From assembly GCA_000004985.1 (NCBI GenBank), contig GG738883.1: 64,000 nt of DNA. One strand, 5' to 3'. How positions within the stretch are numbered: the first letter of the stretch is position 1; every line of letters starts with the position of its first letter. Made by a program: the position numbers and the translations under genes. This DNA is from Naegleria gruberi. Its lineage: Eukaryota. The notes beneath the pieces were generated by a model that was not told the DNA's origin, made no database searches, and worked only from the letters and a program-made list of their open reading frames with translations. Positions 1 through 64,000 of the stretch are shown here, piece after piece.

Positions 1-2400
1 TATATTCATTATTAGAAGTATCCAATAGGTTAAAAAGAGGCCCAAGAGCCTCAAAAATCTTATCCCTTATTTCTAAATCAACAGTTAAAAGAGATAAAGC
101 ACCAGTTATATTCTCTAACACATTCTCAGAAGTCTCGTAAAGAAGTGACAATAATATTGGCAAGCCTCTATTGTTTCTAAATTGAGTTTTGACAGTATCC
201 AACCTTGCACAATTCCAAATAGTGGCAGCTGCATACTCTTTTATGGTTGGTGAATTTACATTTAATAGCTCCACAAGTTTTGTAAGACAATTGGTTTCCA
301 TCAACTCAGGAATTGTTTCAACTTGATGAAGATTAGACAATTAAAACTATCAAAACATACCAACAGTGGAAGAATTTCTTAAAATGCCCAGAATTTTTTC
401 AACAACTGATAACGAAGAGTTCTCTAACATGCCAACTAATAATGGGAATCCATGACATTCTCTAATGAGTTTCTTGTTCATATTGTCAATGCTACAGATC
501 CACATAGTACTTGCTAGCTTTTCAATGATTGATTGTTTAGTTTCCTTCTCCAAAATTGCAAGCATTAATTCCAGACCTCCAATTTCACCAATAGTTTGTT
601 TGTTTTGGTCATTGATGGCACAATTTCTCAAAGCACCAATAGCATTTTCTCTAATATTTTCATTGTCAGATTGAAGACAATGCAAAAGTGGCTCAAGACC
701 ATTTGTCTTTCTGATAATCACCTTGACCTCTGCTTGGGATGCACAATTCCAAAGAGTTCCAGTAATATTTTCAATCACTGCTTCATTTTCATATGTCAAT
801 AGTTGTACAAGTTTTGGAATTCCTCCCTTTTCATAAATCTCCTTCTTGTTGTCGTTATCAACAGCAAGGTTCCACAAGCATCCAGTAACATTTTCAAGGA
901 CCCCAGGATTATTTGAGGCCAACAAATCAAGCAATATTGAAATAGCTCCCAACTCACGAAGTGTCATCTTATTCTCTGTGTTCGAAGCACAATTCCAGAG
1001 AGCTCCTGCAGCCTTACTCTGCAAACCTTCATTTGGGAATTTGAGAACATCTAAAAGAAGAGAAAGACCTTGTGACTCTCGTACTGTAATTTTGTTGTCG
1101 TCATCTCTAGTAAGATAGCCTAACGCAATAGTTGTATTTTCCAAAACGCTTATATTGTTTGTTTTCAAAAGAGAACATATAGTTGGTATTCCTTGATTAT
1201 TCCTAATCAGAACCTTATTTTCATCATCAATAGATAGATGCCAAATAGCTGTGATGGCTTTATCCATTACTTCTTCATTTTGGGTTCTCCATATCAGCTC
1301 CAGTAAGTTTTGGATAACTCCTATTTGACCTAGATGTCTTCTATTCTCGGCAGTGACAGAAAATGCTGTAATTGTTGAGCATGCTGAACAAAATGTTAGA
1401 TAAGTTAACAATGAACTAAAACATACCTTCCCCGTTCACATTTTCATTAATAGATTTGAGCAGTCTGGCTACTTGATCGAATCCATTTCTTTCTTTAACA
1501 ATTTGACAATATTCTTCTTTTCTACAAAGTTCGGAAATGATTCCCAATTGCAAGAATTGAATATCTGGTCTTGACACTTTAAGAGAGTCTAGGAGAAGCT
1601 CAGTGATTGTTATCCAATATTTTTCGTAATGATAAAACTCCTCTTCAAGAGTGGAACATAATTTGTAAAATTCAGTCAAGGCTTCCTTAGCAACTGATTC
1701 GCTAGGAGCATTATTATTCTGCAGGAACCACACAAAAGTTTCCAATCTCTTCTCAAGAGGAGATACTGTGAGAGTGGCCAACTTTTGTCCAGAAACATTC
1801 TCACAAAGATAAGAGTGAGCAGCCTTTACGCATTTCGATGCAATAGAGATTGATTTCATCTGATTATGTCAATAGTAAAATCCTAACAAAATACACACCT
1901 TCTTTCTAGTTTCCTCAATTGAGTCCTCTAATTTTTGTAGTTCCATTTTCAGCATCTTTTTAGCATGTTCTTTTACCTCCACTAATGATCCAAAGTCACC
2001 CTATCCAAAATCCGATAACACTTACCTAGATCCATTGTTTGTTTTTCCTCTTGTTTTAATTTTTCCATTTGTTCCTCCAGTAACGATTTCAAATGTGTTT
2101 GATTAACTGAACATTCTCCATTCAATTTTGTAAAAATTCTATCGATAATCAATAATTCCAATCATCATCATTTCAACTTACTCTGCAGCAGGTATCATTG
2201 ATTCATCTACTCCAGATATAACATTTAAAACATTGAAAAACGAGAACACTATTGTCTTTGTTATCATCTTTTAAAAGGCTTGTTTAAAAAACATACAAGT
2301 TGTTTGTACATCATCCGGATGATCCGATGCAATACCATTCTGTTCCGTTGTTTTGGAAACAGTATTATTCTCCCTACATTACACAGTAGCAAATCATATT
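1..2400 (-). CDS. Armadillo (ARM)-repeat protein with N-terminal coiled-coil exons. It is a multi-exon gene whose 3' end runs off the window edge.
   Basis: ORFs 350..1411 and 1416..1859 encode tandem ~42-aa ARM-type repeats (e.g. NKVLIRNNQGIPTICSLLKTNNISVLENTTIALGYLT, NKKEIYEKGGIPKLVQLLTYENEAVIENITGTLWNCAS). The exons are linked by short GTATGT/GTGTGT...AG introns (322-360, 1384-1426, 1860-1901). The ARM reading frame continues in exon 1..321 to the window edge. Short upstream coiled-coil exons (1902-1981, 2026-~2135, further to ~2400) each end in GTAAGT donors. Confidence 0.6.
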
Positions 2401-2668
2401 AAGGATGATGATTAGCTAATTGAAAGGGTGGTATTGTTTTACTTACATTTTTTTTGAATATTACTTGATTGGCCAATGGAAAAGCGTTAAAGTTCGGAAT
2501 CGCTTTTTGCATCGGCAAATTATTAATAATTTCATCACCTACATCAGTATGGTCGCTTAGTTCAGTCAAACAAGTCAATGAAACACCTACTCAATTTTAT
2601 TGAGACAAATTACTAAAATCACTAAGGTTTCGTTCATGCTCAAGTGACTTATTAAGGAAATAATTGAT

Positions 2669-2759
2669 GGTGAGATGGTCGAGTGGTCTAAGACGACACG
2701 TTAAGGTATGATTGATACCGTGTTCCGCAAGGGCGTGGGTTCAAATCCCACTCTCATCA
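2669..2759 (+). tRNA. tRNA-Leu (anticodon AAG) with a ~11-nt intron 3' of the anticodon
   Basis: Acceptor GGTGAGA pairs with TCTCATC plus discriminator A. D-arm is GTC-AGTGGTCTAA-GAC. Anticodon stem ACACG/CGTGT with loop TTAAGG, interrupted by ATGATTGATAC. Long type-II variable arm. T-arm GTGGG-TTCAAAT-CCCAC. Confidence 0.75.
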
Positions 2760-2945
2760 GTTTTACATTGACATTTTAAATTCTTAGAGATTAAGCGTAA
2801 CACGACCGTTTAATTTTGATAAACCATTAAAAAATGAACGCAAACAACAGAAACGATCCACTTACTAAATTGTACGTTAGTGATAAGTGATAAGTTTTTC
2901 CTTAGTGCAATTATGAATTAATAAAACAAACTCTATAGACAAAAT

Positions 2946-4227
2946 ATGGCCAAGACTGAGAGTATCAGAAGGCTTCAATCAATAGTAAGTAAACTCGTAG
3001 AGACTATGTGATCTTCAACTTAACAGCAATTAGGAAAATCAAATTTTGAAAGTCCTTCCATGATGAGTGTCGGTTCTCCAAATAATATTCATTCGTCTCC
3101 AGTCTCTCAAGATTGTAAGTGTTTCCGAATATTAATAAGGGTTGTTGATAATTGTATTAGTTGCTATTAATCCTGCTGTTGAACAACTTACGGATTGGAA
3201 GAATCAATTCAATGACAGACTATCTCAGGTTCAAGAAGAATTGTTAATGTTCCTGACACAAAAACATGTATCACAGGAGGAATTGGCAATTTTGATCAAA
3301 AACACATTTTCGGATTTTAAAATTTCAATTTCAGAATTATTGAATACTCTCACATTGTTAATGAAAAAGTTTTTAAAGAAATCTAAAAAGCTTGTTCAAA
3401 CAGCAGATAGTCAGTGGGAAGTTATTGTATTGGATCTTAACAATCAACTCGAGCATGTTTCTAGAGCTAGAGCAGTTGAGGAAGAAAAGAGAAAGGAATT
3501 GGAAAAGGAAGTTAAAATGTTAAGACAAAAGATGAAGTCAATGAAGATTGAAATGGTAAAACCAAAAGAAGATCAATATCAACAATTGGTAAATTCAATT
3601 CAATCAAACCCTTCCTCTCCAGTAGCCAAGGCAAGAGGTGTTGCAACTCCAAAGGGCTCTCCAACAAGAACACCAAACAAGAGTCCAAGAACACCAGCAG
3701 GAGGAAAGAAACCATTAACTTCTCCAAAAACAAAGACTCCAGCTAAACCTGCCGAAGAACCAGTCGTCACAGTTGAACCAGTTCCAGTTGTGACTGAATC
3801 ACCTAAAGTTGAAGAATCTGTTCCAGAAGTTAACGAACCAGAAGTTGTTGAACCACCTAAGGAAGAACCCCCAAAAGAGGAACCACCTAAGGAAGAAACT
3901 ACTCAAGTCGAGCCAAAGAAGGATGAAGAAGAGGAAGTAGACGAAAAGGATAGTAGACGAGACAGAAGAGGAAGAAGAGGAAAGAAAGACGATGAAGAGG
4001 AAGAAGAAGAGAAACCTACATCAAGAAGAGACAGAGGAAGAGGAAGAAGAGGTAAAAAGGATGATGAAGAAGAGGAAGAAAAAGAAGAGGAAAAGGAAGA
4101 AAGAGGCCGTGGCAGACCTTCACGAAGAAACAAGAAGAAGGACGAAGATGAAGAGGAAGAAGAGGAAGAGGAGAAACCTACAAGAAGAGTACGTGACAGA
4201 GGAGACAGAAGAAAGAGAAATGAATGA
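2946..4227 (+). CDS. Highly charged Lys/Glu/Arg-rich low-complexity protein (coiled-coil N-terminal half; KTPAK and EEPPKEE repeats; three RRDRGRGRRGKKDDEEEEE repeats)
   Basis: ATG at 2946, then two short 5' exons bounded by GTAAGT donors (introns ~2985-3020 and ~3116-3166) feeding ORF 3142..4227. Composition resembles a histone-H1-like, nucleolar or chromatin protein, but no specific family could be recognised. Confidence 0.45.
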
Positions 4228-4410
4228 TTCAAATGAATTTCTTCTACTTCACTTGTAATCTATGTAATAATAAAAGAGAACTAATAATTCTAATTTCTTC
4301 CGAAACTTGCACGATTCAAACATTCCAATTTCCTTTGTTAATATTTAAATCCAATAATATGTTAGAACATAATTTTTGAAATTTTATATTTTAAATTTAT
4401 TGGAGTCGAT

Positions 4411-4779
4411 TTACTTGGTTTCAGTAGCCTTATCCTTTTGAGCCTTGATCTTCTTGACTTGCTTGACGATCTTCTTTTCTTCCATCAAGAAAGCACGGAC
4501 AATTCTTTCCTTAAGGTGGTTGTGATTCAAAACACCTCCATAAGCTCTGGAGATAGTTCTGGTGGATCTGGAAGCTCTCTTATTTTCAGATGGTCTCAAT
4601 CTCTTCAAACCTCTAACAGCTTCACCGCCCAAGTACTTTGGAACAGTTGGAGCCTTGACCTTTTTCTTGGTGAATTGGACAACCAACTTGCCAGATGGAG
4701 TCTTGACGAGCTTTTGCAAGTTAGATCTAGTATTGTAGGTCTTGGTTCTTCTGATGGTAACTCTTTTATCGAGAGACAT
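4411..4779 (-). CDS. RPL34: 60S ribosomal protein eL34
   Basis: 122-aa ORF MSLDKRVTIRRTKTYNTRSN...VSRAYGG...KERIVRAFLMEEKKIVKQV matches the eL34 signature (RxTxRRR..YNTxSN; SRAYGG; RIxRAFL). The usual zinc-binding Cys pairs are absent. Confidence 0.85.
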   Translation of the reverse strand: MSLDKRVTIRRTKTYNTRSNLQKLVKTPSGKLVVQFTKKKVKAPTVPKYLGGEAVRGLKRLRPSENKRASRSTRTISRAYGGVLNHNHLKERIVRAFLMEEKKIVKQVKKIKAQKDKATETK

Positions 4780-5162
4780 CTATGTAGAATAATGATGTAA
4801 AGACAAAGAAGTTGGTAAAAAATGGACTGGCAGGAACTAACACTTACGTTTTACGACTTTTTTTTTTCAACAAATTTTTGGTTGAGAAGGTACCTATGAT
4901 TTTTACAATGGAAAATTTTTACCAAGAACATCACAAAGAAAAATAAATCATTACTTCATCACTCTCAATTTTACTGGGTCTTTTTCTTACCAACATCGCT
5001 AATCATAGAATCCATCAGATGTTTCAATATATTATATATTAATATATTTCTGGAGCTATTATTCTTGTCGTACGATCGTTCATAAAGCATAACATTGCAA
5101 ATAGTAGCAGTATTGATATAACGAGGAATACAAAGTTATCTGAAGATGAAAAGGAGATTTAT

Positions 5163-8020
5163 TTAAAGTCCAGAAATATCAGCTCTGAGTACTTTTCTCA
5201 TCATGTTTGCTCTCGATTTGATGATGTTTTCTTGTTCTTTCATCCACTCCTTGTCTCCCTTCTTGGTAATATCCTTAAGAGCCAACAAGTCATAAATAAA
5301 ACCTCTTCTAAATTCCTTCTTGACAAATTGGTAGAGGAAAAGGATGAGACTCTCTTTGAGGGAATCATGTTCCTCCACTTTGGCCAATCTAAAGAAGCAT
5401 CGAGTAATTTCCACCTCACTAAAATCTAACAATAAATTAAGGAATAACAATCTGAAAAAGACCACATCCAACTGTTGAAGACTATTAAAGTCAATAATCT
5501 TGAGCATGGAGAGTGAGAGACATCCTTTACCAATCAATTCTGAGAGAAGCTTACTGATATTGATCAGCTTTCTGACAGTATTCTTTGATAAATCATCAAA
5601 ATATTCGTAAAAAGTGAATTGGAATGCTCTGTTGGTATTTTCAATACTGCATAGCTTTTCTGCTAATTTGCTGTAGTATGGATTAAATCCCTTCTCTTGA
5701 CAACAACAGTGTAATAAAACTCTTGCAATTTCTCTATTGTTCTTTTGAATACCCAATTTGACTAATCTTTGGAATGCATCAATGAAATCGTCACTTCCCA
5801 TTAGAATACAGAAAACAGCCCTTCTCAAATCTGTTGTCATTCTCTGTTCCTTGGCAAGTTTTTCAAGTTTTCTGAGAGTCTTTGGATCCATGTCATGGAG
5901 GGCTACACTGATATTATCTCTATTCTTCATAGAAGACAATGCAGTAGCATTTGAATTATCAATTGAAGAACCAACTTGATTGCCAGTCCATGCTGAACCG
6001 ACAAGCCACCATCTACCCTTCTTTTCAGCTTCAATCAAATCAATATATGGAATTCTCAACGTGTTTTCTCCAGTCTTCTTCTCCTGTTTTTGTAAATCCT
6101 TGACGCTTTGTTTCAATTGTTTGTATTGTTCAGAAATGTCTTCTTGATATTGTCTCTTTCTATTATTTCTCAAATCATAAATCATTTCAACGAGGAATTT
6201 CATACGTTTAGCAACAGCTGAACCTTCGTCCTTCACGGTATCTTCGTATTTTTCAAAGCTTGACTTGATAACCTCGATAATGTCCTTCATGGCAGCAGGA
6301 TCGTCAATCTTGAGTTGGAAACCACAAGCTGAAATTAAATTTTAATATTGACTGATTCAAAACTGAATACACATACCTTGAAGTAATTTGAAAAGATATT
6401 CCACATTCAGTTCATTAATATTGAGGCAGAACATTCTAATAATATCATAGATGAGTCCACAATAAATTAACTATTGTAATAAAAGCTTTAAGAGAGCTAT
6501 TCAAATAAAAACTTACACCCAAATTGTAGACGTGACAAATTAATGTCAACAAGTTGGAAGCTTGATGTCTTTGATCGACAATTGAATCGAATTTTTGGAT
6601 CAATTTCTCCATAAAGTGAGCACCAATGTTGGTTCCTCCAATATTGTGCATTGCAACCATGTAGGCAGCATACACCAAAATGAAATTACTTTGAAGGTCA
6701 ACAGTGTCACAAACGCTTTCAATAATAGAATTTGAAAGAATATCATGGAAATCTTTGTATAAATAGTTAAAATCGTCATCAGACAAAAAAGAAACACTTA
6801 CCATTCTTACTACTCTTTTCATAGAGAGCTAATGATTCCTTTGTGATTGAAGAAATATTGGCAAGAGAAAGCTTGTTCAATAAATTTCTAATGCTCTTTT
6901 GAAGGGCAATATAGGATTCAGATTTTCTACCACTTTCCAAAATTTGTTGTTTTCTCATATGAGGAGGAACATATTTTCCACTTGTATTTTCTTCTGTTTC
7001 TCCTTCTGCTGGTTCTGAAGATCGCTCAGGTTTCTTTCCTTTTTGTAAAAGGGTGGCAAGGGTTGGTACTTCACTCTTTAAAAATTCAGAATAATCAACT
7101 CCTTGTTGCTCAGATTCAAGCATGGCGTCAATTTCTGCGTCAAGATTGATCATATCTTCTGGGTCAATATCACCAAACATTCCTTCATAATCTTCTGCAA
7201 ATTCTCCAAGATCTTCTTCATCAATTTTTGGTTCTATGTATCCAGGAACGATATCCTCTCCATCACTTTCTTCCTGCTCTTCTACAACCTTTTGTTTTTT
7301 CTTTTCTTGCTTTTTCAACCTCTTTTCCTTTACAAAGTTTTCCAAATTAGAGGAGCCAGGGTCTGTATCCAATTCGTCAATTGCCTTATTCTTTTTAATT
7401 TTCAATTTCTTTTCGAGATAGGCAATAACCTTATCATCTAGATCTTCATCACCCTTTGACATACCTTCTAACATGTCCTTTGTAATAAATATAGCTGTAG
7501 AGTCCTTATTATTTTTCAATTCTTCTTCATCCAAGTCGTCGATAATTTCCGATTCATCAGAATTGTAATCATTTCTAGAACTACCTCCATATCCATCATC
7601 AGAAAAATCATCATCTTCATCTTCAGCCATTAAATCATCCTCAAACAATAAATCCTCACTTTCTTCTTGCTTTCGTTTCTTGGCTTTCACTTCGGCTTTT
7701 TGAGATTCTTGCTTTCTCTTATTTGCTTGTTGTGGATTAGATTCTGTCTTCTTTGTTGGTTGAACTTTTTGGCTTCCCTTCTTATTAATCTCTTTTGGTT
7801 GTTTATCATGGTTTTTAGCTTTACTCAATTGTTTTTGCTTCTTTTTCTGTTTATTCTTTTTCTTTGATTTTGCCAACATGAAGCTCATTTGTTCAATATG
7901 TCCATCACCAAATTGTTTTGATCCGCCACCAATAGCAGCAGCATTTGTTTCCGCAAGATCATCATCTTCACCACCTCCTCTTCCTCTCTTTTTCCTAAAC
8001 GATTTTCCTCTGTTCATCAT
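5163..8020 (-). CDS. Nucleolar MIF4G/MA3-domain protein (Nom1/Sgd1-like)
   Basis: Four exons: 6802..8020 (acidic and basic low-complexity N-terminus), 6518..6752 and 6377..6435 (MIF4G-like), 5163..6329 (MA3 domain: TTDLRRAVFCILMGSDDFIDAFQRLVKLGIQKNNREIARVLLHCCCQEKGFNPYYSKLAEKLC). Introns have GTAAGT/GTATGT donors. Confidence 0.65.
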
Positions 8021-8188
8021 ATTTTTTTAATTCAATTTTTTTGTCTATTAATAATTTCACAACAACTAAAATTTTCAAATATTTAATTGAATTCTATTTC
8101 AAAATTTAGTTGTATAATTTAATAATATTATTGCATTAATTCAATTATTCATCTAATAACAACTAATATTGTCCAACAGATTGATTAC

Positions 8189-8923
8189 ATGGCTGTTAAC
8201 AATAATTTCAAAATTAAAAAAATGAGTGATAACAACACTAGTGGAAACAATACATCATCAACCAATCAAAATCACTCACAAGCAAAGGAGGCACTATTGC
8301 AATCCCATAAAAATTGTATTTCATTTGTGAAGAAACAATTATCGGATCCTGTCATTACATTTGTTTTGCGAGAAATAGAGAACATGGGATGTCCTTTGCC
8401 AAATCCATTTTTTCGATGTGAAAGATGTTTGCACAGCTCGTTGGATAAACCAAAATTCAGTGCTGCTTATGTTTTGGGTTCTTTTGATAAATTTGATAAA
8501 GATGAACAAGAGACTGATAGTGACACTATTGATACAGATAATTTCTTTGGTAAACCTGGAGTATTATTATGTGAGGATGTTATGGAAAGGTATTCCAAAT
8601 CAGATGACAAGACTGTCATTTTACACGAACTTATTCATGCCTATGATGACTGTAGAGCAATGATTAACTGGAAGAGTTGTGAACAATTAGCTTGTGCTGA
8701 AATTAGAGCTTCCTCACTGAGTGGAGAATGTGATTTTTTGCATGAAACTAGGAGAGGAAAATTGTCAGGTCTTAGAGGACAATTCATGAATTGTGTCAAG
8801 AGAAGAGCAACTTTGTCACTCAATTCCAGTGCTATTTGTGGAGGTCAAGATAATGCTAAGCATGTAGAAGATGTTTTCAAGACTTGTTTCAATGATACAG
8901 AACCATTCATCAAGAGAATTTAA
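8189..8923 (+). CDS. ATP23: Mitochondrial inner-membrane metalloprotease ATP23
   Basis: Single-exon 244-aa ORF with an HExxH motif in the Atp23 context (VILHELIHAYDDCRAMINWKSCEQLACAEIRASSLSGECDF) and conserved Cys residues. Confidence 0.75.
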   Translation: MAVNNNFKIKKMSDNNTSGNNTSSTNQNHSQAKEALLQSHKNCISFVKKQLSDPVITFVLREIENMGCPLPNPFFRCERCLHSSLDKPKFSAAYVLGSFDKFDKDEQETDSDTIDTDNFFGKPGVLLCEDVMERYSKSDDKTVILHELIHAYDDCRAMINWKSCEQLACAEIRASSLSGECDFLHETRRGKLSGLRGQFMNCVKRRATLSLNSSAICGGQDNAKHVEDVFKTCFNDTEPFIKRI

Positions 8924-9133
8924 ATCCATACATAGTATACTACAATGTTGGTTGTGGGTAAAATAGAATTCCTGATTTCTGTTGTCATTGAATATTATAT
9001 GGAGGAGGAATTTAAAGTTTTCATCATGGAATATGGATAACCAAAATAATGGCCAAAGATGAAGTTGTAATTTTGTTTGGCGCCAAAAATTATAAAGCCT
9101 ACTGAAATGTTGGCGCCCAATCTACAATAAAAA

Positions 9134-11929
9134 ATGGCTCAACGTACTATCAGTTTGGGTAAGTAATTATTGTTATTGTGTTTGAAGGTATATGAAAATC
9201 ATTCCGAACTTTAATAGGGGTTAAATTTGTTGAGGGACAACATTGGCCAAAACCAAAGAATGCTAAAACTCCTTCAAAGTATCATTTTTCGATCTGCTTG
9301 TTGAATGGAGACATTGAAAAAACTAGAGTAATAACCGATGCAGAAATGGGAGCTATCAATATTGAGAAGTCATTTGCTAACATTCCAGTGGAAGTATGTA
9401 CACTTTTCTTCAGATTGTATTTATAATAATTAAGGATCTTTTGAATTTAGTAATTAATAACTCAACAGTGGATGTTCTCCATATAAAGATGATCAAGGGA
9501 GAAGATGACAAAAATGCTGTAGAATTTGGATTTTTGGATTTCAATATTTCAGGATTATTTACTAAAAACGAGGTGGAAGTAGTTGGAAATGTCACAATTA
9601 CTGAGGAAGGAGCAACACAGGAAGAAATTCCAACTGTAAAGCTACAGTTGAGTGTAAGTGAAGCTTTACTTCCAAAAAATGAAATATTGGAGGGAAATTT
9701 GCTTAGTATCAAACTGGGTCCAATAGTAAATTTACCAAGAAGTTGGCTTCCTAAAGATGCTCAAAATATTGCAGATATTCCATTAGATTTTACTGTAATG
9801 TGTAATTTACCTATTGGATCAGGCCAAAGAACCTACTTTTTCAGAAATGGTAGAATGGTAATGAGACCATCAACGGATGATCCAGAACGGAATGAGGCAG
9901 TAGTTCAATGGCCAAAGGATAAGAAAACTTTCTTTATAGATTCAGAAGCAATGAAGGCTTTCGAGAAGTCATGCGTAAATTGTGAATGCTTGAATTTCAA
10001 GCTGTATAGAGGAATAGTAAAGGAAATGATGATGGATGGATGGGTTGACCAAAATGAAAAACGATATAGAGCTGTTTTTGGAAAAACTCTGAGAGAATTA
10101 TTAGAACCAGGTACTAAATCATCCAAACAAGATATACAGTTGGGACACGCCTCTGCAGATGAAGAATTCCCTGCTGATCCAAGGCCAAAGAGTGCAAATA
10201 AGAAAAAGAAAAAGTCAAAGGATCCAACTCCAGCTCAATTATTACCTGATGCTGATCATGATTCAAAACCTTATGTTGAAAATGGATCGGCAATATCTAT
10301 CGAAATTTCATTTGAGAAACCTCTTATTCCAAAACCTGAGGACAGAACAAGAACCAACATGAGACCTTCTGATATTATAACAAAGAGACAAAAAGTAGAG
10401 AAGAAAAAGTAAGTTTTATTCAAGAATTGATTAGAATTTCAATCTTCAATTTATACAGGGACATTGTGGAAAAATACCAAGAAGAAATATCAGGTGTTGT
10501 GGACATTCTAGTTGAAGAATATAGAGCTCTAATTGAAAGAGAGTCTAACTTTGATAAGGAACATTTTATCTTTGAACTTAACCATACAGGAAAATACTTT
10601 GCTTTCAAGGAGAGACTGAAGGCTTGTGTTGTTAATCTTGTAAAAGAAAAGTTTAGTCATGAACTCAAGTCAAAGAAGGAACACGAGGTCAAGGCGTTCT
10701 ACAATGATATCTATGTTTACTTGGTAAAACAAATGCACGTTGCTATCAACAAGATATTCAACAAGGCAAAGGAACAAGATCGTAAAGAATCACCAATACA
10801 AGAAGAAAACAAGCAAGCAGACAAGTGGAAGAGACTTGCTGATGAGGCTGAATTCGAGTTTAATTATATTGCAGCTGCTAAATATCACCAAGAGAGAATA
10901 ACTGGTACAGATGAAGAGCTTACAGCAGAAATGTGGTATGAATACGGAATTTTCAGTTTGAGAGTAAAGGATTTGACTAAGGCTGAACAATCATTCAGAG
11001 AAACTCTTTCTCGAAACATGGCTCACTTAGAGTGTTTGAGAATGTATGGTGTTTTACTGTGTATCAAAGGTCAATTGAAGGAGGCAGAAGTATTCCTTCA
11101 GTCGTCAGTTGACTTGGATAACAATAACTTTATTTCATGGGGAGTTCTTGGAATGCTCTTCTCCTTAACAGGAAATGAGAAACAGGCATCTCAATCATTT
11201 TTATATGGTGATTTAGCAATGGAAAAGTCTGGTGTAGACAAAACTCTTCCACTCAAATTAAGAGTTGCTAACTTTTTATTGGAAGTTAATGCTGATTCTC
11301 TTGCTGAAAAGTTACTTATTGATTGTACACAACACTTTGGAGAGTCTGCTGATACATTATATGCTTTTGCCAAGATGTATTCTATTAGAGAGGATTATGA
11401 TTTGGCAAATGAACAATTACAAAAGAGTCTGAAGATTGTTTACAAATCCGGAAGAACATGGGAGTTGTTGGGTATGATTCATCTAAAGCTTGGTAATGTA
11501 ACTGAGGCTGAGAAGGATCTTGAGTCAGCTCTTAGTGTCTCTACGGCCCCAACAGCTCACATGTTATTGAGACTTGCCAATATTTATTTATCATTGGAGA
11601 AGTATGAAAAATCAAAAGACACTTATTTGAATGCAGCAAACTTGTGGTCTTCTTGTACAGCATGGTTAGGAGCAGGTATTTCCTATTATCGTTTGGGTGA
11701 CTATAATTTAGCAGAGCAAGCTCTTAATGAGGCCAACATTCAAAATAACAGAAATGCTGATGTTTGGGGATATCTTTCATTGATTGCTCTTCAAAACAGA
11801 AGAGAAAAAGAAGGAGAGAAATGTTTAAGAGAGGCACTCAAACATGGTTTAAAGGCTTCTAATCCAAGTCTTATTAATGAGATTTCTGCCTCCATTTCTC
11901 AATTCAAAACACTTAAAATAAATATTTAA
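9134..11929 (+). CDS. TPR-repeat protein with an N-terminal β-rich domain; four exons
   Basis: Exons 9134..9158, 9218..9393, 9435..10408 and 10459..11929; the split codons at the exon junctions restore the reading frame. The C-terminal exon holds multiple TPR-like 34-aa repeats (e.g. AEMWYEYGIFSLRVKDLTKAEQSF, TAWLGAGISYYRLGDYNLAEQAL). The family is not identified. Confidence 0.55.
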
Positions 11930-11944
11930 TCACCCATTACTTTA

Positions 11945-14267
11945 TTAACTCAATTGGTGATCATTTAGAATATCTTCACAAAATATAAGTTGGTGGATCA
12001 GTGGAATGTATCCTTGTTTTTGTCCAATAACAAGTGATACTTGTGAATCAATAATTCCTTCATTTAGGTCTTCTCTTCTCAATAGCTTGTAAACTCTCAA
12101 TAAGATGTCATCTCCAAGCGATTCCTCCAAATACTTTCTTAACGCTTCTATTCTAAAGTTGAGAGAATCATTGTCCTTTGTCCCTTCTAACATTAAAGTT
12201 TTACCCATAATCTTGAACTTGTTTGGGAGTGCTGGTGATTCCTCCTCTTGTTCGTTTTCACTTGTAAAAATGTCATCGTCATCATTTCTTGACAAATTCT
12301 TAATATCTCCAACTACGTTTTTCATTGTTTTTAGAATTGAATTGTTCAAATTTCCTCCTGATTTTTGATTATATTGATTTTGGTGATCTTGAATTAAAAT
12401 ATTTGATCTATACCCATTATTGTTATTGTCATCTTGCTTTGGGATGACATTGTTTGCTTTCATTTTTGATAACCTTTCTTGCCTCCTCCTCTCCTCTGCA
12501 TATACTTGTTTTTCAGCTACTGAATCATCTATGGGACGCCCTGATTTTGGGGGCTGTGAAGAATCTGTCCCATCATACAATTGAGATTCCACTCGCCTAC
12601 GATTCATTTCAGCTTGCTTTCTCATTTCCCAGTATTGTTGCTTTCTGAACTCGGCTAATTTTTCTTCCTCCTTTTTTTTAATATCCTCCTCTCTCCTCCT
12701 TCCATCGTCTTTCGGAACAGCACTTGGTAGAGGTCTATTGCTTCCAATGTCTTTACTTAAAATAGAGTACTTGTCTTCCTCTTGCTTTACTCTCATTTTG
12801 TTCCTCAGAGCATTTACTCTGCAGAAATTCAACACAAAATTGGTCCTTAAGAACTTACCTTGCTTCTTCATAGATTGACTTTCTTTCTCGTTCTAACTTT
12901 TCTTCGGCATACTGCTTTTGCCTTAGCTCGTATTCTCTTTTTCTGTCGGCAATGTCTTTCATTCTCTGCTCTTCCTCAAACATTTTTTGTTCCTTCTCTT
13001 TTTGTAATTTTAAAAGTCTTTCCTTTTCTCTTTCTCTCTGCTCTTGGAGTTGTTTCCTCCTCTTCTCTTCCATCATCTTATCATTGATGAAACTTGCCTT
13101 TGGAGCGACTGAGGGTGTCACCAATTTAGGTGTTGGCTTTACAATATCTCTCTCGTATTTCGCAAGGACTGGAGCATTATTATTGTTATTGGAAATTAGA
13201 GGCATTCCTCCAACATTAGAGAACTTTCTATTATCCTTAAACGCAGAAGGTGGTACTTTAACTTCTGGGACTGGACTAGAAACTCCGCTTGGACTCTTTT
13301 CTTGTACTTTTTCTCCACTTGTTTCAGGCTCTCCTTTTGATAACAAGAATTCCATTCTCTTTTGAATGAATGGTATTTTCAAAACAGAGTTTATACTTGG
13401 CCTGTCTCTAGGATCCTTTTGTAACATTTTGCCAATCATATCCCTTAGATCAGACGAGTAAGTTGAACTAATTGGGGGATAGGTTCCTCTCAGAATTTTT
13501 CCAACCAGAGCTTTCATGTTATTAGCCTCAAAGGCATGTTTCAACGTCACCAATTCGTATAGAATGCACCCTAAAGACCATACATCGGATTTGTTGTTAT
13601 ATCTATTATTATGTTTAGCACATTTGTAATAAGCAGAAACTTACGGTTTTTCTTGACAAATTTCAGGTGACAAGTAGTAAGGAGTACCAACAAGGGTCTT
13701 GGCACATTCCATTGTCGATTGCAACACTTTGCTGATACCAAAATCTCCCAATTTCAAAGTTCCATCTTGTGCAATAAATATATTTTGTGTCTATGAAAGA
13801 GTTATCATGAAATGAAATAATTGGTGCATACCTTCAAGTCTCTGTGTAAAATTCTTCGGTCGTGAATATATTTTACAGCCATTGATATCTGTATGAACCA
13901 ATCCACAAGTTTTTCCTCTGGAAATAATTTTGATTTTTGTTGTTTAATCTTTTCATATAAATCTCCTTGACTCGCATATTCCATAACTATATTCAATTTT
14001 CCTCCATCCTGAAATGAATCAACATATTTTACAATATTGGGATGTTGAAGAGAACTTAATACTTTCACTTCATTAAGTGCTTCCTTTCTTTCCTTCTCCG
14101 GTATTCCTGATATTTCTATTTGTTTGATTATATACATGTTATTGTCAATTTTTGACTGAACAAGCACAGCTTGTCCGAAGGTTCCTTTTCCCACAACCTA
14201 TAACAGACTTGTTCAAATATTTCATCTTGAAATTACTCCTTACCTTGACCTTCTTGTAGTTTTGCAT
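11945..14267 (-). CDS. NIMA-related (NEK) Ser/Thr kinase with a long C-terminal coiled-coil/charged tail
   Basis: Exons 14244..14267 (MQNYKKVK), 13832..14197 ([12 protein letters not shown]...HRDLK), 13645..13790 ([23 protein letters not shown]...GTPYYLSPE), 12859..13602 and 11945..12808. NEK-like motifs throughout the kinase exons. The tail is rich in ERK/REKE repeats. Confidence 0.7.
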
Positions 14268-14444
14268 TTTTTTTGGGTTAATCAAAAACTTGGCTGTAGA
14301 TTTTTGATAACCGTTACATGCCGTTTTTGTTCGTATTCCCGCCTTTTTATTAATAATAAATAGAACAGTTTTGAACATTAAGTGTTGAGTCAATGTAAAG
14401 TAGCTGTTTGAAAATTTTTATATATTATGATACAATTAAGGTTT

Positions 14445-16614
14445 TCATTCTTTAAGCATGCATGAATTGGTTTTCAAGTGGAAATCCCATTGCTTTTCAG
14501 TTCTGGTAATTGCATTGCCCAAAATTGTTTTAGTTTGAGTTTGAAGTGCTGCAATATACTTGTCCTTAACTTCCTTCTCGGAGGTGTTGGCATTTGCCTT
14601 CTTTGCTGCTTCTGAGCTGATCATTGATTCATCTAAAAAGCCAGCTGTATCAAGGAACTCAGTCATTGCTCCCATTAATTGATCGTACATAATGGATCTT
14701 CTAATCTTGGTTTCAAGTTTGGCAGTTTCTCTTTCAATATATTCAACCTGTTCCTTATCTAAAACTCTCATTAATTCTAACAAGACCACGAGGAGAGTGT
14801 GTCTCTTCTCATCCTCTGTAATTTGTTGCACAAGTGCCCTCAATGAGAAGAGAGAATAATCCCAAACAGTATTCGATTGTTGTAAAATGGTTGCTGCGTT
14901 TGTGTACAAACAATGGAAAGCATGTAGTAAATCTTCAGAAATGGAGAATGTTGTTACTTCATGATACAAGTGCTTGTTTCTTTCCACAAACTTTTCTCTC
15001 AGTAGATCAACCTTTATCTTTCTCATTTCGTCTCTATTGTCTTTTGGTGGGGCTGGTTCAGGTAAGTTATCAATCACTCTTTCTACTATATCATGCATTA
15101 CAATGTAAACTCCATTCTCCTCCTCCTTCTCTACAAAAGGTTCCAAATCCTGTTGTTCCTCTGAAATTACTACTCCTTTCAATTTTACCTCATCACAATC
15201 ACAATAAGCCTTTGGAATAGTTTCCAATTTAAATCCATCAGTAAAAATTCCTTCCATATCAGACTCGAATGAAAAGACAAACTTTTTGGTTTTTTGAGGA
15301 AGCAATATTCCCTTTCCTTCTGTAGAAAGCATAAATTTGGATTCAGCCCTCTTCTTTTGAAGTGATGTAATTGGCTCAACCTTAACCCATTTGTATTGGA
15401 TTGAGCAGCATCCTGTATTTTCAAGAACAACCTCCTTTTGAACCAATTCTCCTGGAATGGCATCAAAAAGAATATCATTTTCCGATAATTGAAAAGCAGG
15501 AGCTTCCATCTCTTCTTTTGCTTCCTCTTCCTTAATTTCGTATGGAAGATGAGAAGCAGAATATGTTTCCTCTTCGTCATATGTATTGTACTTTTCCTCA
15601 ATCTTTTGACCAATAACCTTCAGTTCTTCAATAAGAGAAGAGGGATCATGGGTTAGTTCCTTAGCTAATAGTTTTCCATATTTCTTTCTGAAATAGATTT
15701 AGAAATTTCGATTCAACCAGGGTACTTACTTTACATAGTCTGATTTCATTGACCTAATTCCCAAAGGTGTGTTATCCCTAATTAAACGTTCCAGTACATC
15801 TCAAAAACAATAGACAACTTACTCTGCAATAAATCTATCAGGATTTCTCACAGTAGCTGGCTTTCTAATTTTTTTCTCAATAATAGGACAAAACAAAGGA
15901 TATGGATAATTTCCAATTTTAACATATCTCACTCCATCGTCCTCAGGTACATCTACAATAACTTAAGTAAATGAAAAACATTAATACTAACTTCTAAGAG
16001 ATAATTCCCAACTCCATTCGTTGTGACGTTTTTCTACTGGAATGGAAGCTTCCAAAATATCTATTTCCTCTCTTTTTGCTCTGAATGCATCTTGACTTTC
16101 CATCACCAAAGAAGTTTTTGGCTATTATCCTCAATAAAACATTCAATCCCCAACCTACCTTTCCTGTTTTATTTGCCAACCGTTCTCCAATATCCCCCCA
16201 AGTTTGCAAATATTCTTCATACTTTCTGAGGGCCTTCTCTTGCATAAATTGTCTTCCTACTGCCTTATCGTCATGAATTGTTTTTTCCAACTTTTCCGAA
16301 AATTTTGGTTTTGTATTTCTAGAACTTTCCAAATTTTGCTTCATTCTCTTAAACGATTCATTATTAGCCTCCACATTTGAACACAATGATCCAGAACTCT
16401 GCAGTGTTGATTGAAGTTGTGATCGACTCATTGCAGTCATGTACTGATCCAATGATCCTAAAATTTCAATCTCCGATTTTGGAAGACGAGAAGCATCAAA
16501 TAAATTCGGAACCATACTAGGCTCCATTCCTGGTTCAACATTAGATAAATTCATCTCCATTGGAACCTCAACCCTTGGAGGTAATTGAGGAGCAGACTCT
16601 GGTTGTGGTGTCAT
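14445..16614 (-). CDS. Conserved hypothetical multi-exon protein (β-sandwich/MSP-like segment followed by a coiled-coil region)
   Basis: Large ORFs 14445..15509 and 15994..16614, connected by short exons in 15520-15990 with GTAAGT-type donors. No confident family assignment. Confidence 0.35.
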
Positions 16615-16736
16615 TTTTTTAAATGAAAAACACTGTAAATTTTTAATAAGAAATTGAGTTGTAATGATGTATTATAATAAACACAATAGAAATTCTTATT
16701 AAAAAGTTTAATAATTTGTATGTACAATTTTAAGGC

Positions 16737-17744
16737 TTAGATTGTAATGACAAGTCTTTTACCTGGGTCAATATTTTCTTGCCATGCTGCAGCAACATTT
16801 TCCAAAGGCTCAACATGAGTTTCAATCTTGAGCTTTCCCTCAGCAACCCATTTGAATGTTTGAGGAAGAATTGAAGAGAAGAATTCCTTCATTCCACTTT
16901 CAGAAATACTGCCCAATCCACTTCCAAGTATTTCAATTGCTGTTGAACGTAATAAACTTGAAGGAATTGCAACATTTTCGCCTGCCATTGATCCAACTGT
17001 TACTACCTTAACTGGGTGAGAGAATCCGTGAAGATTTCCTGAACCTTTCAATGATTTGAAAATTAATTCAATTGGATGACCCCACAAGTAATCAATGACA
17101 ATATCAATTGGTGTCTCTTGATGAATTTGAGAGATTTGCTTGGTAATTTCTTCATCTGATTCTCCAAGAGAAATTACTTGATCAACTCCATATTCATTCT
17201 TTAAAATCTTTAAAGACTCTTGATTTCTACCTGTTGCAATTACCTTACTAGCTCCGTATAACTTTGCCAATTGAACTGCAACTCTTCCAGTAACTCCAGT
17301 AGCCCCATTCACCAAAACTACTTGACCACTCTTCAAGTGTGCCCTATCTGTCAATGCCAAACTTGCACCCATCACAGCATTTGGTAAAGCAGCAGCAGAA
17401 ACATCATCAATTTCATCAGGGAGAGGCACAACCTTACTCTTATCAACAATGGCCTTCTCTGCAATCATACCACTGATGCCAAATGCATAGACTCTCTGAT
17501 TAGTTGTCTCCAAATGTCCAACACCATCCACTCCAACAACTGTAGGCAATTCTGAATAATTGGTATAATGTTTGCCAGATGCTCTTATCTTATCTAAATT
17601 CTTAACAGAAGCTGCCTTGACAGAAATCACAACATGTTGATCCACATTCAATAGTTTCGGAAGAGGAAAATCCTTTTCAAATATTGGTACATCGCCGAGT
17701 TTATGTAAAACTGCTGCTCTCATTTTTTTGATTGTTGTTTTCAT
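16737..17744 (-). CDS. Medium-chain dehydrogenase/reductase family NAD(P)H quinone oxidoreductase (zeta-crystallin-like)
   Basis: 335-aa single-exon ORF with Rossmann motif VNGATGVTGRVAVQLAKLYGA and MDR-type N-terminal GroES-like region. Confidence 0.7.
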   Translation of the reverse strand: MKTTIKKMRAAVLHKLGDVPIFEKDFPLPKLLNVDQHVVISVKAASVKNLDKIRASGKHYTNYSELPTVVGVDGVGHLETTNQRVYAFGISGMIAEKAIVDKSKVVPLPDEIDDVSAAALPNAVMGASLALTDRAHLKSGQVVLVNGATGVTGRVAVQLAKLYGASKVIATGRNQESLKILKNEYGVDQVISLGESDEEITKQISQIHQETPIDIVIDYLWGHPIELIFKSLKGSGNLHGFSHPVKVVTVGSMAGENVAIPSSLLRSTAIEILGSGLGSISESGMKEFFSSILPQTFKWVAEGKLKIETHVEPLENVAAAWQENIDPGKRLVITI

Positions 17745-17899
17745 ATTATTGGAACGAATACGTATTTGTCAATAGTAGTTTAAATAGTATTTACAATTTG
17801 TCCACTGCGCACCAATAGGGTGCACTATTAGTGAATCCTGTCTAATGGATTGTAGCGATGATGCAAGAAAGAGCTAAAGCAGTCAATTAAACAACAACT

Positions 17900-20800
17900 T
17901 TATGAATAAACTTTTAGTTTGCCTGTATCAGTAGAAACAAGCAGTAATTTGTGAAGAGGTAAATATTTAACGTCAGTGTAGTTTCCATTATTGGAATCGC
18001 TTGAAATATTGTTAAATGCTTGCCCTTCACAATATAAAACCTCTCTATTGTCTGAATCGATTGGAATTTCTCTCTTCTTTTTAGAAAGCTTTCTTTGTTT
18101 GTTCTTGAAGTCGTTCGAGGATTTAGAGTTCAATCTGTCAATTACATTTCTTGTAGAAACAAAACTGGAAGATTTACAGTAGAGAATTCTATCAGGTTGC
18201 AATGCAAATAATTGATCACATTCTGGTCTACTATAAAAATCGAACGAAATGATTGGAGCATTCGAAACTAAATCTTGATTGGTATTGTTGGAAACCTGGA
18301 ATGCCTTGATACACTTGGATGGTACAGAGTTTCTTGTATCCCAAACACGAATTAAGTCATTCTTATAGTCAGCTGCATCTTCTACTGGTCCTGTAATTGT
18401 GGAGGGGCTATTATCAAATGAAACAGTCTTACGGCAGCATGTGATAAAGTGTCCAGGTTTGGTTCCATCGTATGGCAATATTTTAGTAAGCTCTCCATTT
18501 TCGTGTGAACAGAATGAATCCAAAATCAATCCACTATGTTGTTCCATTAAAAATATCACGCCATTAGATAGTCCAATAGTTAAAAAGTTATCTCTTGGAT
18601 GACACTTGGAAATGCATTTGATGTTATGTTCTCCAATCACAGCAGAAGAGGTTGATGACATCATGTTTGGTACATAATTTGATGATTGGGATGTGAATAA
18701 CTTCCACTCAAAGGCACAAGACTTGGAAGGTTGTCTTAGATCATAAAATTGCACATTAGGAACAGACGAATAACTACTAGCCACAAGAATGTTAGGATTA
18801 TTTGTCAATGTTTCAAAAGTAATGAAATTCATAGTACCATTCAATTCTTGATTAATAGATGGAGATCCTGCACCAACAGTATACAAATATTTAGTTGTCT
18901 CAACATCAAATAAGTGAATATTTCCTCCACTATCCTTACACAGAAACTTGTTATCTGAAATGAACTTTACCTTGTCAACTTGAGATCTAAATAATTGCTT
19001 GTTAGTAGTTCCAGTATTTTGATAGCACAAATAGGTGCTCTCCATAGAAGAAGATTCCAAATTCCACAAACGTACAACAGGATTTGAGTGATGTCGCAAT
19101 AAACCTCCACCAGTTAATATAATTCTCTCATCTGATGGACAAACATCAATACATCTAAGTGATAAGTCATTAAATTTCAAATCTGAAAGCTCATACTCCA
19201 AAATTCCCTTAAATTTAACATCAGAAGTTTCTCTATCAAAACTATTGAATGCAAATGATTTTTCAAATATTTTTCCACTTGATAGTTGGTTATGAATGTA
19301 CCAAGAATTCTTTTCTGAGGTAACCTTTTTTGCTTTGGAGTATTGAATTTTAGGCTCCTTTGACTTGAGCTCATCTGCATCATTCTCTGAAAAATCAACA
19401 GTATCTTTTGTAAGACTGTCTTCGAGCATCTTACTATTCAATACAGCCTCTCTCATTGTAGAATTTCCAAAAACGCAACAGAGCTCTCTATACAAGGTGC
19501 AACCCATCTTGAAATGTCTATTATTTTTGAATCCACAATTTTCATCGTCATTACTCTCCTTGGTAGATTCATCCTCGACGGGACTATCATTGGTCGAAAT
19601 ATCCAAATTCTTATCATCAGATGCTGTAGAATCTCCACGTTTGAATCTCTCAAAGAATGATCGAATACCCTTTTTCTTTGTAACCTCATTATTTGTAGAA
19701 TTAGCTTGAATGGTCTGGGCCTGAATCGCTTCTTCATCAACTAAATCGCTGGCTAATGGTTGGCTATTTACTATAGGATTCTTGGAAAGATTTGCAAAAG
19801 ATGGTGCCACAGCAAGTTGTTGTGAAAAGTATCCATCCAAGTAAACGGCAGAGCACAAGATTTTTCTAAATGTAGATTTAGAGTTTTGGAATATTTGAAT
19901 TCTAACTTTAAGGTCACAAATATGGAAGAGTCTACACAAAAAGTGAGTAATTCTCTCAAAAATGTCCAAAATGTAAACAAATTGATTATTGGAATCATCA
20001 TTTTGAATAGCTAAATTATAGGTTGCCTCCATAATATTATTAATCAAGACTTGATTTGTTTGTAAAATATTATTCACAACAAGAGTTTGATTTGTGGTTC
20101 TTTCGAGAATATTCTCTAACAAGTCAATAATATTAGTTGCATTCCTCTTTAAATTTTCAAGATTTGTTATAGAACTAGAGGTTAGATCGTATGTCTTGAT
20201 TTCTTGTAAAATGATAGAAAAGAATTTAGATGCATAGTAACTAACAATTGTTCCATATCCCAAATTGGAGCTCAAATTATTCAATAGTAAAAAGATACTC
20301 TCATCGAATTGATAATGTCTAATCTTTTTTCTCAGTTTGAATAGTAATGGATCCAAAATGTATTGTATCGAAACAATAATTCCAAAATCGTTACATAATT
20401 TACACAGTGTAGCACATATCTTTTTGGAAATTTCTGGAAACTTGACACAATTAGTGAATAATCCTTCAATAAAGAATGGTAATAATTGTTCTAAGAATAA
20501 ACGCTTTTGATCCTTAGTTGTTGGATTAGTGATACCCTCAGAGTATGTGGTTGATGATGTTTGAGAAGCCTTACTATAAGGTTTGTGTGTAACATCAGAC
20601 AATATTACATTATAAATTAATGAAGAAAATGAATATGAATACAAGTTGAGAGGTAGTAACAACAAGTCTGATCTTTCTGGAATGGTATTGTTTGGTGATG
20701 AAGATTCATTATCTGAGGAAGATGTGCTATTTAAAATGGACTCTACTCTTTCATTTTCCATATACAATTGATAGAGTCTCAATTTAAGTATCTTTTTGGC

Positions 20801-23479
20801 CGAGTCACACTCTTTGAATTTGGAAAGGAATTTCTCTCTCGAATATCTTACCATTCCTCTCAAAATTTCAATACCATAAGTCCATGGTTGGATGTGAACA
20901 AAATGATTTGGTGAATTTTTTTCCATCTTTTTCACAAAGAACATGTGGAGAATGTGAGGAAGAACTAAATCGAGAGCATCAGGTGGAAGAGCCATAATAC
21001 TCTCTTGGAATTCTTGTGAATTATTTGGTGGTTTGATTTGTCTCAATACAAAATTATATCTTTCCAAATGACTCTGAAAGAGGTATAAATTTGAGAGAAC
21101 CCAATGACAATACTTGAAATATTCTGGAAAATATTTTTTGGATTGGTTAATAAAGAGTGCCTTCTTTCCTTTTGAAAGATTGATATCAATTAACTTTTCA
21201 ACAATGGAACGAGCAGGTTGACTGATCTTTTTCAATGCAGGTACTTCTGGTTGATGGTTCAACATTCCAGTCTCCCTAATATACTTTTCAAGAGACCTCG
21301 TATTAAATAATGGCTCAAAAGTATAGAGAGAGGCTAGCAAACATCCAACAGCAAACATGTCATCATTATAAAGCTCGCCTTTGGATTGAACTCGAGAACG
21401 ATTAATCTTTTCAATGAATGGTACAACATGATAGGCAGAGCTGGTAAAGTACTTGCTACTGAATTTGACAGAATTTTCATACAAGTGCATTCTCTCCATA
21501 ATAGAATTTGATGTGGAATATCTAGGGGGGTGTGGTTCGAAGAATAATTGAACAAATCCAAAACGTGAAGGATACAAGTCGTTATTTTCCTTTCTCAACA
21601 TGACATTTTTAGCTTCAATGGCATGGTGTCCACTAAGCTTGTATCCAAAAATCAAATCAATCCAATGATGAATATTCTGACTCACATAGTCACTCTCCAG
21701 GGCAGCTTTATGCTTTTGAATAAATTCTTCAGGTGTAGAAGCCCACGGCGGCAATACTAAATCAGTCATGTCTGTATGAATGGAAGTGAACATGTTCGGA
21801 TCAGTGAAAAATTCTGGAATGCATTCATCTGGAGTCCACTGATAGAGACGAACAATGGAATTTGGATATTCTTTTGGTTCATAGTTTTGTCTGACAAATT
21901 TCCTCAATGCACTAATAGAAACTCTTCTTGCCTTGTAGATAAAGTAGGTAATTTCAGAAAGTGGCTCTGTAACGTGATGAGGATTATCTGGTGATTGATA
22001 GGTAAAATCCAACATTTCATCTCCCTTATTGAGTCTGAATTTAGTTTTGGTTAAATCTCTCCATTCAACACGTGAGTTTGGATCGGTTGGGTCACTCTCA
22101 AAATCAATAATCCATGGCAATACAGGATGATACTGTTGATCACCAAGTCTCCTCCCAGCAAGAGCATTAAGTTTCATCAAGTAGTCAAAATTTGAAATTT
22201 TACCCTCCTGCCATAAGAGAACTAGATCTTTGGTTCTATTCTCGGAAATGTTCTGTGGTGACAATAGGGTACTATTATTTCCAGCTGTACCAGTATTGGA
22301 TGTTTTTGAGGGTGATTTAAATTCTGCCATTGGTGTTTGTAAAACGTGATGATGATGATCAGAGATGTGTTCTGGAGTATAGAGTATATCCTGTCCAATA
22401 ATTGAAATCCACAACATTTCATTGATTAGAATATTATTGGGTATTAATTTTCCATGAGCAATATTATTCTTGTGACAATGTGAAACTGCCTGTAATAATT
22501 GATAGAATAAAAATCTTCTACGAATGTCATCTAAATTAATTGAATAAAAAGTTAATGAAATAATGAAACAATTATTAAAAAAAAACAATATAAAAACAAA
22601 CCTGTTTCAAGAAGAACCTTATTGAATTGAATCAATTCTTCCCAAGTATAATTGTACATTTCCAAAACAATAAACCAAGCATTTTTACTTTCATAAACAT
22701 CGTATAATAATGGTATATTAGCGTGCTATAAATAATAGTATTTCAATAATTATCATTTCCAAATGAATAAATAATTGATAATAAACAAATTTTAATAATG
22801 TTGATAAGTTAAATATTTAAAAATAATTATAACATACCTTTGGAATAAAAGGACCGTCAAATAATATAAAAGTTTCATCCAAATCCCCATGTGAAGGATT
22901 ATAAAAAGTATAATCATCCAAAATTAATTGATTTAAATGATAAATTTGTGATAATGAATGATGTATGGCCTTTCTAATTGAATGATTAGATTTTCCATCT
23001 CCCATTTCAAATTGTTTCGGAATGACTCGTACCACTACATTTACTTCATCGGGTAATAATGAAAGTGGAATACTATTATTTGAAATGATATTATGATGAT
23101 TAGAATTGTTATTATTGTTACTATTATTAACATTGTTATTATCCAAATTATTATTATTCAAATTATTCACATTATTTTCTTCATGTAATTGATCCTGTTG
23201 ATCTTGTTGATTCATTGTTGGAGATATTGATGATGAAATTGATGGTGATGAATTTAATTCATCTTGTTGTGATAAATTTTCATCATCTGTTAACACATGA
23301 TTATCAAAAGTAGGCCTCTTTTTATAAATCTTGGATCGTTTACTATTATACATTTTGCAACAAGCATAGGAACATTTTCTCGTATATTCGGGACTCAACA
23401 TGTACTGATACTCGATGAGAGTCGGCGAGAGATCCTGTTCAATATATTCTCTCACTTGACTCGCATTTAAATTTCCCAT
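17900..23479 (-). CDS. Giant kinase-like + BEACH + WD40 protein (WDR81/BEACH-family-like), N-terminal MGxxxS myristoylation motif
   Basis: Exons 22838..23479 (MGNLNASQ..., poly-Asn tract), 22602..22725 (HANIPLLYDVYESKNAWFIVLEMYNY, a kinase N-lobe-like segment) and 17900..22530. The kinase-like region lacks HRD/DFG but has HGKLIPNNILIN. BEACH core: NFDYLMKLNALAGRRLGDQQYHPVLPWIID...WIDLIFGYKLSGHHAIEAKNV. C-terminal WD40-like repeats. Phase-consistent GTATGT/GTTTGT introns. Confidence 0.65.
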
Positions 23480-24344
23480 TTTTTAATAATATTTATTTTA
23501 ATATTAAGATATTGTTATTATTATTAATATGTTAATCTGTTAGGAAATGCATTCTTTCAATATGAATTAATTGAAGTGTTTACAATTAAACAATTGGTCA
23601 TGACTCTTTACAATTTACAGTTTTTACATTTGTCAATAGTCCCCACCTTCATCTTGCCATTCACCCTCTAAAAATTTAGTTCTAAATTATTCATGTTGTT
23701 ATTCTTATTATTCCTATTAGACCTTCGGTTGTATAAAAACTGTAGTTGGTCAATTAATCGCTTCTCATTCAAATTGAACAATAAAATAAAGGTTCATTTT
23801 CAAAATTGCCTTCAAGTTGGAGGTTCAAATTCAACCGTGACCGCGGTTCGTTTTTGATTTTGAAGTGAATATTTTCAAAAAGCTCTTTTTTGGTACCACC
23901 CAGTATTAGACACTTTTTATCTAGTAAGCCATTCTTGTTCTTTCTAACATTCATCACCTTCTTAACTCCCTTTAATCTATTCAATCACAACAAAGTACAA
24001 GTATGTTCTTTCCACTGATGATTTCCATCAATCACAGTTAAGCCAAGTACAATTCGAAAAAGCTCTTTTTGTGAAGTGTTCAACTTGTTGTTGAGGTTTC
24101 TTCTTCACCGCATCATCGCATATTCTCTTGCTCACCATCAACAAGTGTTGTGAATCTTTCCAGAGAGGGAGAATCGAAAAAACAACGCATTGTAATAATT
24201 TTACACCGTTACAAGCCACTTCGACCAATCAGCGCGGTGCACCTCTTTCATGATTTTTATTGAGCACGAGTAGCATAAATTATTCTCTGCTGTTGAAAAA
24301 AAAAACACCAAACTACCAAACTTCACAATTTTGATAACACGAAA
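23480..24344. promoter_or_regulatory. Divergent intergenic/promoter region between the BEACH gene (−) and eEF2 (+)
   Basis: 865-bp non-coding interval. A near-identical 16-mer AAAAAGCTCTTTTT(T)G occurs at ~23872 and ~24058. A GC-rich CCAATCAGCGCGGTGCACC box sits ~105 bp upstream of the eEF2 ATG. Confidence 0.4.
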
Positions 24345-26858
24345 ATGGTCAAATTCAGTATTGATGAAATCCGTAATATTATGGACAAGCAACCACAAAT
24401 CCGTAATATGTCTGTCATTGCTCACGTCGATCACGGTAAATCCACCTTGACTGACTCCTTGGTTGCTGCTGCCGGTATTATTGCTCAAGCTAATGCTGGT
24501 CAACAACGTTTCATGGATACCAGAGATGACGAACAAGATAGATGTATCACCATTAAGTCTACTTCTATCTCCCTCTACTATAAGAAGCCAGCTGAAGATG
24601 GTACTGAAACTGAATATTTGATTAACTTGATCGATTGTCCAGGTCACGTTGACTTTTCATCTGAAGTTACTGCTGCTTTGAGAGTTACTGACGGTGCTTT
24701 GGTCGTCGTTGATGCCGTTTCTGGTGTCTGTGTCCAAACTGAAACTGTCTTGAGACAAGCTTTGCAAGAAAGAATTAGACCTGTCCTCATGATGAACAAG
24801 TTGGACAGAGCTTTCCTCGAACTCCAATTGCAACCTGAAGATGCTTATACCAACTTTAACAAGGCTATTGAATCTGTTAACGTTGTCATTTCCACTTATG
24901 ATGATGGTGGTTTCGGTGATCCACAAGTTTACCCAGAAAAGGGTACCGTTGCTTTCGGTTCTGGTCTCCATTGTTGGGGTTTCACTTTGAAGAGATTCGC
25001 CAAGATGTACGCCAAGAAATTCGGTGTTGCTGAAGAAAAGTTGATGAAGAAATTCTGGGGTGATAACTTCTTTGATGCTGCTAACAAGAAATGGGTTAAG
25101 GACTCTCAAGGTGGTAAATTGGTCAGAGGTTTCTGTCAATTCGTCTTGGATCCTATTTACAAGGTTTTCCACTCTTGTATCAATGATGATAAGCCTCTCC
25201 TCGAAAAGGTCTTGCCAGTTTTGGGTATTACATTGTCTGCTGATGAAAAACAACAAAAGGATAAGAAGTTGATGAAGTGTGTTATGGCTAAATGGTTGCC
25301 AGCTGCTGAAGCTCTCTTGGAAATGATTGTCACTCACTTGCCTTCACCAAAGGTTGCTCAAGGTTACAGATATGAACATTTGTACAACGGTCCACTCGAT
25401 GATAAGTATTGTCAAGCTGTTAAGAATTGTGATCCTAATGGTCCATTGATGATGTACGTCTCTAAGATGGTTCCTACTAACGATAAGGGTAGATTCTATG
25501 CTTTCGGTAGAGTTTTCGCTGGTAAGGTTAGAACTGGTCAAAAGGCTAGACTTATGGGTCCTAACTTTGAACATGGTAAGAATACTGACTTGTTCGATGA
25601 TAAGACTATCCAAAGAACTGTCGTTATGATGGGTCGTTATACTGAATCTGTTGATGATATTCCTTGTGGTAACGTTGCTGGTTTGGTCGGTGTTGATCAA
25701 TTCTTGATCAAGACTGGTACTATCACTGATTCTGATTGTAAGGATGCTTGTCCATTCAGAGATATGAAGTACTCTGTTTCCCCTGTCGTCAGAGTTGCCG
25801 TCGAACCAAAGAATCAAGCTGATTTGCCAAAGGTTATTGAAGGTATGAAGAGATTGGCTAAGTCTGATCCTTTGGTCGTCTGTACTATCAATGAAGAATC
25901 TGGTGAAAAGATTATTGCTGGTGCCGGTGAATTGCACTTGGAAATTTGTTTGAAGGATTTGAGAGACGATTTCTGTGGTGGTATTGAATTGAAGATTTCC
26001 GACCCAGTCGTTGCTTTCAGAGAAACTGTTTCTGAAGCTTCCCCATGTGATACTTTGACTAAGTCTCCAAACAAGCACAACAGATTGTACATGAATGCTG
26101 AACCACTCCCAGAAGAAATGCAAGATGATATTGAACAAGGTAAAATTACTGCTAACGATGAAGCCAAGAAGAGAGCTAAGTACTTGCAAGACCAATACGG
26201 TTGGGATCAAGACCAAGCCAGAAAGATTTGGTCATTCGGTCCAGACCAAACTGGTCCAAACTTGATGGTTGACGTTACCAAGGCTGTCCAATATTTGAAC
26301 GAAATTAAGGACTCTGTCAACTCTGGTTTCCAAATTGCTGCTAAGGAAGGTCCACTCTGTAATGAAACATGTCGTGGTGTTAGATACAACTTGACTGATG
26401 TTACTTTGCACACTGATGCTATCCACAGAGGTGCTGGTCAAATCTTGCACACTGCCAGAAGAGGTTGTCAAGCTGCTCACTGTAACTCTGCTCCAAGAAT
26501 TTTGGAACCAATCTTTTTGGTTGAAATCCAATGTCCTGACTCTGTTTTGGGTTCAGTCTACTCTGTCATGAACAGAAGAAGAGGTACAATTGATCAAGCT
26601 ATCCAAAGACCAGGTACTCCAATGTTCAACGTTAAGGCTTACCTCCCTGTCTTGGAATCATTCAACTTCTCCACCTTCTTGAGATCTGAAACTGGTGGTG
26701 AAGCTTTCCCACAATGCGTTTTCCACCATTGGCAAATTGTTGGTGGTGATCCTTGGGATAAGACTTCAAAGATCAGAGAATTGGTTGTTGATACTCGTAA
26801 GCGTAAGGGTTTGAAGGAAGAAATTCCAACCGTCGAAGAACTCTCCGACAAGTTGTAA
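24345..26858 (+). CDS. EFT: Translation elongation factor 2 (eEF2)
   Basis: 837-aa intronless ORF: [40 protein letters not shown]..., G1-G5 GTPase motifs, and the diphthamide-region His ([12 protein letters not shown]). Confidence 0.95.
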
Positions 26859-27498
26859 ATCAACTACTCTTAATAAATAATAATTTCTTAAAATCAATGA
26901 CAAACATTTAACGATTGAAAAGTTTAAAACGCACTCATCATGTCAACTTGTTAGCGTTATCTTTACGCAGAGCATTACACTTTTTTACCAAAGACATTTT
27001 ATTGCACTCCTCAATTAATGGTATTTGTATCTTGCAATTGGTTTATTTATTTATTACAAACTAACAGATTATTCCTAATTGAATTAAGCTTTCGAATTGT
27101 TAATAAGTTAAATTTTCCTTCTCCATTGAATTATCGCCAATCTTGAAAATGTTCTGTAATATTAACTACATTTCTCGTGGTAATTCAGGGAACATGTTTT
27201 AATTCTTTCGTCATCTACCAACGATAAGCAGTCTCGAACATCAATTTTTTTACCCAATTGATTTGCCTCACTAAGAATGGACCGATACAGTAAAATGCTC
27301 AGCTAATTCAAGAGTATACTTGGAGTTGTTGAGTATGTGGATAATAAATCCAACTCTTCTTATAATCTTTGTTCGAAAGATTGAAATCTTGAAATAAGAA
27401 ATCAGTCAAGCTATGATAGACTTGAGAAATCAAAATAATTAATTACCACTTAGATTGATAATAAAACTGCACAAAAAAACTGTTAAAATCAAAATGGT

Positions 27499-27572
27499 TA
27501 CAGCGAGCGGGGCTTGAACCCGCGACCTTAAGCGTGTTAGGCTTACGATCTAACCAACTGATCTATCGCTGC
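27499..27572 (-). tRNA. tRNA-Val (anticodon AAC)
   Basis: On the minus strand: GCAGCGA-TA-GATC-AGTTGGTTA-GATC-G-TAAGC-CTAACAC-GCTTA-AGGTC-GCGGG-TTCAAGC-CCCGC-TCGCTGT-A. All stems are complementary, with a G1:U72 wobble. Confidence 0.8.
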
Positions 27573-27763
27573 TTATTTATTAAAAATAACTTCACCTTAA
27601 TCGAGCTAGTATTTGTGAGGTTTCCGTTTTATTTTATTCTATTAAATCCTAACTGAAAGAATACTTTGCGATTTATTAAGAATCAATCTGTAAAAGTAAC
27701 TCCATTTCAACACAAACATATTTCCAGAAAGAATTCTTTATCTCTTTCTCTTATTAAAAAAAA

Positions 27764-30480
27764 ATGTCGACAACAAGTCACTTCAGTGATGAAAGTCTGC
27801 ATGATGATAATTTATTTGCAGAACATCCGATGGGAATTTATGATCAAGAAGAAAATCTTTACAAACACCAGCAACAAATCTATCGACCACTGAAGAAACT
27901 TTCCTCCACACAATTATCCACAGTTTACCTTTGTGAGAATTCTAATGGAAAACTTGTTGTATTAAAAGTTGCATCCTATGAAAATGAACAAGATACCATC
28001 GAGTGGAATCCGAAATTAGTTGAAGAATCGAATAGACTACATACACAATATCTACTTTATATTCTGGATGTTTTTACAGTGGAAAAAACCAATGGGAAAT
28101 ATTTGTGTGTAGTTTCCGAATATTGTGAGAATGGGAGTTTAGCAACAAGTATTGATGCTTTGCGTAAATCAATGAATGTTTCGTTATTCCTTCAGATATT
28201 ATTTCAAATGTTGCGTGCTTTGGATGCTCTTCATTTTGGTCTGTTTGTTCATGCTGATGTGAAGTTGGATAATATATTTGTGAGGAAATTTGATAGAAAT
28301 AGAGTATTTGTGGTATTGGGAGATTTGGGTTTAAGTTCCAAGATGGATTTTACTGAGGAGGAATTGTCTCAAAATTGTATTGATGTAGATAATGAACTGA
28401 CAACAGTCACTACAGGAGAAATTGGAACCTTTTCGTATAGAGATCCAATAATAATGAAACGAAGAAAAGTGTATTTCAAAAGTGATATTTGGAGTTTAGG
28501 TATGTTTCTCTTTTTTCTATTTGAGAATTGAACCTAATTTCTAAAGGAATAACTTTATTGAAATTGATATCAAGAGACGAAATGCCCAATTTTGAATCGA
28601 CAACAACAGAAGAAAGACTCAACACCATTCGACAAATATTTTCCCATTTTGAGACTGAAAAAAAAGAATGGGAAGTTTGTCAGAATATTATTGAACGAAT
28701 GTTAGTGGAAGATGTTACAGAGAGAGCAACTATTTCAGAAATTCGTTTAATGATTTATTCTACAACTATTGATGACTCATCATTTGAAAACAATTACCAA
28801 CATTTAAGGGAGGAATTCAAATACAACAGATCTGTAATTATTAGCTGTCTAAATGCAAAGGGAAGCATTTTACAACATGTACCTGATGCATTTCATTTCA
28901 ACAGAAAAATTGTAATGGAAGCAATTCACAATAATCCAAGCGCTTACCAATACATCAAAGGATACTTGAAATACCAACCATATATTGTAAACGCAGTTAT
29001 AGAAAGAGATCCATCTGTTCAAGTACCAGTTCATTTGGTAAAAGCTCCTTCACATTACGTTGCTAATAGCATTATCATTGAGCTTTCGGAACAAGAGAAG
29101 AATGACAAAGGGTTATTTATGGAAATTCTTGAAAGAGATGGTACGAGTTTAAAAGATGCCTCTTGGGAATTGAAAAATGATAGAGATTGTGTTATAAAAA
29201 GCGTAACACAGAGAGGAATTTCATTACAGTTTGCCTCAACTGATTTACGAAATGATGGAGAAATTGTGAGAATAGCTATTTCACAAAATGGAATGGCCTT
29301 AGAGTACGCTCATCCATTATTAAGACAAAGAGAAGATATTGTGATGAAAGCTGTTTCACAAAATGGATTGGCACTTCAATTTGCTTCAATAGAAATGAGA
29401 AATAATCAAAGAGTTGTGGAAAGGGCTGTATTGTCTGAATATACAGGCCAATTATTGTTTCTGATTGGTGAGGAATTGAGAAGTGACGTATCGTTCATGG
29501 TAAGATTGCTTAGTCTTAATCAGTTATTGTTTTTTCAATATTTGTTTTCTTTTGGAGAAGAATCTTTCAGAAATCTATGTGATGAGTATCAACATGAGGA
29601 TCAGTTTATTTGGTGTCTCAATGGATTGTTCGGCATTTTCGAAGATAACATTAATGGAGCACTGAAATATTTTCAACTTGCTGCAGAAAAAGACAATGCG
29701 TCTGCTGAACACTTCCTCGGTATAATGTACCATAAAGGACAAGTTGTGGAACAGGATTTTTGTAAGGCTTTTGAATGGTTTGGTAAATCAGCTGAAAAAG
29801 GATATCCAGAAGCTCAATTCTCGATTGGGTTAATGTATTATCACGGAGAATATGTTTCAAAAAATAAGGAAAGAGAATTTTATTGGATTTATAGAGCTGC
29901 TGAGCAAGGACATGTTAAGGCTGAAAGTTCTATTGCTTGTCTTTATTATGCTCAGGAAGAATATTCCAAATCATTTGAGTGGTATTTGAAAGCAGCTGAA
30001 AAAGGAGATTCAGATTCTCAATTTGAAATAGGTTCACTGTATCACAAAGGATTGGGAATACCAAAAGATTTTACAAATGCCTTTAGTTGGTATTCGAAAG
30101 CTGCAGAACATGGTCATTCGAAAGCTCAAAATAATATTGGAGTATTGTATCAAACAGGACAAGGTATTCCACAAAATTATTCCAAAGCACTTGAATGGTT
30201 CATGAAATCAGCTGAGAATAATGATACAGATGCCATGAATTTTATTGGACTGATATATCAAGAAGGCCAAGGAGTTCCACAAGACAACATCACAGCATTC
30301 GAATGGTTTCTAAAAGCAGCCGAATGTGGCAATGTACAATCTCAAATACTTGTCGCTACCATGTATCATCATGGTATTGGAGTGGAGCAAAACTTGTATG
30401 ATGCACTGAAATGGTATGAAAAAGCTGCAGGAGGAACTCAGAATAATTCAAAAGCTGATTCCAAAGAAATTGAGAATTGA
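27764..30480 (+). CDS. Atypical protein-kinase-domain protein fused to ~38-aa tandem repeats and C-terminal Sel1 repeats
   Basis: Exon 1 27764..28499 and exon 2 28547..30480 (intron GTATGT...AAAG). Kinase-like motifs include VVLKV, HADVKLDNIF (HRD becomes HAD), DLG (in place of DFG) and GTFSYRDP. Four or more repeats of the type EIVRIAISQNGMALEYAHPLLRQRED. Seven or more Sel1 repeats (e.g. AEHFLGIMYHKGQVVEQDFCKAFEWFGKSAEKG). Confidence 0.65.
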
Positions 30481-31026
30481 GAATTGATTACAACAAATAC
30501 TTCATTCAGAATAATTATATTTTAATTGTTCAAAGATTTATTGAATATAATTATCACAGTAGTTGGTTTTTACTCTTGTAGTATGGCGTGTAATTATCAA
30601 TCAGAATTATTTCCTCAATTACATTGTTGCAACTCCACCACACCCAATGCTCTTCCTCCAATGTTGTTGATCCATTTGTCAATTACAGAACATGCACCCT
30701 TATTTTCTCGAGAAAACTTCAATAATTTAAGGATTCTTTGCCAATGTTGTGTTAGAAGTACCACCTGCTGGAGCACATGATAACTGAAATTAAGTAATGG
30801 ATCATGTTAAGAGAAATTATTGATTATCAAACATAAACTTGAAATATTCAAATTCCAATAACAGTTTATTAAAAATCTTGCAATTAAATATCTGTGAAAT
30901 AAATATTGCTGACAGGACCTAATATTGGCTGACGTCAAAAGTCACCACACAAAATTCGCTTCAAAAAAAATTAACCATCAACTCAACGACGATATCATCT
31001 CTGGCTACTAGTAGTAATATAATTAA

Positions 31027-32487
31027 ATGATATCAAAATTTAGTATTCGAAATATAGCCATATTTATCTGTGGTGCATTATTATATGGTTTAATAACTGT
31101 ATTTTTATATCGTGCTGTATTTAATTCTAATAGTATTAGTGGAAATAAACTTTCTAATAGTGAAACTTCATCAGGTAGTGGAAAACATCATCATACAAAT
31201 AATAATCAACATAAACAACAAGAACAAACAACAATTAATGAAATTAAAAATCCTTTCGAATACTTTTTACCCACCAAAGATTCTATTAAAATGATGTCAA
31301 TTCCGCACAAGGATTCACAACCAAGTCTTGAAGAAATGAAATCAACACAATCAAATCAATGTGGTTCAACAGTTGGTAATACAGTTCCTGGAAGAGGGAA
31401 GAGAAGTGAAAATTTTGATTGGCCAAATTTTTCACCATCAAGTTTTAATATTGAAACTGATTTTAGAAAGTGGAAGAATGAAAGTATTGAATATTGGAAG
31501 AAGGTTTCTAGTAATTTGAATGGAGATTTATTGAATGATGAAAAATTAAAGATGAATGAAATGGGATTAACTTTAAATTCTCATTTGAAACCTAAAGATG
31601 GACATTTACCTATTTGGTTGAGAGTATTTAAGAGAAGAACACCACTTGATATTTCACTAGCAGCCATTTGTAAGATTGATGATATTTCTGATACAATTTT
31701 ATATGTTACTGTTGATGGTGGTGATTTTGATCCAGTTTTTGAAGAATTGGAGAAGGTTACTTGCGTGAAAGTTAAAATTTATTTCCATCCAATTTTGAGT
31801 GATTTGAAAAATTTAGGTTTAGGTGAAAGAAATTTAGACAATTCACTCACTCTAAATTCACATTACGTTTATGGAATGTATCTACTCACTCAGAAACTTA
31901 ATTATCCCTATGTGATTACAATTGAAGATGATTTGGAAGCTAGTCCTGATTTTTACAGATATCACTACAGTTTATATCATTTAGTTTATGGAAAGAATGC
32001 AACCTATTATGATAGTAAGAAAATATTTGCAATTGCTGCCTTTGCACATGGTCCACACATTGATTGTAATTTCATTGTTGCAAAACTCTCAAATGATTAT
32101 ACATCAAAATGTGGAATGGCCTCTGTTCATCAATTAATTGAAGAGAATTATTTTCCAGGATGGGGAAGTGGTATTGCTAAAGAGATTTTCCTTGAATATT
32201 GGAGGGATTGGAGATTTAATGGTTATATTTATGATTATGGTTTATCACAACTCAGAACAGGAGATTCAGGATCACCTCGTTATACACTTGTTCCTTGCTC
32301 AACTCGTGTAAGAACCATTGCAAATAATGGAGTGAATGGAGGAAACTCTGGGGGCTGGGGTACACAAATTCATCATTTCCCAAGTTGGAATCAAAAACCA
32401 TCAGATAGAGTGTACTATGTCGATAGGAGAGATGGTGTTGTACATGCTGATGTTAAAGGAAAAATAATGTACAATAAGCTTGTTTAA
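31027..32487 (+). CDS. Type II membrane glycosyltransferase, GT13 (GnT-I/MGAT1- or POMGNT1-like)
   Basis: N-terminal signal anchor (IAIFICGALLYGLITVFLY). Catalytic region with the E-D-D motif in GnT-I context (ITIEDDLEASPDFYRYHYSLYHL...IFAIAAFAHGP). 486 aa, single exon. Confidence 0.5.
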   Translation: MISKFSIRNIAIFICGALLYGLITVFLYRAVFNSNSISGNKLSNSETSSGSGKHHHTNNNQHKQQEQTTINEIKNPFEYFLPTKDSIKMMSIPHKDSQPSLEEMKSTQSNQCGSTVGNTVPGRGKRSENFDWPNFSPSSFNIETDFRKWKNESIEYWKKVSSNLNGDLLNDEKLKMNEMGLTLNSHLKPKDGHLPIWLRVFKRRTPLDISLAAICKIDDISDTILYVTVDGGDFDPVFEELEKVTCVKVKIYFHPILSDLKNLGLGERNLDNSLTLNSHYVYGMYLLTQKLNYPYVITIEDDLEASPDFYRYHYSLYHLVYGKNATYYDSKKIFAIAAFAHGPHIDCNFIVAKLSNDYTSKCGMASVHQLIEENYFPGWGSGIAKEIFLEYWRDWRFNGYIYDYGLSQLRTGDSGSPRYTLVPCSTRVRTIANNGVNGGNSGGWGTQIHHFPSWNQKPSDRVYYVDRRDGVVHADVKGKIMYNKLV

Positions 32488-32810
32488 AAAAAGAAAACCA
32501 TTTTTAATACTCTAGTTTACAATCATTATCAATTAAGTTTACATAATCTCCCAAAGGCAAACTTGCCATTCCAATAGATAAAAAGCTAACGCAACCAATT
32601 ATTTTCAAAATAATGAATGAGAATTGATTAATTTTATCATATTGTTAATGGACAAATGGAAAGGTTTAAGTATTTAGAAATAATAGTTGGTTAAAACTTG
32701 GTCATTATTTCCAAATAATATTAGCCAGTCCATTCTAGGATAATCTCATAAATCATGAACTCTAAATGGTTATCAAACCAAACACTTTGAATGATTTGTC
32801 ATTGAAATAA

Positions 32811-32942
32811 AACCTGACAAAAGTGTAAAATGTTTACAGCGAGCGGGAAGGGAAAGGGAAACCTGACAAAAGTGTAAAATGTTTACAGCGAGTCTTCTTA
32901 AGCGTGTTAGGCTTACGATCTAACCAACTGATCTATCGCTGC
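32811..32942 (-). pseudogene. Truncated, internally duplicated tRNA-Val(AAC)-derived copy
   Basis: Positions 32893..32942 are identical to the acceptor, D and anticodon arms of the tRNA-Val at 27499..27572. The T-arm is replaced by TCTTC. A 33-nt direct repeat (AACCTGACAAAAGTGTAAAATGTTTACAGCGAG) at 32811..32843 and 32860..32892 is separated by a GGGAA-type spacer. Confidence 0.6.
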
Positions 32943-32951
32943 TTACCACAA

Positions 32952-33416
32952 CTACACTTCCGCTTGATTTTTCTCATATTCTTTACATTTCATACAATTT
33001 CGTATTAGTCTTGTTTTTTGATTAATATAGAAACCTTTCAGAAAGTAAAGTTCTAAATCTGAACTTGAAATCATACCAAACGATGAAAATGATTCCTTGA
33101 ATAATTCAAAGGCTTGTGATAAACATGTCTCAGTAAGCTCTGCTTTTACTGCAAATCTTAATAGTTTTTTCATTAATTCATCAAGTTTCGTATTATTAAC
33201 AACCTTTTCAATACTGTGGTTGCTTAAAATATCTTCATCTTTTCTAGAACAACAATCATTATCTTGATAATAATCTCTTAAACATTGATACTCTTCCTCA
33301 CCAAATATATTTCTTTGAAATGATGATTCATTGGGTTCATTAAGGGAGGTATTATCTATATTGCTATCGGAGTTGACAAGAAAATCGCCATTTCCAGTAT
33401 CAACATAATCATACAC
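32952..33416 (-). CDS. Hypothetical 154-aa protein (acidic N-terminus, Cys-containing C-terminus)
   Basis: ORF only. An upstream exon is possible via the GTAAGT donor at ~33640. No family recognised. Confidence 0.2.
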   Translation of the reverse strand: MYDYVDTGNGDFLVNSDSNIDNTSLNEPNESSFQRNIFGEEEYQCLRDYYQDNDCCSRKDEDILSNHSIEKVVNNTKLDELMKKLLRFAVKAELTETCLSQAFELFKESFSSFGMISSSDLELYFLKGFYINQKTRLIRNCMKCKEYEKNQAEV

Positions 33417-34524
33417 CTTTGAATAAAATCACTTTCAACATTTTGCTCCATGTTTCCAATAACAGAAGTTTCGAATGAAGTAACTTTGTTGTGAGGAAAA
33501 ACTTCAGTATGAGACTGTTAAAACAATCTGGACGTCCAGATTTTTGTCCATAACAAATATTTCTGTTTGAAAATGTTAATAATACTAAATATGTCACAAG
33601 ATGACACTTCCTGCATCCATAGAAGGATCACTTACCAAGATCGATCCGAATAGAAGTTTAGAATAAGGGAACGATATAAATGAATTACTTTAAGAATATT
33701 TTGGTCTGTTAAGGTTATGATTAAAGGAATATATTGATGGTAAAACTGATTGCATAACCTTCTTTGGGGATTCTTTAAGCCCTTTTGGAACACACATTCT
33801 TTCTATCAAGTTTCGTTCAATTTTACAGAAATGAAACCCCATTAAAGAAAAAAACAATCCAGCAAGCCAACTCCCTCTCTAATATGTTACTATGATTCTA
33901 TGCATGTATTGTATGAAAGAATATTGCAGGATATGATGATTGGGAGAAATTCGATCTCCTCTTCCTTAAACAAAAATGTCCTTCATTTCTTCACAAACAT
34001 CCTAGAAAAACAACTAATGGACAAACAATGAATAGTTTGAAAGCCATTGAAGTATATATGATAACTCATCATCCCAGAAGATTTGAATGAATCTGTTGAG
34101 CTTCTGCAGGTGTTAACGATTATCAAGATATTGTCTCCATAAAGAAGCAACTCCAAATTTTAATATTTGCACTGAACTTGTTACGTGCTGTAATTATACG
34201 GCCCTTTGGCAATGAATTCGTGGATTCTGCCTGCAAAAACATACGTCTATTCCAATTCAGCAAGATGTTCCATTATGTACTGATACAGTAAAGTTTATGC
34301 CAGTTCATTACAACACAATACATTTAATACAATGACTATATTAATTTCTTGACTTTGCGAAATTTCACATGTTCCAGCGCAAAAATCCATTTGTGAAAAG
34401 GGTTTAGCGGGTTTGCTTGGTTCAAACATTGGCAAAAAAGATTTGGCGCAAAGAGCGGTGGACAATTTGTAGATTCTTGAATGGATGTAGCCATGTCAAC
34501 TCTTGATTTGTAGTACAAGAAAAA

Positions 34525-35766
34525 ATGAAACAAGCAATCATGACTCTCAAGTTTACAAGTTTCCTTATTGCCTCAATAAGCATGTTGTTTATATATCTCT
34601 CTGTATGTCAAGTTGTTGATGCAGCAACGTGTACCAATAGTCAAGGATGTGGCGTAAGGGCATTCCTTGCAGATCTTCAACAAGAGGTTTCTCAATTAGA
34701 TTGTATCAGCAGCAAGTTGAATAATAGCATTGCAATTTTGATGTCTACAAATTCCTCAGCATTAAATTCTCAGATCAAGACCAGAGTCAAGCAATTGAAC
34801 AAGATTGAGGCTGCTAAAAAGATGTTGTCCTTAGAAATAGCTCCATTGAATGATCAATGCAACAAACAAGACGGAGACAATTGTGACTTGGCATGTTTTG
34901 GACTCGCTCCTTCCAAATATCCTTCAACAGTTTGTTCTGGTCATGGAGTATGTTCTTCTCTTGATGTCTGTTCATGTTATCCAGGATGGTCAGGTAGTAA
35001 TTGTTCTCTCGCTTCATGTAATGGAATTTTAGCAACCAATACAAGCTCTGTTTGTAATGGTCGTGGCACATGTGTTTCCAACAATACTTGTGTTTGTAAT
35101 AGTGGAGTGTATGGTCCTTACTGTGAACCAATCATTATTACTGGAGATGATACAACAGGCAGAAGAATGGCCAATGGTGTGGCCAAGGCAAGTTGTTTGG
35201 AATTTTATCAAGCTTATCCATATGCAGAATCTGGTTTTTACTACATCAAGCCACAAACTACTGAAGTATTAGTGTATTGTAATATGACTATGAGTGGTGG
35301 AGGTTTCACATTTGTTCGTCGTGTTGCAGCTGCAGGTTGGTGGCCTTTGAATGATAATTTTGGTGGAAGCGGTTCTGGAATTTATAATCCAAGATCATTA
35401 TCAGCTGCTGGTGTTACATTTGGTCTCGATTATTCCAACATTCCTAGAACTCAAGTATTAATTACAACAGGTGATGGTGTGCATTGGATTCTAGTTAATT
35501 TGGATCAACTCACTTCTGGATATGGTGGGAATGATTGTACAGCCACAATTACTCTATTAGCAAGTTCTATCAGTCCAAATACTCCTTATTCTGTACAAGT
35601 TTGCAAGAGAGGAAACTTTAATGAAGACCCATGGTTGACAACTCATAATCATTTTTACATGACAACAGATAGTGAAAGTCACAGTATGTTGTGGGGTGAA
35701 TCAAGTAATACCTATTGGCCATATTGGAAGACTAGTCATGGTGGTATCAATGTGTTTATTAGATAA
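34525..35766 (+). CDS. Secreted protein with tenascin-type EGF repeats and a fibrinogen C-terminal-like (FReD-like) domain
   Basis: Signal peptide FTSFLIASISMLFIYLSVCQVVDA. EGF-like Cys spacing (CSGHGVCSSLDVCSCYPGWSGSNCSLASC; CNGRGTCVSNNTCVCNSGVYGPYCE). Then ASCLEFYQAYPYAESGFYYIKPQTTEVLVYCNMTMSGGGFTFVRR, which resembles the FReD core SGxYxIxP...VYCDM..GGGWTVxQRR. Confidence 0.55.
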   Translation: MKQAIMTLKFTSFLIASISMLFIYLSVCQVVDAATCTNSQGCGVRAFLADLQQEVSQLDCISSKLNNSIAILMSTNSSALNSQIKTRVKQLNKIEAAKKMLSLEIAPLNDQCNKQDGDNCDLACFGLAPSKYPSTVCSGHGVCSSLDVCSCYPGWSGSNCSLASCNGILATNTSSVCNGRGTCVSNNTCVCNSGVYGPYCEPIIITGDDTTGRRMANGVAKASCLEFYQAYPYAESGFYYIKPQTTEVLVYCNMTMSGGGFTFVRRVAAAGWWPLNDNFGGSGSGIYNPRSLSAAGVTFGLDYSNIPRTQVLITTGDGVHWILVNLDQLTSGYGGNDCTATITLLASSISPNTPYSVQVCKRGNFNEDPWLTTHNHFYMTTDSESHSMLWGESSNTYWPYWKTSHGGINVFIR

Positions 35767-36271
35767 GTTGGTTCAATAAACTTGAAAATTACAATTGTTT
35801 TTAACTAGAACATATAATATGAATAATGACTTGTTGACATGTTCCCAAATACTTAAATCTTTAATTTTGAAGAATTTTTTTGTCTTTGGATTATTATTCT
35901 GAAACTTCACTCAAGAATTATTGGGACAGAGACTTTAAAAAACATTTTGAAGATCAATCCATGTCTAACAATACAATAAGAGCAAAGAAACGAGCTTTGG
36001 TTGAGGCATTTTCATCGTCCTCAAATTCAGAACCTGAAGAAACACCAAACAATACTCAAAATGTGAATTCATCTGTAATTATTACTACAGATGAACTGAA
36101 CAATCTTAGTCCCAAAAAACCCTCCCAAACTCCCATGAAATCCTCAGCCATTCTTCAGAATAAGATGTAGGTCAATGATACAAAAGTTAAATGAAACATG
36201 TTCATAACATGATTTTGCTATTTGATTCCAATTTTTTGTTCGATTGAGATATTTTAAGAACAATAATGTAA

Positions 36272-36342
36272 CGACCTATGGTGCAGAGGGAGCATATTGG
36301 ACTCTGAATCCAAGGACGCAGGTTCGATTCCTGCTAGGTCGG
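36272..36342 (+). tRNA. tRNA-Gln (anticodon CTG)
   Basis: CGACCTA-TG-GTG-CAGAGGGAG-CAT-A-TTGGA-CTCTGAA-TCCAA-GGAC-GCAGG-TTCGATT-CCTGC-TAGGTCG-G. The anticodon loop CTCTGAA is identical to eukaryotic tRNA-Gln(CUG). It is followed by a T-rich Pol III terminator (TCATTTTTGTTTTTT). Confidence 0.8.
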
Positions 36343-36439
36343 TCATTTTTGTTTTTTAATATTTATTTCACTGGGAAATCTTACTAGTACGTCCTGATGT
36401 TTTGGTTGTCACCGGAAAAGAATGTTAATAACAAAGCGG

Positions 36440-38300
36440 AAAAATATTGCAAAAATATTGGCTAAACATGTACGTCCATCACGACTCTGTTGATTCTTGG
36501 AGTAGTTTCACATCTATTAACTCCAAAAATTTCACCACATCATCTCATCATCATTTAAATAATAGTATTAATAGTAATTTTTGGAATTTAATTGTTCATC
36601 ATGATTTGGAAATAATTTTATTATTCGGAAAAATTCAAGTTGGTAAAATCATTATAATAGTAATATTTGTGGAAATAAATCTGGTAATAGTAATATTTTA
36701 GTGAAATTCAATCATCATCACTGCCAGATTTATATGATAATTTGGAAAACTTTCAATCTAGTATTGTTCAGCATGGTCGATTCCATCAGGTAAAATTACT
36801 TCCGAATATTTTCCTATTGGTTATCAGTTGGCGCCACCGTTGGCGATGTACATGTTTATTTTCATCTAAATAATAGTATTTGTGGAATTTTTAATTATTG
36901 GATTATTACTGTTAATATTATGCAAAAAGCTGATATTTTGATTTATGAATGAACCATCAAACAAAAGGAAAGAGTATGGATCTAAATCAGTATACTGCAA
37001 GCAAAATAAGATTGCCCTTGATCAATTAGGAAGACTATTGAAACAATTTGATAATGGTAGTTTGACTGGAAAAGAAACATTAGCAAGAGGTAGAAAATCT
37101 CTAAAATTAACAAGTGATGAAATTGTTTCTGTAATTACTGATATTAGATCCCAAAGAGATGCTAAAAAGCAAATTTCAGATACTGCAATCCATGAAGCTA
37201 TCACAAAAATTACAAATAAGACAGTGAGTTTATCTTATTGTCACAGTTTTGGAGTTAAATATTTTGATCAAGAATCAGTGAAAACTAAAATGGTAAAAGC
37301 TGTAAAATTGGTGATCACTATATGAAAGAGTATATAGATGGTATTATTTCTATACTCTTTTCGCTAAATTGGTGTTTGAAGTATTAGAATTTAATCCTAC
37401 CAATAATGCAATATTTCTTTGATGAAACAGGCACTGATACAAACAAACAAGGCCTTAAAACATATGTAGATAGCCAAGTTGATAATGGATATGTTCCTTC
37501 ATGTAATCATATCAAAGAAAAAGATACATTCTTGGTAGGAGTGAATACTGTTGGTGAATTCTTGCCAATAAGTGTTGTTCTTTCTCAAGAAAAAAAAAAG
37601 AAGACGATTGCAGGTGAGAAAACTACTATTCAAGAGAAAGTACGTGGAGTTCACTTATCACATATTGAAACATGGGTCAAAGATGTGTTATTGCAAAAAT
37701 GTAAACGTGGTGATTTATTAATTTGGGATAATCTAGCAGCTCACAAATTTCAAAATCCAGAAATTGCTATCAGATGCTGATATATTTAATATTTGTCTAC
37801 CATTTGGGCATCATTAATTGGAAAACCCTTCTGCTGAAAGAAGTGAAAGAAATCAAGCTTTCAAAGAAATATGTCACAAAAGATAATTCAAGGAAGTTTT
37901 CGTAAATGTATTCTAGATTTCTGGAACTATTCGAATCAGGAACTCAAATAGATATATTTGGTTATGGATTAGCAGCAAAGAGTCAAGGCTATTTACAATA
38001 TTTACCTGTTGATATGGTGTTGAAACTATATTCAAATATGTTAATAGTTTACATATTTGATTGAAAATACGATAGTATTGGCATTTATTAATTTTTGAAC
38101 AAGCTATTGGTAAATGGATGATTTTCAGCGCTTTTGAATATATTGAGGAATTGTCAATTATTATTATTGAAACAAAACTGAATAAGCTCAGAGATTCTTC
38201 CTCAATACTTAATACATAAGATTGATGGTATATACAAAAATCTCCACAACTATAGTGTTCACCAACCATCAATATACTATTCACATGCTTTACTACAACT
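36440..38300 (+). mobile_element. Degraded Tc1/mariner-superfamily-like DDE transposon remnant with a fragmented transposase
   Basis: ORF 36945..37325 has a Tc1/paired-like HTH with an RGRKSLKLTSDE motif. ORF 37406..37780, in another frame, carries DDE-region motifs (LLIWDNLAAHK), and further fragments follow. Internal repeats CATTTAAATAATAGTATTAATAGTAATTTTTGGAATTTAATTG (~36550) and CATCTAAATAATAGTATTTGTGGAATTTTTAATTATTG (~36866). Flanking AT-rich junk ORF 37913..38284. Confidence 0.45.
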
Positions 38301-38500
38301 TTCTCTCTCTTCTTACGACGATTTCTCCGTAATACAGCAAACGTTGCTTTGGATGAATGGTTGAATGCAACATCAAAGTTACTTCAAAATAAACCTTATT
38401 CCAAGAAGTCTGAATTTTTTCAAAAATTATATATTTATATTTTCTCAACCAAATATGATTATTTAACAACGTTGCAGCTCATCAAAACAAGCTATTGAAT

Positions 38501-39451
38501 TCATTCATCACTACTATCGTATCTATCTTCCATTTCTTCTAGGAGATTGAGCTTGTTAACTGATGCAACTTTCACACCCAATGACTCTGCTCTTTTGAAT
38601 AATTCAAGAGCTCTTTCTAAGTCTTCAAACTCATCTCCGCACGTAAGACTGACCCCTAAATCATTAATGGCTCGTGGATGATCTTGCTGAGCTGCTTTTT
38701 CAAGCCAAAATATTTTCATTTCCTTATCTTCATAACCTGGTTCGACACGGAATAAGATTGAAAGGTTGTACTGAGCTCTGACATGTCCTTTCTTTGCAGC
38801 TTTAATAGTCCACTCAAATGCCTTTCTAACATTCTTTTCAGTTCCCTTCCCTTTGGCATAGAAACTTCCAAGTTTACATTGAGATTTCACAATTCCTTGT
38901 TGAGATGCCTTTGAGAACCACTTGAATGCTTCATTGTAATCTTTTCGAAATTCAAATTCTCTTCCAATTGAGTATTGTGATAACGAATGTCCTAGCTCAG
39001 CAGCTTTTAAATAAAGATCAAATCCTTTAGAATTCATTTTGTTAGCGTACATGATATTCCCTGCTTTTCGAAAGAATAGGGGACTGTGAGTATCTGCAAT
39101 TTCTACAAATAAATCGACTTGTTCCTGACAACTTCCTCCCTTAATACTAGGTAAAGTGAACACATTCAAGCTAGATAGGAATGACGCTTTTGGTAAAAGA
39201 TTTCTGAAAGTGTCAAAATCAATCGATTTCCCCTTCAATTCCAATATTTCCAAACTGGTAAAATTTTTGCAAGATAAAACGTGTTGTAAATCTTCTGGTG
39301 AAAGGTCATAATTATTCATGTCCAATTCCAAAACTCCCTGCATGGCACTACTATTACACATTTCCTCAATACTAAAAGACTCGGTTTTATGCACTTCAAT
39401 TCTCACCCATGGAATTGAATAGAAAACGTGATGGAAAGATTTGGCGACCAA
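38501..39451 (-). CDS. Sel1-repeat protein with an LRR/F-box-like N-terminal region
   Basis: Four or more Sel1 repeats (SQYSIGREFEFRKDYNEAFKWFSKASQQG; SQCKLGSFYAKGKGTEKNVRKAFEWTIKAAKKG). A 5' exon is possibly missing. Confidence 0.55.
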   Translation of the reverse strand: MVAKSFHHVFYSIPWVRIEVHKTESFSIEEMCNSSAMQGVLELDMNNYDLSPEDLQHVLSCKNFTSLEILELKGKSIDFDTFRNLLPKASFLSSLNVFTLPSIKGGSCQEQVDLFVEIADTHSPLFFRKAGNIMYANKMNSKGFDLYLKAAELGHSLSQYSIGREFEFRKDYNEAFKWFSKASQQGIVKSQCKLGSFYAKGKGTEKNVRKAFEWTIKAAKKGHVRAQYNLSILFRVEPGYEDKEMKIFWLEKAAQQDHPRAINDLGVSLTCGDEFEDLERALELFKRAESLGVKVASVNKLNLLEEMEDRYDSSDE

Positions 39452-39677
39452 TTTGGAAAGTCAAAATTTGAAATTTGTACTGAAAATTATTTAGGAAAGA
39501 TCGTATATGAAACACAATATCAGGTGGAATGTAGATCCCTTCCATTTTTTTTATGAACGGTAAATTTGAAAACGTGATCAGAGTTTACAAAAATGGTTTT
39601 CATTGCAAGCATTGTCACAAAGCTAAAAATAGGAATGAATTGAAAAAATAGTTTTGAATTTATTTATTATATGTCAA

Positions 39678-41561
39678 TTAAAGAAGGAACAAGATAAGCA
39701 CAATCAAGCAAGAGAAATACTTCAAAGTCATACTGATGGAGACACTTCCACTTACTTGTGCCAAAGGAGCCAACAATACATTTCCACTCAAATTCTTTGT
39801 TTGACAAACAACTGAACCATTTTGGTTAGTAGTAATAATTGTTGTATCCACACTAACAGTCTCTGTAGCCCTATCATATCTTCCACAAATTGGAGTCATT
39901 GTACCAGAATATGGGATTGTAATCTTGATATAACCGTTGACAATACCATCAGCTATAGTACCATTTTCAAAAAGTGGAATAAAATCATAAACCTTAGATA
40001 CCATTTTCAATGAAGATTCTCTTTTTTTTGTTGGCTGTACAGTTCGAGCATTTGCTAAAACAGCTTGAATGCAATAATTAAATTCGTACTTGTCTGTAAT
40101 TAGGAAACATGCCAAGAAACGAGTTTTTGAAGTTGCCATTTCAATAGTAGAGGAACCAACAGGAATTAAACTAGCTCCCTTAGCAACTGCCAAATCAATG
40201 TTAGCGCTACTTGCTGTGACAACATCACCAAGTGTGAGAGCTGGTGTTAATTTCGCACCAATGGACTTGGCCAATAAAGATGACTTGTCGTTAGATGTCA
40301 ATAACAAGGCATTTGAGGCAACATTAATAACAGATTTAACAATGTCAGGAGAGAATTTAGAATTACGAGTAGATTCAATTAATGCATCTAAGGCCTTATT
40401 AGCAGACGTTTGTGTAAGTTCACCAGCAACTGAAGTGACAGATTCAAGTACTTTCACTACAGCCCCAAGATCACCTGAAGCAATATCTTTGGAGAGTGAT
40501 GTAATAATAGTATTTCTTATGGCTGCCTTTGTTGAAATTTGAGAATTATCACTTGTTGAAACTGTATTCAATAGAGAGGCAACACCTAACAAGTCTCCAA
40601 CAGACGAATTAGTGGAAAGGAGGTTAGATATGAGTGTAATAGCTTGACTAGTTGGCAAATTTGCAACTGGATTGGTGAGTGGAATGGTAGTCAATTTTTG
40701 AATACTGACGGATTTAGAACCATATGTTGCAACATAGAGATCAATTGAATTTTTACCAGAAAGTAATGGTAAAGTAAATGTAGCTGGATTTGGTGACACC
40801 TCGGTAAGAATTGTAATGGCGTCAGAATCAGCAAAACCAAATCCATAACCAAAATCAGAATCAGAATATGGATTAGAATTACCAGTAATAGTCAACTTGA
40901 AATTGGTTTTACCAGCAATGCCTGATGTAATAATTTGATTTGTGTTGGCATCTTGTAACAAGAATGTCAATTTTGGATCTTGTTGAACTACAATTGTAGT
41001 TGATTCAGTGATAGTAACACTCAAGGAAGGAGTTGTAACTTTGGCAGTCAATGAAAAACCATAAGTATTACCAGATTTAATACCATTATCAAGAGACAAC
41101 TTGTCTACCTTTCCAGGGATTTTCAATTGTGGTCTATTTAAATACCCTGCAACTGATGCCAAATCAAAAGCTGGACCAGAAACTTGTGACCAAGAATATT
41201 CAACATTAGAAATAACATCATTAGTGGCCAATGATGATATAGAAGATATAACCTGAACACCCAACATTGGGTGGGTGTATGCAGATGTTGCAACTGCACC
41301 AAAAACAGAACAATATTTACCATAAAATCGACTTGGACATGAACAAACACCAGCAGTACAACTACCATAACCACTACATTGTAGATAAACACCAATGGCT
41401 GTATCAATACATTGTTCTTCTTCTTGATTTCTCTTAATTGTGAGGTGGTTAGGATCGGAGACAGCACCATATGATAGGCAACACATATATGAGGAGAAAA
41501 CTAACCAAGCAACTAGAAGAACCAGTTTGCTGGTTGTGTGCGTGTGGATGGTTGTTGCCAT
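39678..41561 (-). CDS. Large secreted Ser/Thr-rich protein with an N-terminal EGF-like module and a C-terminal hydrophobic (GPI-anchor-like) tail
   Basis: Likely start MATTIHTHTTSKLVLLVAWLVFSSYMCCLSYG (signal peptide). EGF-like CIDTAIGVYLQCSGYGSCTAGVCSCPSRFYGKYC. A ~500-aa S/T/N-rich region. C-terminal YFSCLIVLILFLL. Confidence 0.5.
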   Translation of the reverse strand: MATTIHTHTTSKLVLLVAWLVFSSYMCCLSYGAVSDPNHLTIKRNQEEEQCIDTAIGVYLQCSGYGSCTAGVCSCPSRFYGKYCSVFGAVATSAYTHPMLGVQVISSISSLATNDVISNVEYSWSQVSGPAFDLASVAGYLNRPQLKIPGKVDKLSLDNGIKSGNTYGFSLTAKVTTPSLSVTITESTTIVVQQDPKLTFLLQDANTNQIITSGIAGKTNFKLTITGNSNPYSDSDFGYGFGFADSDAITILTEVSPNPATFTLPLLSGKNSIDLYVATYGSKSVSIQKLTTIPLTNPVANLPTSQAITLISNLLSTNSSVGDLLGVASLLNTVSTSDNSQISTKAAIRNTIITSLSKDIASGDLGAVVKVLESVTSVAGELTQTSANKALDALIESTRNSKFSPDIVKSVINVASNALLLTSNDKSSLLAKSIGAKLTPALTLGDVVTASSANIDLAVAKGASLIPVGSSTIEMATSKTRFLACFLITDKYEFNYCIQAVLANARTVQPTKKRESSLKMVSKVYDFIPLFENGTIADGIVNGYIKITIPYSGTMTPICGRYDRATETVSVDTTIITTNQNGSVVCQTKNLSGNVLLAPLAQVSGSVSISMTLKYFSCLIVLILFLL

Positions 41562-42155
41562 ATGTTTTTTAAAGATCTTGATAAGGAACAAATGAACCTG
41601 TTGATGAAACTGTAGTTGCCAGTGGTGGGTTAACAATCAAGGATTCTTTAAGCGGATTGGGTTGTGGGCACATTTAATTTCAATCAAAAGTTCATCAGGA
41701 ATAAATTTGATATTGTATTATTTCACAAATTACTTTCTTTTCCAATGAAGATAAAAGATGAAGAGATAGAACCTTCCTTTTGATTTTATTCCTGGCTAAT
41801 GATGGAAAACAATGATGATGGTTTGTTTGGTGAATAATCGGAGCACCAACTTGAATTTTCCACGATGAAATATAAGTTTCCAATCACATGATGAAAATTC
41901 ACTTCTTAAAATTGATGTGAATTATTCTTTGATTTCATGATGTGAGAAATCACTCTGAAAATCAGCATTGCCACAAAGTACCTGTTGACGAATATTGTTA
42001 ATCCTGATTCAAATTTTACTATTAAAACTCCCAACCCCACCTCAATACCAAAAGTGTATTAAGTGTGAATAAAGCTCCGAGGAGTAAGTAGTTCTAATTT
42101 ACTGCCATCTTATTTCGAATACAGATGAAATGCACATTCTAACAAATTAAAAAAA

Positions 42156-42980
42156 ATGATAATTTTCATTCCATCATTTAGAAGGTCTATAAAGAATCCT
42201 GCTTATTATTTATGTATTCTTGGCTTGGTGTTTTTAGTGTTGGCCATTGTGTATAGTGTATATTTCTCGAGTAATTATGCTGATTTGCAACCTAAGGCAG
42301 CTATTTGTAGTGTGTTTGATGCCAATACTAAGAGGAGAATATGTTCGGAAGCTGATTGTCAATTGGTGAAAAAGTTTAATGTGAATTCTTATAAATTACC
42401 GACACGGGCTAATATTCATTATTCAGAAACAAAGAAGATGGACCATAAATTTACAATTTCGGAACAAGATATTGGACAGGAGAGTCCTGTTGAATGTATT
42501 GCTGGAATGACCACGTGTTATGAACCTGGATGGGATGTCAATTCGAATCTAAACGAATGGATTAGAAGAATTTCAACTAACATGGTAACAACAGATAAGG
42601 AACAAGCATTGAACATGGTTCAATCATTGACCAATTCAACTGCAGATACATTCTGGAATTGTTATGAAAGATTTGAAATTCTAAATTGGTATTTATCAGA
42701 TTTTCCATTTCTACTTCCAACAACTGATCTGATTTTGATTTGTGTGTTTTATCCTCTTTCAATTTTGGTATTTTCAGTAGCTATTATATTTATCTGGTGG
42801 AGAGTAGCTGTGGCAAGAAAGAATAGAGCACCAACAACAACTGAAACAAGCAACTCAAAGGTAAATTCAAAGAAAAAACAAAGCAAGACTAAATCAAGTG
42901 AAAAGCAACCTCTGGTGATTAATGCTCAACCAAACAATGAATCTAACATGGCACGAACAAATGGAAATTCAATGGTTTAA
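42156..42980 (+). CDS. Hypothetical two-TM membrane protein with a Cys-containing ectodomain and a basic Ser/Lys-rich tail
   Basis: TM segments AYYLCILGLVFLVLAIVYSVYF and LILICVFYPLSILVFSVAIIFIWW. No family recognised. Confidence 0.35.
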   Translation: MIIFIPSFRRSIKNPAYYLCILGLVFLVLAIVYSVYFSSNYADLQPKAAICSVFDANTKRRICSEADCQLVKKFNVNSYKLPTRANIHYSETKKMDHKFTISEQDIGQESPVECIAGMTTCYEPGWDVNSNLNEWIRRISTNMVTTDKEQALNMVQSLTNSTADTFWNCYERFEILNWYLSDFPFLLPTTDLILICVFYPLSILVFSVAIIFIWWRVAVARKNRAPTTTETSNSKVNSKKKQSKTKSSEKQPLVINAQPNNESNMARTNGNSMV

Positions 42981-43131
42981 ACGGAAACTAATCTCATGAT
43001 GAATTTAGTGAAAATTTTCACTTTTCCTTAATACTATTACACATCCAAACCGATTAGTAAATAGTAAATGTCTTAAATGTGTGTTCGCTTAGAGATGAGG
43101 ACTTATTTCTTTTAAAAAAATAAAACAAAAA

Positions 43132-43827
43132 ATGAAAAGAAAGAGAGAAACTCCAAAAACTCCAACCAAACAAGATCAACGTAATGTTAAGAAAACAGTG
43201 CACCGTCCCGATCATTTAAATGCTTTGGAATATCTTAAAGGTGCTCAACAAGGATGTATAAAGTCGCAATTTAATATTGGATTTTTATATCAAAATGGAA
43301 AAGGAGATAAACAAGATTATTCCAAAGCAATGGAATGGTATTTAAAAGCTGCTGAAAATGGTCATTCAGCATCACAATTTCAAATTGGATGGTTATACAA
43401 GCATGGAAAAGGAGTTAAACAGGATTATTCCAAAGCAATGGAATGGTATTTAAAAGCTGCTGGAAATGGTCATTCAGCATCATATCACAACATTGGATGT
43501 TTATATCAAGCATGGAAAAGGAGTTAAACAGGATTATTCCAAAGCAATGGAGTGGTTTTTAATATCTACTAACAATGGTCATTCAATTCATCATATCACA
43601 ACATTGGATTTTTATATCAAAATGGACAAGGAGTCAAACAAGATTACAAAAAAGCAATGGAATGGTTTCTAAAAGCTGCTGAACATGGTCATTCATGCGC
43701 TCAATTTCAAATTGGATGGTTATACCTTATTGGAAAAGGAGTTCAACATGATTATTGCAAAGCAATGGAATGGATCATAAAAGCTGCTGAGAATGGAAGC
43801 TCTGCAGCCCAAAATTTCATTAATTGA
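43132..43827 (+). pseudogene. Sel1-repeat gene interrupted by two compensating frameshifts (+1 at ~43507, +2 at ~43585)
   Basis: Frame 1 encodes a basic N-terminus plus three Sel1 repeats, then a stop at 43525. The repeat array continues in frame 2 (HGKGVKQDYSKAMEWFLISTNNGHS) and then returns to frame 1 (YHNIGFLYQNGQGVKQDYKKAMEWFLKAAEHGHSCAQFQIGWLY...AAQNFIN*). Alignment with neighbouring repeat units shows 1-nt and 2-nt insertions. Confidence 0.5.
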
Positions 43828-44066
43828 AACAAACTGTAAACAAAGTTTCAAATATTTGAAAGAGCAACTTATCATTATTCCACTAAATCAATGAAGACAA
43901 TTTTCTACTCAATAAACTTTCCATCTTTAATCTCAGAGTGTTTCTTTCTTGAATGTTGCTTTTTAGGATCCTTTTTCGCAGATTCTCCATCTGAGCTGTG
44001 CCTTTGTTGATTGATATTATTCGAAACGTGTATAAACTATTTTTGTAATGACTACAAACAAAAAAA

Positions 44067-46333
44067 ATGGCATCAACCGATAAGAAGAAATGGGAAGAAG
44101 CTGTTGAATGTATCCGAAACAATGATTATTCCAAAATTCGTTCCTGCTCACTTCATTCCATCATTAATAATGAATATGATGAACATTTTAATTTTACCTT
44201 GTTGAGATTGGCTTGTAATATGGAAAGAGATGAAATTGTAGAGTATTTACTGACTATTCCGAATATTGATGTGAATCGGATGGTACGTTTTATGATATTT
44301 AATATTTAAATATTTTTAAATATTTTGTAAAGACTCCGTTGGTTTATTGTAAAAAAGTGGAAATTGTAAAATTGTTACTGGGACATTCAAATATTAATGT
44401 CAATCAAGTAGTAAGTAGGAAATTGTGGGTTGTTTTAATTGTTGAATGATTTCTAGTCTGTAAGTTTAGAATAGTTTTATTGGAAACTAAAATAATTAGG
44501 AAGTATGTATGCTGTTTATTTGGAAATTTAGTAATATTCGGAATTGTTAGAATGTATGTTCAGCAATCTCTTGAAAATTAACTCTTTTGATTTTCTGGAT
44601 AAAATAGGTATTTGATAATCAGGTATGGTTCGAATAATTTCGAATAGCTAATTATCTATGATAATTTAGACACCTCTATACCGAGCATGTGTAGAAGGAA
44701 ATCTGGAAATTGTAAAATTATTATTGGAATCACCTTTTATTGATGTAAACAAATTCGTAAGTTTACTATTTATGGAAATTTAATTTCATAAATAGAATCC
44801 TTTGAAAGTTGCATGCAGAAATTGTGATATAGAAATTGTAAAACATCTGATCAATGCACCATCCATTAAAATTGATCCAAGCATATCCGTATGTTTCAAT
44901 TACAATGCAAAAGTTACCAATTTTGGATAAAGAAAGAGATTTTGGAACATGTTGAGGAAAATGTTAGAAAGGAAATGGATCTCAACAGCTTACTTTTGAA
45001 ATATTCGAATCATATTGAAATTATTCAACTACTGAATACTTCAGTAGACATACAGAACAAGATTGACCATTTATATGTGGAGTCAATCAAATATTTACTT
45101 GTTAGAATGATGTTTATTGGATCTGATTGGTCTAAAATTTCGGATACTGGAGAATTTATTTCATCGAACACAAATCTAAATGAGAAAGTAAGAAAATTAG
45201 TATTATCCTACATGGAATATAGCTCAGCCTTTGAACTCTTGCTTTTACAAACGAATAGGAAAGCCTTAATGACCCTTCCTTTAAAACACGTGCTTTCTCA
45301 CAAGAAGGATCAATTTATTTCATGGGAGGAATATGTTGTTTACAATTTGGCTGAATTAATTGCATACAGTTATTCGAAAGTTCAATTTGAACCGAGGAAA
45401 GTTACAAAACTCTCAAATCCAAAAATTGAAAGCATGAATAAGACAATTCTAGGAAAAGGAGGTTACGGAACTGTGTTTAAGGTTAAATTAAACGAGAAGG
45501 ATGTCGCTGAGAAAGTAACTCACTTAATCTCTATTATTGAAATTGAAATACTTGAAAAGATTAATACCTACACAGGAACTGTGGAAATGCTACACCATTT
45601 GCAGTATGATGGAGGGTTTAGGCTATATTTTGAATTGATGGATAGCTCATTGAAAGAGTATTCGATTTGTGGAGATTCATTCCTGAAACTATTTCAAATT
45701 TTGATGGTCTTCTTGAAATGTTCTGGAACCCTCAATAGAATGCACCAAGATGGTATAGTGCACAATGACATTAAGCCTCCAAATATATTGGTTTCCAAGA
45801 TGGAGGTTGGTGGTGAAATACTTATTAAGGATGCCAAAATTGCTGACTTTGATGTTTCACAACAAATTGAGAAAACAGAAACATATAATGTATCGAGGGT
45901 GGGTACATTGGGTTATATGGCACCGGAATTGATTGCTTTAATTAATAATCAACTTCCTAAGGATTTTGAATTCAATAGAAAAGCAATTGATGTCTATAGC
46001 TTTGGAGTTACCATGTATGAATTACTATTTGGAGAAATATATTTGAAAGATAACAATGAACAACGATCTCTACTTTCATTAACCCGTATCAAAAACTCAT
46101 TAAGTGGTCTCATACTAGGATCTGACTCAAGTAGCAGATTAGAAGTTAGTTTAATGCAAAGTTATAATTTTCTAAATGGAGAACAAGTTGAAAAATTGGT
46201 AAATTTGGTAAATGCTTGCACATGTGTAGATCCCAAAAAAAGAAAATCATTTAGTGCCATTCAGGAAGAATTGCTTCAAATTACTATGGATATTTTCACT
46301 CAATACAGAAAAGGATATGTATTAGACTTTTAG
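44067..46333 (+). CDS. Ankyrin-repeat protein kinase
   Basis: Four short ankyrin exons (44067..~44283, ~44333..44409, ~44672..44757, ~44800..44888), each ending in a GTA(C/A)GT donor: TLLRLACNMERDEIVEYLL, TPLVYCKKVEIVKLLLGH, TPLYRACVEGNLEIVKLLLES, NPLKVACRNCDIEIVKHLI. Kinase exon to 46333: GKGGYGTVFKV, HNDIKPPNILV, DFD (in place of DFG), GTLGYMAPE. Confidence 0.6.
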
Positions 46334-46469
46334 TATCCAACCCTAACAATTTGTGGGTAAAGTTAATTTTCTTTTTATCTTTCATTTTCACTCAAGCCAG
46401 AAACAAAACTAAATGTTTACTTCAGAAATAAATTTCATTAAATTTGCACAGTTTATTGGTTTGCAAGTT

Positions 46470-47849
46470 TTAAACAGCTGATGCTTCAACATAAATATTG
46501 GTTGCCACAGTTGGAGCAGTTCCAAACTTGATAGTAATAGCAGTTGTTGATACACTTTGAATGCTCCAATAGGTGGACCAAGTTGGAGTGAATGAAAATT
46601 TGATTGGTACCCTTTCGAATGCACTATCGAATGTGAGTGTCGCTGTGGTGGATCCAGCAGCTACACTAACAGTCTTTGATTGTTTCAAAACAATTCCAAT
46701 AAATGTACCATCAGCACTCAATGCATTGAAATTCAACTTGCTTCCAGCAATATTGTAAAAGATTGTAGATCCAAACAAATTCTTGGCACCACCAGCAGTA
46801 ATTCCAGCATCCAAATTGACAAATCTGCAAGAGTAGAAGCTGAAACGTCCCTTATATTCATCATAACCAACAGCAGTACTTCCATGAAGATTACCCAAGA
46901 AGAGAACTGAATAAAAGTCAACTGTAGCAGCCTTTGGAACTGAAACCATTGTCTTTTGATTTTCAAAGGCACCTCCTGTCATGAGTAAATTAACATTTAC
47001 AGCACCTGGCAATGAAGAATCAAAACGAATACCATAAGTATCCTTGGTGTAATCTCCATCTCCTGGATAATAGCTCAAATGACAATTTGACATTTGGAAA
47101 GCAACAGCATTGAAAGTATTATCAGAACCAGCATTTCTAAAAACAATATTTGATGATTGAGTTGCTTTTGCTGTTCCCAAAGTAAACATGGAAGTGTCAA
47201 AGTGGACAAAAGCATTCCAATTTTCAGCGTCCATAGAATCGACAATTAAATTGTGCTCAGTTGCACCATTCAAGTTCAAATTATCAAATTTCAACCATTG
47301 GTAACCGTTCAATCTCATGTTGGAAATGGCAACATTAGGATTGTTATTCTTAACATAAACTCTTTCGAATTGTGAGATGGAAACCAAATCCAAATCAACC
47401 ATTGGTGAACCAGTTGATGAACCAGTGTTTACAAATGCCAAATCAAAAACTTTAAATCCCTTTACATTTTGCATTGGTGATGCATTGTTACCGACCTTAA
47501 CTTTACCAGCTCCACGAAGATAGAGAACAGAGGATTGGGTACCTTCACCCATCAATGTAACACCATCTTTAACAATTGTCAAATTGGAGGAAATGGTATA
47601 CATGCCCTTTGGGAAGAAGATTCTTACACCAATATTGTATGGTTGGGAATTGGTACTGTCAGATGTTGTTGAAATGTACGTGTTGATAATGTTGGTAATA
47701 ACAGGAGCACAATCGTATGTGGATGCACCAGTCAAAATACCTGCCTGTTCAGAAGATGGAATGTTGTCAAGAATGTTGACAGTGGTTGCGTTACAGAAAG
47801 CAATGACAAGAGCCAAGCTCAATAAAACAACAGTGAATTGCTTTAACAT
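46470..47849 (-). CDS. Secreted right-handed parallel β-helix (pectin-lyase-fold-like) protein
   Basis: Probable start MLKQFTVVLLSLALVIAFCNA (signal peptide) at 47849. Body of ~22-25-aa Asn/Gly/Val-ladder repeats (NLNLNGATEHNLIVDSMDAENWNAFVHFDTSMF; GNLHGSTAVGYDEYKGRFSFYSCRFVNLDAGITAGGAKNLFGSTIFYNIAGS). Confidence 0.45.
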   Translation of the reverse strand: MLKQFTVVLLSLALVIAFCNATTVNILDNIPSSEQAGILTGASTYDCAPVITNIINTYISTTSDSTNSQPYNIGVRIFFPKGMYTISSNLTIVKDGVTLMGEGTQSSVLYLRGAGKVKVGNNASPMQNVKGFKVFDLAFVNTGSSTGSPMVDLDLVSISQFERVYVKNNNPNVAISNMRLNGYQWLKFDNLNLNGATEHNLIVDSMDAENWNAFVHFDTSMFTLGTAKATQSSNIVFRNAGSDNTFNAVAFQMSNCHLSYYPGDGDYTKDTYGIRFDSSLPGAVNVNLLMTGGAFENQKTMVSVPKAATVDFYSVLFLGNLHGSTAVGYDEYKGRFSFYSCRFVNLDAGITAGGAKNLFGSTIFYNIAGSKLNFNALSADGTFIGIVLKQSKTVSVAAGSTTATLTFDSAFERVPIKFSFTPTWSTYWSIQSVSTTAITIKFGTAPTVATNIYVEASAV

Positions 47850-48226
47850 GTTTTTTCTTTGTGGTGGAATTGTCAGTGTCTGCCGGCCATCCTTCTTGTG
47901 TGAATAAACATTGTTACTTGTTGCTATTCCACTACCTCCAAATATGGATGTCTTCAAGTCAACCGCTTGTTGATTTGCAACAAGTAAAGTACTAATTGCG
48001 AAAGGCATTACGAAATAAAAAGCATGTCGAAAGTACGTTTCCAAATTATAAAAGCAAAATTACCTTTTAGAATATTTTCTAAATTGTCGTTGTAATTGGC
48101 TGTTGGTTGACTTGACTTGTAAGTTGCCTTTTCTAAATTAGTGCCAGTATCAATAGATCGATGTTACTCTCCTCACCACGATAATTCCATTTGAGAATTT
48201 CTATACAACAAGCTTTAATTATTTCA

Positions 48227-49849
48227 TTAACCACCACTCTCAATATTATTTCTTGTCAAGAACACGTTATCATATTCGAAAGATAGTCTTTCTTTGAGAG
48301 CTTCTTCATAGGGAATAGCTGGGTGACCAATCTCACAAAATAGCCCTGCATGTCGTGCTAATTCAATTGCTATATCTTTGCTTTTTGAAATATAATTTAC
48401 AAACTCTGCTGCCATACCAGAACGCTGTTTTAGTGTGAACAAAAGCATTGACTCATCCGTAATGTACAAATGTCTAATATCGTTATTGTTTCGTATTAGA
48501 CTAGGATTTGCTACTAGTGCCCTTTTTATATAGTCTCTATCAGATAGTTGACTGTTTGTGAGTTTGTGTTGACTACCGAATGTTTTTGAATGTTTGAGAC
48601 ATTCAAGAAGGAATTCTTCATCCTCCAACATTGAGGGAAGTATATCAATGGTAATATCTTCTGATAAAGTCTTGATTATTAGATTCTTATTTGTCTTTAA
48701 ATGATGTGAAAGAAAGTGATAGACTTTCGGGTTCACTTTGAGTGCTTTTTCAGCAAACTCGATATCGTTCAGCAGATGATTTGGTAAATGTTTGATATAC
48801 TCTGATTTGACAATAGTTTCCAATATTAAATCTTCGGTCATTGAAGAAATTAATTGTTCTTGTAATAACTTGATTTCCCAACAAACATTAATTACATGTT
48901 CAATAGCTAGGGGATTTTGAGATAATGCTTGTTTTACAATATTCTTATCAGACCTCAATCGTATAGATGCATATTGAAGAGCCAAACCATTCTGCTTTAC
49001 AGCCAATAGCACAATTTCACTTTGATCTCTCATTACTTCATTCGCAAACTCCAGTGCAAGCCCATTTTGCTTCACTGCAATTTTAACAATAGAGTAAGGT
49101 ACATCTCTAGAGCAAAAATTCAGAGCCAATCCATTTTGTGTAACAGCAATTTGAACAATGTCTAAATCATTCTGAAATTTTGAAAATACTTTCAAATTGA
49201 GTCCATTCCAACTGATGAATAATCTGGCCAGTTTCTTATCCACCAGTTTCGATTCATCTAAATAATTAATATCTCCCTTTGCAGCAGCAGTAATAACATC
49301 CTCATCATATTCCAACTCATTTCCAATAAAGTAAATATTGAATGGATTGACTTTTAAAACTCTCAATATAAATTCCTTATTTTCCAAATACTTTGAGGGA
49401 AGATTATGCAAAGTAAATCCAGTTTTTTCCATTGCAACCTCAATCACATCTTCATCATAGGCAATACTCGGATCTCCATAGTGAATCATTGCTCCAGACA
49501 TTGAGAGGGCCCTCTTTAATATTTCCTTATCTAACAACCATGAAGGAAAGGAACCTCTCGCATGATCAATATAAAGTTGTCCATTTTGATTCACTGCCTC
49601 CAATACAACATTTCTACAGGCCATAAACTCGACAGGAATCAGACGAATTTCCCTCCACGAAATTATACTCTTTAATTTCCATGTTTTTAGTTCAATATTG
49701 AGAAAATCATCTCTTCTTCGGAACCATTTGCACAGATTTTCCTGTTGACTATTAAATTTTCTTCGTAATAATTTGCTGTAAATTCCCTCCGATAATTGGA
49801 AATCTATTAATTCAAAAATCACCAGAGCAGATGTTGGATCTAAATGCAT
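48227..49849 (-). CDS. Protein composed of the same ~38-aa tandem repeat module found in the kinase-Sel1 gene
   Basis: 540-aa ORF. Repeats include DQSEIVLLAVKQNGLALQYASIRLRSDKNIVKQALSQN and DLDIVQIAVTQNGLALNFCSRDVPYSIVKIAVKQNGLALEFANEVMRD, very similar to 29230-29420 in the + strand gene. Confidence 0.5.
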   Translation of the reverse strand: MHLDPTSALVIFELIDFQLSEGIYSKLLRRKFNSQQENLCKWFRRRDDFLNIELKTWKLKSIISWREIRLIPVEFMACRNVVLEAVNQNGQLYIDHARGSFPSWLLDKEILKRALSMSGAMIHYGDPSIAYDEDVIEVAMEKTGFTLHNLPSKYLENKEFILRVLKVNPFNIYFIGNELEYDEDVITAAAKGDINYLDESKLVDKKLARLFISWNGLNLKVFSKFQNDLDIVQIAVTQNGLALNFCSRDVPYSIVKIAVKQNGLALEFANEVMRDQSEIVLLAVKQNGLALQYASIRLRSDKNIVKQALSQNPLAIEHVINVCWEIKLLQEQLISSMTEDLILETIVKSEYIKHLPNHLLNDIEFAEKALKVNPKVYHFLSHHLKTNKNLIIKTLSEDITIDILPSMLEDEEFLLECLKHSKTFGSQHKLTNSQLSDRDYIKRALVANPSLIRNNNDIRHLYITDESMLLFTLKQRSGMAAEFVNYISKSKDIAIELARHAGLFCEIGHPAIPYEEALKERLSFEYDNVFLTRNNIESGG

Positions 49850-49986
49850 TTAAATTGTTTTTTTTAAAAGAAATTTTTATTTATTTTACAATTTTATGTT
49901 TTAATATTTTACGATTGAATGAACAAGACAGGTTTAATGTAATATTGAATGAATAAATGTGATTTTGAGAGTGAAACTATTGAAAT

Positions 49987-52900
49987 TTAGTTGGATTTTG
50001 ATTCGAGAATTGATTTCAGCTTATTCAATTCTGACATAATCTCAGTAAATGAAGGACGAACAGACGGATCCTTATCCCAACAAACTTGCATCAGCTCAAG
50101 ATACTTCCTAGTAAATTCTGATAATATCTCCAATGGCAATTTCTTCTCTGTTGGTAACACAAACTCACTCAACCAAATATTCATCTCCTCATTGGTAGAG
50201 AAGGGTATTTTAGGTCTTGACCCCTTTAACACTCTGCATAGAATAGTATATTCATTCGTGCTGTTTGTTGCATCATTTGATCCAAATCTGTGAATTTTGA
50301 AAACTCTGGAATTACAATAACAGTGTTCCTCAAAGAAAACTTCCCACATAATAATGGAGAAACTGTACACATCAACTTTGGTGGTATAGGATCCACTTTC
50401 AATCATTTCGGAGGCCATGTAGAAAACTGTGCCGATGTTCTTAGTTGAGGCACTATCAGTGGGTGTTGATAATCCAAAATCTGAAACCTTTCCAACAAAA
50501 TCATTACTAATGAGTATATTTCCTGGTTTTAAATCTCTATTTATGGAAATCAATAAAAAAACTTAAATTAACTAAAGAAACATACCTGTGAATCAATGGA
50601 GGATTCAATGTGTGAAGATATTTCATTCCATTGGCAATTGAAATTAAAATATCAAGTTTTCCTTTCAAATTCAAAGGAGAAACTCCTATTCTTGAATTGT
50701 AAATCAATCGATCCAAACTTCCATTACCAATGTACTCCACAACCATGTATTTGTTGTTGGAGGTCTTGGAAATTCCATAAAATTTGACAATATTTGGATG
50801 AGATAAACTATTTAAAATTGCTGCCTCTCGTTCAAACTCACCAACTTCATCACCGGTAGTATCTGACTTGAGTGCTTTGATGGCAACTTGTTTACCTTTC
50901 CATTTACCCAAATAAACAACACCATTACTTCCCTCTCCTATTTTCTTTTCAATTGAAATTTCCTCAATTGGAATAATCAAAGATTGTGAAGTAAAGGATT
51001 TATCTGAAGTTACCAAAAGTGGTTGACTTAAAGAATTGAATGAATTTTCAATAATTACGTCTTCCAAATTCTTTTCGGCAATTTCCTTTCTCTTGAGAAG
51101 GTTTAGTTTCATATAAACATGTCTCACTCCTCTAAAAGTAAGAAACAATAAAAGAATGATAAAAATCATTAAGAGAATTCCAAGAACCACACTGATTGGA
51201 ATTATTATTTGCTCAGAATTATCAGTATCAATACAAACAAAACCAGTAGAAAGTGGATTTTGAAGTACTTTTCCTTTTGGACAATCTGCAATATTAATAG
51301 TGATATTTTGAACAATATTTTGGATTGTAATATATCCATGCACTTGTCTCAGTTGCATTTTGTCTATGTCAAGTGAATAGGTTACAGAATTAAGTTGATT
51401 TGGAATAAGCTTTTTCGAATAAATCGTACCCTCTGATAAGGAAACAACGTCCACTTGACTTTGTAATTTCTTGACTGAAACCCTTTCTCCTTTACCCGTA
51501 TAGGTCTGTAAATTTCCTATACTAATGGTCAGCTCTTGTCCTGGGTATTGTGAATAGATAACATCTTGGTTTTGAATGAATTTGGAAACAACACTAGTAG
51601 CAGATATAACTTCTACAGTAAATGTTATATTATTTAGAGGTTCTCCAATGATATCTCCATATGATCCGGCTTCATTATTATCCTCCATGAGAAAACTTGA
51701 TACAATAATATAAGGACCTGGCTCTGAAATATAAATACAACCTCCTGAGAATACAGCACGATTGTATGAACACTTCAAATAATCCAAAAGCACTAATGGT
51801 TTTGGGTTTTCAACAAAAATAGCACCTCCAAGTTGTGCCGTATTATGTGTATTCGTTGAAGCTCTCAAATCCAAAGCATCTGTTCCCAATAATTTGGCAT
51901 AGATAGCACCTCCCATTTGGGCACTATTGTTGTTTGCGAGTAGTCTTAATGAAATTGCCAATCCTTCAACATAGACAGCACCTCCTCTCACTGCCTTGTT
52001 TCCATTGAATGTGCAATCATTAATTTGAATGATATTTGCCTTTATATAAACTCCATGTTGTATTGTTAAATCACCATTGTAGTTAAAATCACAATAATTC
52101 ATTAATAAAGATGATTGGGCAACATCCATCAACGAATCAATACGTATGGAAATACTAGAATTTCTAAAGTTAGTTTGAAATAGTGCAATGTAATTACTTT
52201 GAGAAACGCTGATACCATTTTTAACATTATTGAAATTATTAGAGAGGAACATTGTTTGTAAAGTGTTAGCAATTTGGAGTACTGGACTGTTTGCCAGTAA
52301 ATTATGAAATTCATTGAATCCAATTTTTAAAGAATTAATGTTATAGGCGTAGAATTGAAATTCGCCATCACTCACATTGTTGTTTTCAAATTTTGAAGAT
52401 GCCAAAAAGCTCTGTCGAATGGTTACAGAGCCAGTGAAGGTATTTTGTGAAATTTCAGAGGTTCTACAAATCAAAAAATCAGAATCTTTCACTCTACTGC
52501 GCAATAAGGAAAATCTTAGCTCAACCATATTGTCTCTATCAGATAGAGAAGAGGAAATAAATTGATACTTTTCAATGGTACAATTATTGAAAAATGTGCC
52601 AGGATTTAAAGATGGAGTCTCTTGTGTGTGTTTGATGTTTTTAAGTGTGGAATTTGCAAAATTTGCTGTAACAGTTGCGTAAAATTCAACAAATTCTAAT
52701 TGAGAATTTACAACAGACACAGAAATTGTTCCAAACTGACGACTTGGTTCATAAATTACTGAATTAAGTAGAATGGAATTCTCAATCTCTATCAATGGAA
52801 CAGCAACCAAACTGTTGCCACCATTGTTCAAAGTAAAATCAAAAAGTTTCAATCCCGACAACTTTAATCCATTCATGGCATTTAAATAAGTAAAGAAAGA

Positions 52901-53278
52901 TCCTCCATTACATTCAAATTGAATCCTCTTACTTTGATCAAATGATTCCAAGATCAAACTTTGCAATGGTTGATAACATACTATTCCACACTTGTATTCT
53001 CCATCCATCAAGTAGACATGAACTCTAGAAAATCTAATAGAATTGGCATAGGAAATAGCCTCTTCTACACTCTTGCAAGGGTTATTAGGGGATGTACAAT
53101 TGCGTTCTGTATTTAAGGATGACGGCTTAACATAGACAAATACATAACCAGATGACAATTGTTGATCAAATGATGATGATGTCGTTGTTGTTGTTGAATT
53201 ATCAACCAGAGCATTAATTACCACTGGTAGGCACATGAAAAGCAAAAAGAAAATCGGGGATATTTTCAGTGGAGTCAT
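49987..53278 (-). CDS. Single-pass receptor kinase with a parallel β-helix (PbH1/GGA-motif) ectodomain
   Basis: Start MTPLKISPIFFLLFMCLPVVINA (signal peptide) at 53278. The ectodomain has GGAVYVEG, MGGAIYAKL, LGGAIFVENP and SGGCIYISEP β-helix repeats. TM segment IIPISVVLGILLMIFIILLLFLTF. The kinase is split by an intron (50537..50586; GTATGT...AATAG, phase-consistent): IGEGSNGVVYLGKWKGKQVAIKALK / ...HR|DLKPGNILISNDFVGKVSDFGLS...VDVYSFSIIMWEV. Confidence 0.65.
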
Positions 53279-53641
53279 TTTTCTTGTTTTTGGAAGTGGG
53301 AAGAGATTCCAGTTCAATTTAATCTGGATAGCTGCTGAGGTAGGCACATTCTTCTGATCTTTATCGGAGAAGTAACTGTAATTAAGTATCCTTACTTTCG
53401 AAAGTAAGTTGATGATAAACTTTGATGCAGACAATGTCAATACCATTGGAGTTCTTTAGATTTTTGGAGTTGTGATTAAAGTTGGGAACTGTCTGGCACC
53501 AATTACTTTGGGACTGACAATTACGTTAGGTATTTCATTGGGAACAGGTATTGGTCTATGTCTAGAATCCTTAGCTTTTATTCTCTCAAAAGTTTTTGTA
53601 ATTTTGTTAAAGAATCTCAAGACAACGACAATTGATTTTAT

Positions 53642-56019
53642 TTACAGAACAGAATCAAAATTCTTCTTTGCTGACTTTAGCTTATTCTTGATGGTATCAG
53701 TAAAGCTGGTATTTTTTGAATAATCATTTGGATTTGGTCTTTCTCTTCCATGCTTCTCGTAAACTCTATCTAGACGAGATTTGTGTGAACTTTTAGTTTC
53801 TTGTGGTTCTGAAAAGTCATCATAGTCATAGTTATCCTCATTCACTTCAACGAGTTTGATATTGTCATCAATCTCAATTCTTGTCTCAAAATCTTCATTT
53901 TCATCCAATGAAATATTAACAGCTGATCTCAAGTCGTTTTCTTCTAATTTGTCGAATGAGGAGGAAATCTTTTCAGCACTAACATTTTGAAGTTGTCTCA
54001 ACTTCTTAGCACGAGCTCTATGTAATATTTCTCTGCCTTCCAAAATTGTTTCGTCACTCATATTTGATCCAGTATAACTAAATCTTTGAATATTACACAA
54101 AGTTCCACATCTTTCAATAAGTTTGAACATTGTAATAAAGGCAACAACAATAATTAACAATGGGAAGTAATCGACAATAAAACCACCAAGTAAACCAAAA
54201 ATACGAAGACCATCTACTCTCAAAGCTCCATAAATTGCAAAGTAGGCAACACCATCATCAGGGTCGACACCAACCATCTGCAAAAAGTTGAAACACATAG
54301 TCGGAATGGCTCTGCACAATAAGAGAGCTGTATAGAATAAAGTGTAAGAGTCAGTGTGATGAGGAACCATTTGGAACAAGTACAAAATTCTAACTCTATA
54401 CATGGCAAAGAGGAGTGTTACAAGGATCAACCCCAAAATGAGAAGAGCAACTATCTGGATAGCAAAACGATCTCTCATAGACATGATTATCAACTCTAAA
54501 ATAGATAAACTCAATCTCTTGGTAGCATAAATGTTCTTGAAGAGAGGTGTAAATTCACACCACATGATAATCAAACCAAATGGAACGAATGCAAGAGCCA
54601 ATAATTTCAAAAGTAGAGATCTCAAATATTTAACATAAATCCACTCTGGTTTTTCTATAATTGTTTGTACAACCTTTGGTCTTGGACTACGGAATGGAGA
54701 AGCAACTTTCATGTCAGAACTGTTTTCCTTTGAGTGAATTACATCTTGCAAGATGAATGCCTTCTTTTGGAGATGTTTCCATTGATATTGTTTGGAACTA
54801 AACTCACGAATAGCTTTTTGGAGCAATCTGTGAATCTTTACACAATCTGATCTTGATAAATCTTCAATGTTTTTAGGAAGCAAACCATCATCAACATCTC
54901 TTGAGGTGGATCTTCTAATTGCCTTATTCAACTGTGGGTGATCGCGAATCACTTCTTCGACAGTCATCATTATACGCTCCACATTCTTAAATTGTTTGTG
55001 TGTTGAGTCGACCTTTCTTTCCAATATCTTACAAACTCCCAAATAATCCAACAATTCATTTTCCAATTCCTCTAATTCTTCCACAATAGTTGGTGTAGTA
55101 AATTCGTACAATTGCAATTGACGTTCGTCATTAGAGGTTTCCCATAAATATCTAGGAACTGCAATTATACCATAACCAATGAAACCAACCAACAAGACCA
55201 AACCATAAATATTGGATAAACTCAAACCCAGACCAGCTATCAAATCTAGTGAAATTATCTGAGCATTGGCTGGATCATTCGCATTAGAAATTGCAATGTA
55301 AATGCAAAATCCTCCCAAACCAAGACCTCCCACAAGTAACATAATTGAGTAGGTAATCAAGTTATCCAAAATAGCACGAAGCCATCTGAAAATTGCCAAG
55401 AATTCACCGGTATACAAGTAACTCTGGAAAATTGGTAGTAAAATCCAAGATAACACTTGTAGTGTCCAATATATAACTCTCCACATGGTTACAAGTGCCG
55501 GATCAGGCTTCATCTTTTTGTTTAATTTATCATTTGAAATTGCCTGTTTTCATCATCCACATGTTGTTTGTTGTTGTTGTTTAAATTCCATAATAATGAT
55601 TGATATGAAATTTGTATTACACAATTTAACCAAGTTTTAAATTCACAACATTATAAAGTTAAATTACTTACGGAAGCTAAATCTATACAACATAAGAAAA
55701 CAGCCAAGAAGAGCAATAAATAGGTAATTAACAATGGAATGTACAAGAACCAAGGGAATGGGTTCGATTTGGTGTAGTACCTCAACAGTGCTACAGAGGC
55801 AATGGTTCCTAAAATCAACGTAAAAGCCAAACTCACAAAGAAGAAGGCATCCATTGAGTGTTGTGTATCTACATTGGTTCCATTCGTAAAGTTATATGTA
55901 TTGTTGCTATTGATGATAGGTGGAGAAGGTCCAGCTAAAATACTATTAGCAATCGGATAGAGTATATTAGCCAAAAGGCTATCCGAGGTAGAAGAAGATA
56001 CCTCTCCCTGTTGATTCAT
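53642..56019 (-). CDS. LMBR1-domain-like multi-pass membrane protein
   Basis: Exon 1 55672..56019 (N-terminal TM helices), a 158-nt intron with GTAAGT donor, exon 2 53642..55513. About 9 TM helices with a central hydrophilic coiled-coil loop (EELEELENELLDYLGVCKILERKV), typical of the LMBR1/LIMR family. Acidic C-terminal tail. Confidence 0.4.
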
Positions 56020-56657
56020 GTTGTGTTACTCTCTCAAATCAACACCTGTGTTCTAATTGATGATCAAACGCACGGAAGAAATCTTTGATTTTTTGTGTTT
56101 TGAGTTTTAATAATAATTGAACATTGGGTTACATCATGTAGCAAAAAGAGCACTCTTTCTACTGGTGTTCTAATTAGCCATAAAATAGAGAGCAAAAACA
56201 ACGTCCAACAACATTTCTAATGAAAATTAATGGCGATTATATTTATATATGATACCAAAGCTATCCGTTAAGAAATTTTAAAATAATAATGAATTTATTT
56301 TATTTATAATTGAATTAAAGAAAGCAACAACAAGCATCGATAACACCTCATAATTAATACCATTATTTAGCCTAAGAGAAGTTAGTATGGTCATCAACCC
56401 AAAACATACCACAAACCCTTTATTAATAATTACATCAAATATCGTACTTCCGTGGCAAACGATTCATGAGAATCAAAAGGTGACGGATAGTACCACGAAG
56501 CTTGTAATCGAAGTGGTAATATTCCAAAAAACTTAAACATGTTAACCTCAATACACCTCAGGTTTTGGAAACAACACCCAAATTTGCTTGTTTGGTACTT
56601 TGACATATTGATGTATCTCATTGCTGCTACGAAACATGCTCTGTCAGTAAGAAAAAA

Positions 56658-57883
56658 ATGTCAGGTAATGATGCCAGTGATTGGCTCTGGTCGAAATCTG
56701 ACCTGGTTCTGTCATCCCTTCAACAACAAATGCCCCAAGGTCAAAATGGTAATAAACCACTTGCCTTTGGAGAATTATATAGACTTCAAAACTTTTCTCC
56801 ACGAGAATATACTCAAGCTTCTATAGGGCTCACTATTGCTTTCATACTTGGATTTCTTGCTTTAGGTTTGATTATTATGATTTTCTTCAGTAGAAACAAG
56901 TATAGGAAAACTATGGTAATGAATCAAAAATTCATTCTCATGTTAGTTGGATTGTTATTGGCAATTCAGATATTTTCATTGATTTCAAGAATAATCTTTG
57001 AAGCCATTAGTTTGGATATTATTGATGACATATCACTATTCATTCAACAACAAAATGGAACAGAAGCAATGCAGAATGCCCTCGCTACAATGAATAGTAC
57101 AGTTACTGCAGCTGAGGCTGGAGTTTCAGATTCTCCTATTTTTGCTATGGCATTCTTTGGAGCAATTTATATATTCACAACATCTGCCAATTTGGCTGTC
57201 ATTACTTTGATTGTTACATTTGTTTCCTTTGTTTTCTTCAAGACAATCAAGAGAGGTGGAACTATTTCCAAGAGTCATTATGTTTTCCTTTCGATTTTTG
57301 GAGATGCCTTTGGTGTTTTTGTATTTGTGATTGTTCTATTGATTAGTTTGACATTGGGGATTGTGTACTTACTGGTATCAATTGGTCTCTCATCTGATTT
57401 CCAGACAGGATTATATATTGGTGTGTATGTTCCCTATGTTGTACAAATTCTGTTACAGACTATTCTCTTCAATGTAAGTTTAATTGTCCACCTCTTTTTA
57501 CTTGAACTCACACTTAATAGTTCTCTGCTGTGAAAGTTCTCATCATCATCTCTAAAAACTCCAATCCTCAAAATAAGGGACAATATCAGAAGCCATTTTT
57601 CAAAGTAATTTCTGTACAGATCATTTTGACTCTTTGTGCCTTTATTCAACTGATAGCAACATTGATTGGCCTTATTCAGGGATTCACTTATTCGAAATTG
57701 CTCTTCTTCATTTTCAACAATATTGGAATTATAAGTTTTGCTATTGTTGCAATTACTTTATATAATCCTCTTTTCTCAATTGAACACAAACAGCTCGATA
57801 ATAAGAATGATAGCGCTCTTACTTCTCCAAGAAGTAACAAACAAATTGTTCCACAAGAGAAACCTACACAGGATAATATTTAA
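56658..57883 (+). CDS. Multi-pass (7-9 TM) membrane protein of unknown family
   Basis: Exon 1 56658..57473, intron 57474..57520 (GTAAGT...TTAATAG), exon 2 57521..57883 in frame. Successive hydrophobic helices (IGLTIAFILGFLALGLIIMIFF, FILMLVGLLLAIQIFSLISRIIF, ...). Confidence 0.4.
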
Positions 57884-57905
57884 ATTGATTTTATTTCCAA
57901 CTCTA

Positions 57906-59561
57906 TTAGATGGAACTAATTTCTGTATAGGCTCTCTTCTTTCTATTGTAAAATACTAGAGTAAGGATTATCACACCAACAATAACAAGGAGGAGAGCAG
58001 CTCCACCAATTGATGCTCCAATAATAATACCTAGATTATCTGAATTCTTACTTGGTTCTGGAGTGATATATCCTCCTAAATTGGAGGCATCATTGTCATT
58101 TACATTTGATGTCAAATAGTATGGGACAAATTCAAAATACTTGGATGGACTCAATTTAGTGGAAATGATTTCATTCATTTCAGATGTAGTCAATTTAAGA
58201 GATTTATCAACTTTCTTACCCCAATAATTCAAGCTTACATTGAGCTTTGAATTAGCTTTTTGCACACAGACATCTCCATTGACTGTTTCGACACTATCAA
58301 AAATGTTTTTTTCAATCCTCAAGTTGTTATTGATTGCATTCTTAATAGTGAGAGAACATTTACCAGAGTTTCCTGTTAAAGTGTTACGTACAAACGAAAG
58401 GGCTCCAATATTGTCAAAGTTTACAATACTATAGAATCCATTGACTTGACAATTTACAATTTCATTTTGTTCAAAAACTACTGAATCAAAATTGAATAAT
58501 GGTCCACCAATCAAATTCAAAGGTATTGATGGTAATCCAGAAGATGGGGTCAAATTAATCACCTTATTGTTAGTAAAGCGAAATAATTTCATGTTGTAAT
58601 TCATGAATACGGCAAGACCATGGATATTCTGGAATGTACATTGTTGGATATCAAAAACTCCATTAGATACATCTGGTTGATTATTGGCAATTGCTATTCC
58701 ACTCTCTTTCATATTGAAATTGTCAAATTTAACTCTGAATGCAGTAATATTATAGGAAACTATACCGGATTTGAACCATTTAAAGTCAACATTTGTCAAT
58801 TTAAGGGAAACTCTCTCAGAATTAATACCTTGCCCAACATTGTCGAAAACAGTGTTCTCAACAGTGAATGAATTCTTTGCATTCTTATTGTCAGATCCTT
58901 TGTGGACAAAGGTATTTCCTATTTTGGAGAAATAACAATTCGAAACAGTCACTCGACAAGCATTTTCTGGTAATGCAATCAAAAGGACGGTTTGCATGTT
59001 TTCAAATTTTGATTCAGTTACATGGAATACATGTTCTCCACTAATGATACGAAATAGGTTGTATCCACCATTCATTGTGCAATTACTGAGTTTAATAGAA
59101 TCCAGTGATTGTTGAATGTCAAAGGTTTGAACAGCCTTCAGTCTTTGAGACTTGATAACAGATACTGAATCCAAATCTAAGCGTCTTGTTTGGCCATCCA
59201 ACACAAACGACCACATTTCATTGTTGAAAGATGGAACTGGTTTTGTTCCTTGGAACACATCCAAACTCATGAATTGTACGTGCTTTCCAATTTCTAAACT
59301 TCCATTAATATTGATAGTGATTGGTTGTGTAACATTGGATGATGAGTAGAATACTACTTGAGCATTATCTTTAATTGATAGGATGCTATCTTGTGGAATG
59401 TTCAAGCTTTCCTTGATGAGCACAAGTCCTTTCCATTCAATAATAGATACTTCATTTCTTTTAGCACATACATGTTGAATGTTGTAACTCACAACCATTA
59501 AGATAAACAAGTAAATGGCCAACACTAAGCGTGACCATCTACTCAAAGCTAATACGTTCAT
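57906..59561 (-). CDS. Type I membrane protein with a parallel β-helix ectodomain (paralog of the 46470 and 50587 ectodomains)
   Basis: Signal peptide MNVLALSRWSRLVLAIYLFILMVVSYNIQHVCA. β-helix repeats (VENTVFDNVGQGINSERVSLKLTNVDF; NCQVNGFYSIVNFDNIGALSFVRNTLTGNSGKCSLTIKNAINNNLRIEKNIFDS). C-terminal TM IIIGASIGGAALLLVIVGVIILTLVFY plus a short basic tail. Confidence 0.5.
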   Translation of the reverse strand: MNVLALSRWSRLVLAIYLFILMVVSYNIQHVCAKRNEVSIIEWKGLVLIKESLNIPQDSILSIKDNAQVVFYSSSNVTQPITININGSLEIGKHVQFMSLDVFQGTKPVPSFNNEMWSFVLDGQTRRLDLDSVSVIKSQRLKAVQTFDIQQSLDSIKLSNCTMNGGYNLFRIISGEHVFHVTESKFENMQTVLLIALPENACRVTVSNCYFSKIGNTFVHKGSDNKNAKNSFTVENTVFDNVGQGINSERVSLKLTNVDFKWFKSGIVSYNITAFRVKFDNFNMKESGIAIANNQPDVSNGVFDIQQCTFQNIHGLAVFMNYNMKLFRFTNNKVINLTPSSGLPSIPLNLIGGPLFNFDSVVFEQNEIVNCQVNGFYSIVNFDNIGALSFVRNTLTGNSGKCSLTIKNAINNNLRIEKNIFDSVETVNGDVCVQKANSKLNVSLNYWGKKVDKSLKLTTSEMNEIISTKLSPSKYFEFVPYYLTSNVNDNDASNLGGYITPEPSKNSDNLGIIIGASIGGAALLLVIVGVIILTLVFYNRKKRAYTEISSI

Positions 59562-60140
59562 TGGTTATGTTTCTTTTTTTTCAATCAGAATAATATATAT
59601 TGTGTGCAATTTTTAAATGGTTTACGAACAGAGCTGTTTAGAAAGTAGGTAGGAAAAGTGAAAGGCCCATTTCCTTAAAGCCATTCCATTAACATTGAAT
59701 AATATTTTCCGGTAACAGGCAATGCTTGTTTTGGATTCATTCGGCAAGACAAATCAAAAGCGAATGCAAATTGAAAGCAAATTGAAAGCAATAAAAATGG
59801 GTCCGCCAAATCTACAGTAATAATAAGAGAATGCACTTGTACAATTCTGCAAGCTTAATCCCGTAATCCCTAGCTGCTAACGCACATTTCGATATTTCTC
59901 AACGGAGAAATTGGACTTTCCGAACAACACCGAGAGGCTCCACAATACGGTGAGCATTAAACCTCAACAGTAATGAGGAATAGAAAATTTTCCCAGCACT
60001 GCACCTTTTTTTAAACTTCCTACATTGATTAGCTATGTTGCATCACAAGCATGAGGAATTATCATTAAGGTTATAAATGTGGCTTTGCTTTTTTGGATTT
60101 TAATTGATTGCTAGAATTTTAGTTTATTATAAATTAGCAA

Positions 60141-60782
60141 TTAAATCAAATCAGAATATTTCGTAATGAGATTTGCCAACTCCTTCAAGTATTTTCCATC
60201 AATTTCCAAACTAAATTGTTCCAAAGCAGTAGAATCAACATCAATCAAACCAAATACCTGTCCATTTTGAGAATTAAACAATGGTACACAAATTTCTGAA
60301 TTAGAAGCACTGTCACATGCAATATGTCCAGAAAATTCATGAACATTTGGCACCACAATAATTTCCTCTTTTGTAATACAAGCTCCACACACTCCCTTTC
60401 CAAATCTAATTCTTGTACAAGCTAATTTACCATGAAAAGGTCCTAAAACAAGTTCTCTGATTGGTTTATCATTTGTTTTCACATCAATCAAATAAAAACC
60501 AAACCAATTAATTGGATGACCATTTTCCAGAAATGTATTATAAAACAATGAAGCACAATTTGCAAGATTTGCAATTAAATTACTTTCATCACTCATCACA
60601 CTTTCGATTTCCTTCAGTAATTTAGTGTAGGTTTCCTCGGAGATGGGTTTTCTCTCCGAAGGTTGATGGCACTGATGATTTTGCTCGGAGAGTTGATGCA
60701 TTTTTTTTGATTTTGTTTTCCAATTCACAGTTTGTGTTGTAATCTTTCGCATGTGAGAAATAATAGTTTGAAAATTCCACAT
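60141..60782 (-). CDS. Free methionine-(R)-sulfoxide reductase (fRMsr, GAF-domain)
   Basis: LANLANCASLFYNTF...INWFGFYL...LVLGPFHGKLACTRIRFGKGVCGAC...VPNVHEFSGHIACDSASNSEICVPLF...GLIDVDS matches the fRMsr/YKL069W pattern, including the three catalytic Cys. Confidence 0.7.
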   Translation of the reverse strand: MWNFQTIISHMRKITTQTVNWKTKSKKMHQLSEQNHQCHQPSERKPISEETYTKLLKEIESVMSDESNLIANLANCASLFYNTFLENGHPINWFGFYLIDVKTNDKPIRELVLGPFHGKLACTRIRFGKGVCGACITKEEIIVVPNVHEFSGHIACDSASNSEICVPLFNSQNGQVFGLIDVDSTALEQFSLEIDGKYLKELANLITKYSDLI

Positions 60783-60878
60783 TCAATTTTCATTGTAAAC
60801 TCTTTTCACACAACTTTATCCTAAAACTGTCAAATACAAAAAAGGATCCAATATTCAACAACAAGTTACTTAAAAAAA

Positions 60879-62075
60879 ATGTCATTATCACTACCACCTC
60901 CATCATCAGAGAGTTTTGTGAAAACTATTCTCTTCTCCTCCGAATCGGTGACAGAAGGACATCCAGATAAATTATGTGATCAAGTTTCTGATGCAGTTTT
61001 AGATGCTTGTTTGGCTGTTGATCCGATGAGTAAAGTTGCCTGTGAATCATGTTGTAAAACTGGAATGGTTTTGGTGTTTGGAGAGATTACATCAAAGGCC
61101 AATATTGATTTTCAAAAAATTGTGAGAGAGACAGTTAAAGAAATTGGATTTGATGATAGTAGTAAAGGATTTGATTACAAGACATGTAATGTTTTGGTTG
61201 CTGTTGAACAACAATCACCAGATATTTCACAATGTGTTGTAAAGGATGGATTGGATGAGAATTTGGGAGCTGGTGATCAGGGAATGATGTTTGGATATGC
61301 ATGTAATGAAACAAGTGAATTGATGCCACTATCTCATTTACTTGCAAGTCAATTGGCTTTAAAATTGACTCAGGTTAGAAAATCTGGAGAATTGAAATGG
61401 TTGAGACCTGACGGAAAGACTCAAGTAACTGTAGAATATGAAAAACATTCGAATGGAGAAATGATTCCTAAACGAGTTCACACCATTGTCCTCTCCACTC
61501 AACACGACGAAAGTGTCACCAATGACCAAATCAAAACTGACATTAAGAAACATGTCATTCAAAAGGTTATTCCAGAAAAATACCTCGACTCTGAAACAAT
61601 TTATCACATCAACCCATCTGGAAGATTTGTCATTGGAGGTCCACAAGGAGATGCTGGATTGACTGGAAGAAAAATCATTGTCGACACGTATGGAGGTTGG
61701 GGAGCACATGGTGGTGGAGCATTCTCTGGAAAGGATCCTACTAAGGTTGATAGATCTGCCTCCTATTACTCCAGATATGTGGCAAAGAATATAGTAGCTG
61801 CTGGATTGGCAAAGAGATGTTTAATTCAAGTTTCGTATGCGATTGGAATTTGTGAGCCATTGTCGGTTCATGTCGAAACTTTTGGAACTGCTCAAAATGG
61901 ATTGGATGATTGGAAGATTTTGGATATTGTCAAGAAGAATTTCAATTTCACACCTTACAATATGATTAAGGAACTCAATTTGAGAAGACCAATCTATTCC
62001 AAAACTTCAGCCTATGGTCACTTTGGAAGATCTGAATTTCCTTGGGAACAAATCAAACCTCTTAAACTTGATTAA
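60879..62075 (+). CDS. SAM1: S-adenosylmethionine synthetase (methionine adenosyltransferase)
   Basis: 398-aa intronless ORF with [39 protein letters not shown] and the C-terminal conserved block. Confidence 0.95.
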
Positions 62076-62303
62076 AATTAAATATTATTAAATAGTCATT
62101 TACAATATTTTTAAATAGTAAATATTGTTCGTTACAGTTCCAAATTTGCACCATGAACTTGACACTTCAAACTTCCACCACAAAAAAAAATTCTCAACAA
62201 CTTTGCCAATAGTAATTTTTCCCAATCATTTTTGATCAACCATTTTCAGAGCTAAAATAACAATCGGAACAAGTAATAATTAGAAAAGAAGAATACAATT
62301 GTA

Positions 62304-64000
62304 ATGGCTTCGATTTTTAATTTTTTCAAGAGTGGAGGTGCCTATTCGAAGAGTAATACTGGAGCAACATCAAGTAGTACTAGTTCTACTAGTGGTGGTA
62401 GTTCAAGTAGTAGTAGTAGTGGTGGTGATGCTAGCAGTGGTACATCTTCAAATGAAACACCTTTGAGCAGTCCTTCTCCGAATGATAAGAGTGCTGTAAT
62501 AGTTGAGACAAACAAGGAAGTAATTGTTGATCAGAGCTCTACTTCAAAGGAAAAATCAACATCTAGTCAAATTGTGGATGGAAAGAATTTAATACTGTCA
62601 ATTCAACCTGATAGTAGACCTGTGTTTAATGAAGCTGATCTCACAGATTTGATAAAATTGAAAGAACACTTACAGTACAAACCAAGTGTTTTGAATTTGA
62701 TTGCTGTCTATCAGGCAGAAATTCAAAAACACGTAGAGTATGGTGTTAAAAAACCAAATAAGAAGGTACTCAATTATCAAATTGAACCAGCTCCTACAAA
62801 CACAAAATATGTCTACTTGACATCATCTGGTTTACCAGGAGTTTATTGTACTAATAATGATATGCTAGATTATAGTCACTATCAAGCTCTTAAGGAAGGA
62901 AAAAGTGTCACACATTCATTCGATTCTCAAGATTTGCCAAAAATTGAAGAAACTTTAAAGAACCAAACTCAAATTTCATCAAATTCTTCAATTACAAACA
63001 AGAGGAAGGAATTGGAACAATTAGAGAAACAATACACCCTATTGATGCGCGAAAAGGAAAAATTATTGATCGATAGAGCTGCAGTACTTTCCCCTGAAGA
63101 ATTGGCAATCATTGAAGAGGAAGAAGGCAAAAATAGAATCAGTAATCAAGACGATGATCAGTGGGAAATTGAAAGAAAGAAGAGAATTATTGAAAATGAA
63201 AGAAAATTGATCGAAAAAAGGTTAGCAGACGCTAAAAAGCACAGAAATGTTCGTTTCTATTGTAAGGGAGAATTGGAATACCTCACTAAATGGAATGACC
63301 ACTTTGTGAAGACTAACAGTGAAACAGCACCAAAGGGATTGGATGATATGCTGAGATACAAGCTAAATCCAACAAATTGTTTTGATTTAGGTGCTGAGGA
63401 AATTCACTATAGATTTTGTGAATCCCAATTCCACAGATTAGCAGCCAATCCACTGTATGGATCATCCTATCCAACTGCAAAACTTATTAATGTTGAATAT
63501 GTTGTGAATCCAGTCATTATGAGAAGATTTAACGCATGCAAACAAGAATTAGCTAAAAAACATGGCTTTATGCTCGAAAGTATGAAACCATTGCTCTTAT
63601 TCCATGGTACCTCTGATACCAATATGGAGAATATCTTAAGGACCAACTTTTTACTGAACAAGATAGGTAAGTCATTACACTTTTAACAATTCATTTTAAT
63701 GATGATCACATATTTGTTTTTTACATTCTTTAAACAGGCTCAACAACTGATATGGGTTGGTATGGAAAGTAAGTATTGATAGCCTTTATCATTTATTAAT
63801 CTTCTATTCCACAGAGGTTTTTACTTTAGTGAATATCCAGGATTATCTATGGGTTATGCCAGAAATCAATATTTGTTAATTTGTATGGTTTTGATTGGTA
63901 AGGCCTTCCACATGAATCAAGTAGAAACTGGTAGAGCTATTGAACCTGGTTATGATTCACACGTATCTCCTGATGGTTGCAGTGAGGTCATTATTTTCAA
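62304..64000 (+). CDS. PARP-catalytic-domain (ADP-ribosyltransferase) protein with a Ser-rich N-terminus; 3' end runs off the window
   Basis: Exon 1 62304..63666, exon 2 63738..63768 and exon 3 63815.. (GTAAGT introns, split codons restore frame). Catalytic H-Y-E signature context: LLFHGTSDTNMENILRTNF...GWYGK|GFYFSEYPG...GCSEVIIF. Confidence 0.55.

Follow-up and report, generated by a model that had tools for sequence, protein, structure and literature searches.

The window analysed here is a 64,000-nucleotide stretch of Naegleria gruberi contig GG738883.1, and all positions below refer to it. The locus NAEGRDRAFT_80587 consists of three exons on the minus strand (23479–22838, 22725–22602, and 22530–17900), and every feature described below lies on that strand. 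Exon 1 (22838–23479, codons 1–214) holds the start codon, a myristoylation consensus, and the β1-β2, Asn-rich insert, and β3-αC-β4 portions of a kinase-like fold; its open reading frame (ORF) begins at the first ATG following a stop, and the exon ends at the donor site AAG/GTATGT. Exon 2 (22602–22725; 124 nt, codons 215–255 plus 1 nt) encodes the kinase β4/β5-hinge-αD region, and exon 3 (17900–22530) encodes codons 256–1798 and the stop codon (17900–17902). Intron 1 (22726–22837) is 112 nt long with 12% GC, and intron 2 (22531–22601) is 71 nt long with 13% GC; both have GT..AG borders. When joined, the exons form a 5397-nt ORF with no internal stops that encodes a 1798-aa protein, and this translation is identical (100% identity, 100% coverage) to the NCBI entry 'hypothetical protein NAEGRDRAFT_80587 [Naegleria gruberi]'. 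The original prediction, a single protein of about 1.8 kaa across 17900–23479, thus agrees with the exact exons, the GT..AG introns, and the deposited record.

Two introns part exon 1 from the remainder of the gene, exon 1 contains a long low-complexity tract, and the longest uninterrupted ORF starts only inside exon 3, a pattern that could also arise if a small upstream gene had been artificially fused to a BEACH-WD40 gene. However, the N-terminus encoded by exon 1 (MGN..., the 'ACC' segment, and β3) can be aligned to the N-terminal regions of family proteins from fungi, dictyostelids, and other groups, and a complete kinase fold requires exons 1, 2, and 3 together. The same layout is shared by the proteins of N. 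lovaniensis, N. fowleri, and Willaertia. In the N. lovaniensis orthologue, the three-exon structure and the EF-2 neighbour are both as in N. gruberi, exon 1 ends identically, and exon 2 is also 124 nt long with identical borders and 83% nucleotide identity; intron 1 keeps its position, while its length (77 nt) and its unrelated sequence differ. The introns have therefore diverged while exon 2 and the splice sites are conserved, which argues against an artefact, and in Percolomonas a transcriptome protein (P0006) runs unbroken across the equivalent region. We consider a fusion artefact very improbable. The concern that exon 22838–23479 belongs to another gene fails on the conservation of its N-terminus in fungi and dictyostelids, and the assignment of exon 22602–22725 is backed by its N. 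lovaniensis counterpart. Taken together, these results indicate that NAEGRDRAFT_80587 is a real three-exon gene, deposited in GenBank, and that it belongs, as an unexceptional member, to a family already described.

We then examined the domain layout of the 1798-aa protein, which comprises, in order, a myristoylation consensus, a pseudokinase interrupted by a BEACH domain, a HEAT-type solenoid, and a seven-bladed WD40 propeller. The N-terminal MGNLNAS (23459–23479), read directly from the sequence, contains the consensus residues G2, N3, A6, and S7. It is followed in the AlphaFold model (pTM 0.71) by the end of the N-terminal helix of the N-lobe and by β1-β2 (residues ~18–46; 23342–23428), where strands at residues 22–27 and 38–44 (pLDDT 70–80) lack a Gly-rich loop; this part aligns to 'ACCVV' in the fungal proteins of the family. 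Between β2 and β3 is an Asn/Gln/Ser-rich low-complexity insert (residues 53–141; 23057–23323; pLDDT <50) of ~90 residues, which is different in N. lovaniensis and missing in Willaertia. The pseudokinase continues from β3 to β8 (residues 142–305; 22382–23056, spanning both introns), with R151, L235, and N288 as its key residues, and leads into a disordered linker (residues 306–354; 22235–22381; pLDDT <50) that includes an HHHH run. The BEACH domain (residues ~355–600; 21497–22234) has no PH domain before it. The predicted BEACH core was recovered by Pfam (Beach, residues 362–567, E 8.6e-45), and Pfam Pkinase matched residues 214–293 (E 3.2e-16, exceeding the curated cut-off), a match within which exon 2 falls.

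Downstream of the BEACH domain the pseudokinase C-lobe resumes (residues ~601–735; 21092–21496), from subdomain IX, DDMFAVGCLLASLY (645–658), through KYFPEYF (721–727), which represents the family/Vps15-type tail of the lobe. In the model, kinase strands and helices flank the BEACH domain on either side, and the domain is inserted between the DFG-equivalent and subdomain IX, i.e., in the activation segment of the kinase-like fold. The kinase-like region is therefore not confined to two small exons, as had been proposed, since the fold runs to residue ~305 and resumes at ~601–735 after the BEACH domain. The model shows the HEAT-type α-solenoid (residues ~736–1300; 19397–21091) as helices throughout, apart from an acidic/Ser-rich stretch close to its end that is disordered, and a profile built from the family solenoid alone matched the HEAT repeats of the PP2A A-subunit (5.8e-13). 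The C-terminal WD repeats appeared only weakly in Pfam (ANAPC4_WD40 at 1.3e-5), and PF00400 (WD40), although present in orthologues, had no match in the Naegleria protein. The model nevertheless shows 28 strands forming seven blades of four strands each (residues ~1366–1797), and Foldseek matched the C-terminal model to WD40 propellers (E ~1e-10); the repeats thus correspond to a seven-bladed WD40-type β-propeller (residues ~1366–1798; 17903–19201) whose sequence is very divergent.

The catalytic motifs of the kinase-like domain are degenerate. Besides the missing Gly-rich loop, R151 replaces the β3 Lys, the HRD motif reads H281-G282-K283, the DFG motif reads G301-Q302-D303, and the gatekeeper column is occupied by L235. 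The family was compared in alignments of 28 sequences; its catalytic positions vary freely, and the HRD Asp is retained in 2 of 26 aligned members. The predicted absence of catalytic motifs (no Gly-rich loop, R151, HGK, and GQD) was thereby upheld. An active atypical protein kinase would be consistent with the above-cut-off Pkinase match and with the retained HRD His and catalytic-loop Asn (N288), but it would have to function with the Gly-rich loop missing, the β3 Lys changed to Arg, the catalytic Asp to Lys, and the DFG Asp to Gly, with a domain of ~300 residues in place of the activation segment, and with positions that are free to vary in the family. We regard activity as highly unlikely; judged from its sequence, the kinase domain is catalytically dead, that is, a pseudokinase.

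The start of the protein had been proposed to match the consensus MGxxx(S/T). In MGNLNAS, however, position 6 is Ala and Ser follows only at position 7, so the sequence misses the strict form but satisfies the more permissive PROSITE-type pattern, G-{EDRKHPFYW}-x2-[STAGCN]-{P}; myristoylation at Gly2 is accordingly predicted with Ala, not Ser/Thr, at position 6. The MGN... start is kept in N. lovaniensis, N. fowleri, and Willaertia, and the orthologues of the first two begin with MGNLSST, which satisfies the strict form. A start of the form MG[NQ]xx[ST] also recurs in the family at large: in Heterolobosea, the jakobid Stygiella, dictyostelids, Balamuthia, Mucoromycota, and Prasinococcus, and in a choanoflagellate, an ichthyosporean, and a lycophyte. 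The dictyostelid and Balamuthia proteins start with MGQxx[ST], and the lycophyte GFS12-like protein starts with MGQAKS. The Gly2 signal is absent from animal family proteins, and the GFS12 proteins of seed plants start with M..CFECLQR, which lacks the myristoylation consensus. Because the signal recurs in Discoba, Amoebozoa, fungi, unicellular holozoans, and early-branching plants, it was probably ancestral to the family, and it may have been lost in animals and seed plants. This recurrence points to an ancestral protein with a lipid anchor like that of Vps15, whose N-myristate serves as a switch for autoinhibition (bioRxiv 10.1101/2023.09.28.559894). Our literature search found no paper on a conserved myristoylation signal in this family or on the idea of a Vps15 decoy, and a search for WDR81 and myristoylation returned only reovirus and unrelated papers.

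Outside Heterolobosea, the best matches were WDR81 of fungi and animals, GFS12 of plants, and the 'inactive serine/threonine-protein kinase lvsG' of Balamuthia. The matches bearing these names had E values from 1e-85 to 1e-108 and an equal Pkinase, Beach, and WD40 content, in line with the WDR81-type architecture originally predicted, and 369 cluster representatives matched at E ≤ 1e-30. A classical PH-BEACH protein was rejected as a candidate, given that Pfam detected neither a PH nor a ConA-like domain, that alignments of the Naegleria protein to the 1t77 and 1mi1 constructs did not extend to their PH part, and that the BEACH domain sits within a kinase fold. The literature search returned nothing on GFS12 with BEACH and kinase domain, nor on a Naegleria BEACH domain. 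Collectively, these results make it very likely that NAEGRDRAFT_80587 is the N. gruberi orthologue, as defined by one-way searches, in the WDR81/GFS12/LvsG/SORF-2 family, a non-catalytic scaffold built on a Vps15-like chassis.

The resemblance to Vps15 had also been predicted, and three tests ranked Vps15 first. Among them, when a family kinase profile freed of the BEACH domain was compared with 1600 PDB kinase chains, yeast Vps15 ranked first (75.6 bits), followed by CDKL2 (71.2 bits), and human VPS15 took ranks 1 and 2 in a Foldseek search with the solenoid and WD40 model. The lead of Vps15 was gone in single-sequence searches. With the N-terminal model, Foldseek did not list Vps15 among its top 50 matches, and its alignments to kinases covered no more than ~160 columns, as the BEACH domain breaks the local alignment. 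The solenoid-only profile that matched the PP2A-A repeats detected no similarity to the Vps15 solenoid, and a long single alignment stretch with Vps15 therefore cannot be read as solenoid homology. These top matches, the N-terminal MG, and the kinase-HEAT-WD40 order would also be expected if this were the Naegleria Vps15 (the Vps34 regulatory subunit) with an acquired BEACH insertion; however, the gatekeeper is L235, and the Arg gatekeeper described as unique to VPS15 homologues occurs in none of the 26 aligned members. Furthermore, HGD has become HGK and the DFG Asp has become Gly, the close matches are all WDR81, GFS12, or LvsG, which in human exist beside a separate Vps15, and the Dictyostelium kinome lists LvsG as well as a VPS15 family. 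An identity with Vps15 is thus extremely unlikely, and membership in the WDR81/GFS12/LvsG family stands. Rather unlikely, in our estimation, is the broader idea that this family is an ancient Vps15 paralogue that retained the myristoyl switch in most unicellular lineages. If true, its members might be lipid-anchored mimics of Vps15 that engage the Beclin/Atg6 arm without activating Vps34, which would account for the inhibitory effect in animals.

WDR81/WDR91 and SORF-2/SORF-1 bind Beclin1 and inhibit the PI3K complex as early endosomes convert to late endosomes (PMC4738380). By homology, the Naegleria protein likely serves as a membrane-anchored scaffold holding class III PI3-kinase in check during the maturation of endosomes or phagosomes. 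It would reside on endosomal or phagosomal membranes, as inferred from the animal and worm proteins, with the myristate aiding its anchoring and possibly serving as a switch as in VPS15. Its binding target would be Beclin/Atg6 in the class III PI3-kinase complex, engaged jointly with a WDR91/SORF-1-like partner. PtdIns3P synthesis would thereby be damped, which would allow early compartments to become late ones; for an amoeba that feeds by phagocytosis, the effect would fall mostly on phagosome and endosome maturation. Tagged human WDR81 is diffusely cytosolic in HeLa cells, and membrane residence is therefore not a given (PMC11554844).

A complex with WDR91/SORF-1 and Beclin1 that lowers PI3K-III activity is known for the human and worm proteins only (PMC4738380), and a transfer of function from animals to Naegleria crosses a very large evolutionary distance. 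A family member that does not regulate PI3K-III but has another job, such as an autophagy/aggrephagy adaptor (as reported for WDR81 with p62 and LC3C), a cargo-sorting adaptor, or a GFS12-like factor in vacuolar sorting, is a possibility of lesser but real weight. A separate role of WDR81 in aggrephagy has been reported (PMC5412561), BEACH proteins in general have been proposed as cargo-sorting adaptors (PMC11554844), and GFS12 is tied to plant immunity with reference to Teh et al., 2015 (PMC6905379). Yet p62 and LC3C are animal-specific partners, and the PI3K-III link alone has been demonstrated both in the worm and in human, which are distantly related, and is the role that matches the Vps15-like chassis. 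We therefore favour restraint of class III PI3-kinase as the working reading.

Much of this picture is already known, since a GenBank record of the gene exists and earlier work has covered the family as well as its Vps15-like design. Pankiv et al., 2024 already presented WDR81 as VPS15-like, with BEACH in the pseudokinase activation loop (PMC11554844). One point is mildly new, namely the recurring N-terminal MG lipid-anchor signal. The discovery value is thus small and the worth comparative: the heterolobosean orthologue confirms the early-eukaryote age of a pseudokinase-with-BEACH scaffold, and the Gly2 signal would offer an inexpensive, testable lead on how WDR81 contacts membranes and the PI3K-III complex. 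WDR81 is a human neurodevelopmental disease gene.

We finally compared the Naegleria protein with known systems. WDR81 (human, mouse) and SORF-2 (C. elegans) share its domain order (a pseudokinase with BEACH in the activation segment, an α-solenoid, and a WD40 propeller), 40–55% identity in BEACH, and the motifs H-G-x (catalytic loop), 'LW..L.G', and 'FP.YF'; however, animal proteins carry no Gly2 signal at the N-terminus, C-G-x replaces H-G-x in many of them, and their solenoids contain long acidic inserts, whereas the Naegleria protein has the Asn-rich N-lobe insert and a very divergent propeller. GFS12/BCHC1 of land plants and LvsG of Dictyostelium and Balamuthia likewise combine kinase, BEACH, and WD40 and are of comparable length (1.6–2.0 kaa), but HGD survives in some of the plant and dictyostelid proteins where Naegleria has HGK; LvsG appeared as a borderline kinome member in a 2006 listing (PMC1420674). 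Classical BEACH proteins (neurobeachin, LRBA, LYST, and Dictyostelium LvsA-F) have a homologous BEACH, about 30% identical between Naegleria and the solved NBEA/LRBA domains, and a C-terminal WD40 region, but they differ in having a PH-BEACH unit together with a ConA-like domain and in lacking a kinase fold (PMC11554844). Active eukaryotic protein kinases possess the Gly-rich loop, β3 Lys, HRD Asp, and DFG Asp, all four of which are substituted or absent in the Naegleria protein. Vps15 shares with it the Gly2 signal (predicted here) and the kinase-HEAT-WD40 order, but has no BEACH domain, an uninterrupted kinase, an Arg gatekeeper with bound GTP, and the HGD and DFG-type Asp, in contrast to L235, HGK, GQD, and a BEACH insertion of ~300 residues in Naegleria.

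The window is AT-rich eukaryotic DNA (~34% GC), and the BEACH pseudokinase gene occupies positions 23479–17900 on its minus strand. Its three exons, exon 1 (23479–22838), exon 2 (22725–22602, 124 nt), and exon 3 (22530–17900), join cleanly across two GT..AG introns of 112 and 71 nt (12–13% GC), yielding a spliced open reading frame (ORF) of 5397 nt that encodes 1798 residues with no internal stops. This exon model is exactly that of the original prediction, and its product is 100% identical over the full length to the GenBank entry 'hypothetical protein NAEGRDRAFT_80587 [Naegleria gruberi]', labeled a BEACH domain-containing protein in UniRef. The N. lovaniensis orthologue (64% identity) adjoins the same divergently transcribed elongation factor 2 (EF-2) gene and is laid out in three exons in the same way; exon 2 measures 124 nt in each species, its splice borders are identical, and 83% of its nucleotides match, and the introns differ in both length and sequence. 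The proteins of N. fowleri and Willaertia magna share the N-terminus and layout, one from a Percolomonas transcriptome runs unbroken over the equivalent region, and the exon-1 N-terminus can be aligned to those of fungal and dictyostelid members of the WDR81/GFS12/LvsG family. The kinase fold is complete only with exons 1, 2, and 3 together. Sequence comparison across species thus strongly supports the three-exon model, and because of the orthologue layout, the conserved N-terminus, and the kinase fold, exon 1 is very unlikely to be part of another gene.

The EF-2 gene (24345–26858, plus strand; intronless, 837 aa) lies 865 bp upstream of the BEACH gene. Since this neighbor and its orientation are kept in N. 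lovaniensis (locus L001, 1–2339), both genes are probably served by one bidirectional promoter region. Downstream, a zinc-type alcohol dehydrogenase/quinone reductase-like ORF (16737–17744, minus strand; 335 aa) starts only ~155 bp past the BEACH-gene stop codon; the downstream neighbor in N. lovaniensis is instead a 720-aa protein kinase (L001, 9020–11651), and synteny is therefore broken on this side. A 354-aa ORF at 14445–15509 (minus strand) has a match, at E 2.6e-18, to the family of MYCBP-associated proteins (MYCBPAP).

Pfam confirmed the predicted BEACH domain (Beach, residues 362–567, E 8.6e-45) and returned a Pkinase match above the cut-off, in two stretches, at residues 214–293 (E 3.2e-16). 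The kinase-like part had been proposed to be degenerate and N-terminal; the former holds, but the fold resumes after BEACH. A PDB sequence search revealed this second stretch (residues 642–665, DDMFAVGCLLASLY, subdomain IX), and in family alignments the C-lobe runs on to a conserved 'YFPEYF' at 721–727. In AlphaFold model 1 (residues 1–782, pTM 0.71), an N-terminal helix is followed by beta1-beta2 (residues 22–44), a disordered Asn-rich insert (53–141), beta3, alphaC, beta4-5, alphaE, and beta7-8 (ending at ~305), a disordered linker, BEACH (~355–600), and then helices alphaF-alphaI. The insert (window 23057–23323, minus strand) separates beta2 from beta3 in the kinase N-lobe with ~90 low-complexity residues rich in Asn, Gln, and Ser. 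In its place N. lovaniensis has a different tract, rich in Ser and Thr, and Willaertia has none; the insert seems to be a disordered loop that evolves fast. The linker (residues 306–354; window 22235–22381, minus strand) is predicted to be disordered and includes four consecutive His (DHHHHV). A second model, covering residues 700–1798, shows an all-helical solenoid and then 28 strands forming seven four-stranded blades (~1366–1797). The solenoid-only profile matches the HEAT repeats of the PP2A A-subunit (5.8e-13). The Pfam WD40 signal is weak in the Naegleria sequence; PF00400 is present in orthologues, and the Naegleria model matches WD40 propellers in Foldseek, in line with the C-terminal WD repeats originally proposed.

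Catalytic motifs are missing, as predicted: the kinase domain of the Naegleria protein has no Gly-rich loop, R151 occupies the beta3 Lys position, H281-G282-K283 the HRD position, and G301-Q302-D303 the DFG position. The catalytic-loop Asn is retained (N288), and the gatekeeper is L235. Only two of 26 aligned family members keep the HRD Asp, and the 'HG' pair is almost invariant (G in 24/26). The entire family is non-catalytic.

The best matches outside Heterolobosea are WDR81 (Mortierella, insects, vertebrates), GFS12 (many plants), and 'inactive serine/threonine-protein kinase lvsG' (Balamuthia), all with the same Pkinase, Beach, and WD40 content (E 1e-85 to 1e-108); an exhaustive search at E<=1e-30 collected 369 cluster representatives. 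The Naegleria protein is almost certainly a member of the WDR81/GFS12/LvsG family, in keeping with the WDR81-type architecture first suggested. This family is large, pan-eukaryotic, and already named in animals, plants, and amoebae; Dictyostelium LvsG was a borderline kinome member in a 2006 listing (PMC1420674).

The protein begins with MGNLNAS (window 23459–23479, minus strand), in which position 6 is Ala and position 7 is Ser. This start satisfies the broader myristoylation consensus G-{EDRKHPFYW}-x2-[STAGCN]-{P} but misses by one position the strict MGxxx(S/T) it had been said to match; MGNLSST of the sister Naegleria species satisfies both. The signal recurs in Discoba (the heterolobosean protein P0008 and the jakobid Stygiella), Amoebozoa (four dictyostelids and Balamuthia), fungi (several Mucoromycota), unicellular holozoans (the choanoflagellate Salpingoeca urceolata and the ichthyosporean Chromosphaera), the plant side (Prasinococcus and the lycophyte Diphasiastrum), 'Rmarinus', and unnamed metagenomic family members. 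Database proteins carrying MG[NQ]xx[ST] include P0008, P0013, P0019, P0034, P0049, P0075, P0085, P0094, P0125, P0135, P0162, P0219, and P0248; the signal was not found in family members from animals, seed plants, Mortierellales, or Glomeromycota. Given its presence in several eukaryotic supergroups, the predicted signal is probably ancestral to the family and has been lost several times since. Two further members, P0012 and P0017, have a conserved MG start 28–31 residues inside their annotated N-termini (residues 32 and 29, respectively), suggesting that the annotation probably places their start codons too far upstream. The breadth of this predicted consensus, which we did not find described in the searchable literature, has modest comparative value and is the sole element here without a precedent found.

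These features make the Naegleria protein a scaffold of several domains, non-catalytic, for which a lipid anchor is predicted. In C. elegans and human cells, SORF-2/WDR81 and SORF-1/WDR91 bind Beclin1 and decrease PI3K-complex activity; when they are lost, endosomal PtdIns3P rises, early endosomes grow larger, and conversion to late endosomes is delayed (PMC4738380). The N-myristate of VPS15 alternates between burial in the pseudokinase N-lobe and release to membranes (bioRxiv 10.1101/2023.09.28.559894). By analogy, a myristate predicted on Gly2 would anchor the Naegleria protein on the endosomal or phagosomal membrane, where the scaffold may restrain class III PI3-kinase, the most likely reading and a role to which we give roughly even chances. 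It may instead have one of the family's other roles, in aggrephagy or vacuolar sorting.

The resemblance to Vps15 raised in the original prediction was borne out, by small margins, in three independent comparisons in which Vps15 came first. With a profile built from the kinase part of the family after excision of BEACH, yeast Vps15 ranked first (75.6 bits, E 3.6e-20), aligned in two stretches extending into the 'FPDYF' tail, followed by CDKL2 (71.2 bits), with human PIK3R4 at 67.4 bits; in Foldseek, human VPS15 gave matches 1 and 2 to the solenoid and propeller model over ~1180 columns, with low TM-scores. This preference was not seen in single-sequence searches or in Foldseek of the N-terminal model, and the solenoid-only profile did not detect Vps15. 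Because of these negatives and the small margins, common ancestry of the family with Vps15 is likely but not proven. The original observation was correct and its interpretation essentially so, and little of it is new: the gene already has a GenBank entry, the family has its names, and the Vps15-like design of WDR81 with BEACH in the activation loop was published by Pankiv et al. (PMC11554844). We reject identity with Vps15 itself because of the gatekeeper: the position whose Arg is called unique to VPS15 homologues (Cook et al.) is Leu in the Naegleria protein and is never Arg among the 26 family members aligned.

Follow-up and report, generated by a model that had tools for sequence, protein, structure and literature searches.

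The window analysed here, a 64-kb stretch of DNA, contains at positions 27764-30480 a locus that raises three questions: whether a kinase with unusual motifs is indeed fused to a repeat array and a Sel1 array, whether such a kinase is likely to work, and whether the protein belongs to a family that has expanded locally. The spliced gene model and the Pfam matches establish that an atypical kinase is truly fused to both arrays. The fusion is also fairly ordinary, and holds no major surprise for a specialist in kinases or protist genomics.

Gene structure and repeat arrays

The locus is a single two-exon gene on the plus strand, with the splice computed from the sequence:

27764..28499, plus strand: exon 1, with the ATG at 27764, encoding aa 1-245 and base 1 of codon 246 (subdomains I-IX of the kinase, preceded by the N-terminal tail)
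28500..28546, plus strand: spliceosomal intron of 47 nt, phase 1, GT..AG (GTATGT...AAAG)
28547..30480, plus strand: exon 2, from the rest of codon 246 to aa 889 and the stop (kinase subdomains IX-XI, DUF4116 array and Sel1 array)

The interval is one gene but not one continuous open reading frame, since an in-frame stop at 28529-28531, within the intron, splits the locus into two mechanical ORFs. Removal of the intron joins DIWSLG to ITLLKL, which restores kinase subdomain IX and recovers subdomains IX-XI, and the score of the Pfam Pkinase match is lifted from 84.5 to 103.5 bits (cutoff 31.7), with coverage of the profile extended from positions 4-191 to positions 4-257 of 263.

The spliced product of 889 aa is identical at 889/889 positions (100%) to the N. 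gruberi protein XP_002674554.1 (NAEGRDRAFT_80589, UniProt D2VMW1), which is annotated as "predicted protein". The gene is therefore already catalogued, though uncharacterised, and has been public since the release of the N. gruberi genome. A literature search on the gene identifiers, the Naegleria kinome and Naegleria Sel1 proteins found nothing specific to this gene. Fragments in ENA were rejected as evidence of conservation or transcription, since these are pieces of genomic DNA, unspliced, that come from a nearly identical strain. No signal peptide or transmembrane segment was seen in the 889-aa protein when its sequence was judged by eye. The protein comprises three domains in the following order:

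27890..28743, plus strand, intron spanned: protein kinase domain, aa 43-311 (Pfam PF00069, E 1.6e-29)
28807..29556, plus strand: DUF4116 (PF13475) array, aa ~333-582, with ~10 units of 25 aa (Pfam E 3.5e-41)
29611..30447, plus strand: Sel1 (PF08238) array, aa ~601-879, with one degenerate and seven clear 36-aa repeats (Pfam E 2.1e-63)

Repeats of the type first described after the kinase are present far beyond chance, but the module is not a new one: Pfam already lists it as DUF4116, which is matched at 138.9 bits against a cutoff of 24.9 by four to five stretches of the 49-aa model, each of which spans two units. Nor is the unit ~38 aa long, as had been proposed. Unit starts at aa 452, 477, 502, 527 and 554, together with an exact 25-aa spacing in other proteins, define a repeat of 25 aa with the consensus L(R/K)xD(R/K)(D/E)(V/I)VLxAVxQNGxAL(E/Q)(Y/F)AS. 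Three units (aa 452-526) are close to this consensus and the remaining ones are degenerate. The first-pass annotation had proposed a profile search against domain databases, and had held that a known domain with a defined function would speak against its reading; this came half true, in that the search returned a named domain whose function is still undefined. To our knowledge, no function has been shown by experiment for DUF4116, and none of its structures has been solved. An AlphaFold2 (AF2) model of aa 323-600 is all-helical (pLDDT 90.1), with three short helices per unit, and the array is predicted to form an alpha-solenoid, an architecture that was also predicted for DUF4116 by a published trRosetta model (PMC8078820).

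The second array agrees with the earlier count of at least seven Sel1 repeats. The TPR-like Sel1 profile (PF08238) scores 208.9 bits against a cutoff of 30.7; the repeat HMM detects seven units, one of which is shortened to ~32 aa, and the degenerate repeat comes in addition to these. In an exhaustive protein search the target gave 249,278 matches, the best 150 of which were dominated by Sel1 proteins, with bacterial Sel1 proteins among the best matches being 29-46% identical to it. Word-indexed searches, run with the whole protein as well as with aa 1-599, gave only distant matches at ~26% identity and none from Naegleria, missing even the cluster representative that is 98% identical.

The kinase domain and its predicted activity

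The kinase-like domain had been described as carrying HAD for HRD and DLG for DFG, with no clear glycine-rich loop, and all three peculiarities are confirmed:

27899..27925, plus strand: degenerate glycine-rich loop, L46-SSTQLST-V54, with S47, T49 and S52 where GxGxxG has its three glycines
28250..28273, plus strand: catalytic loop, H163-A-D165-V-K167-L-D-N170, with HAD for HRD (aa 163-165)
28322..28330, plus strand: DLG (D187-L-G, aa 187-189) in place of DFG, with the Mg-binding Asp kept

A failure of this region to align to the protein kinase fold had been named as the other ground for doubt. The region clearly does align: in addition to the Pfam match, 252 distinct PDB kinase sequences match it at E<=1e-5, and it models as a canonical bilobal kinase fold. 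The AF2 model (pTM 0.73, core pLDDT 70-93) was built from only 8 sequences and is silent on activity. When searched with Foldseek against the PDB it retrieved at least 2000 kinase chains at E<=1e-3 with a target-normalised TM of ~0.7, the best being MST1/2, DAPK1, AAK1 and DCLK1 (E~1e-14). Neither comparison points to a single kinase group. The best PDB sequence matches are a mixture of CDPK, NEK1/2, STK24/25, PLK1 and PAK, all at E 4e-10 to 3e-8, with NEK1, NEK2 and STE20-like kinases among them; CAMK, NEK, STE20 and PLK kinases match at similar E values of 1e-9 to 1e-10, and the best Foldseek matches are likewise mixed.

The catalytic set occupies canonical positions in the PDB and kinase alignments: K68 (beta3), E88 (alphaC), D165, K167, N170 and D187. 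Residues K68, H163, D165, K167, N170, D187, D241 and R305 are invariant in the kinase alignment. Departures are found elsewhere. The P-loop LSSTQLSTV, which aligns to LGxGGMGxV in the kinase alignment and to LGSGAFGDV of PDB 3is5, has no glycine at all. The activation segment after DLG is long (~37 aa) and of low confidence (pLDDT <50 for aa 189-220), and ends in D227-P-I229 where APE is expected; the APE glutamate is thus lost, while R305, its usual partner, is present.

On this evidence we consider it reasonably probable that the gene encodes a cytosolic multidomain signalling protein, in which a non-RD, possibly weak Ser/Thr kinase is joined to a protein-binding solenoid made of DUF4116 and Sel1 repeats. 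The N-terminal eukaryotic-type kinase would lead into an all-helical arm of ~10 DUF4116 units followed by 7-8 Sel1 repeats, and this arm would bring in substrates or partners, position the kinase or keep it autoinhibited. Judged from its residues, the kinase probably still binds ATP and transfers phosphate. Its efficiency is likely to be lower or otherwise changed, given that Ser/Thr/Ser stand in for the P-loop glycines and that the APE glutamate is lost. Because the kinase is non-RD (HAD), it would not be switched on in the usual way, in which a phosphate on the activation loop contacts the arginine of HRD.

The main competing explanation is that useful catalysis has been lost, and that the domain serves only as a nucleotide-sensing or docking module in a large solenoid scaffold. 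A glycine-free P-loop or a missing APE glutamate could indeed abolish or greatly weaken catalysis, and the replacement of GxGxxG by S47/T49/S52, the change of APE to DPI, the absence of the HRD arginine and the long, low-confidence activation segment all fit such a scaffold, as does a report of Sel1-bearing homologues of the pseudokinase MLKL in Glomeromycotina (PMC8778642). What speaks against it is the absence of the usual signature of a dead kinase, the decay of residues of the K68/D165/D187 type.

Pseudokinase surveys usually rely on three residues, the beta3 Lys, the catalytic Asp and the DFG Asp, and call a pseudokinase where at least one of them is missing. The target kinase has lost none of the three (K68, D165 and D187), nor E88, K167 or N170, and by this three-residue rule it scores as predicted-active. 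The DLG motif is also that of active NEK6/7, and like these and other active kinases of the non-RD or DLG type, the target keeps the catalytic K/E/D/N/D set while lacking the arginine of HRD or the phenylalanine of DFG. We regard such a loss of useful catalysis as possible but rather unlikely. It is conceivable, though improbable, that the glycine-free but otherwise catalytically intact kinase is active and binds ATP in an unusual manner. With its catalytic core intact and its P-loop devoid of glycines, the domain is a clean test case of how dispensable the glycine-rich loop is.

The signalling or scaffold role suggested by the first-pass annotation remains a sensible reading of the fusion. 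Sel1 is an established protein-interaction repeat, and the solenoid is interpreted as a binding arm by analogy with the TPR, Sel1, ARM or LRR arms of other kinase fusions. In kinase-solenoid fusions such as LRRK2 and the bacterial STK-TPR proteins the helical repeat arm binds partners, as proposed here for the target. Both the non-RD/DLG kinases and the LRRK2-type fusions, however, keep the glycine-rich loop and the APE glutamate, whereas the target has neither. A similar layout is seen among four fusions of Pkinase and Sel1, from N. lovaniensis (XP_044542312), Actinomortierella (KAF9972631), Gonapodya (KAJ3335551) and a Riflebacteria metagenome-assembled genome (MAG; MBI4863072). Several of them, such as the N. 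lovaniensis and Gonapodya proteins, have, like the target, an N-terminal Pkinase followed by a long C-terminal Sel1 array, that is, a catalytic head and a solenoid arm. All four differ from the target in having no DUF4116 array between kinase and Sel1. The N. lovaniensis kinase is not an orthologue, since its GxGxFG, HRD and DFG motifs are canonical and it shares only 24% identity with the target. The target protein joins the many kinases that are tethered to an arm of helical repeats, and the stakes are modest.

Neighbouring genes in the window

Three other loci in the window carry one of the two repeat types:

38501..39451, minus strand: Sel1 ORF with 2-4 diverged Sel1 repeats (Pfam Sel1 E 3.1e-24), 32% identical to the target Sel1 array
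43132..43827, plus strand: Sel1 locus, a DNA tandem array of 4.9 copies of 108 nt
48227..49849, minus strand: DUF4116-only gene of 540 aa (Pfam E 4.7e-56; 10 unit-HMM matches at domain E<=1)

The separate gene reported for the same repeat module at 48227-49849 does exist, as a distant paralogue that is 32% identical to the target array. Both Sel1 loci noted earlier are also present, but the one at 43132-43827 is not an intact gene: its frame is lost near 43508 (+1) and regained near 43585 (+2), a TAA stands in frame at 43525, and the locus is probably a pseudogene or an assembly error. An intron was rejected as the cause of these breaks, as the out-of-frame stretch is still consensus Sel1 and the repeat there measures 111 nt rather than 108.

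These neighbours had been taken as signs of a locally expanded family, in which the kinase, DUF4116 and Sel1 genes of the window would be young tandem duplicates forming one Naegleria-specific family. The number of such genes invites this view, with two DUF4116 genes, three Sel1 loci and at least four kinase-domain genes within 64 kb, and the Sel1 locus at 43 kb is itself a young tandem array of 108-nt units. Their divergence does not bear it out. A recent local expansion is unsupported because the DUF4116 and Sel1 neighbours are only 32-49% identical to the target (32% for DUF4116 and 32-49% for the Sel1 copies), which is no closer than the bacterial Sel1 proteins among its best matches. The window's two nearest kinases, that of the target gene and a second at 44891, gave no mutual BLASTP match at 1e-3; the target gene has no DNA-level repeats; and DUF4116 and Sel1 are both very widespread. 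We consider a recent expansion in this region very unlikely.

Distribution of DUF4116 and giant viruses

Contrary to the first-pass annotation, the repeat is not lineage-specific, and occurs across protists, bacteria and giant viruses. At E<=1e-5 its profile matches at least 1088 proteins, among them those of dinoflagellates, MMETSP protists, and MAGs of Clostridia and Bacteroidetes. These DUF4116 proteins share with the target array the 25-aa unit and its consensus, and are likewise predicted to be alpha-solenoids. Most of them consist of repeats only or combine these with F-box, U-box, ubiquitin, WW or PHD modules, partners that are typical of adaptor repeats. In contrast to the target, a kinase domain is absent from the 120 best profile hits. 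The context in the target, with a kinase upstream and Sel1 downstream, argues for a role of DUF4116 as a protein-binding adaptor.

Many giant-virus proteins match the target DUF4116 array structurally in BFVD, at 12-24% identity. The best of these matches (E 2.7e-9) is a Sylvanvirus protein of 714 aa, A0A3G5AKB3, annotated as "protein kinase domain-containing", which is 24% identical to the target array over 250 columns. If its annotation is right, it would combine a kinase with DUF4116-like repeats; unlike the target it is viral and shorter, with no Sel1 array reported.

An exchange of the DUF4116 module, or of a kinase-DUF4116 cassette, with a nucleocytoplasmic large DNA virus infecting heteroloboseans, in either direction, is very unlikely. 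In its favour, Klosneuvirus, Hokovirus, Catovirus, Bodo saltans virus and Marseillevirus-like MAGs contain DUF4116 in abundance; of 87 IMG/VR loci picked out with a degenerate DNA motif, 84 encode it; it is named in a figure legend on viral HGT candidates in Symbiodiniaceae (10.1101/2022.04.12.488082); and its best viral structural match is a kinase-annotated protein. Against it, none of the 189 viral DUF4116 ORFs from the motif-scan loci has a kinase, searches of viral contigs in IMG/VR with the target and with consensus-like repeats found no close relative, and the viral matches are distant. The target gene, moreover, contains a spliceosomal intron, and GC content is uniform across the window (~29-40%) and shows no change where the gene lies.

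Gene model and kinase domain

The two-exon gene at 27764-30480 (+) is real and encodes an atypical kinase that is already catalogued, is unstudied and belongs to a known class of kinase-solenoid fusions. Within this eukaryotic window (GC ~33%), mechanical ORF calling divides the interval into two plus-strand frames, 27764-28531 and 28528-30480, the first terminating in ...DIWSLGMFLFFLFEN*. The DNA reads as a 47-nt phase-1 intron (GT at 28500, AG closing at 28546), the excision of which fuses DIWSLG with ITLLKLISRDEMPNF, a textbook kinase subdomain IX, and yields an 889-aa product; Pfam Pkinase coverage grows from positions 4-191 (84.5 bits) in the unspliced frame to 4-257 of 263 (103.5 bits) after splicing. 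The spliced product is identical over 889/889 residues to the N. gruberi entry XP_002674554.1 (EFC41810.1, NAEGRDRAFT_80589, UniProt D2VMW1), annotated as "predicted protein". The gene model is thus already public, the existence and location proposed in the first-pass annotation are right, and a literature search found no paper citing any of these identifiers.

An unspliced, ~98% identical copy, broken up by apparent frameshifts, is encoded as three database proteins (P0067, P0165 and P0166) on a 1931-bp ENA contig from an environmental or other assembly, which indicates a near-identical N. gruberi strain within another public dataset.

Kinase motifs were placed from alignments with solved kinases and from A4, an alignment of eight kinase domains.

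Features of the 889-aa product
Pkinase domain, aa 43-311 (Pfam, E 1.6e-29)
P-loop, L46-S-S-T-Q-L-S-T-V54, with S47, T49 and S52 in place of the three glycines
Beta3 lysine, K68
AlphaC glutamate, E88
Catalytic loop, H163-A-D165-V-K167-L-D-N170
DFG position, D187-L-G
Activation segment, long, ~37 aa
APE position, D227-P-I229
Subdomain IX and XI residues, D241 and R305
DUF4116 (PF13475) array (Pfam, E 3.5e-41)
Sel1 (PF08238) array (Pfam, E 2.1e-63)

These alignments bear out the three departures described earlier, namely HAD, DLG and the absent Gly-rich loop. HAD makes the protein a non-RD kinase, and DLG is compatible with kinase activity, as in NEK6/7. The AlphaFold2 model of the domain, built from only 8 sequences, has a pTM of 0.73 with a confident core and disorder in the N-terminal tail and activation loop. 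Its Foldseek matches number at least 2000 chains of PDB kinases, headed by MST1/2, DAPK1, AAK1 and DCLK1 (E~1e-14, TM ~0.7, target-length normalised), so that the region does align to the kinase fold, a point on which the first-pass annotation had made its reading depend. Among solved kinases, CAMK, NEK, STE20, PLK and PAK members match with similar E-values, which singles out no one kinase group.

The best-supported reading, which we consider reasonably probable, is that of a cytosolic non-RD Ser/Thr kinase head bearing a C-terminal DUF4116 and Sel1 solenoid, which would recruit partners or substrates, or regulate the head. The domains themselves are established; both the catalytic competence of the head and the binding role of the solenoid arm are predictions. 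The main rival, a pseudokinase head inside a pure scaffold, is possible at a clearly lower probability. It draws on the real uncertainties surrounding the predicted activity, the P-loop without glycine and the loss of the APE glutamate; against it, all residues that are catalytic or bind Mg-ATP by side chain are kept in the alignment, and by the standard K/D/D criterion the predicted domain is not a pseudokinase.

The solenoid arrays and their distribution

The repeat xD(G/Q)EIV(R/L)xA(I/V)SQNG(L/M)ALxYA, previously taken as novel, is the named family DUF4116, as follows from the Pfam profile match of the array. Its unit is 25 aa and not ~38 aa, judging from the spacing of unit starts, which are clear at aa 452, 477 and 502 and degenerate at about 527 and 554; the same spacing recurs in an unrelated 1471-aa DUF4116 protein (80, 105, 130, 155 and onward), and the 49-aa Pfam model covers two units. 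The AlphaFold2 model of aa 323-600 (124-sequence alignment, pLDDT 90.1) is all-helical with about 10 units, each built from three short helices that measure roughly 4-5, 10 and 6 residues. The Sel1 array has seven clear repeats, one of them shortened, and a degenerate eighth at the N-terminal edge, in agreement with the at least seven counted before.

Of 8000 candidates scored with the DUF4116 profile, at least 1088 matched at E<=1e-5; Symbiodinium, Durusdinium and other MMETSP protists are represented, as are MAGs of Clostridia and Bacteroidetes. In some of these proteins the repeats are accompanied by F-box, U-box, ubiquitin, WW or PHD domains, and a kinase domain is absent from all of the 120 best matches. 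The spread over protists, bacteria and viruses shows that the repeat is not novel and, contrary to what had been suggested, not lineage-specific. Two long metagenomic DUF4116 proteins, P0001 and P0002, have in common a conserved C-terminal region without a Pfam match (motifs resembling LLCGTEITGSCQRV...LLAVK and LLLGTEVIGSCHNV...AIVVK), which may be an uncharacterised partner domain.

Proteins that join Pkinase to Sel1 were confirmed in N. lovaniensis, in two early-diverging fungi, in a Riflebacteria MAG and in metagenomes; unlike the N. gruberi protein, they all lack DUF4116. The N. lovaniensis protein is not an orthologue, because it has canonical kinase motifs and its kinase domain is only 24% identical. 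The order kinase-DUF4116-Sel1 was seen only here and in the near-identical strain fragment, among poorly sampled Naegleria proteomes.

Neighbouring genes and viral matches

A six-frame translation of the window was searched with HMMs built from the protein's own repeats. The DUF4116 and Sel1 genes noted earlier do exist; apart from the gene itself, DUF4116 matched at a single locus and Sel1 at two.

Repeat loci in the window
48230-49849 (-), DUF4116
43099-43824 (+), Sel1
38504-39460 (-), Sel1, weak match

Despite this proximity, the proposed local expansion did not hold, and recent expansion is a minor alternative. Identity between the two DUF4116 arrays is 32%; for the Sel1 array it is 49% against the 43-kb locus and 32% against the 38-kb gene, compared with 29-46% for the best listed Sel1-dominated matches from all life, bacterial ones included. 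The kinase has no BLASTP match at 1e-3 to that at 44891-46333, and the gene has no DNA-level tandem repeats. By sequence comparison the genes do not form a recent tandem family. The neighbours look like a reflection of the genome's general wealth of kinases and solenoid proteins. Also present in the window are a gene with BEACH and kinase domains, a receptor-like kinase, and proteins of the ARM and TPR types.

Exchange of the module with giant viruses is likewise a minor alternative. Foldseek against BFVD, a viral structure set, found that numerous giant viruses have the DUF4116 fold (Klosneuvirus, Hokovirus, Catovirus, Bodo saltans virus), as do Marseillevirus-like and Mimivirus-like MAGs; the best match, Sylvanvirus A0A3G5AKB3 (E 2.7e-9), shares the DUF4116-like fold and bears the annotation "protein kinase domain-containing". 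Scanning DNA with a degenerate form of the motif AVxQNGxALxYA gave 87 IMG/VR loci, 84 of which encode DUF4116, and none of their 189 DUF4116 ORFs contains a kinase. DUF4116 repeats abound in the genomes and MAGs of giant viruses, and some phage contigs have them too.

Three further kinase-domain genes lie in the 64 kb, at 17903-22588 (-), 44891-46333 (+) and 49987-53446 (-).

Other genes in the window
353-1411, ARM-repeat protein
10427-11926, TPR protein
17903-22588 (-), BEACH-domain ORF whose N-terminal end partially matches Pkinase, therefore probably a multi-exon gene
24345-26858 (+), intronless EF-2
31027-32487 (+), 34525-35766 (+) and 39678-41636 (-), GNT-I-like glycosyltransferase and two EGF-repeat proteins
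44891-46333 (+), 480-aa kinase with motifs GKGGYG, HND and DFD
within 49987-53446 (-), 969-aa ORF with a kinase N-lobe at its end, probably running on into the adjacent ORF 49987-50553 past an intron or frameshift

An MA3-domain protein and an LMBR1-like membrane protein are found elsewhere. The Sel1 locus at 43132-43827 (+) is a young DNA tandem array (108-nt x 4.9, 82% matches) in which shifts of +1 near 43508 and +2 near 43585 lengthen one repeat to 111 nt and bring an in-frame TAA at 43525; the locus is probably a pseudogene or the product of an error in assembly or sequencing.

What the first reader, a model, noticed from the sequence alone, without database searches (positions are those of the whole stretch)
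49987..53278. Receptor kinase with a PbH1/GGA-motif β-helix ectodomain
Seen in sequence: signal peptide, about 650 aa of β-helix repeats with recurring GGA(V/I)Y motifs, one TM helix, and a canonical active kinase (GxGxxG, VAIK, HRDLKPGN, DFG) whose coding region is split by a phase-1 intron. This architecture differs from animal RTKs and plant LRR-RLKs, and it would be an unusual receptor class.
Basis: partly seen in the sequence, partly recalled or inferred. Interest (0 to 1): 0.65.

Follow-up and report, generated by a model that had tools for sequence, protein, structure and literature searches.

The report
Naegleria beta-helix receptor kinase gene
This is a real, intact gene of the amoeba Naegleria gruberi for a single-pass membrane receptor that joins a bacterial-adhesin-like beta-helix outer domain to an active-looking protein kinase; I found this domain combination only in Naegleria and in no paper I could search.

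Summary
On the minus strand, 53278 to 49987 encodes a 1080-aa protein. It has a signal-like N-terminus, a right-handed beta-helix ectodomain with four GGA(V/I)(Y/F) Chlamydia-PMP repeats, an unresolved 140-aa all-beta stalk, one TM helix and a TKL-group kinase with every catalytic motif.

Three corrections:
- The intron is 50537-50585: 49 nt, GTATGT..ATAG, phase 2 (not phase 1).
- The GGA motifs are confined to residues 421-520.

The gene is N. gruberi NAEGRDRAFT_50874, annotated "predicted protein". Ectodomain, TM helix and kinase N-lobe lie in one uninterrupted 2693-nt exon, so the "separate genes" refutation fails.

Relatives with the same architecture:
- one N. gruberi paralogue;
- one environmental contig with an intron at the identical site;
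- N. fowleri, with one fused 1077-aa model and one copy split by a 1-nt indel;
- two N. lovaniensis loci, annotated as split genes.

Most likely it is a type I receptor Ser/Thr kinase that senses a surface or glycan ligand. No expression or ligand data were available. It is a new variant of a known kind, of moderate interest.

The parts
49987..53278 (-). Whole CDS (two exons, 1080 aa, stop TAA at 49987-49989) of N. gruberi NAEGRDRAFT_50874
   Evidence: Identical to P0001/XP_002674641.1 apart from that model's 56 extra N-terminal residues.
53444..53446 (-). Upstream in-frame ATG used by the public gene model. It adds 56 aa and would bury the signal sequence. Which start is used is unresolved.
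   Evidence: Homologues place their hydrophobic segment within the first 15-45 residues.
53210..53278 (-). Signal-peptide-like N-terminus, residues 1-23 (MTPLKISPIFFLLFMCLPVVINA)
   Evidence: Hydropathy. No dedicated signal-peptide predictor was available.
51641..53146 (-). Right-handed parallel beta-helix ectodomain, residues about 45-546, including the conserved N-terminal NCTxxxNPC Cys pair (53075-53101)
51719..52018 (-). Four canonical Chlam_PMP units (FxxN...GGA[V/I][Y/F]), residues 421-520
   Evidence: Pfam PF02415, 22 bits against GA 20.6. Motif positions and shuffles. This is the only ectodomain part that matches prokaryotic proteins.
51212..51640 (-). Membrane-proximal stalk, residues 547-689, fold unresolved (predicted all-beta). 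Conserved YPGQ (51536-51547) and DCPKG-x11-C (51233-51286) motifs.
   Evidence: Conserved across Naegleria homologues. AlphaFold failed, pLDDT 34. No Pfam hit.
51131..51211 (-). Single transmembrane helix, residues 690-716, followed by basic residues
   Evidence: Hydropathy up to 3.36.
50960..51130 (-). Cytoplasmic juxtamembrane segment, residues 717-773, with the conserved K-x-x-AE-x(3)-E-x-K-I motif (KEIAEKNLEDVI here)
   Evidence: Alignments. The same motif appears in other Naegleria TM kinases.
50026..50959 (-). TKL-group protein kinase domain, residues 774-1068, interrupted by the intron. GEGSNG 50921-50938; VAIK 50876-50887; HRDLKPGN 50518-50590 (spans the intron); DFG 50473-50481.
   Evidence: Pfam E 8.6e-54. 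Best PDB relatives are CTR1 (5e-44), TAK1 and MLKs. Coordinates.
50537..50585 (-). 49-nt intron, GTATGT...ATAG, phase 2, inside the Arg codon of HRD
   Evidence: Frame restored only by 49-nt removal. Identical site in L001 with a 52-nt intron. The paralogue model stops at HR. N. fowleri is intron-less at this site.

Best explanation
The locus is one intact two-exon gene, N. gruberi NAEGRDRAFT_50874. It encodes a type I single-pass receptor-like Ser/Thr kinase of the TKL group.

Shown here:
- A cleavable-looking signal sequence.
- An extracellular right-handed parallel beta-helix of about 500 aa. Its last four coils are canonical Chlamydia-PMP (FxxN/GGA) repeats.
- A conserved stalk of about 140 aa of unknown fold ending in a Cys-x15-Cys motif.
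- One TM helix, a conserved juxtamembrane segment, and a kinase with every catalytic residue.
- The gene belongs to a small multigene family found in N. gruberi, N. fowleri and N. lovaniensis. The ectodomain diverges fast (22-29% identity) and the kinase slowly (53-55%), as expected of a receptor.

Inferred:
- The beta-helix binds an extracellular ligand. Given what this fold and PMP repeats do elsewhere, the most likely ligand is a polysaccharide or cell-surface structure of bacterial prey, or another copy of the receptor.
- Binding clusters the receptor.
- The RD-type kinases then trans-phosphorylate their Ser/Thr-rich activation loops and signal into the cell, for example for adhesion, phagocytosis or chemotaxis.
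For: One exon covers ectodomain, TM helix and kinase N-lobe.

Pfam finds the kinase (E 8.6e-54) and Chlam_PMP above its gathering cut-off. All catalytic motifs are present.

There are only two hydrophobic segments, with a positive-inside arrangement after the second.

GGA motifs are 4 observed against 0.03 expected.

The fused architecture recurs:
- paralogue P0002;
- environmental L001;
- N. fowleri FDP41_001441, 1077 aa;
- collinear split copies in N. fowleri L002 and N. lovaniensis L003 and L004.

PMP repeats form beta-helix coils and mediate adhesion in Chlamydia and in trichomonads (PMC11166332, PMC10715098, PMC6701047).
Against: - No transcript, protein, localisation or ligand data were available to me.
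- The signal peptide is called from hydropathy only. The public model starts 56 aa upstream, which would make that segment internal.
- The ectodomain model is of middling confidence (mean pLDDT 60.7). Foldseek found nothing significant.
- Pfam Beta_helix does not match, and Chlam_PMP passes by only 1.4 bits.
- The stalk could not be modelled.
- The kinase has ASE in place of APE and an insert of about 40 aa in the C-lobe. Activity is not proven.
- The ligand class is an analogy, not a test.
Confidence: 0.75

Rival explanations
1. The ectodomain is a surface-tethered enzyme (polysaccharide lyase or hydrolase, as in most solved beta-helix proteins) rather than a ligand-sensing module. The kinase would regulate it or be functionally unrelated.
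Confidence: 0.1
2. The gene model wrongly fuses two genes: a secreted or membrane PMP protein and a separate kinase. This is how N. fowleri and N. lovaniensis annotations present it.
For: N. fowleri FDP41_009158 and both N. lovaniensis loci are annotated as a PMP gene followed 45-120 bp later by a kinase gene.
Against: In the window there is no stop between residue 1 and residue 898, and the same holds in L001. The N. fowleri split is a 1-nt indel: GGPSRISIFKL* against GGPFSDIHFQ in the fused 1077-aa model FDP41_001441. In L004 the TM helix lies in the annotated 'gap' in a shifted frame next to an A-run.
Confidence: 0.02
3. The gene is a decaying or unexpressed lineage-specific duplicate (pseudogene-like) with no signalling role.
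For: No expression evidence was available here. The paralogue model is truncated, and related copies in other species carry frameshifts.
Against: The 3.2-kb reading frame is intact, with canonical GT..AG splice sites. All catalytic residues are kept. The kinase is 53-55% identical to diverged homologues whose ectodomains are only 22-29% identical, which indicates purifying selection. The frameshifts sit at short homopolymer runs (T-run, A-run), where assembly indel errors are common. One of them is absent from a second N. fowleri copy.
Confidence: 0.06

Closest known systems
Trichomonad Pmp-like surface proteins (e.g. TVAG_140850, TVAG_249300; PMC6701047)
   Same: Eukaryotic membrane proteins whose N-terminal extracellular part carries FxxN/GGA(I/L/V) PMP repeats. 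A C-terminal TM helix replaces the bacterial autotransporter barrel. They have been shown to increase adhesion.
   Different: They have only a short cytoplasmic tail with endocytic motifs and an ATPITK motif, and no kinase. The Naegleria protein has only four canonical repeats, its own stalk, and a 360-aa kinase tail.
Chlamydial polymorphic membrane proteins (Pmp autotransporters; PMC10715098, PMC11166332)
   Same: GGA(I/L/V)/FxxN repeats, each forming a coil of a right-handed beta-helix. They function as adhesins.
   Different: Bacterial type V autotransporters with a PMP-middle domain and a beta-barrel. Neither is present here. Similarity is limited to about 100-150 aa at 30-35% identity.
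Entamoeba histolytica transmembrane kinases (TMKs, e.g. PATMK, EhTMKB1-9; PMC2880585, and the reference cited in PMC4053784)
   Same: Protist type I receptor-like kinases with a TKL-like catalytic domain. They are lineage-specific expansions, and some are implicated in phagocytosis and in serum sensing.
   Different: Their ectodomains are Cys-rich CXXC-type repeats (from my own knowledge), not a beta-helix. There is no close kinase relationship: Entamoeba hits are about 31-32% identical.
Plant RLK/Pelle receptor kinases and Raf-like CTR1
   Same: Single-pass receptor Ser/Thr kinases related to the TKL group. CTR1 is the best solved match to this kinase domain (E 5e-44). Plant RLKs include glycan- and cell-wall-sensing ectodomains.
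   Different: Plant ectodomains are LRR, LysM, malectin, WAK-EGF and similar, none a PMP beta-helix. CTR1 is cytosolic. No orthology was shown.
Bacterial Hanks-type Ser/Thr kinases with PbH1 repeats (e.g. Anabaena Pkn22/alr2502; PMC2176072)
   Same: They combine a eukaryote-like kinase with parallel beta-helix repeats.
   Different: They are prokaryotic. By my recollection (not checked) the kinase is N-terminal, the reverse of the order here. The repeats are the PbH1 type rather than PMP, and the kinase is not TKL.

Membership tests
Eukaryotic protein kinase, TKL group | Pkinase / PK_Tyr_Ser-Thr profile match above the gathering score | tested here: met
   183 and 175 bits against cut-offs of 23.1 and 31.7, residues 774-1068.
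Eukaryotic protein kinase, TKL group | Complete catalytic residue set: GxGxxG, VAIK Lys, alphaC Glu, HRD, catalytic-loop Asn, DFG | tested here: met
   GEGSNG, VAIK, EFEREAA, HRDLKPGN and DFG are all present. APE is ASE.
Eukaryotic protein kinase, TKL group | Nearest characterised kinases are TKLs | tested here: met
   CTR1 5e-44; then TAK1, TNNI3K, Roco4 and MLKs, interleaved with Tyr kinases at 1e-36 or weaker. No formal phylogeny was made.
Eukaryotic protein kinase, TKL group | Phosphotransferase activity and substrate specificity | not testable with these tools
   The HRDLKPGN catalytic loop is the Ser/Thr type. Dual specificity is not excluded.
Type I single-pass receptor kinase (architecture class) | N-terminal signal sequence | tested here: inconclusive
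   A signal-like n/h/c region at residues 1-23, from hydropathy only. The start codon is ambiguous, 53278 or 53446.
Type I single-pass receptor kinase (architecture class) | Exactly one TM helix between ectodomain and kinase, with positive-inside charges | tested here: met
   Residues 690-716, then R716, R719, K724 and K729-731.
Type I single-pass receptor kinase (architecture class) | Ectodomain and kinase encoded by one gene | tested here: met
   A single 2693-nt exon spans both. Fused in L001 and in N. fowleri FDP41_001441.
Type I single-pass receptor kinase (architecture class) | Ligand-dependent kinase activation | not testable with these tools
   Inferred only.
Chlamydial Pmp autotransporter family | Repeated FxxN and GGA(I/L/V) tetrapeptides (Pfam Chlam_PMP) | tested here: met
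   4 GGA-type and 10 FxxN motifs. PF02415 scores 22.0 bits against 20.6.
Chlamydial Pmp autotransporter family | PMP middle domain and C-terminal autotransporter beta-barrel | tested here: not met
   No such Pfam hit at E <= 1. The C-terminus is TM helix plus kinase. It is therefore not a Pmp family member and only carries the repeat.
Right-handed parallel beta-helix (pectin-lyase-like fold; PbH1 / Pfam Beta_helix) | Sequence profile match (PF13229 Beta_helix / PbH1) | tested here: not met
   No hit at E <= 1. SMART PbH1 itself was not available.
Right-handed parallel beta-helix (pectin-lyase-like fold; PbH1 / Pfam Beta_helix) | Three-dimensional fold | tested here: met
Trichomonad Pmp-like TM proteins | PMP ectodomain plus C-terminal TM helix plus short tail with endocytic motifs | tested here: not met
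   The first two features are present. The tail is instead a 360-aa kinase region (PMC6701047).
Animal receptor tyrosine kinases | Tyr-kinase catalytic loop (HRDLAARN / HRDLRAAN) and Ig/EGF/FN3-type ectodomains | tested here: not met
   The loop is HRDLKPGN, and no such ectodomain domains were found.

The most novel reading that the evidence does not exclude
Naegleria (Heterolobosea, Discoba) independently invented a receptor-kinase class. It did so by fusing a PMP-type beta-helix adhesin module, possibly acquired from bacteria by lateral transfer, to a TKL kinase. This small, fast-evolving family would serve as prey- or surface-glycan pattern-recognition receptors that trigger adhesion or phagocytosis. 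It would be relevant to how N. fowleri recognises host tissue.
Probability: 0.25. Interest if true: 0.65.

Novelty: new variant of a known kind. Interest (0 to 1): 0.45.

Why it matters
Receptor kinases have arisen several times, in animals, plants, Entamoeba and others, each time with different ectodomains. A Discoba-lineage family with a bacterial-adhesin-like beta-helix ectodomain would be another independent origin and a new ligand-binding scaffold for kinase signalling.

Surface recognition and adhesion molecules of Naegleria are described as still 'mysterious' (PMC8296547). N. fowleri carries homologues, which makes this family a concrete candidate for sensing prey or host.

A practical by-product: in the N. 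fowleri and N. lovaniensis assemblies these genes are mostly annotated as two or three separate genes because of single-base frameshifts. Domain-architecture surveys will therefore miss them.

Tried and rejected
It leaves the frame broken.
- Look-ups of the paralogue P0002 locus and of the N. gruberi partial kinase P0251 found nothing on record. I could not compare the paralogue's intron at DNA level or compute dN/dS.
- An AlphaFold model of the stalk (residues 520-700, 5-sequence alignment) failed at pLDDT 34. No fold claim is made for that region.
- afdb50 was unavailable. I could not check AlphaFold DB for the same architecture in other eukaryotes.
- A metagenome scan with the ectodomain alignment found no relative.
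- The profile search did not recover P0031 or the N. fowleri proteins. The exhaustive search lists only the best 150 of 1001 hits. Absence outside Naegleria is therefore not proven.
- Literature searches and checks in PMC8296547 (including supplements), PMC12757656 and PMC9907072 found no description of such a receptor. The PbH1 mention in PMC9907072 concerns a rhizobial protein, not the receptor.
- The N. gruberi genome paper is not held.
- I considered bacterial contamination or a recent transfer of the whole gene and rejected it. The gene has a spliceosomal intron, a eukaryotic TKL kinase and eukaryotic neighbours: EF-2, SAM synthetase, LMBR1-like and DUF4116 genes.
Full report
**Observation.**
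The finding's coordinates are the exact ends of a minus-strand coding sequence. The ORF listing shows a 969-aa ORF (50537-53446) and a 188-aa ORF (49987-50553) on the minus strand. Removing 49 nt (50537-50585, GTATGT...ATAG) gives one 1080-aa protein from ATG 53278 to TAA 49989-49987.

Exon 1 is 2693 nt, which is 897 codons plus 2 bases. The intron therefore lies inside the Arg codon of HRD (AG|A) and is phase 2, not phase 1. All feature coordinates were recomputed by script.

**Anatomy of the protein.**
A Kyte-Doolittle scan finds only two hydrophobic segments:
- Residues 6-25, a signal-like N-terminus (MTPLK + ISPIFFLLFMCLPVVI + NA).
- Residues 690-716, followed by R716, R719, K724 and K729-K731.

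This indicates a type I topology with about 665 aa outside and about 360 aa inside. The ectodomain has 9 N-x-S/T sequons and 13 Cys.

Pfam results:
- PK_Tyr_Ser-Thr at E 8.6e-54 and Pkinase at E 2.6e-51, residues 774-1068.
- Chlam_PMP (PF02415) at residues 421-437, 22.0 bits against a gathering score of 20.6.
- No Beta_helix/PbH1-type family at E <= 1.

GG[AC][IVL] occurs at 432, 456, 484 and 512, with spacing 24/28/28. That is 4 observed against 0.03 expected, and 0 of 20000 shuffles reach 4. FxxN occurs 10 times against 3.7 +/- 1.8 expected. The four canonical FxxN...GGA units are confined to residues 421-520. Upstream coils keep only degenerate F-x-N-N motifs.

**Fold of the ectodomain.**
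An AlphaFold model of residues 24-692 was built from a 13-sequence alignment. Its mean pLDDT is 60.7. Blocks run from 55 to 89 over model residues about 20-500, and the model is poor after 524.

I therefore accept a beta-helix for about residues 45-546. This is a model-based inference. A separate model of the membrane-proximal 547-689 region failed (pLDDT 34), so its fold is unknown. It carries family-conserved YPGQ, GER and DCPxG-x11-C motifs.

**Kinase.**
GEGSNG, VAIK, the alphaC Glu (EFEREAA), HRDLKPGN and DFG are all present. APE is ASE. There is an insert of about 40 aa in the C-lobe that is conserved among the Naegleria homologues.

The best solved relatives are Arabidopsis CTR1 (E 5e-44), then TAK1, TNNI3K, Roco4 and MLKs. 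Tyr kinases are interleaved at weaker scores. This places the kinase in the TKL group. The HRDLKxxN catalytic loop is the Ser/Thr type, and it is an RD kinase with a Ser/Thr-rich activation loop.

**Identity and relatives.**
The window is Naegleria gruberi. The protein is 100% identical to XP_002674641.1 / NAEGRDRAFT_50874 / D2VMX2, annotated 'predicted protein'. That model uses the same splice but starts at ATG 53446, which adds 56 aa. The genomic neighbours are ordinary eukaryotic genes: LMBR1-like, DUF4116, EF-2 and SAM synthetase.

An exhaustive HMMER search of the ectodomain against 1.84 billion representatives gave 1001 hits. All but two match only the PMP segment (about 390-550) and are large prokaryote-type repeat proteins. 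Of the best 150, only the paralogue P0002 and P0031 also contain a kinase.

- **P0002** (NAEGRDRAFT_76208) is 77-79% identical. Its model stops at ...HR, exactly at the intron site.
- **P0031** lies on a 6.1-kb metagenome contig (L001, GC 33%) and has the same architecture. It has a 52-nt GTTTGT...AATAG intron at the identical codon position. The flanking exons are conserved and the intron sequence is not.
- **N. fowleri.** The closest kinase domains are N. fowleri FDP41_009158 (55% identical) and N. lovaniensis C9374_008807 and C9374_013523 (49% and 42%). At the N. fowleri locus L002 a 629-aa PMP-type gene sits 45 bp upstream of the TM-plus-kinase gene. The two are collinear with the window protein (residues 45-547 and 547-1072), with a frame change at the junction. 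A second N. fowleri model, FDP41_001441 (1077 aa), is fused. It reads GGPFSDIHFQ where L002 reads GGPSRISIFKL*, a 1-nt indel.
- **N. lovaniensis.** L003 has the helix, stalk, TM helix and kinase in consecutive ORFs. L004 has an 806-aa signal-peptide-plus-PMP-helix gene directly upstream of the kinase gene. The TM helix sits in a shifted frame across the annotated gap, next to an A-run.

This is therefore a small multigene family across the genus. It is usually mis-annotated as split genes. N. fowleri has no intron at the HRD site. That shows the spliced N. gruberi product is the conserved protein.

Regional identity to the N. fowleri and L001 homologues:

| Region | Identity |
|---|---|
| Beta-helix | 22-27% |
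| PMP units | 37-40% |
| Stalk | 28-29% |
| TM helix + juxtamembrane | 36-45% |
| Kinase | 53-55% |

**Mechanism.**
The architecture and topology of a type I receptor kinase with a catalytically complete TKL domain are shown.

The rest is inferred. The beta-helix binds an extracellular ligand. Binding clusters the receptor, which allows trans-autophosphorylation and downstream signalling.

For the ligand I favour a polysaccharide or cell-surface structure, or homotypic association. Three points support this:
- PMP repeats form beta-helix coils and mediate adhesion in Chlamydia (PMC10715098, PMC11166332).
- TM-anchored Pmp-like proteins increase adhesion in trichomonads (PMC6701047).
- The fold's solved relatives are glycan-binding or adhesive.

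The enzyme alternative has no sequence support. The 'two genes' alternative is excluded by the continuous exon. The pseudogene alternative is unlikely, given the intact frame and the conserved kinase.

**Comparison and novelty.**
The protein works like other protist and plant receptor Ser/Thr kinases. It is not a member of the Pmp autotransporter family, because it has no middle domain and no barrel. It is not one of the trichomonad Pmp proteins, because it has a kinase in place of a short tail. It is not an animal RTK, an LRR-RLK or an Entamoeba TMK.

Bacterial Hanks kinases with PbH1 repeats exist (PMC2176072) but are unrelated in organisation. I found no paper describing a eukaryotic receptor kinase with a PMP/beta-helix ectodomain. 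The N. fowleri systems paper states that adhesion factors remain obscure (PMC8296547).

Limits on this claim:
- Only the best 150 of 1001 hits were visible.
- afdb50 was unavailable.
- The metagenome scan found nothing.

Restriction to Naegleria is therefore likely but unproven.

**Verdict.**
It is a new variant of a known kind and of moderate interest.

Noticed in passing
L002:4067-7800 (N. fowleri VFQX01000067.1); L003:4241-7650 and L004:2489-6375 (N. lovaniensis): Homologues of this receptor kinase are annotated as two or three adjacent genes (PMP ectodomain gene plus kinase gene). The breaks are single-base frame changes next to short T- or A-runs. A second N. fowleri model (FDP41_001441, 1077 aa) is fused. 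These are probably assembly indels that hide the architecture from domain surveys.
   Followed up: partly
window 53279-53446 (-): The public N. gruberi model starts at ATG 53446, 56 codons upstream of the ATG that gives a terminal signal peptide. Which start is used is unknown.
   Followed up: partly
window 48227-49849 (-) and 28528-30480 (+): Two DUF4116-repeat proteins (Pfam E 4.7e-56 and 1.4e-42). The second also has six Sel1 repeats. One lies immediately downstream of the receptor kinase gene.
   Followed up: no
window 53642-55513 (-): An LMBR1-like multi-pass membrane protein (Pfam E 4.7e-75) lies directly upstream on the same strand, 364 nt from the receptor's ATG.
   Followed up: no
window 44891-46333 (+) and 13832-14071 (-): A second, unrelated protein kinase gene (Pkinase E 6e-34, 27% identical to this kinase), and a short kinase-like tblastn match elsewhere in the window.
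   Followed up: no
window 17900-22588 (-): A 1562-aa ORF with a BEACH domain, and a kinase-domain fragment at its very start. It may be one exon of a larger kinase-BEACH gene.
   Followed up: no
window 34525-35766 (+) and 39678-41636 (-): Two ORFs with EGF-like/teneurin-type EGF repeats, possibly further surface proteins in the neighbourhood.
   Followed up: no
P0248 (ENA contig), P0251 (N. gruberi partial): Other Naegleria-type kinases share the Cys-TM-'AEK..E.K(I/L)' juxtamembrane motif and the C-lobe insert, but their ectodomains are cut off. The receptor-kinase clade may be larger and may carry other ectodomain types.
   Followed up: partly
P0216 / P0294 (Gefionella okellyi transcripts): A malawimonad encodes 1359-1654-aa Beta_helix plus Chlam_PMP proteins. 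P0216, the only one scanned, has no kinase. PMP-type beta-helix proteins therefore occur in other free-living protists.
   Followed up: no
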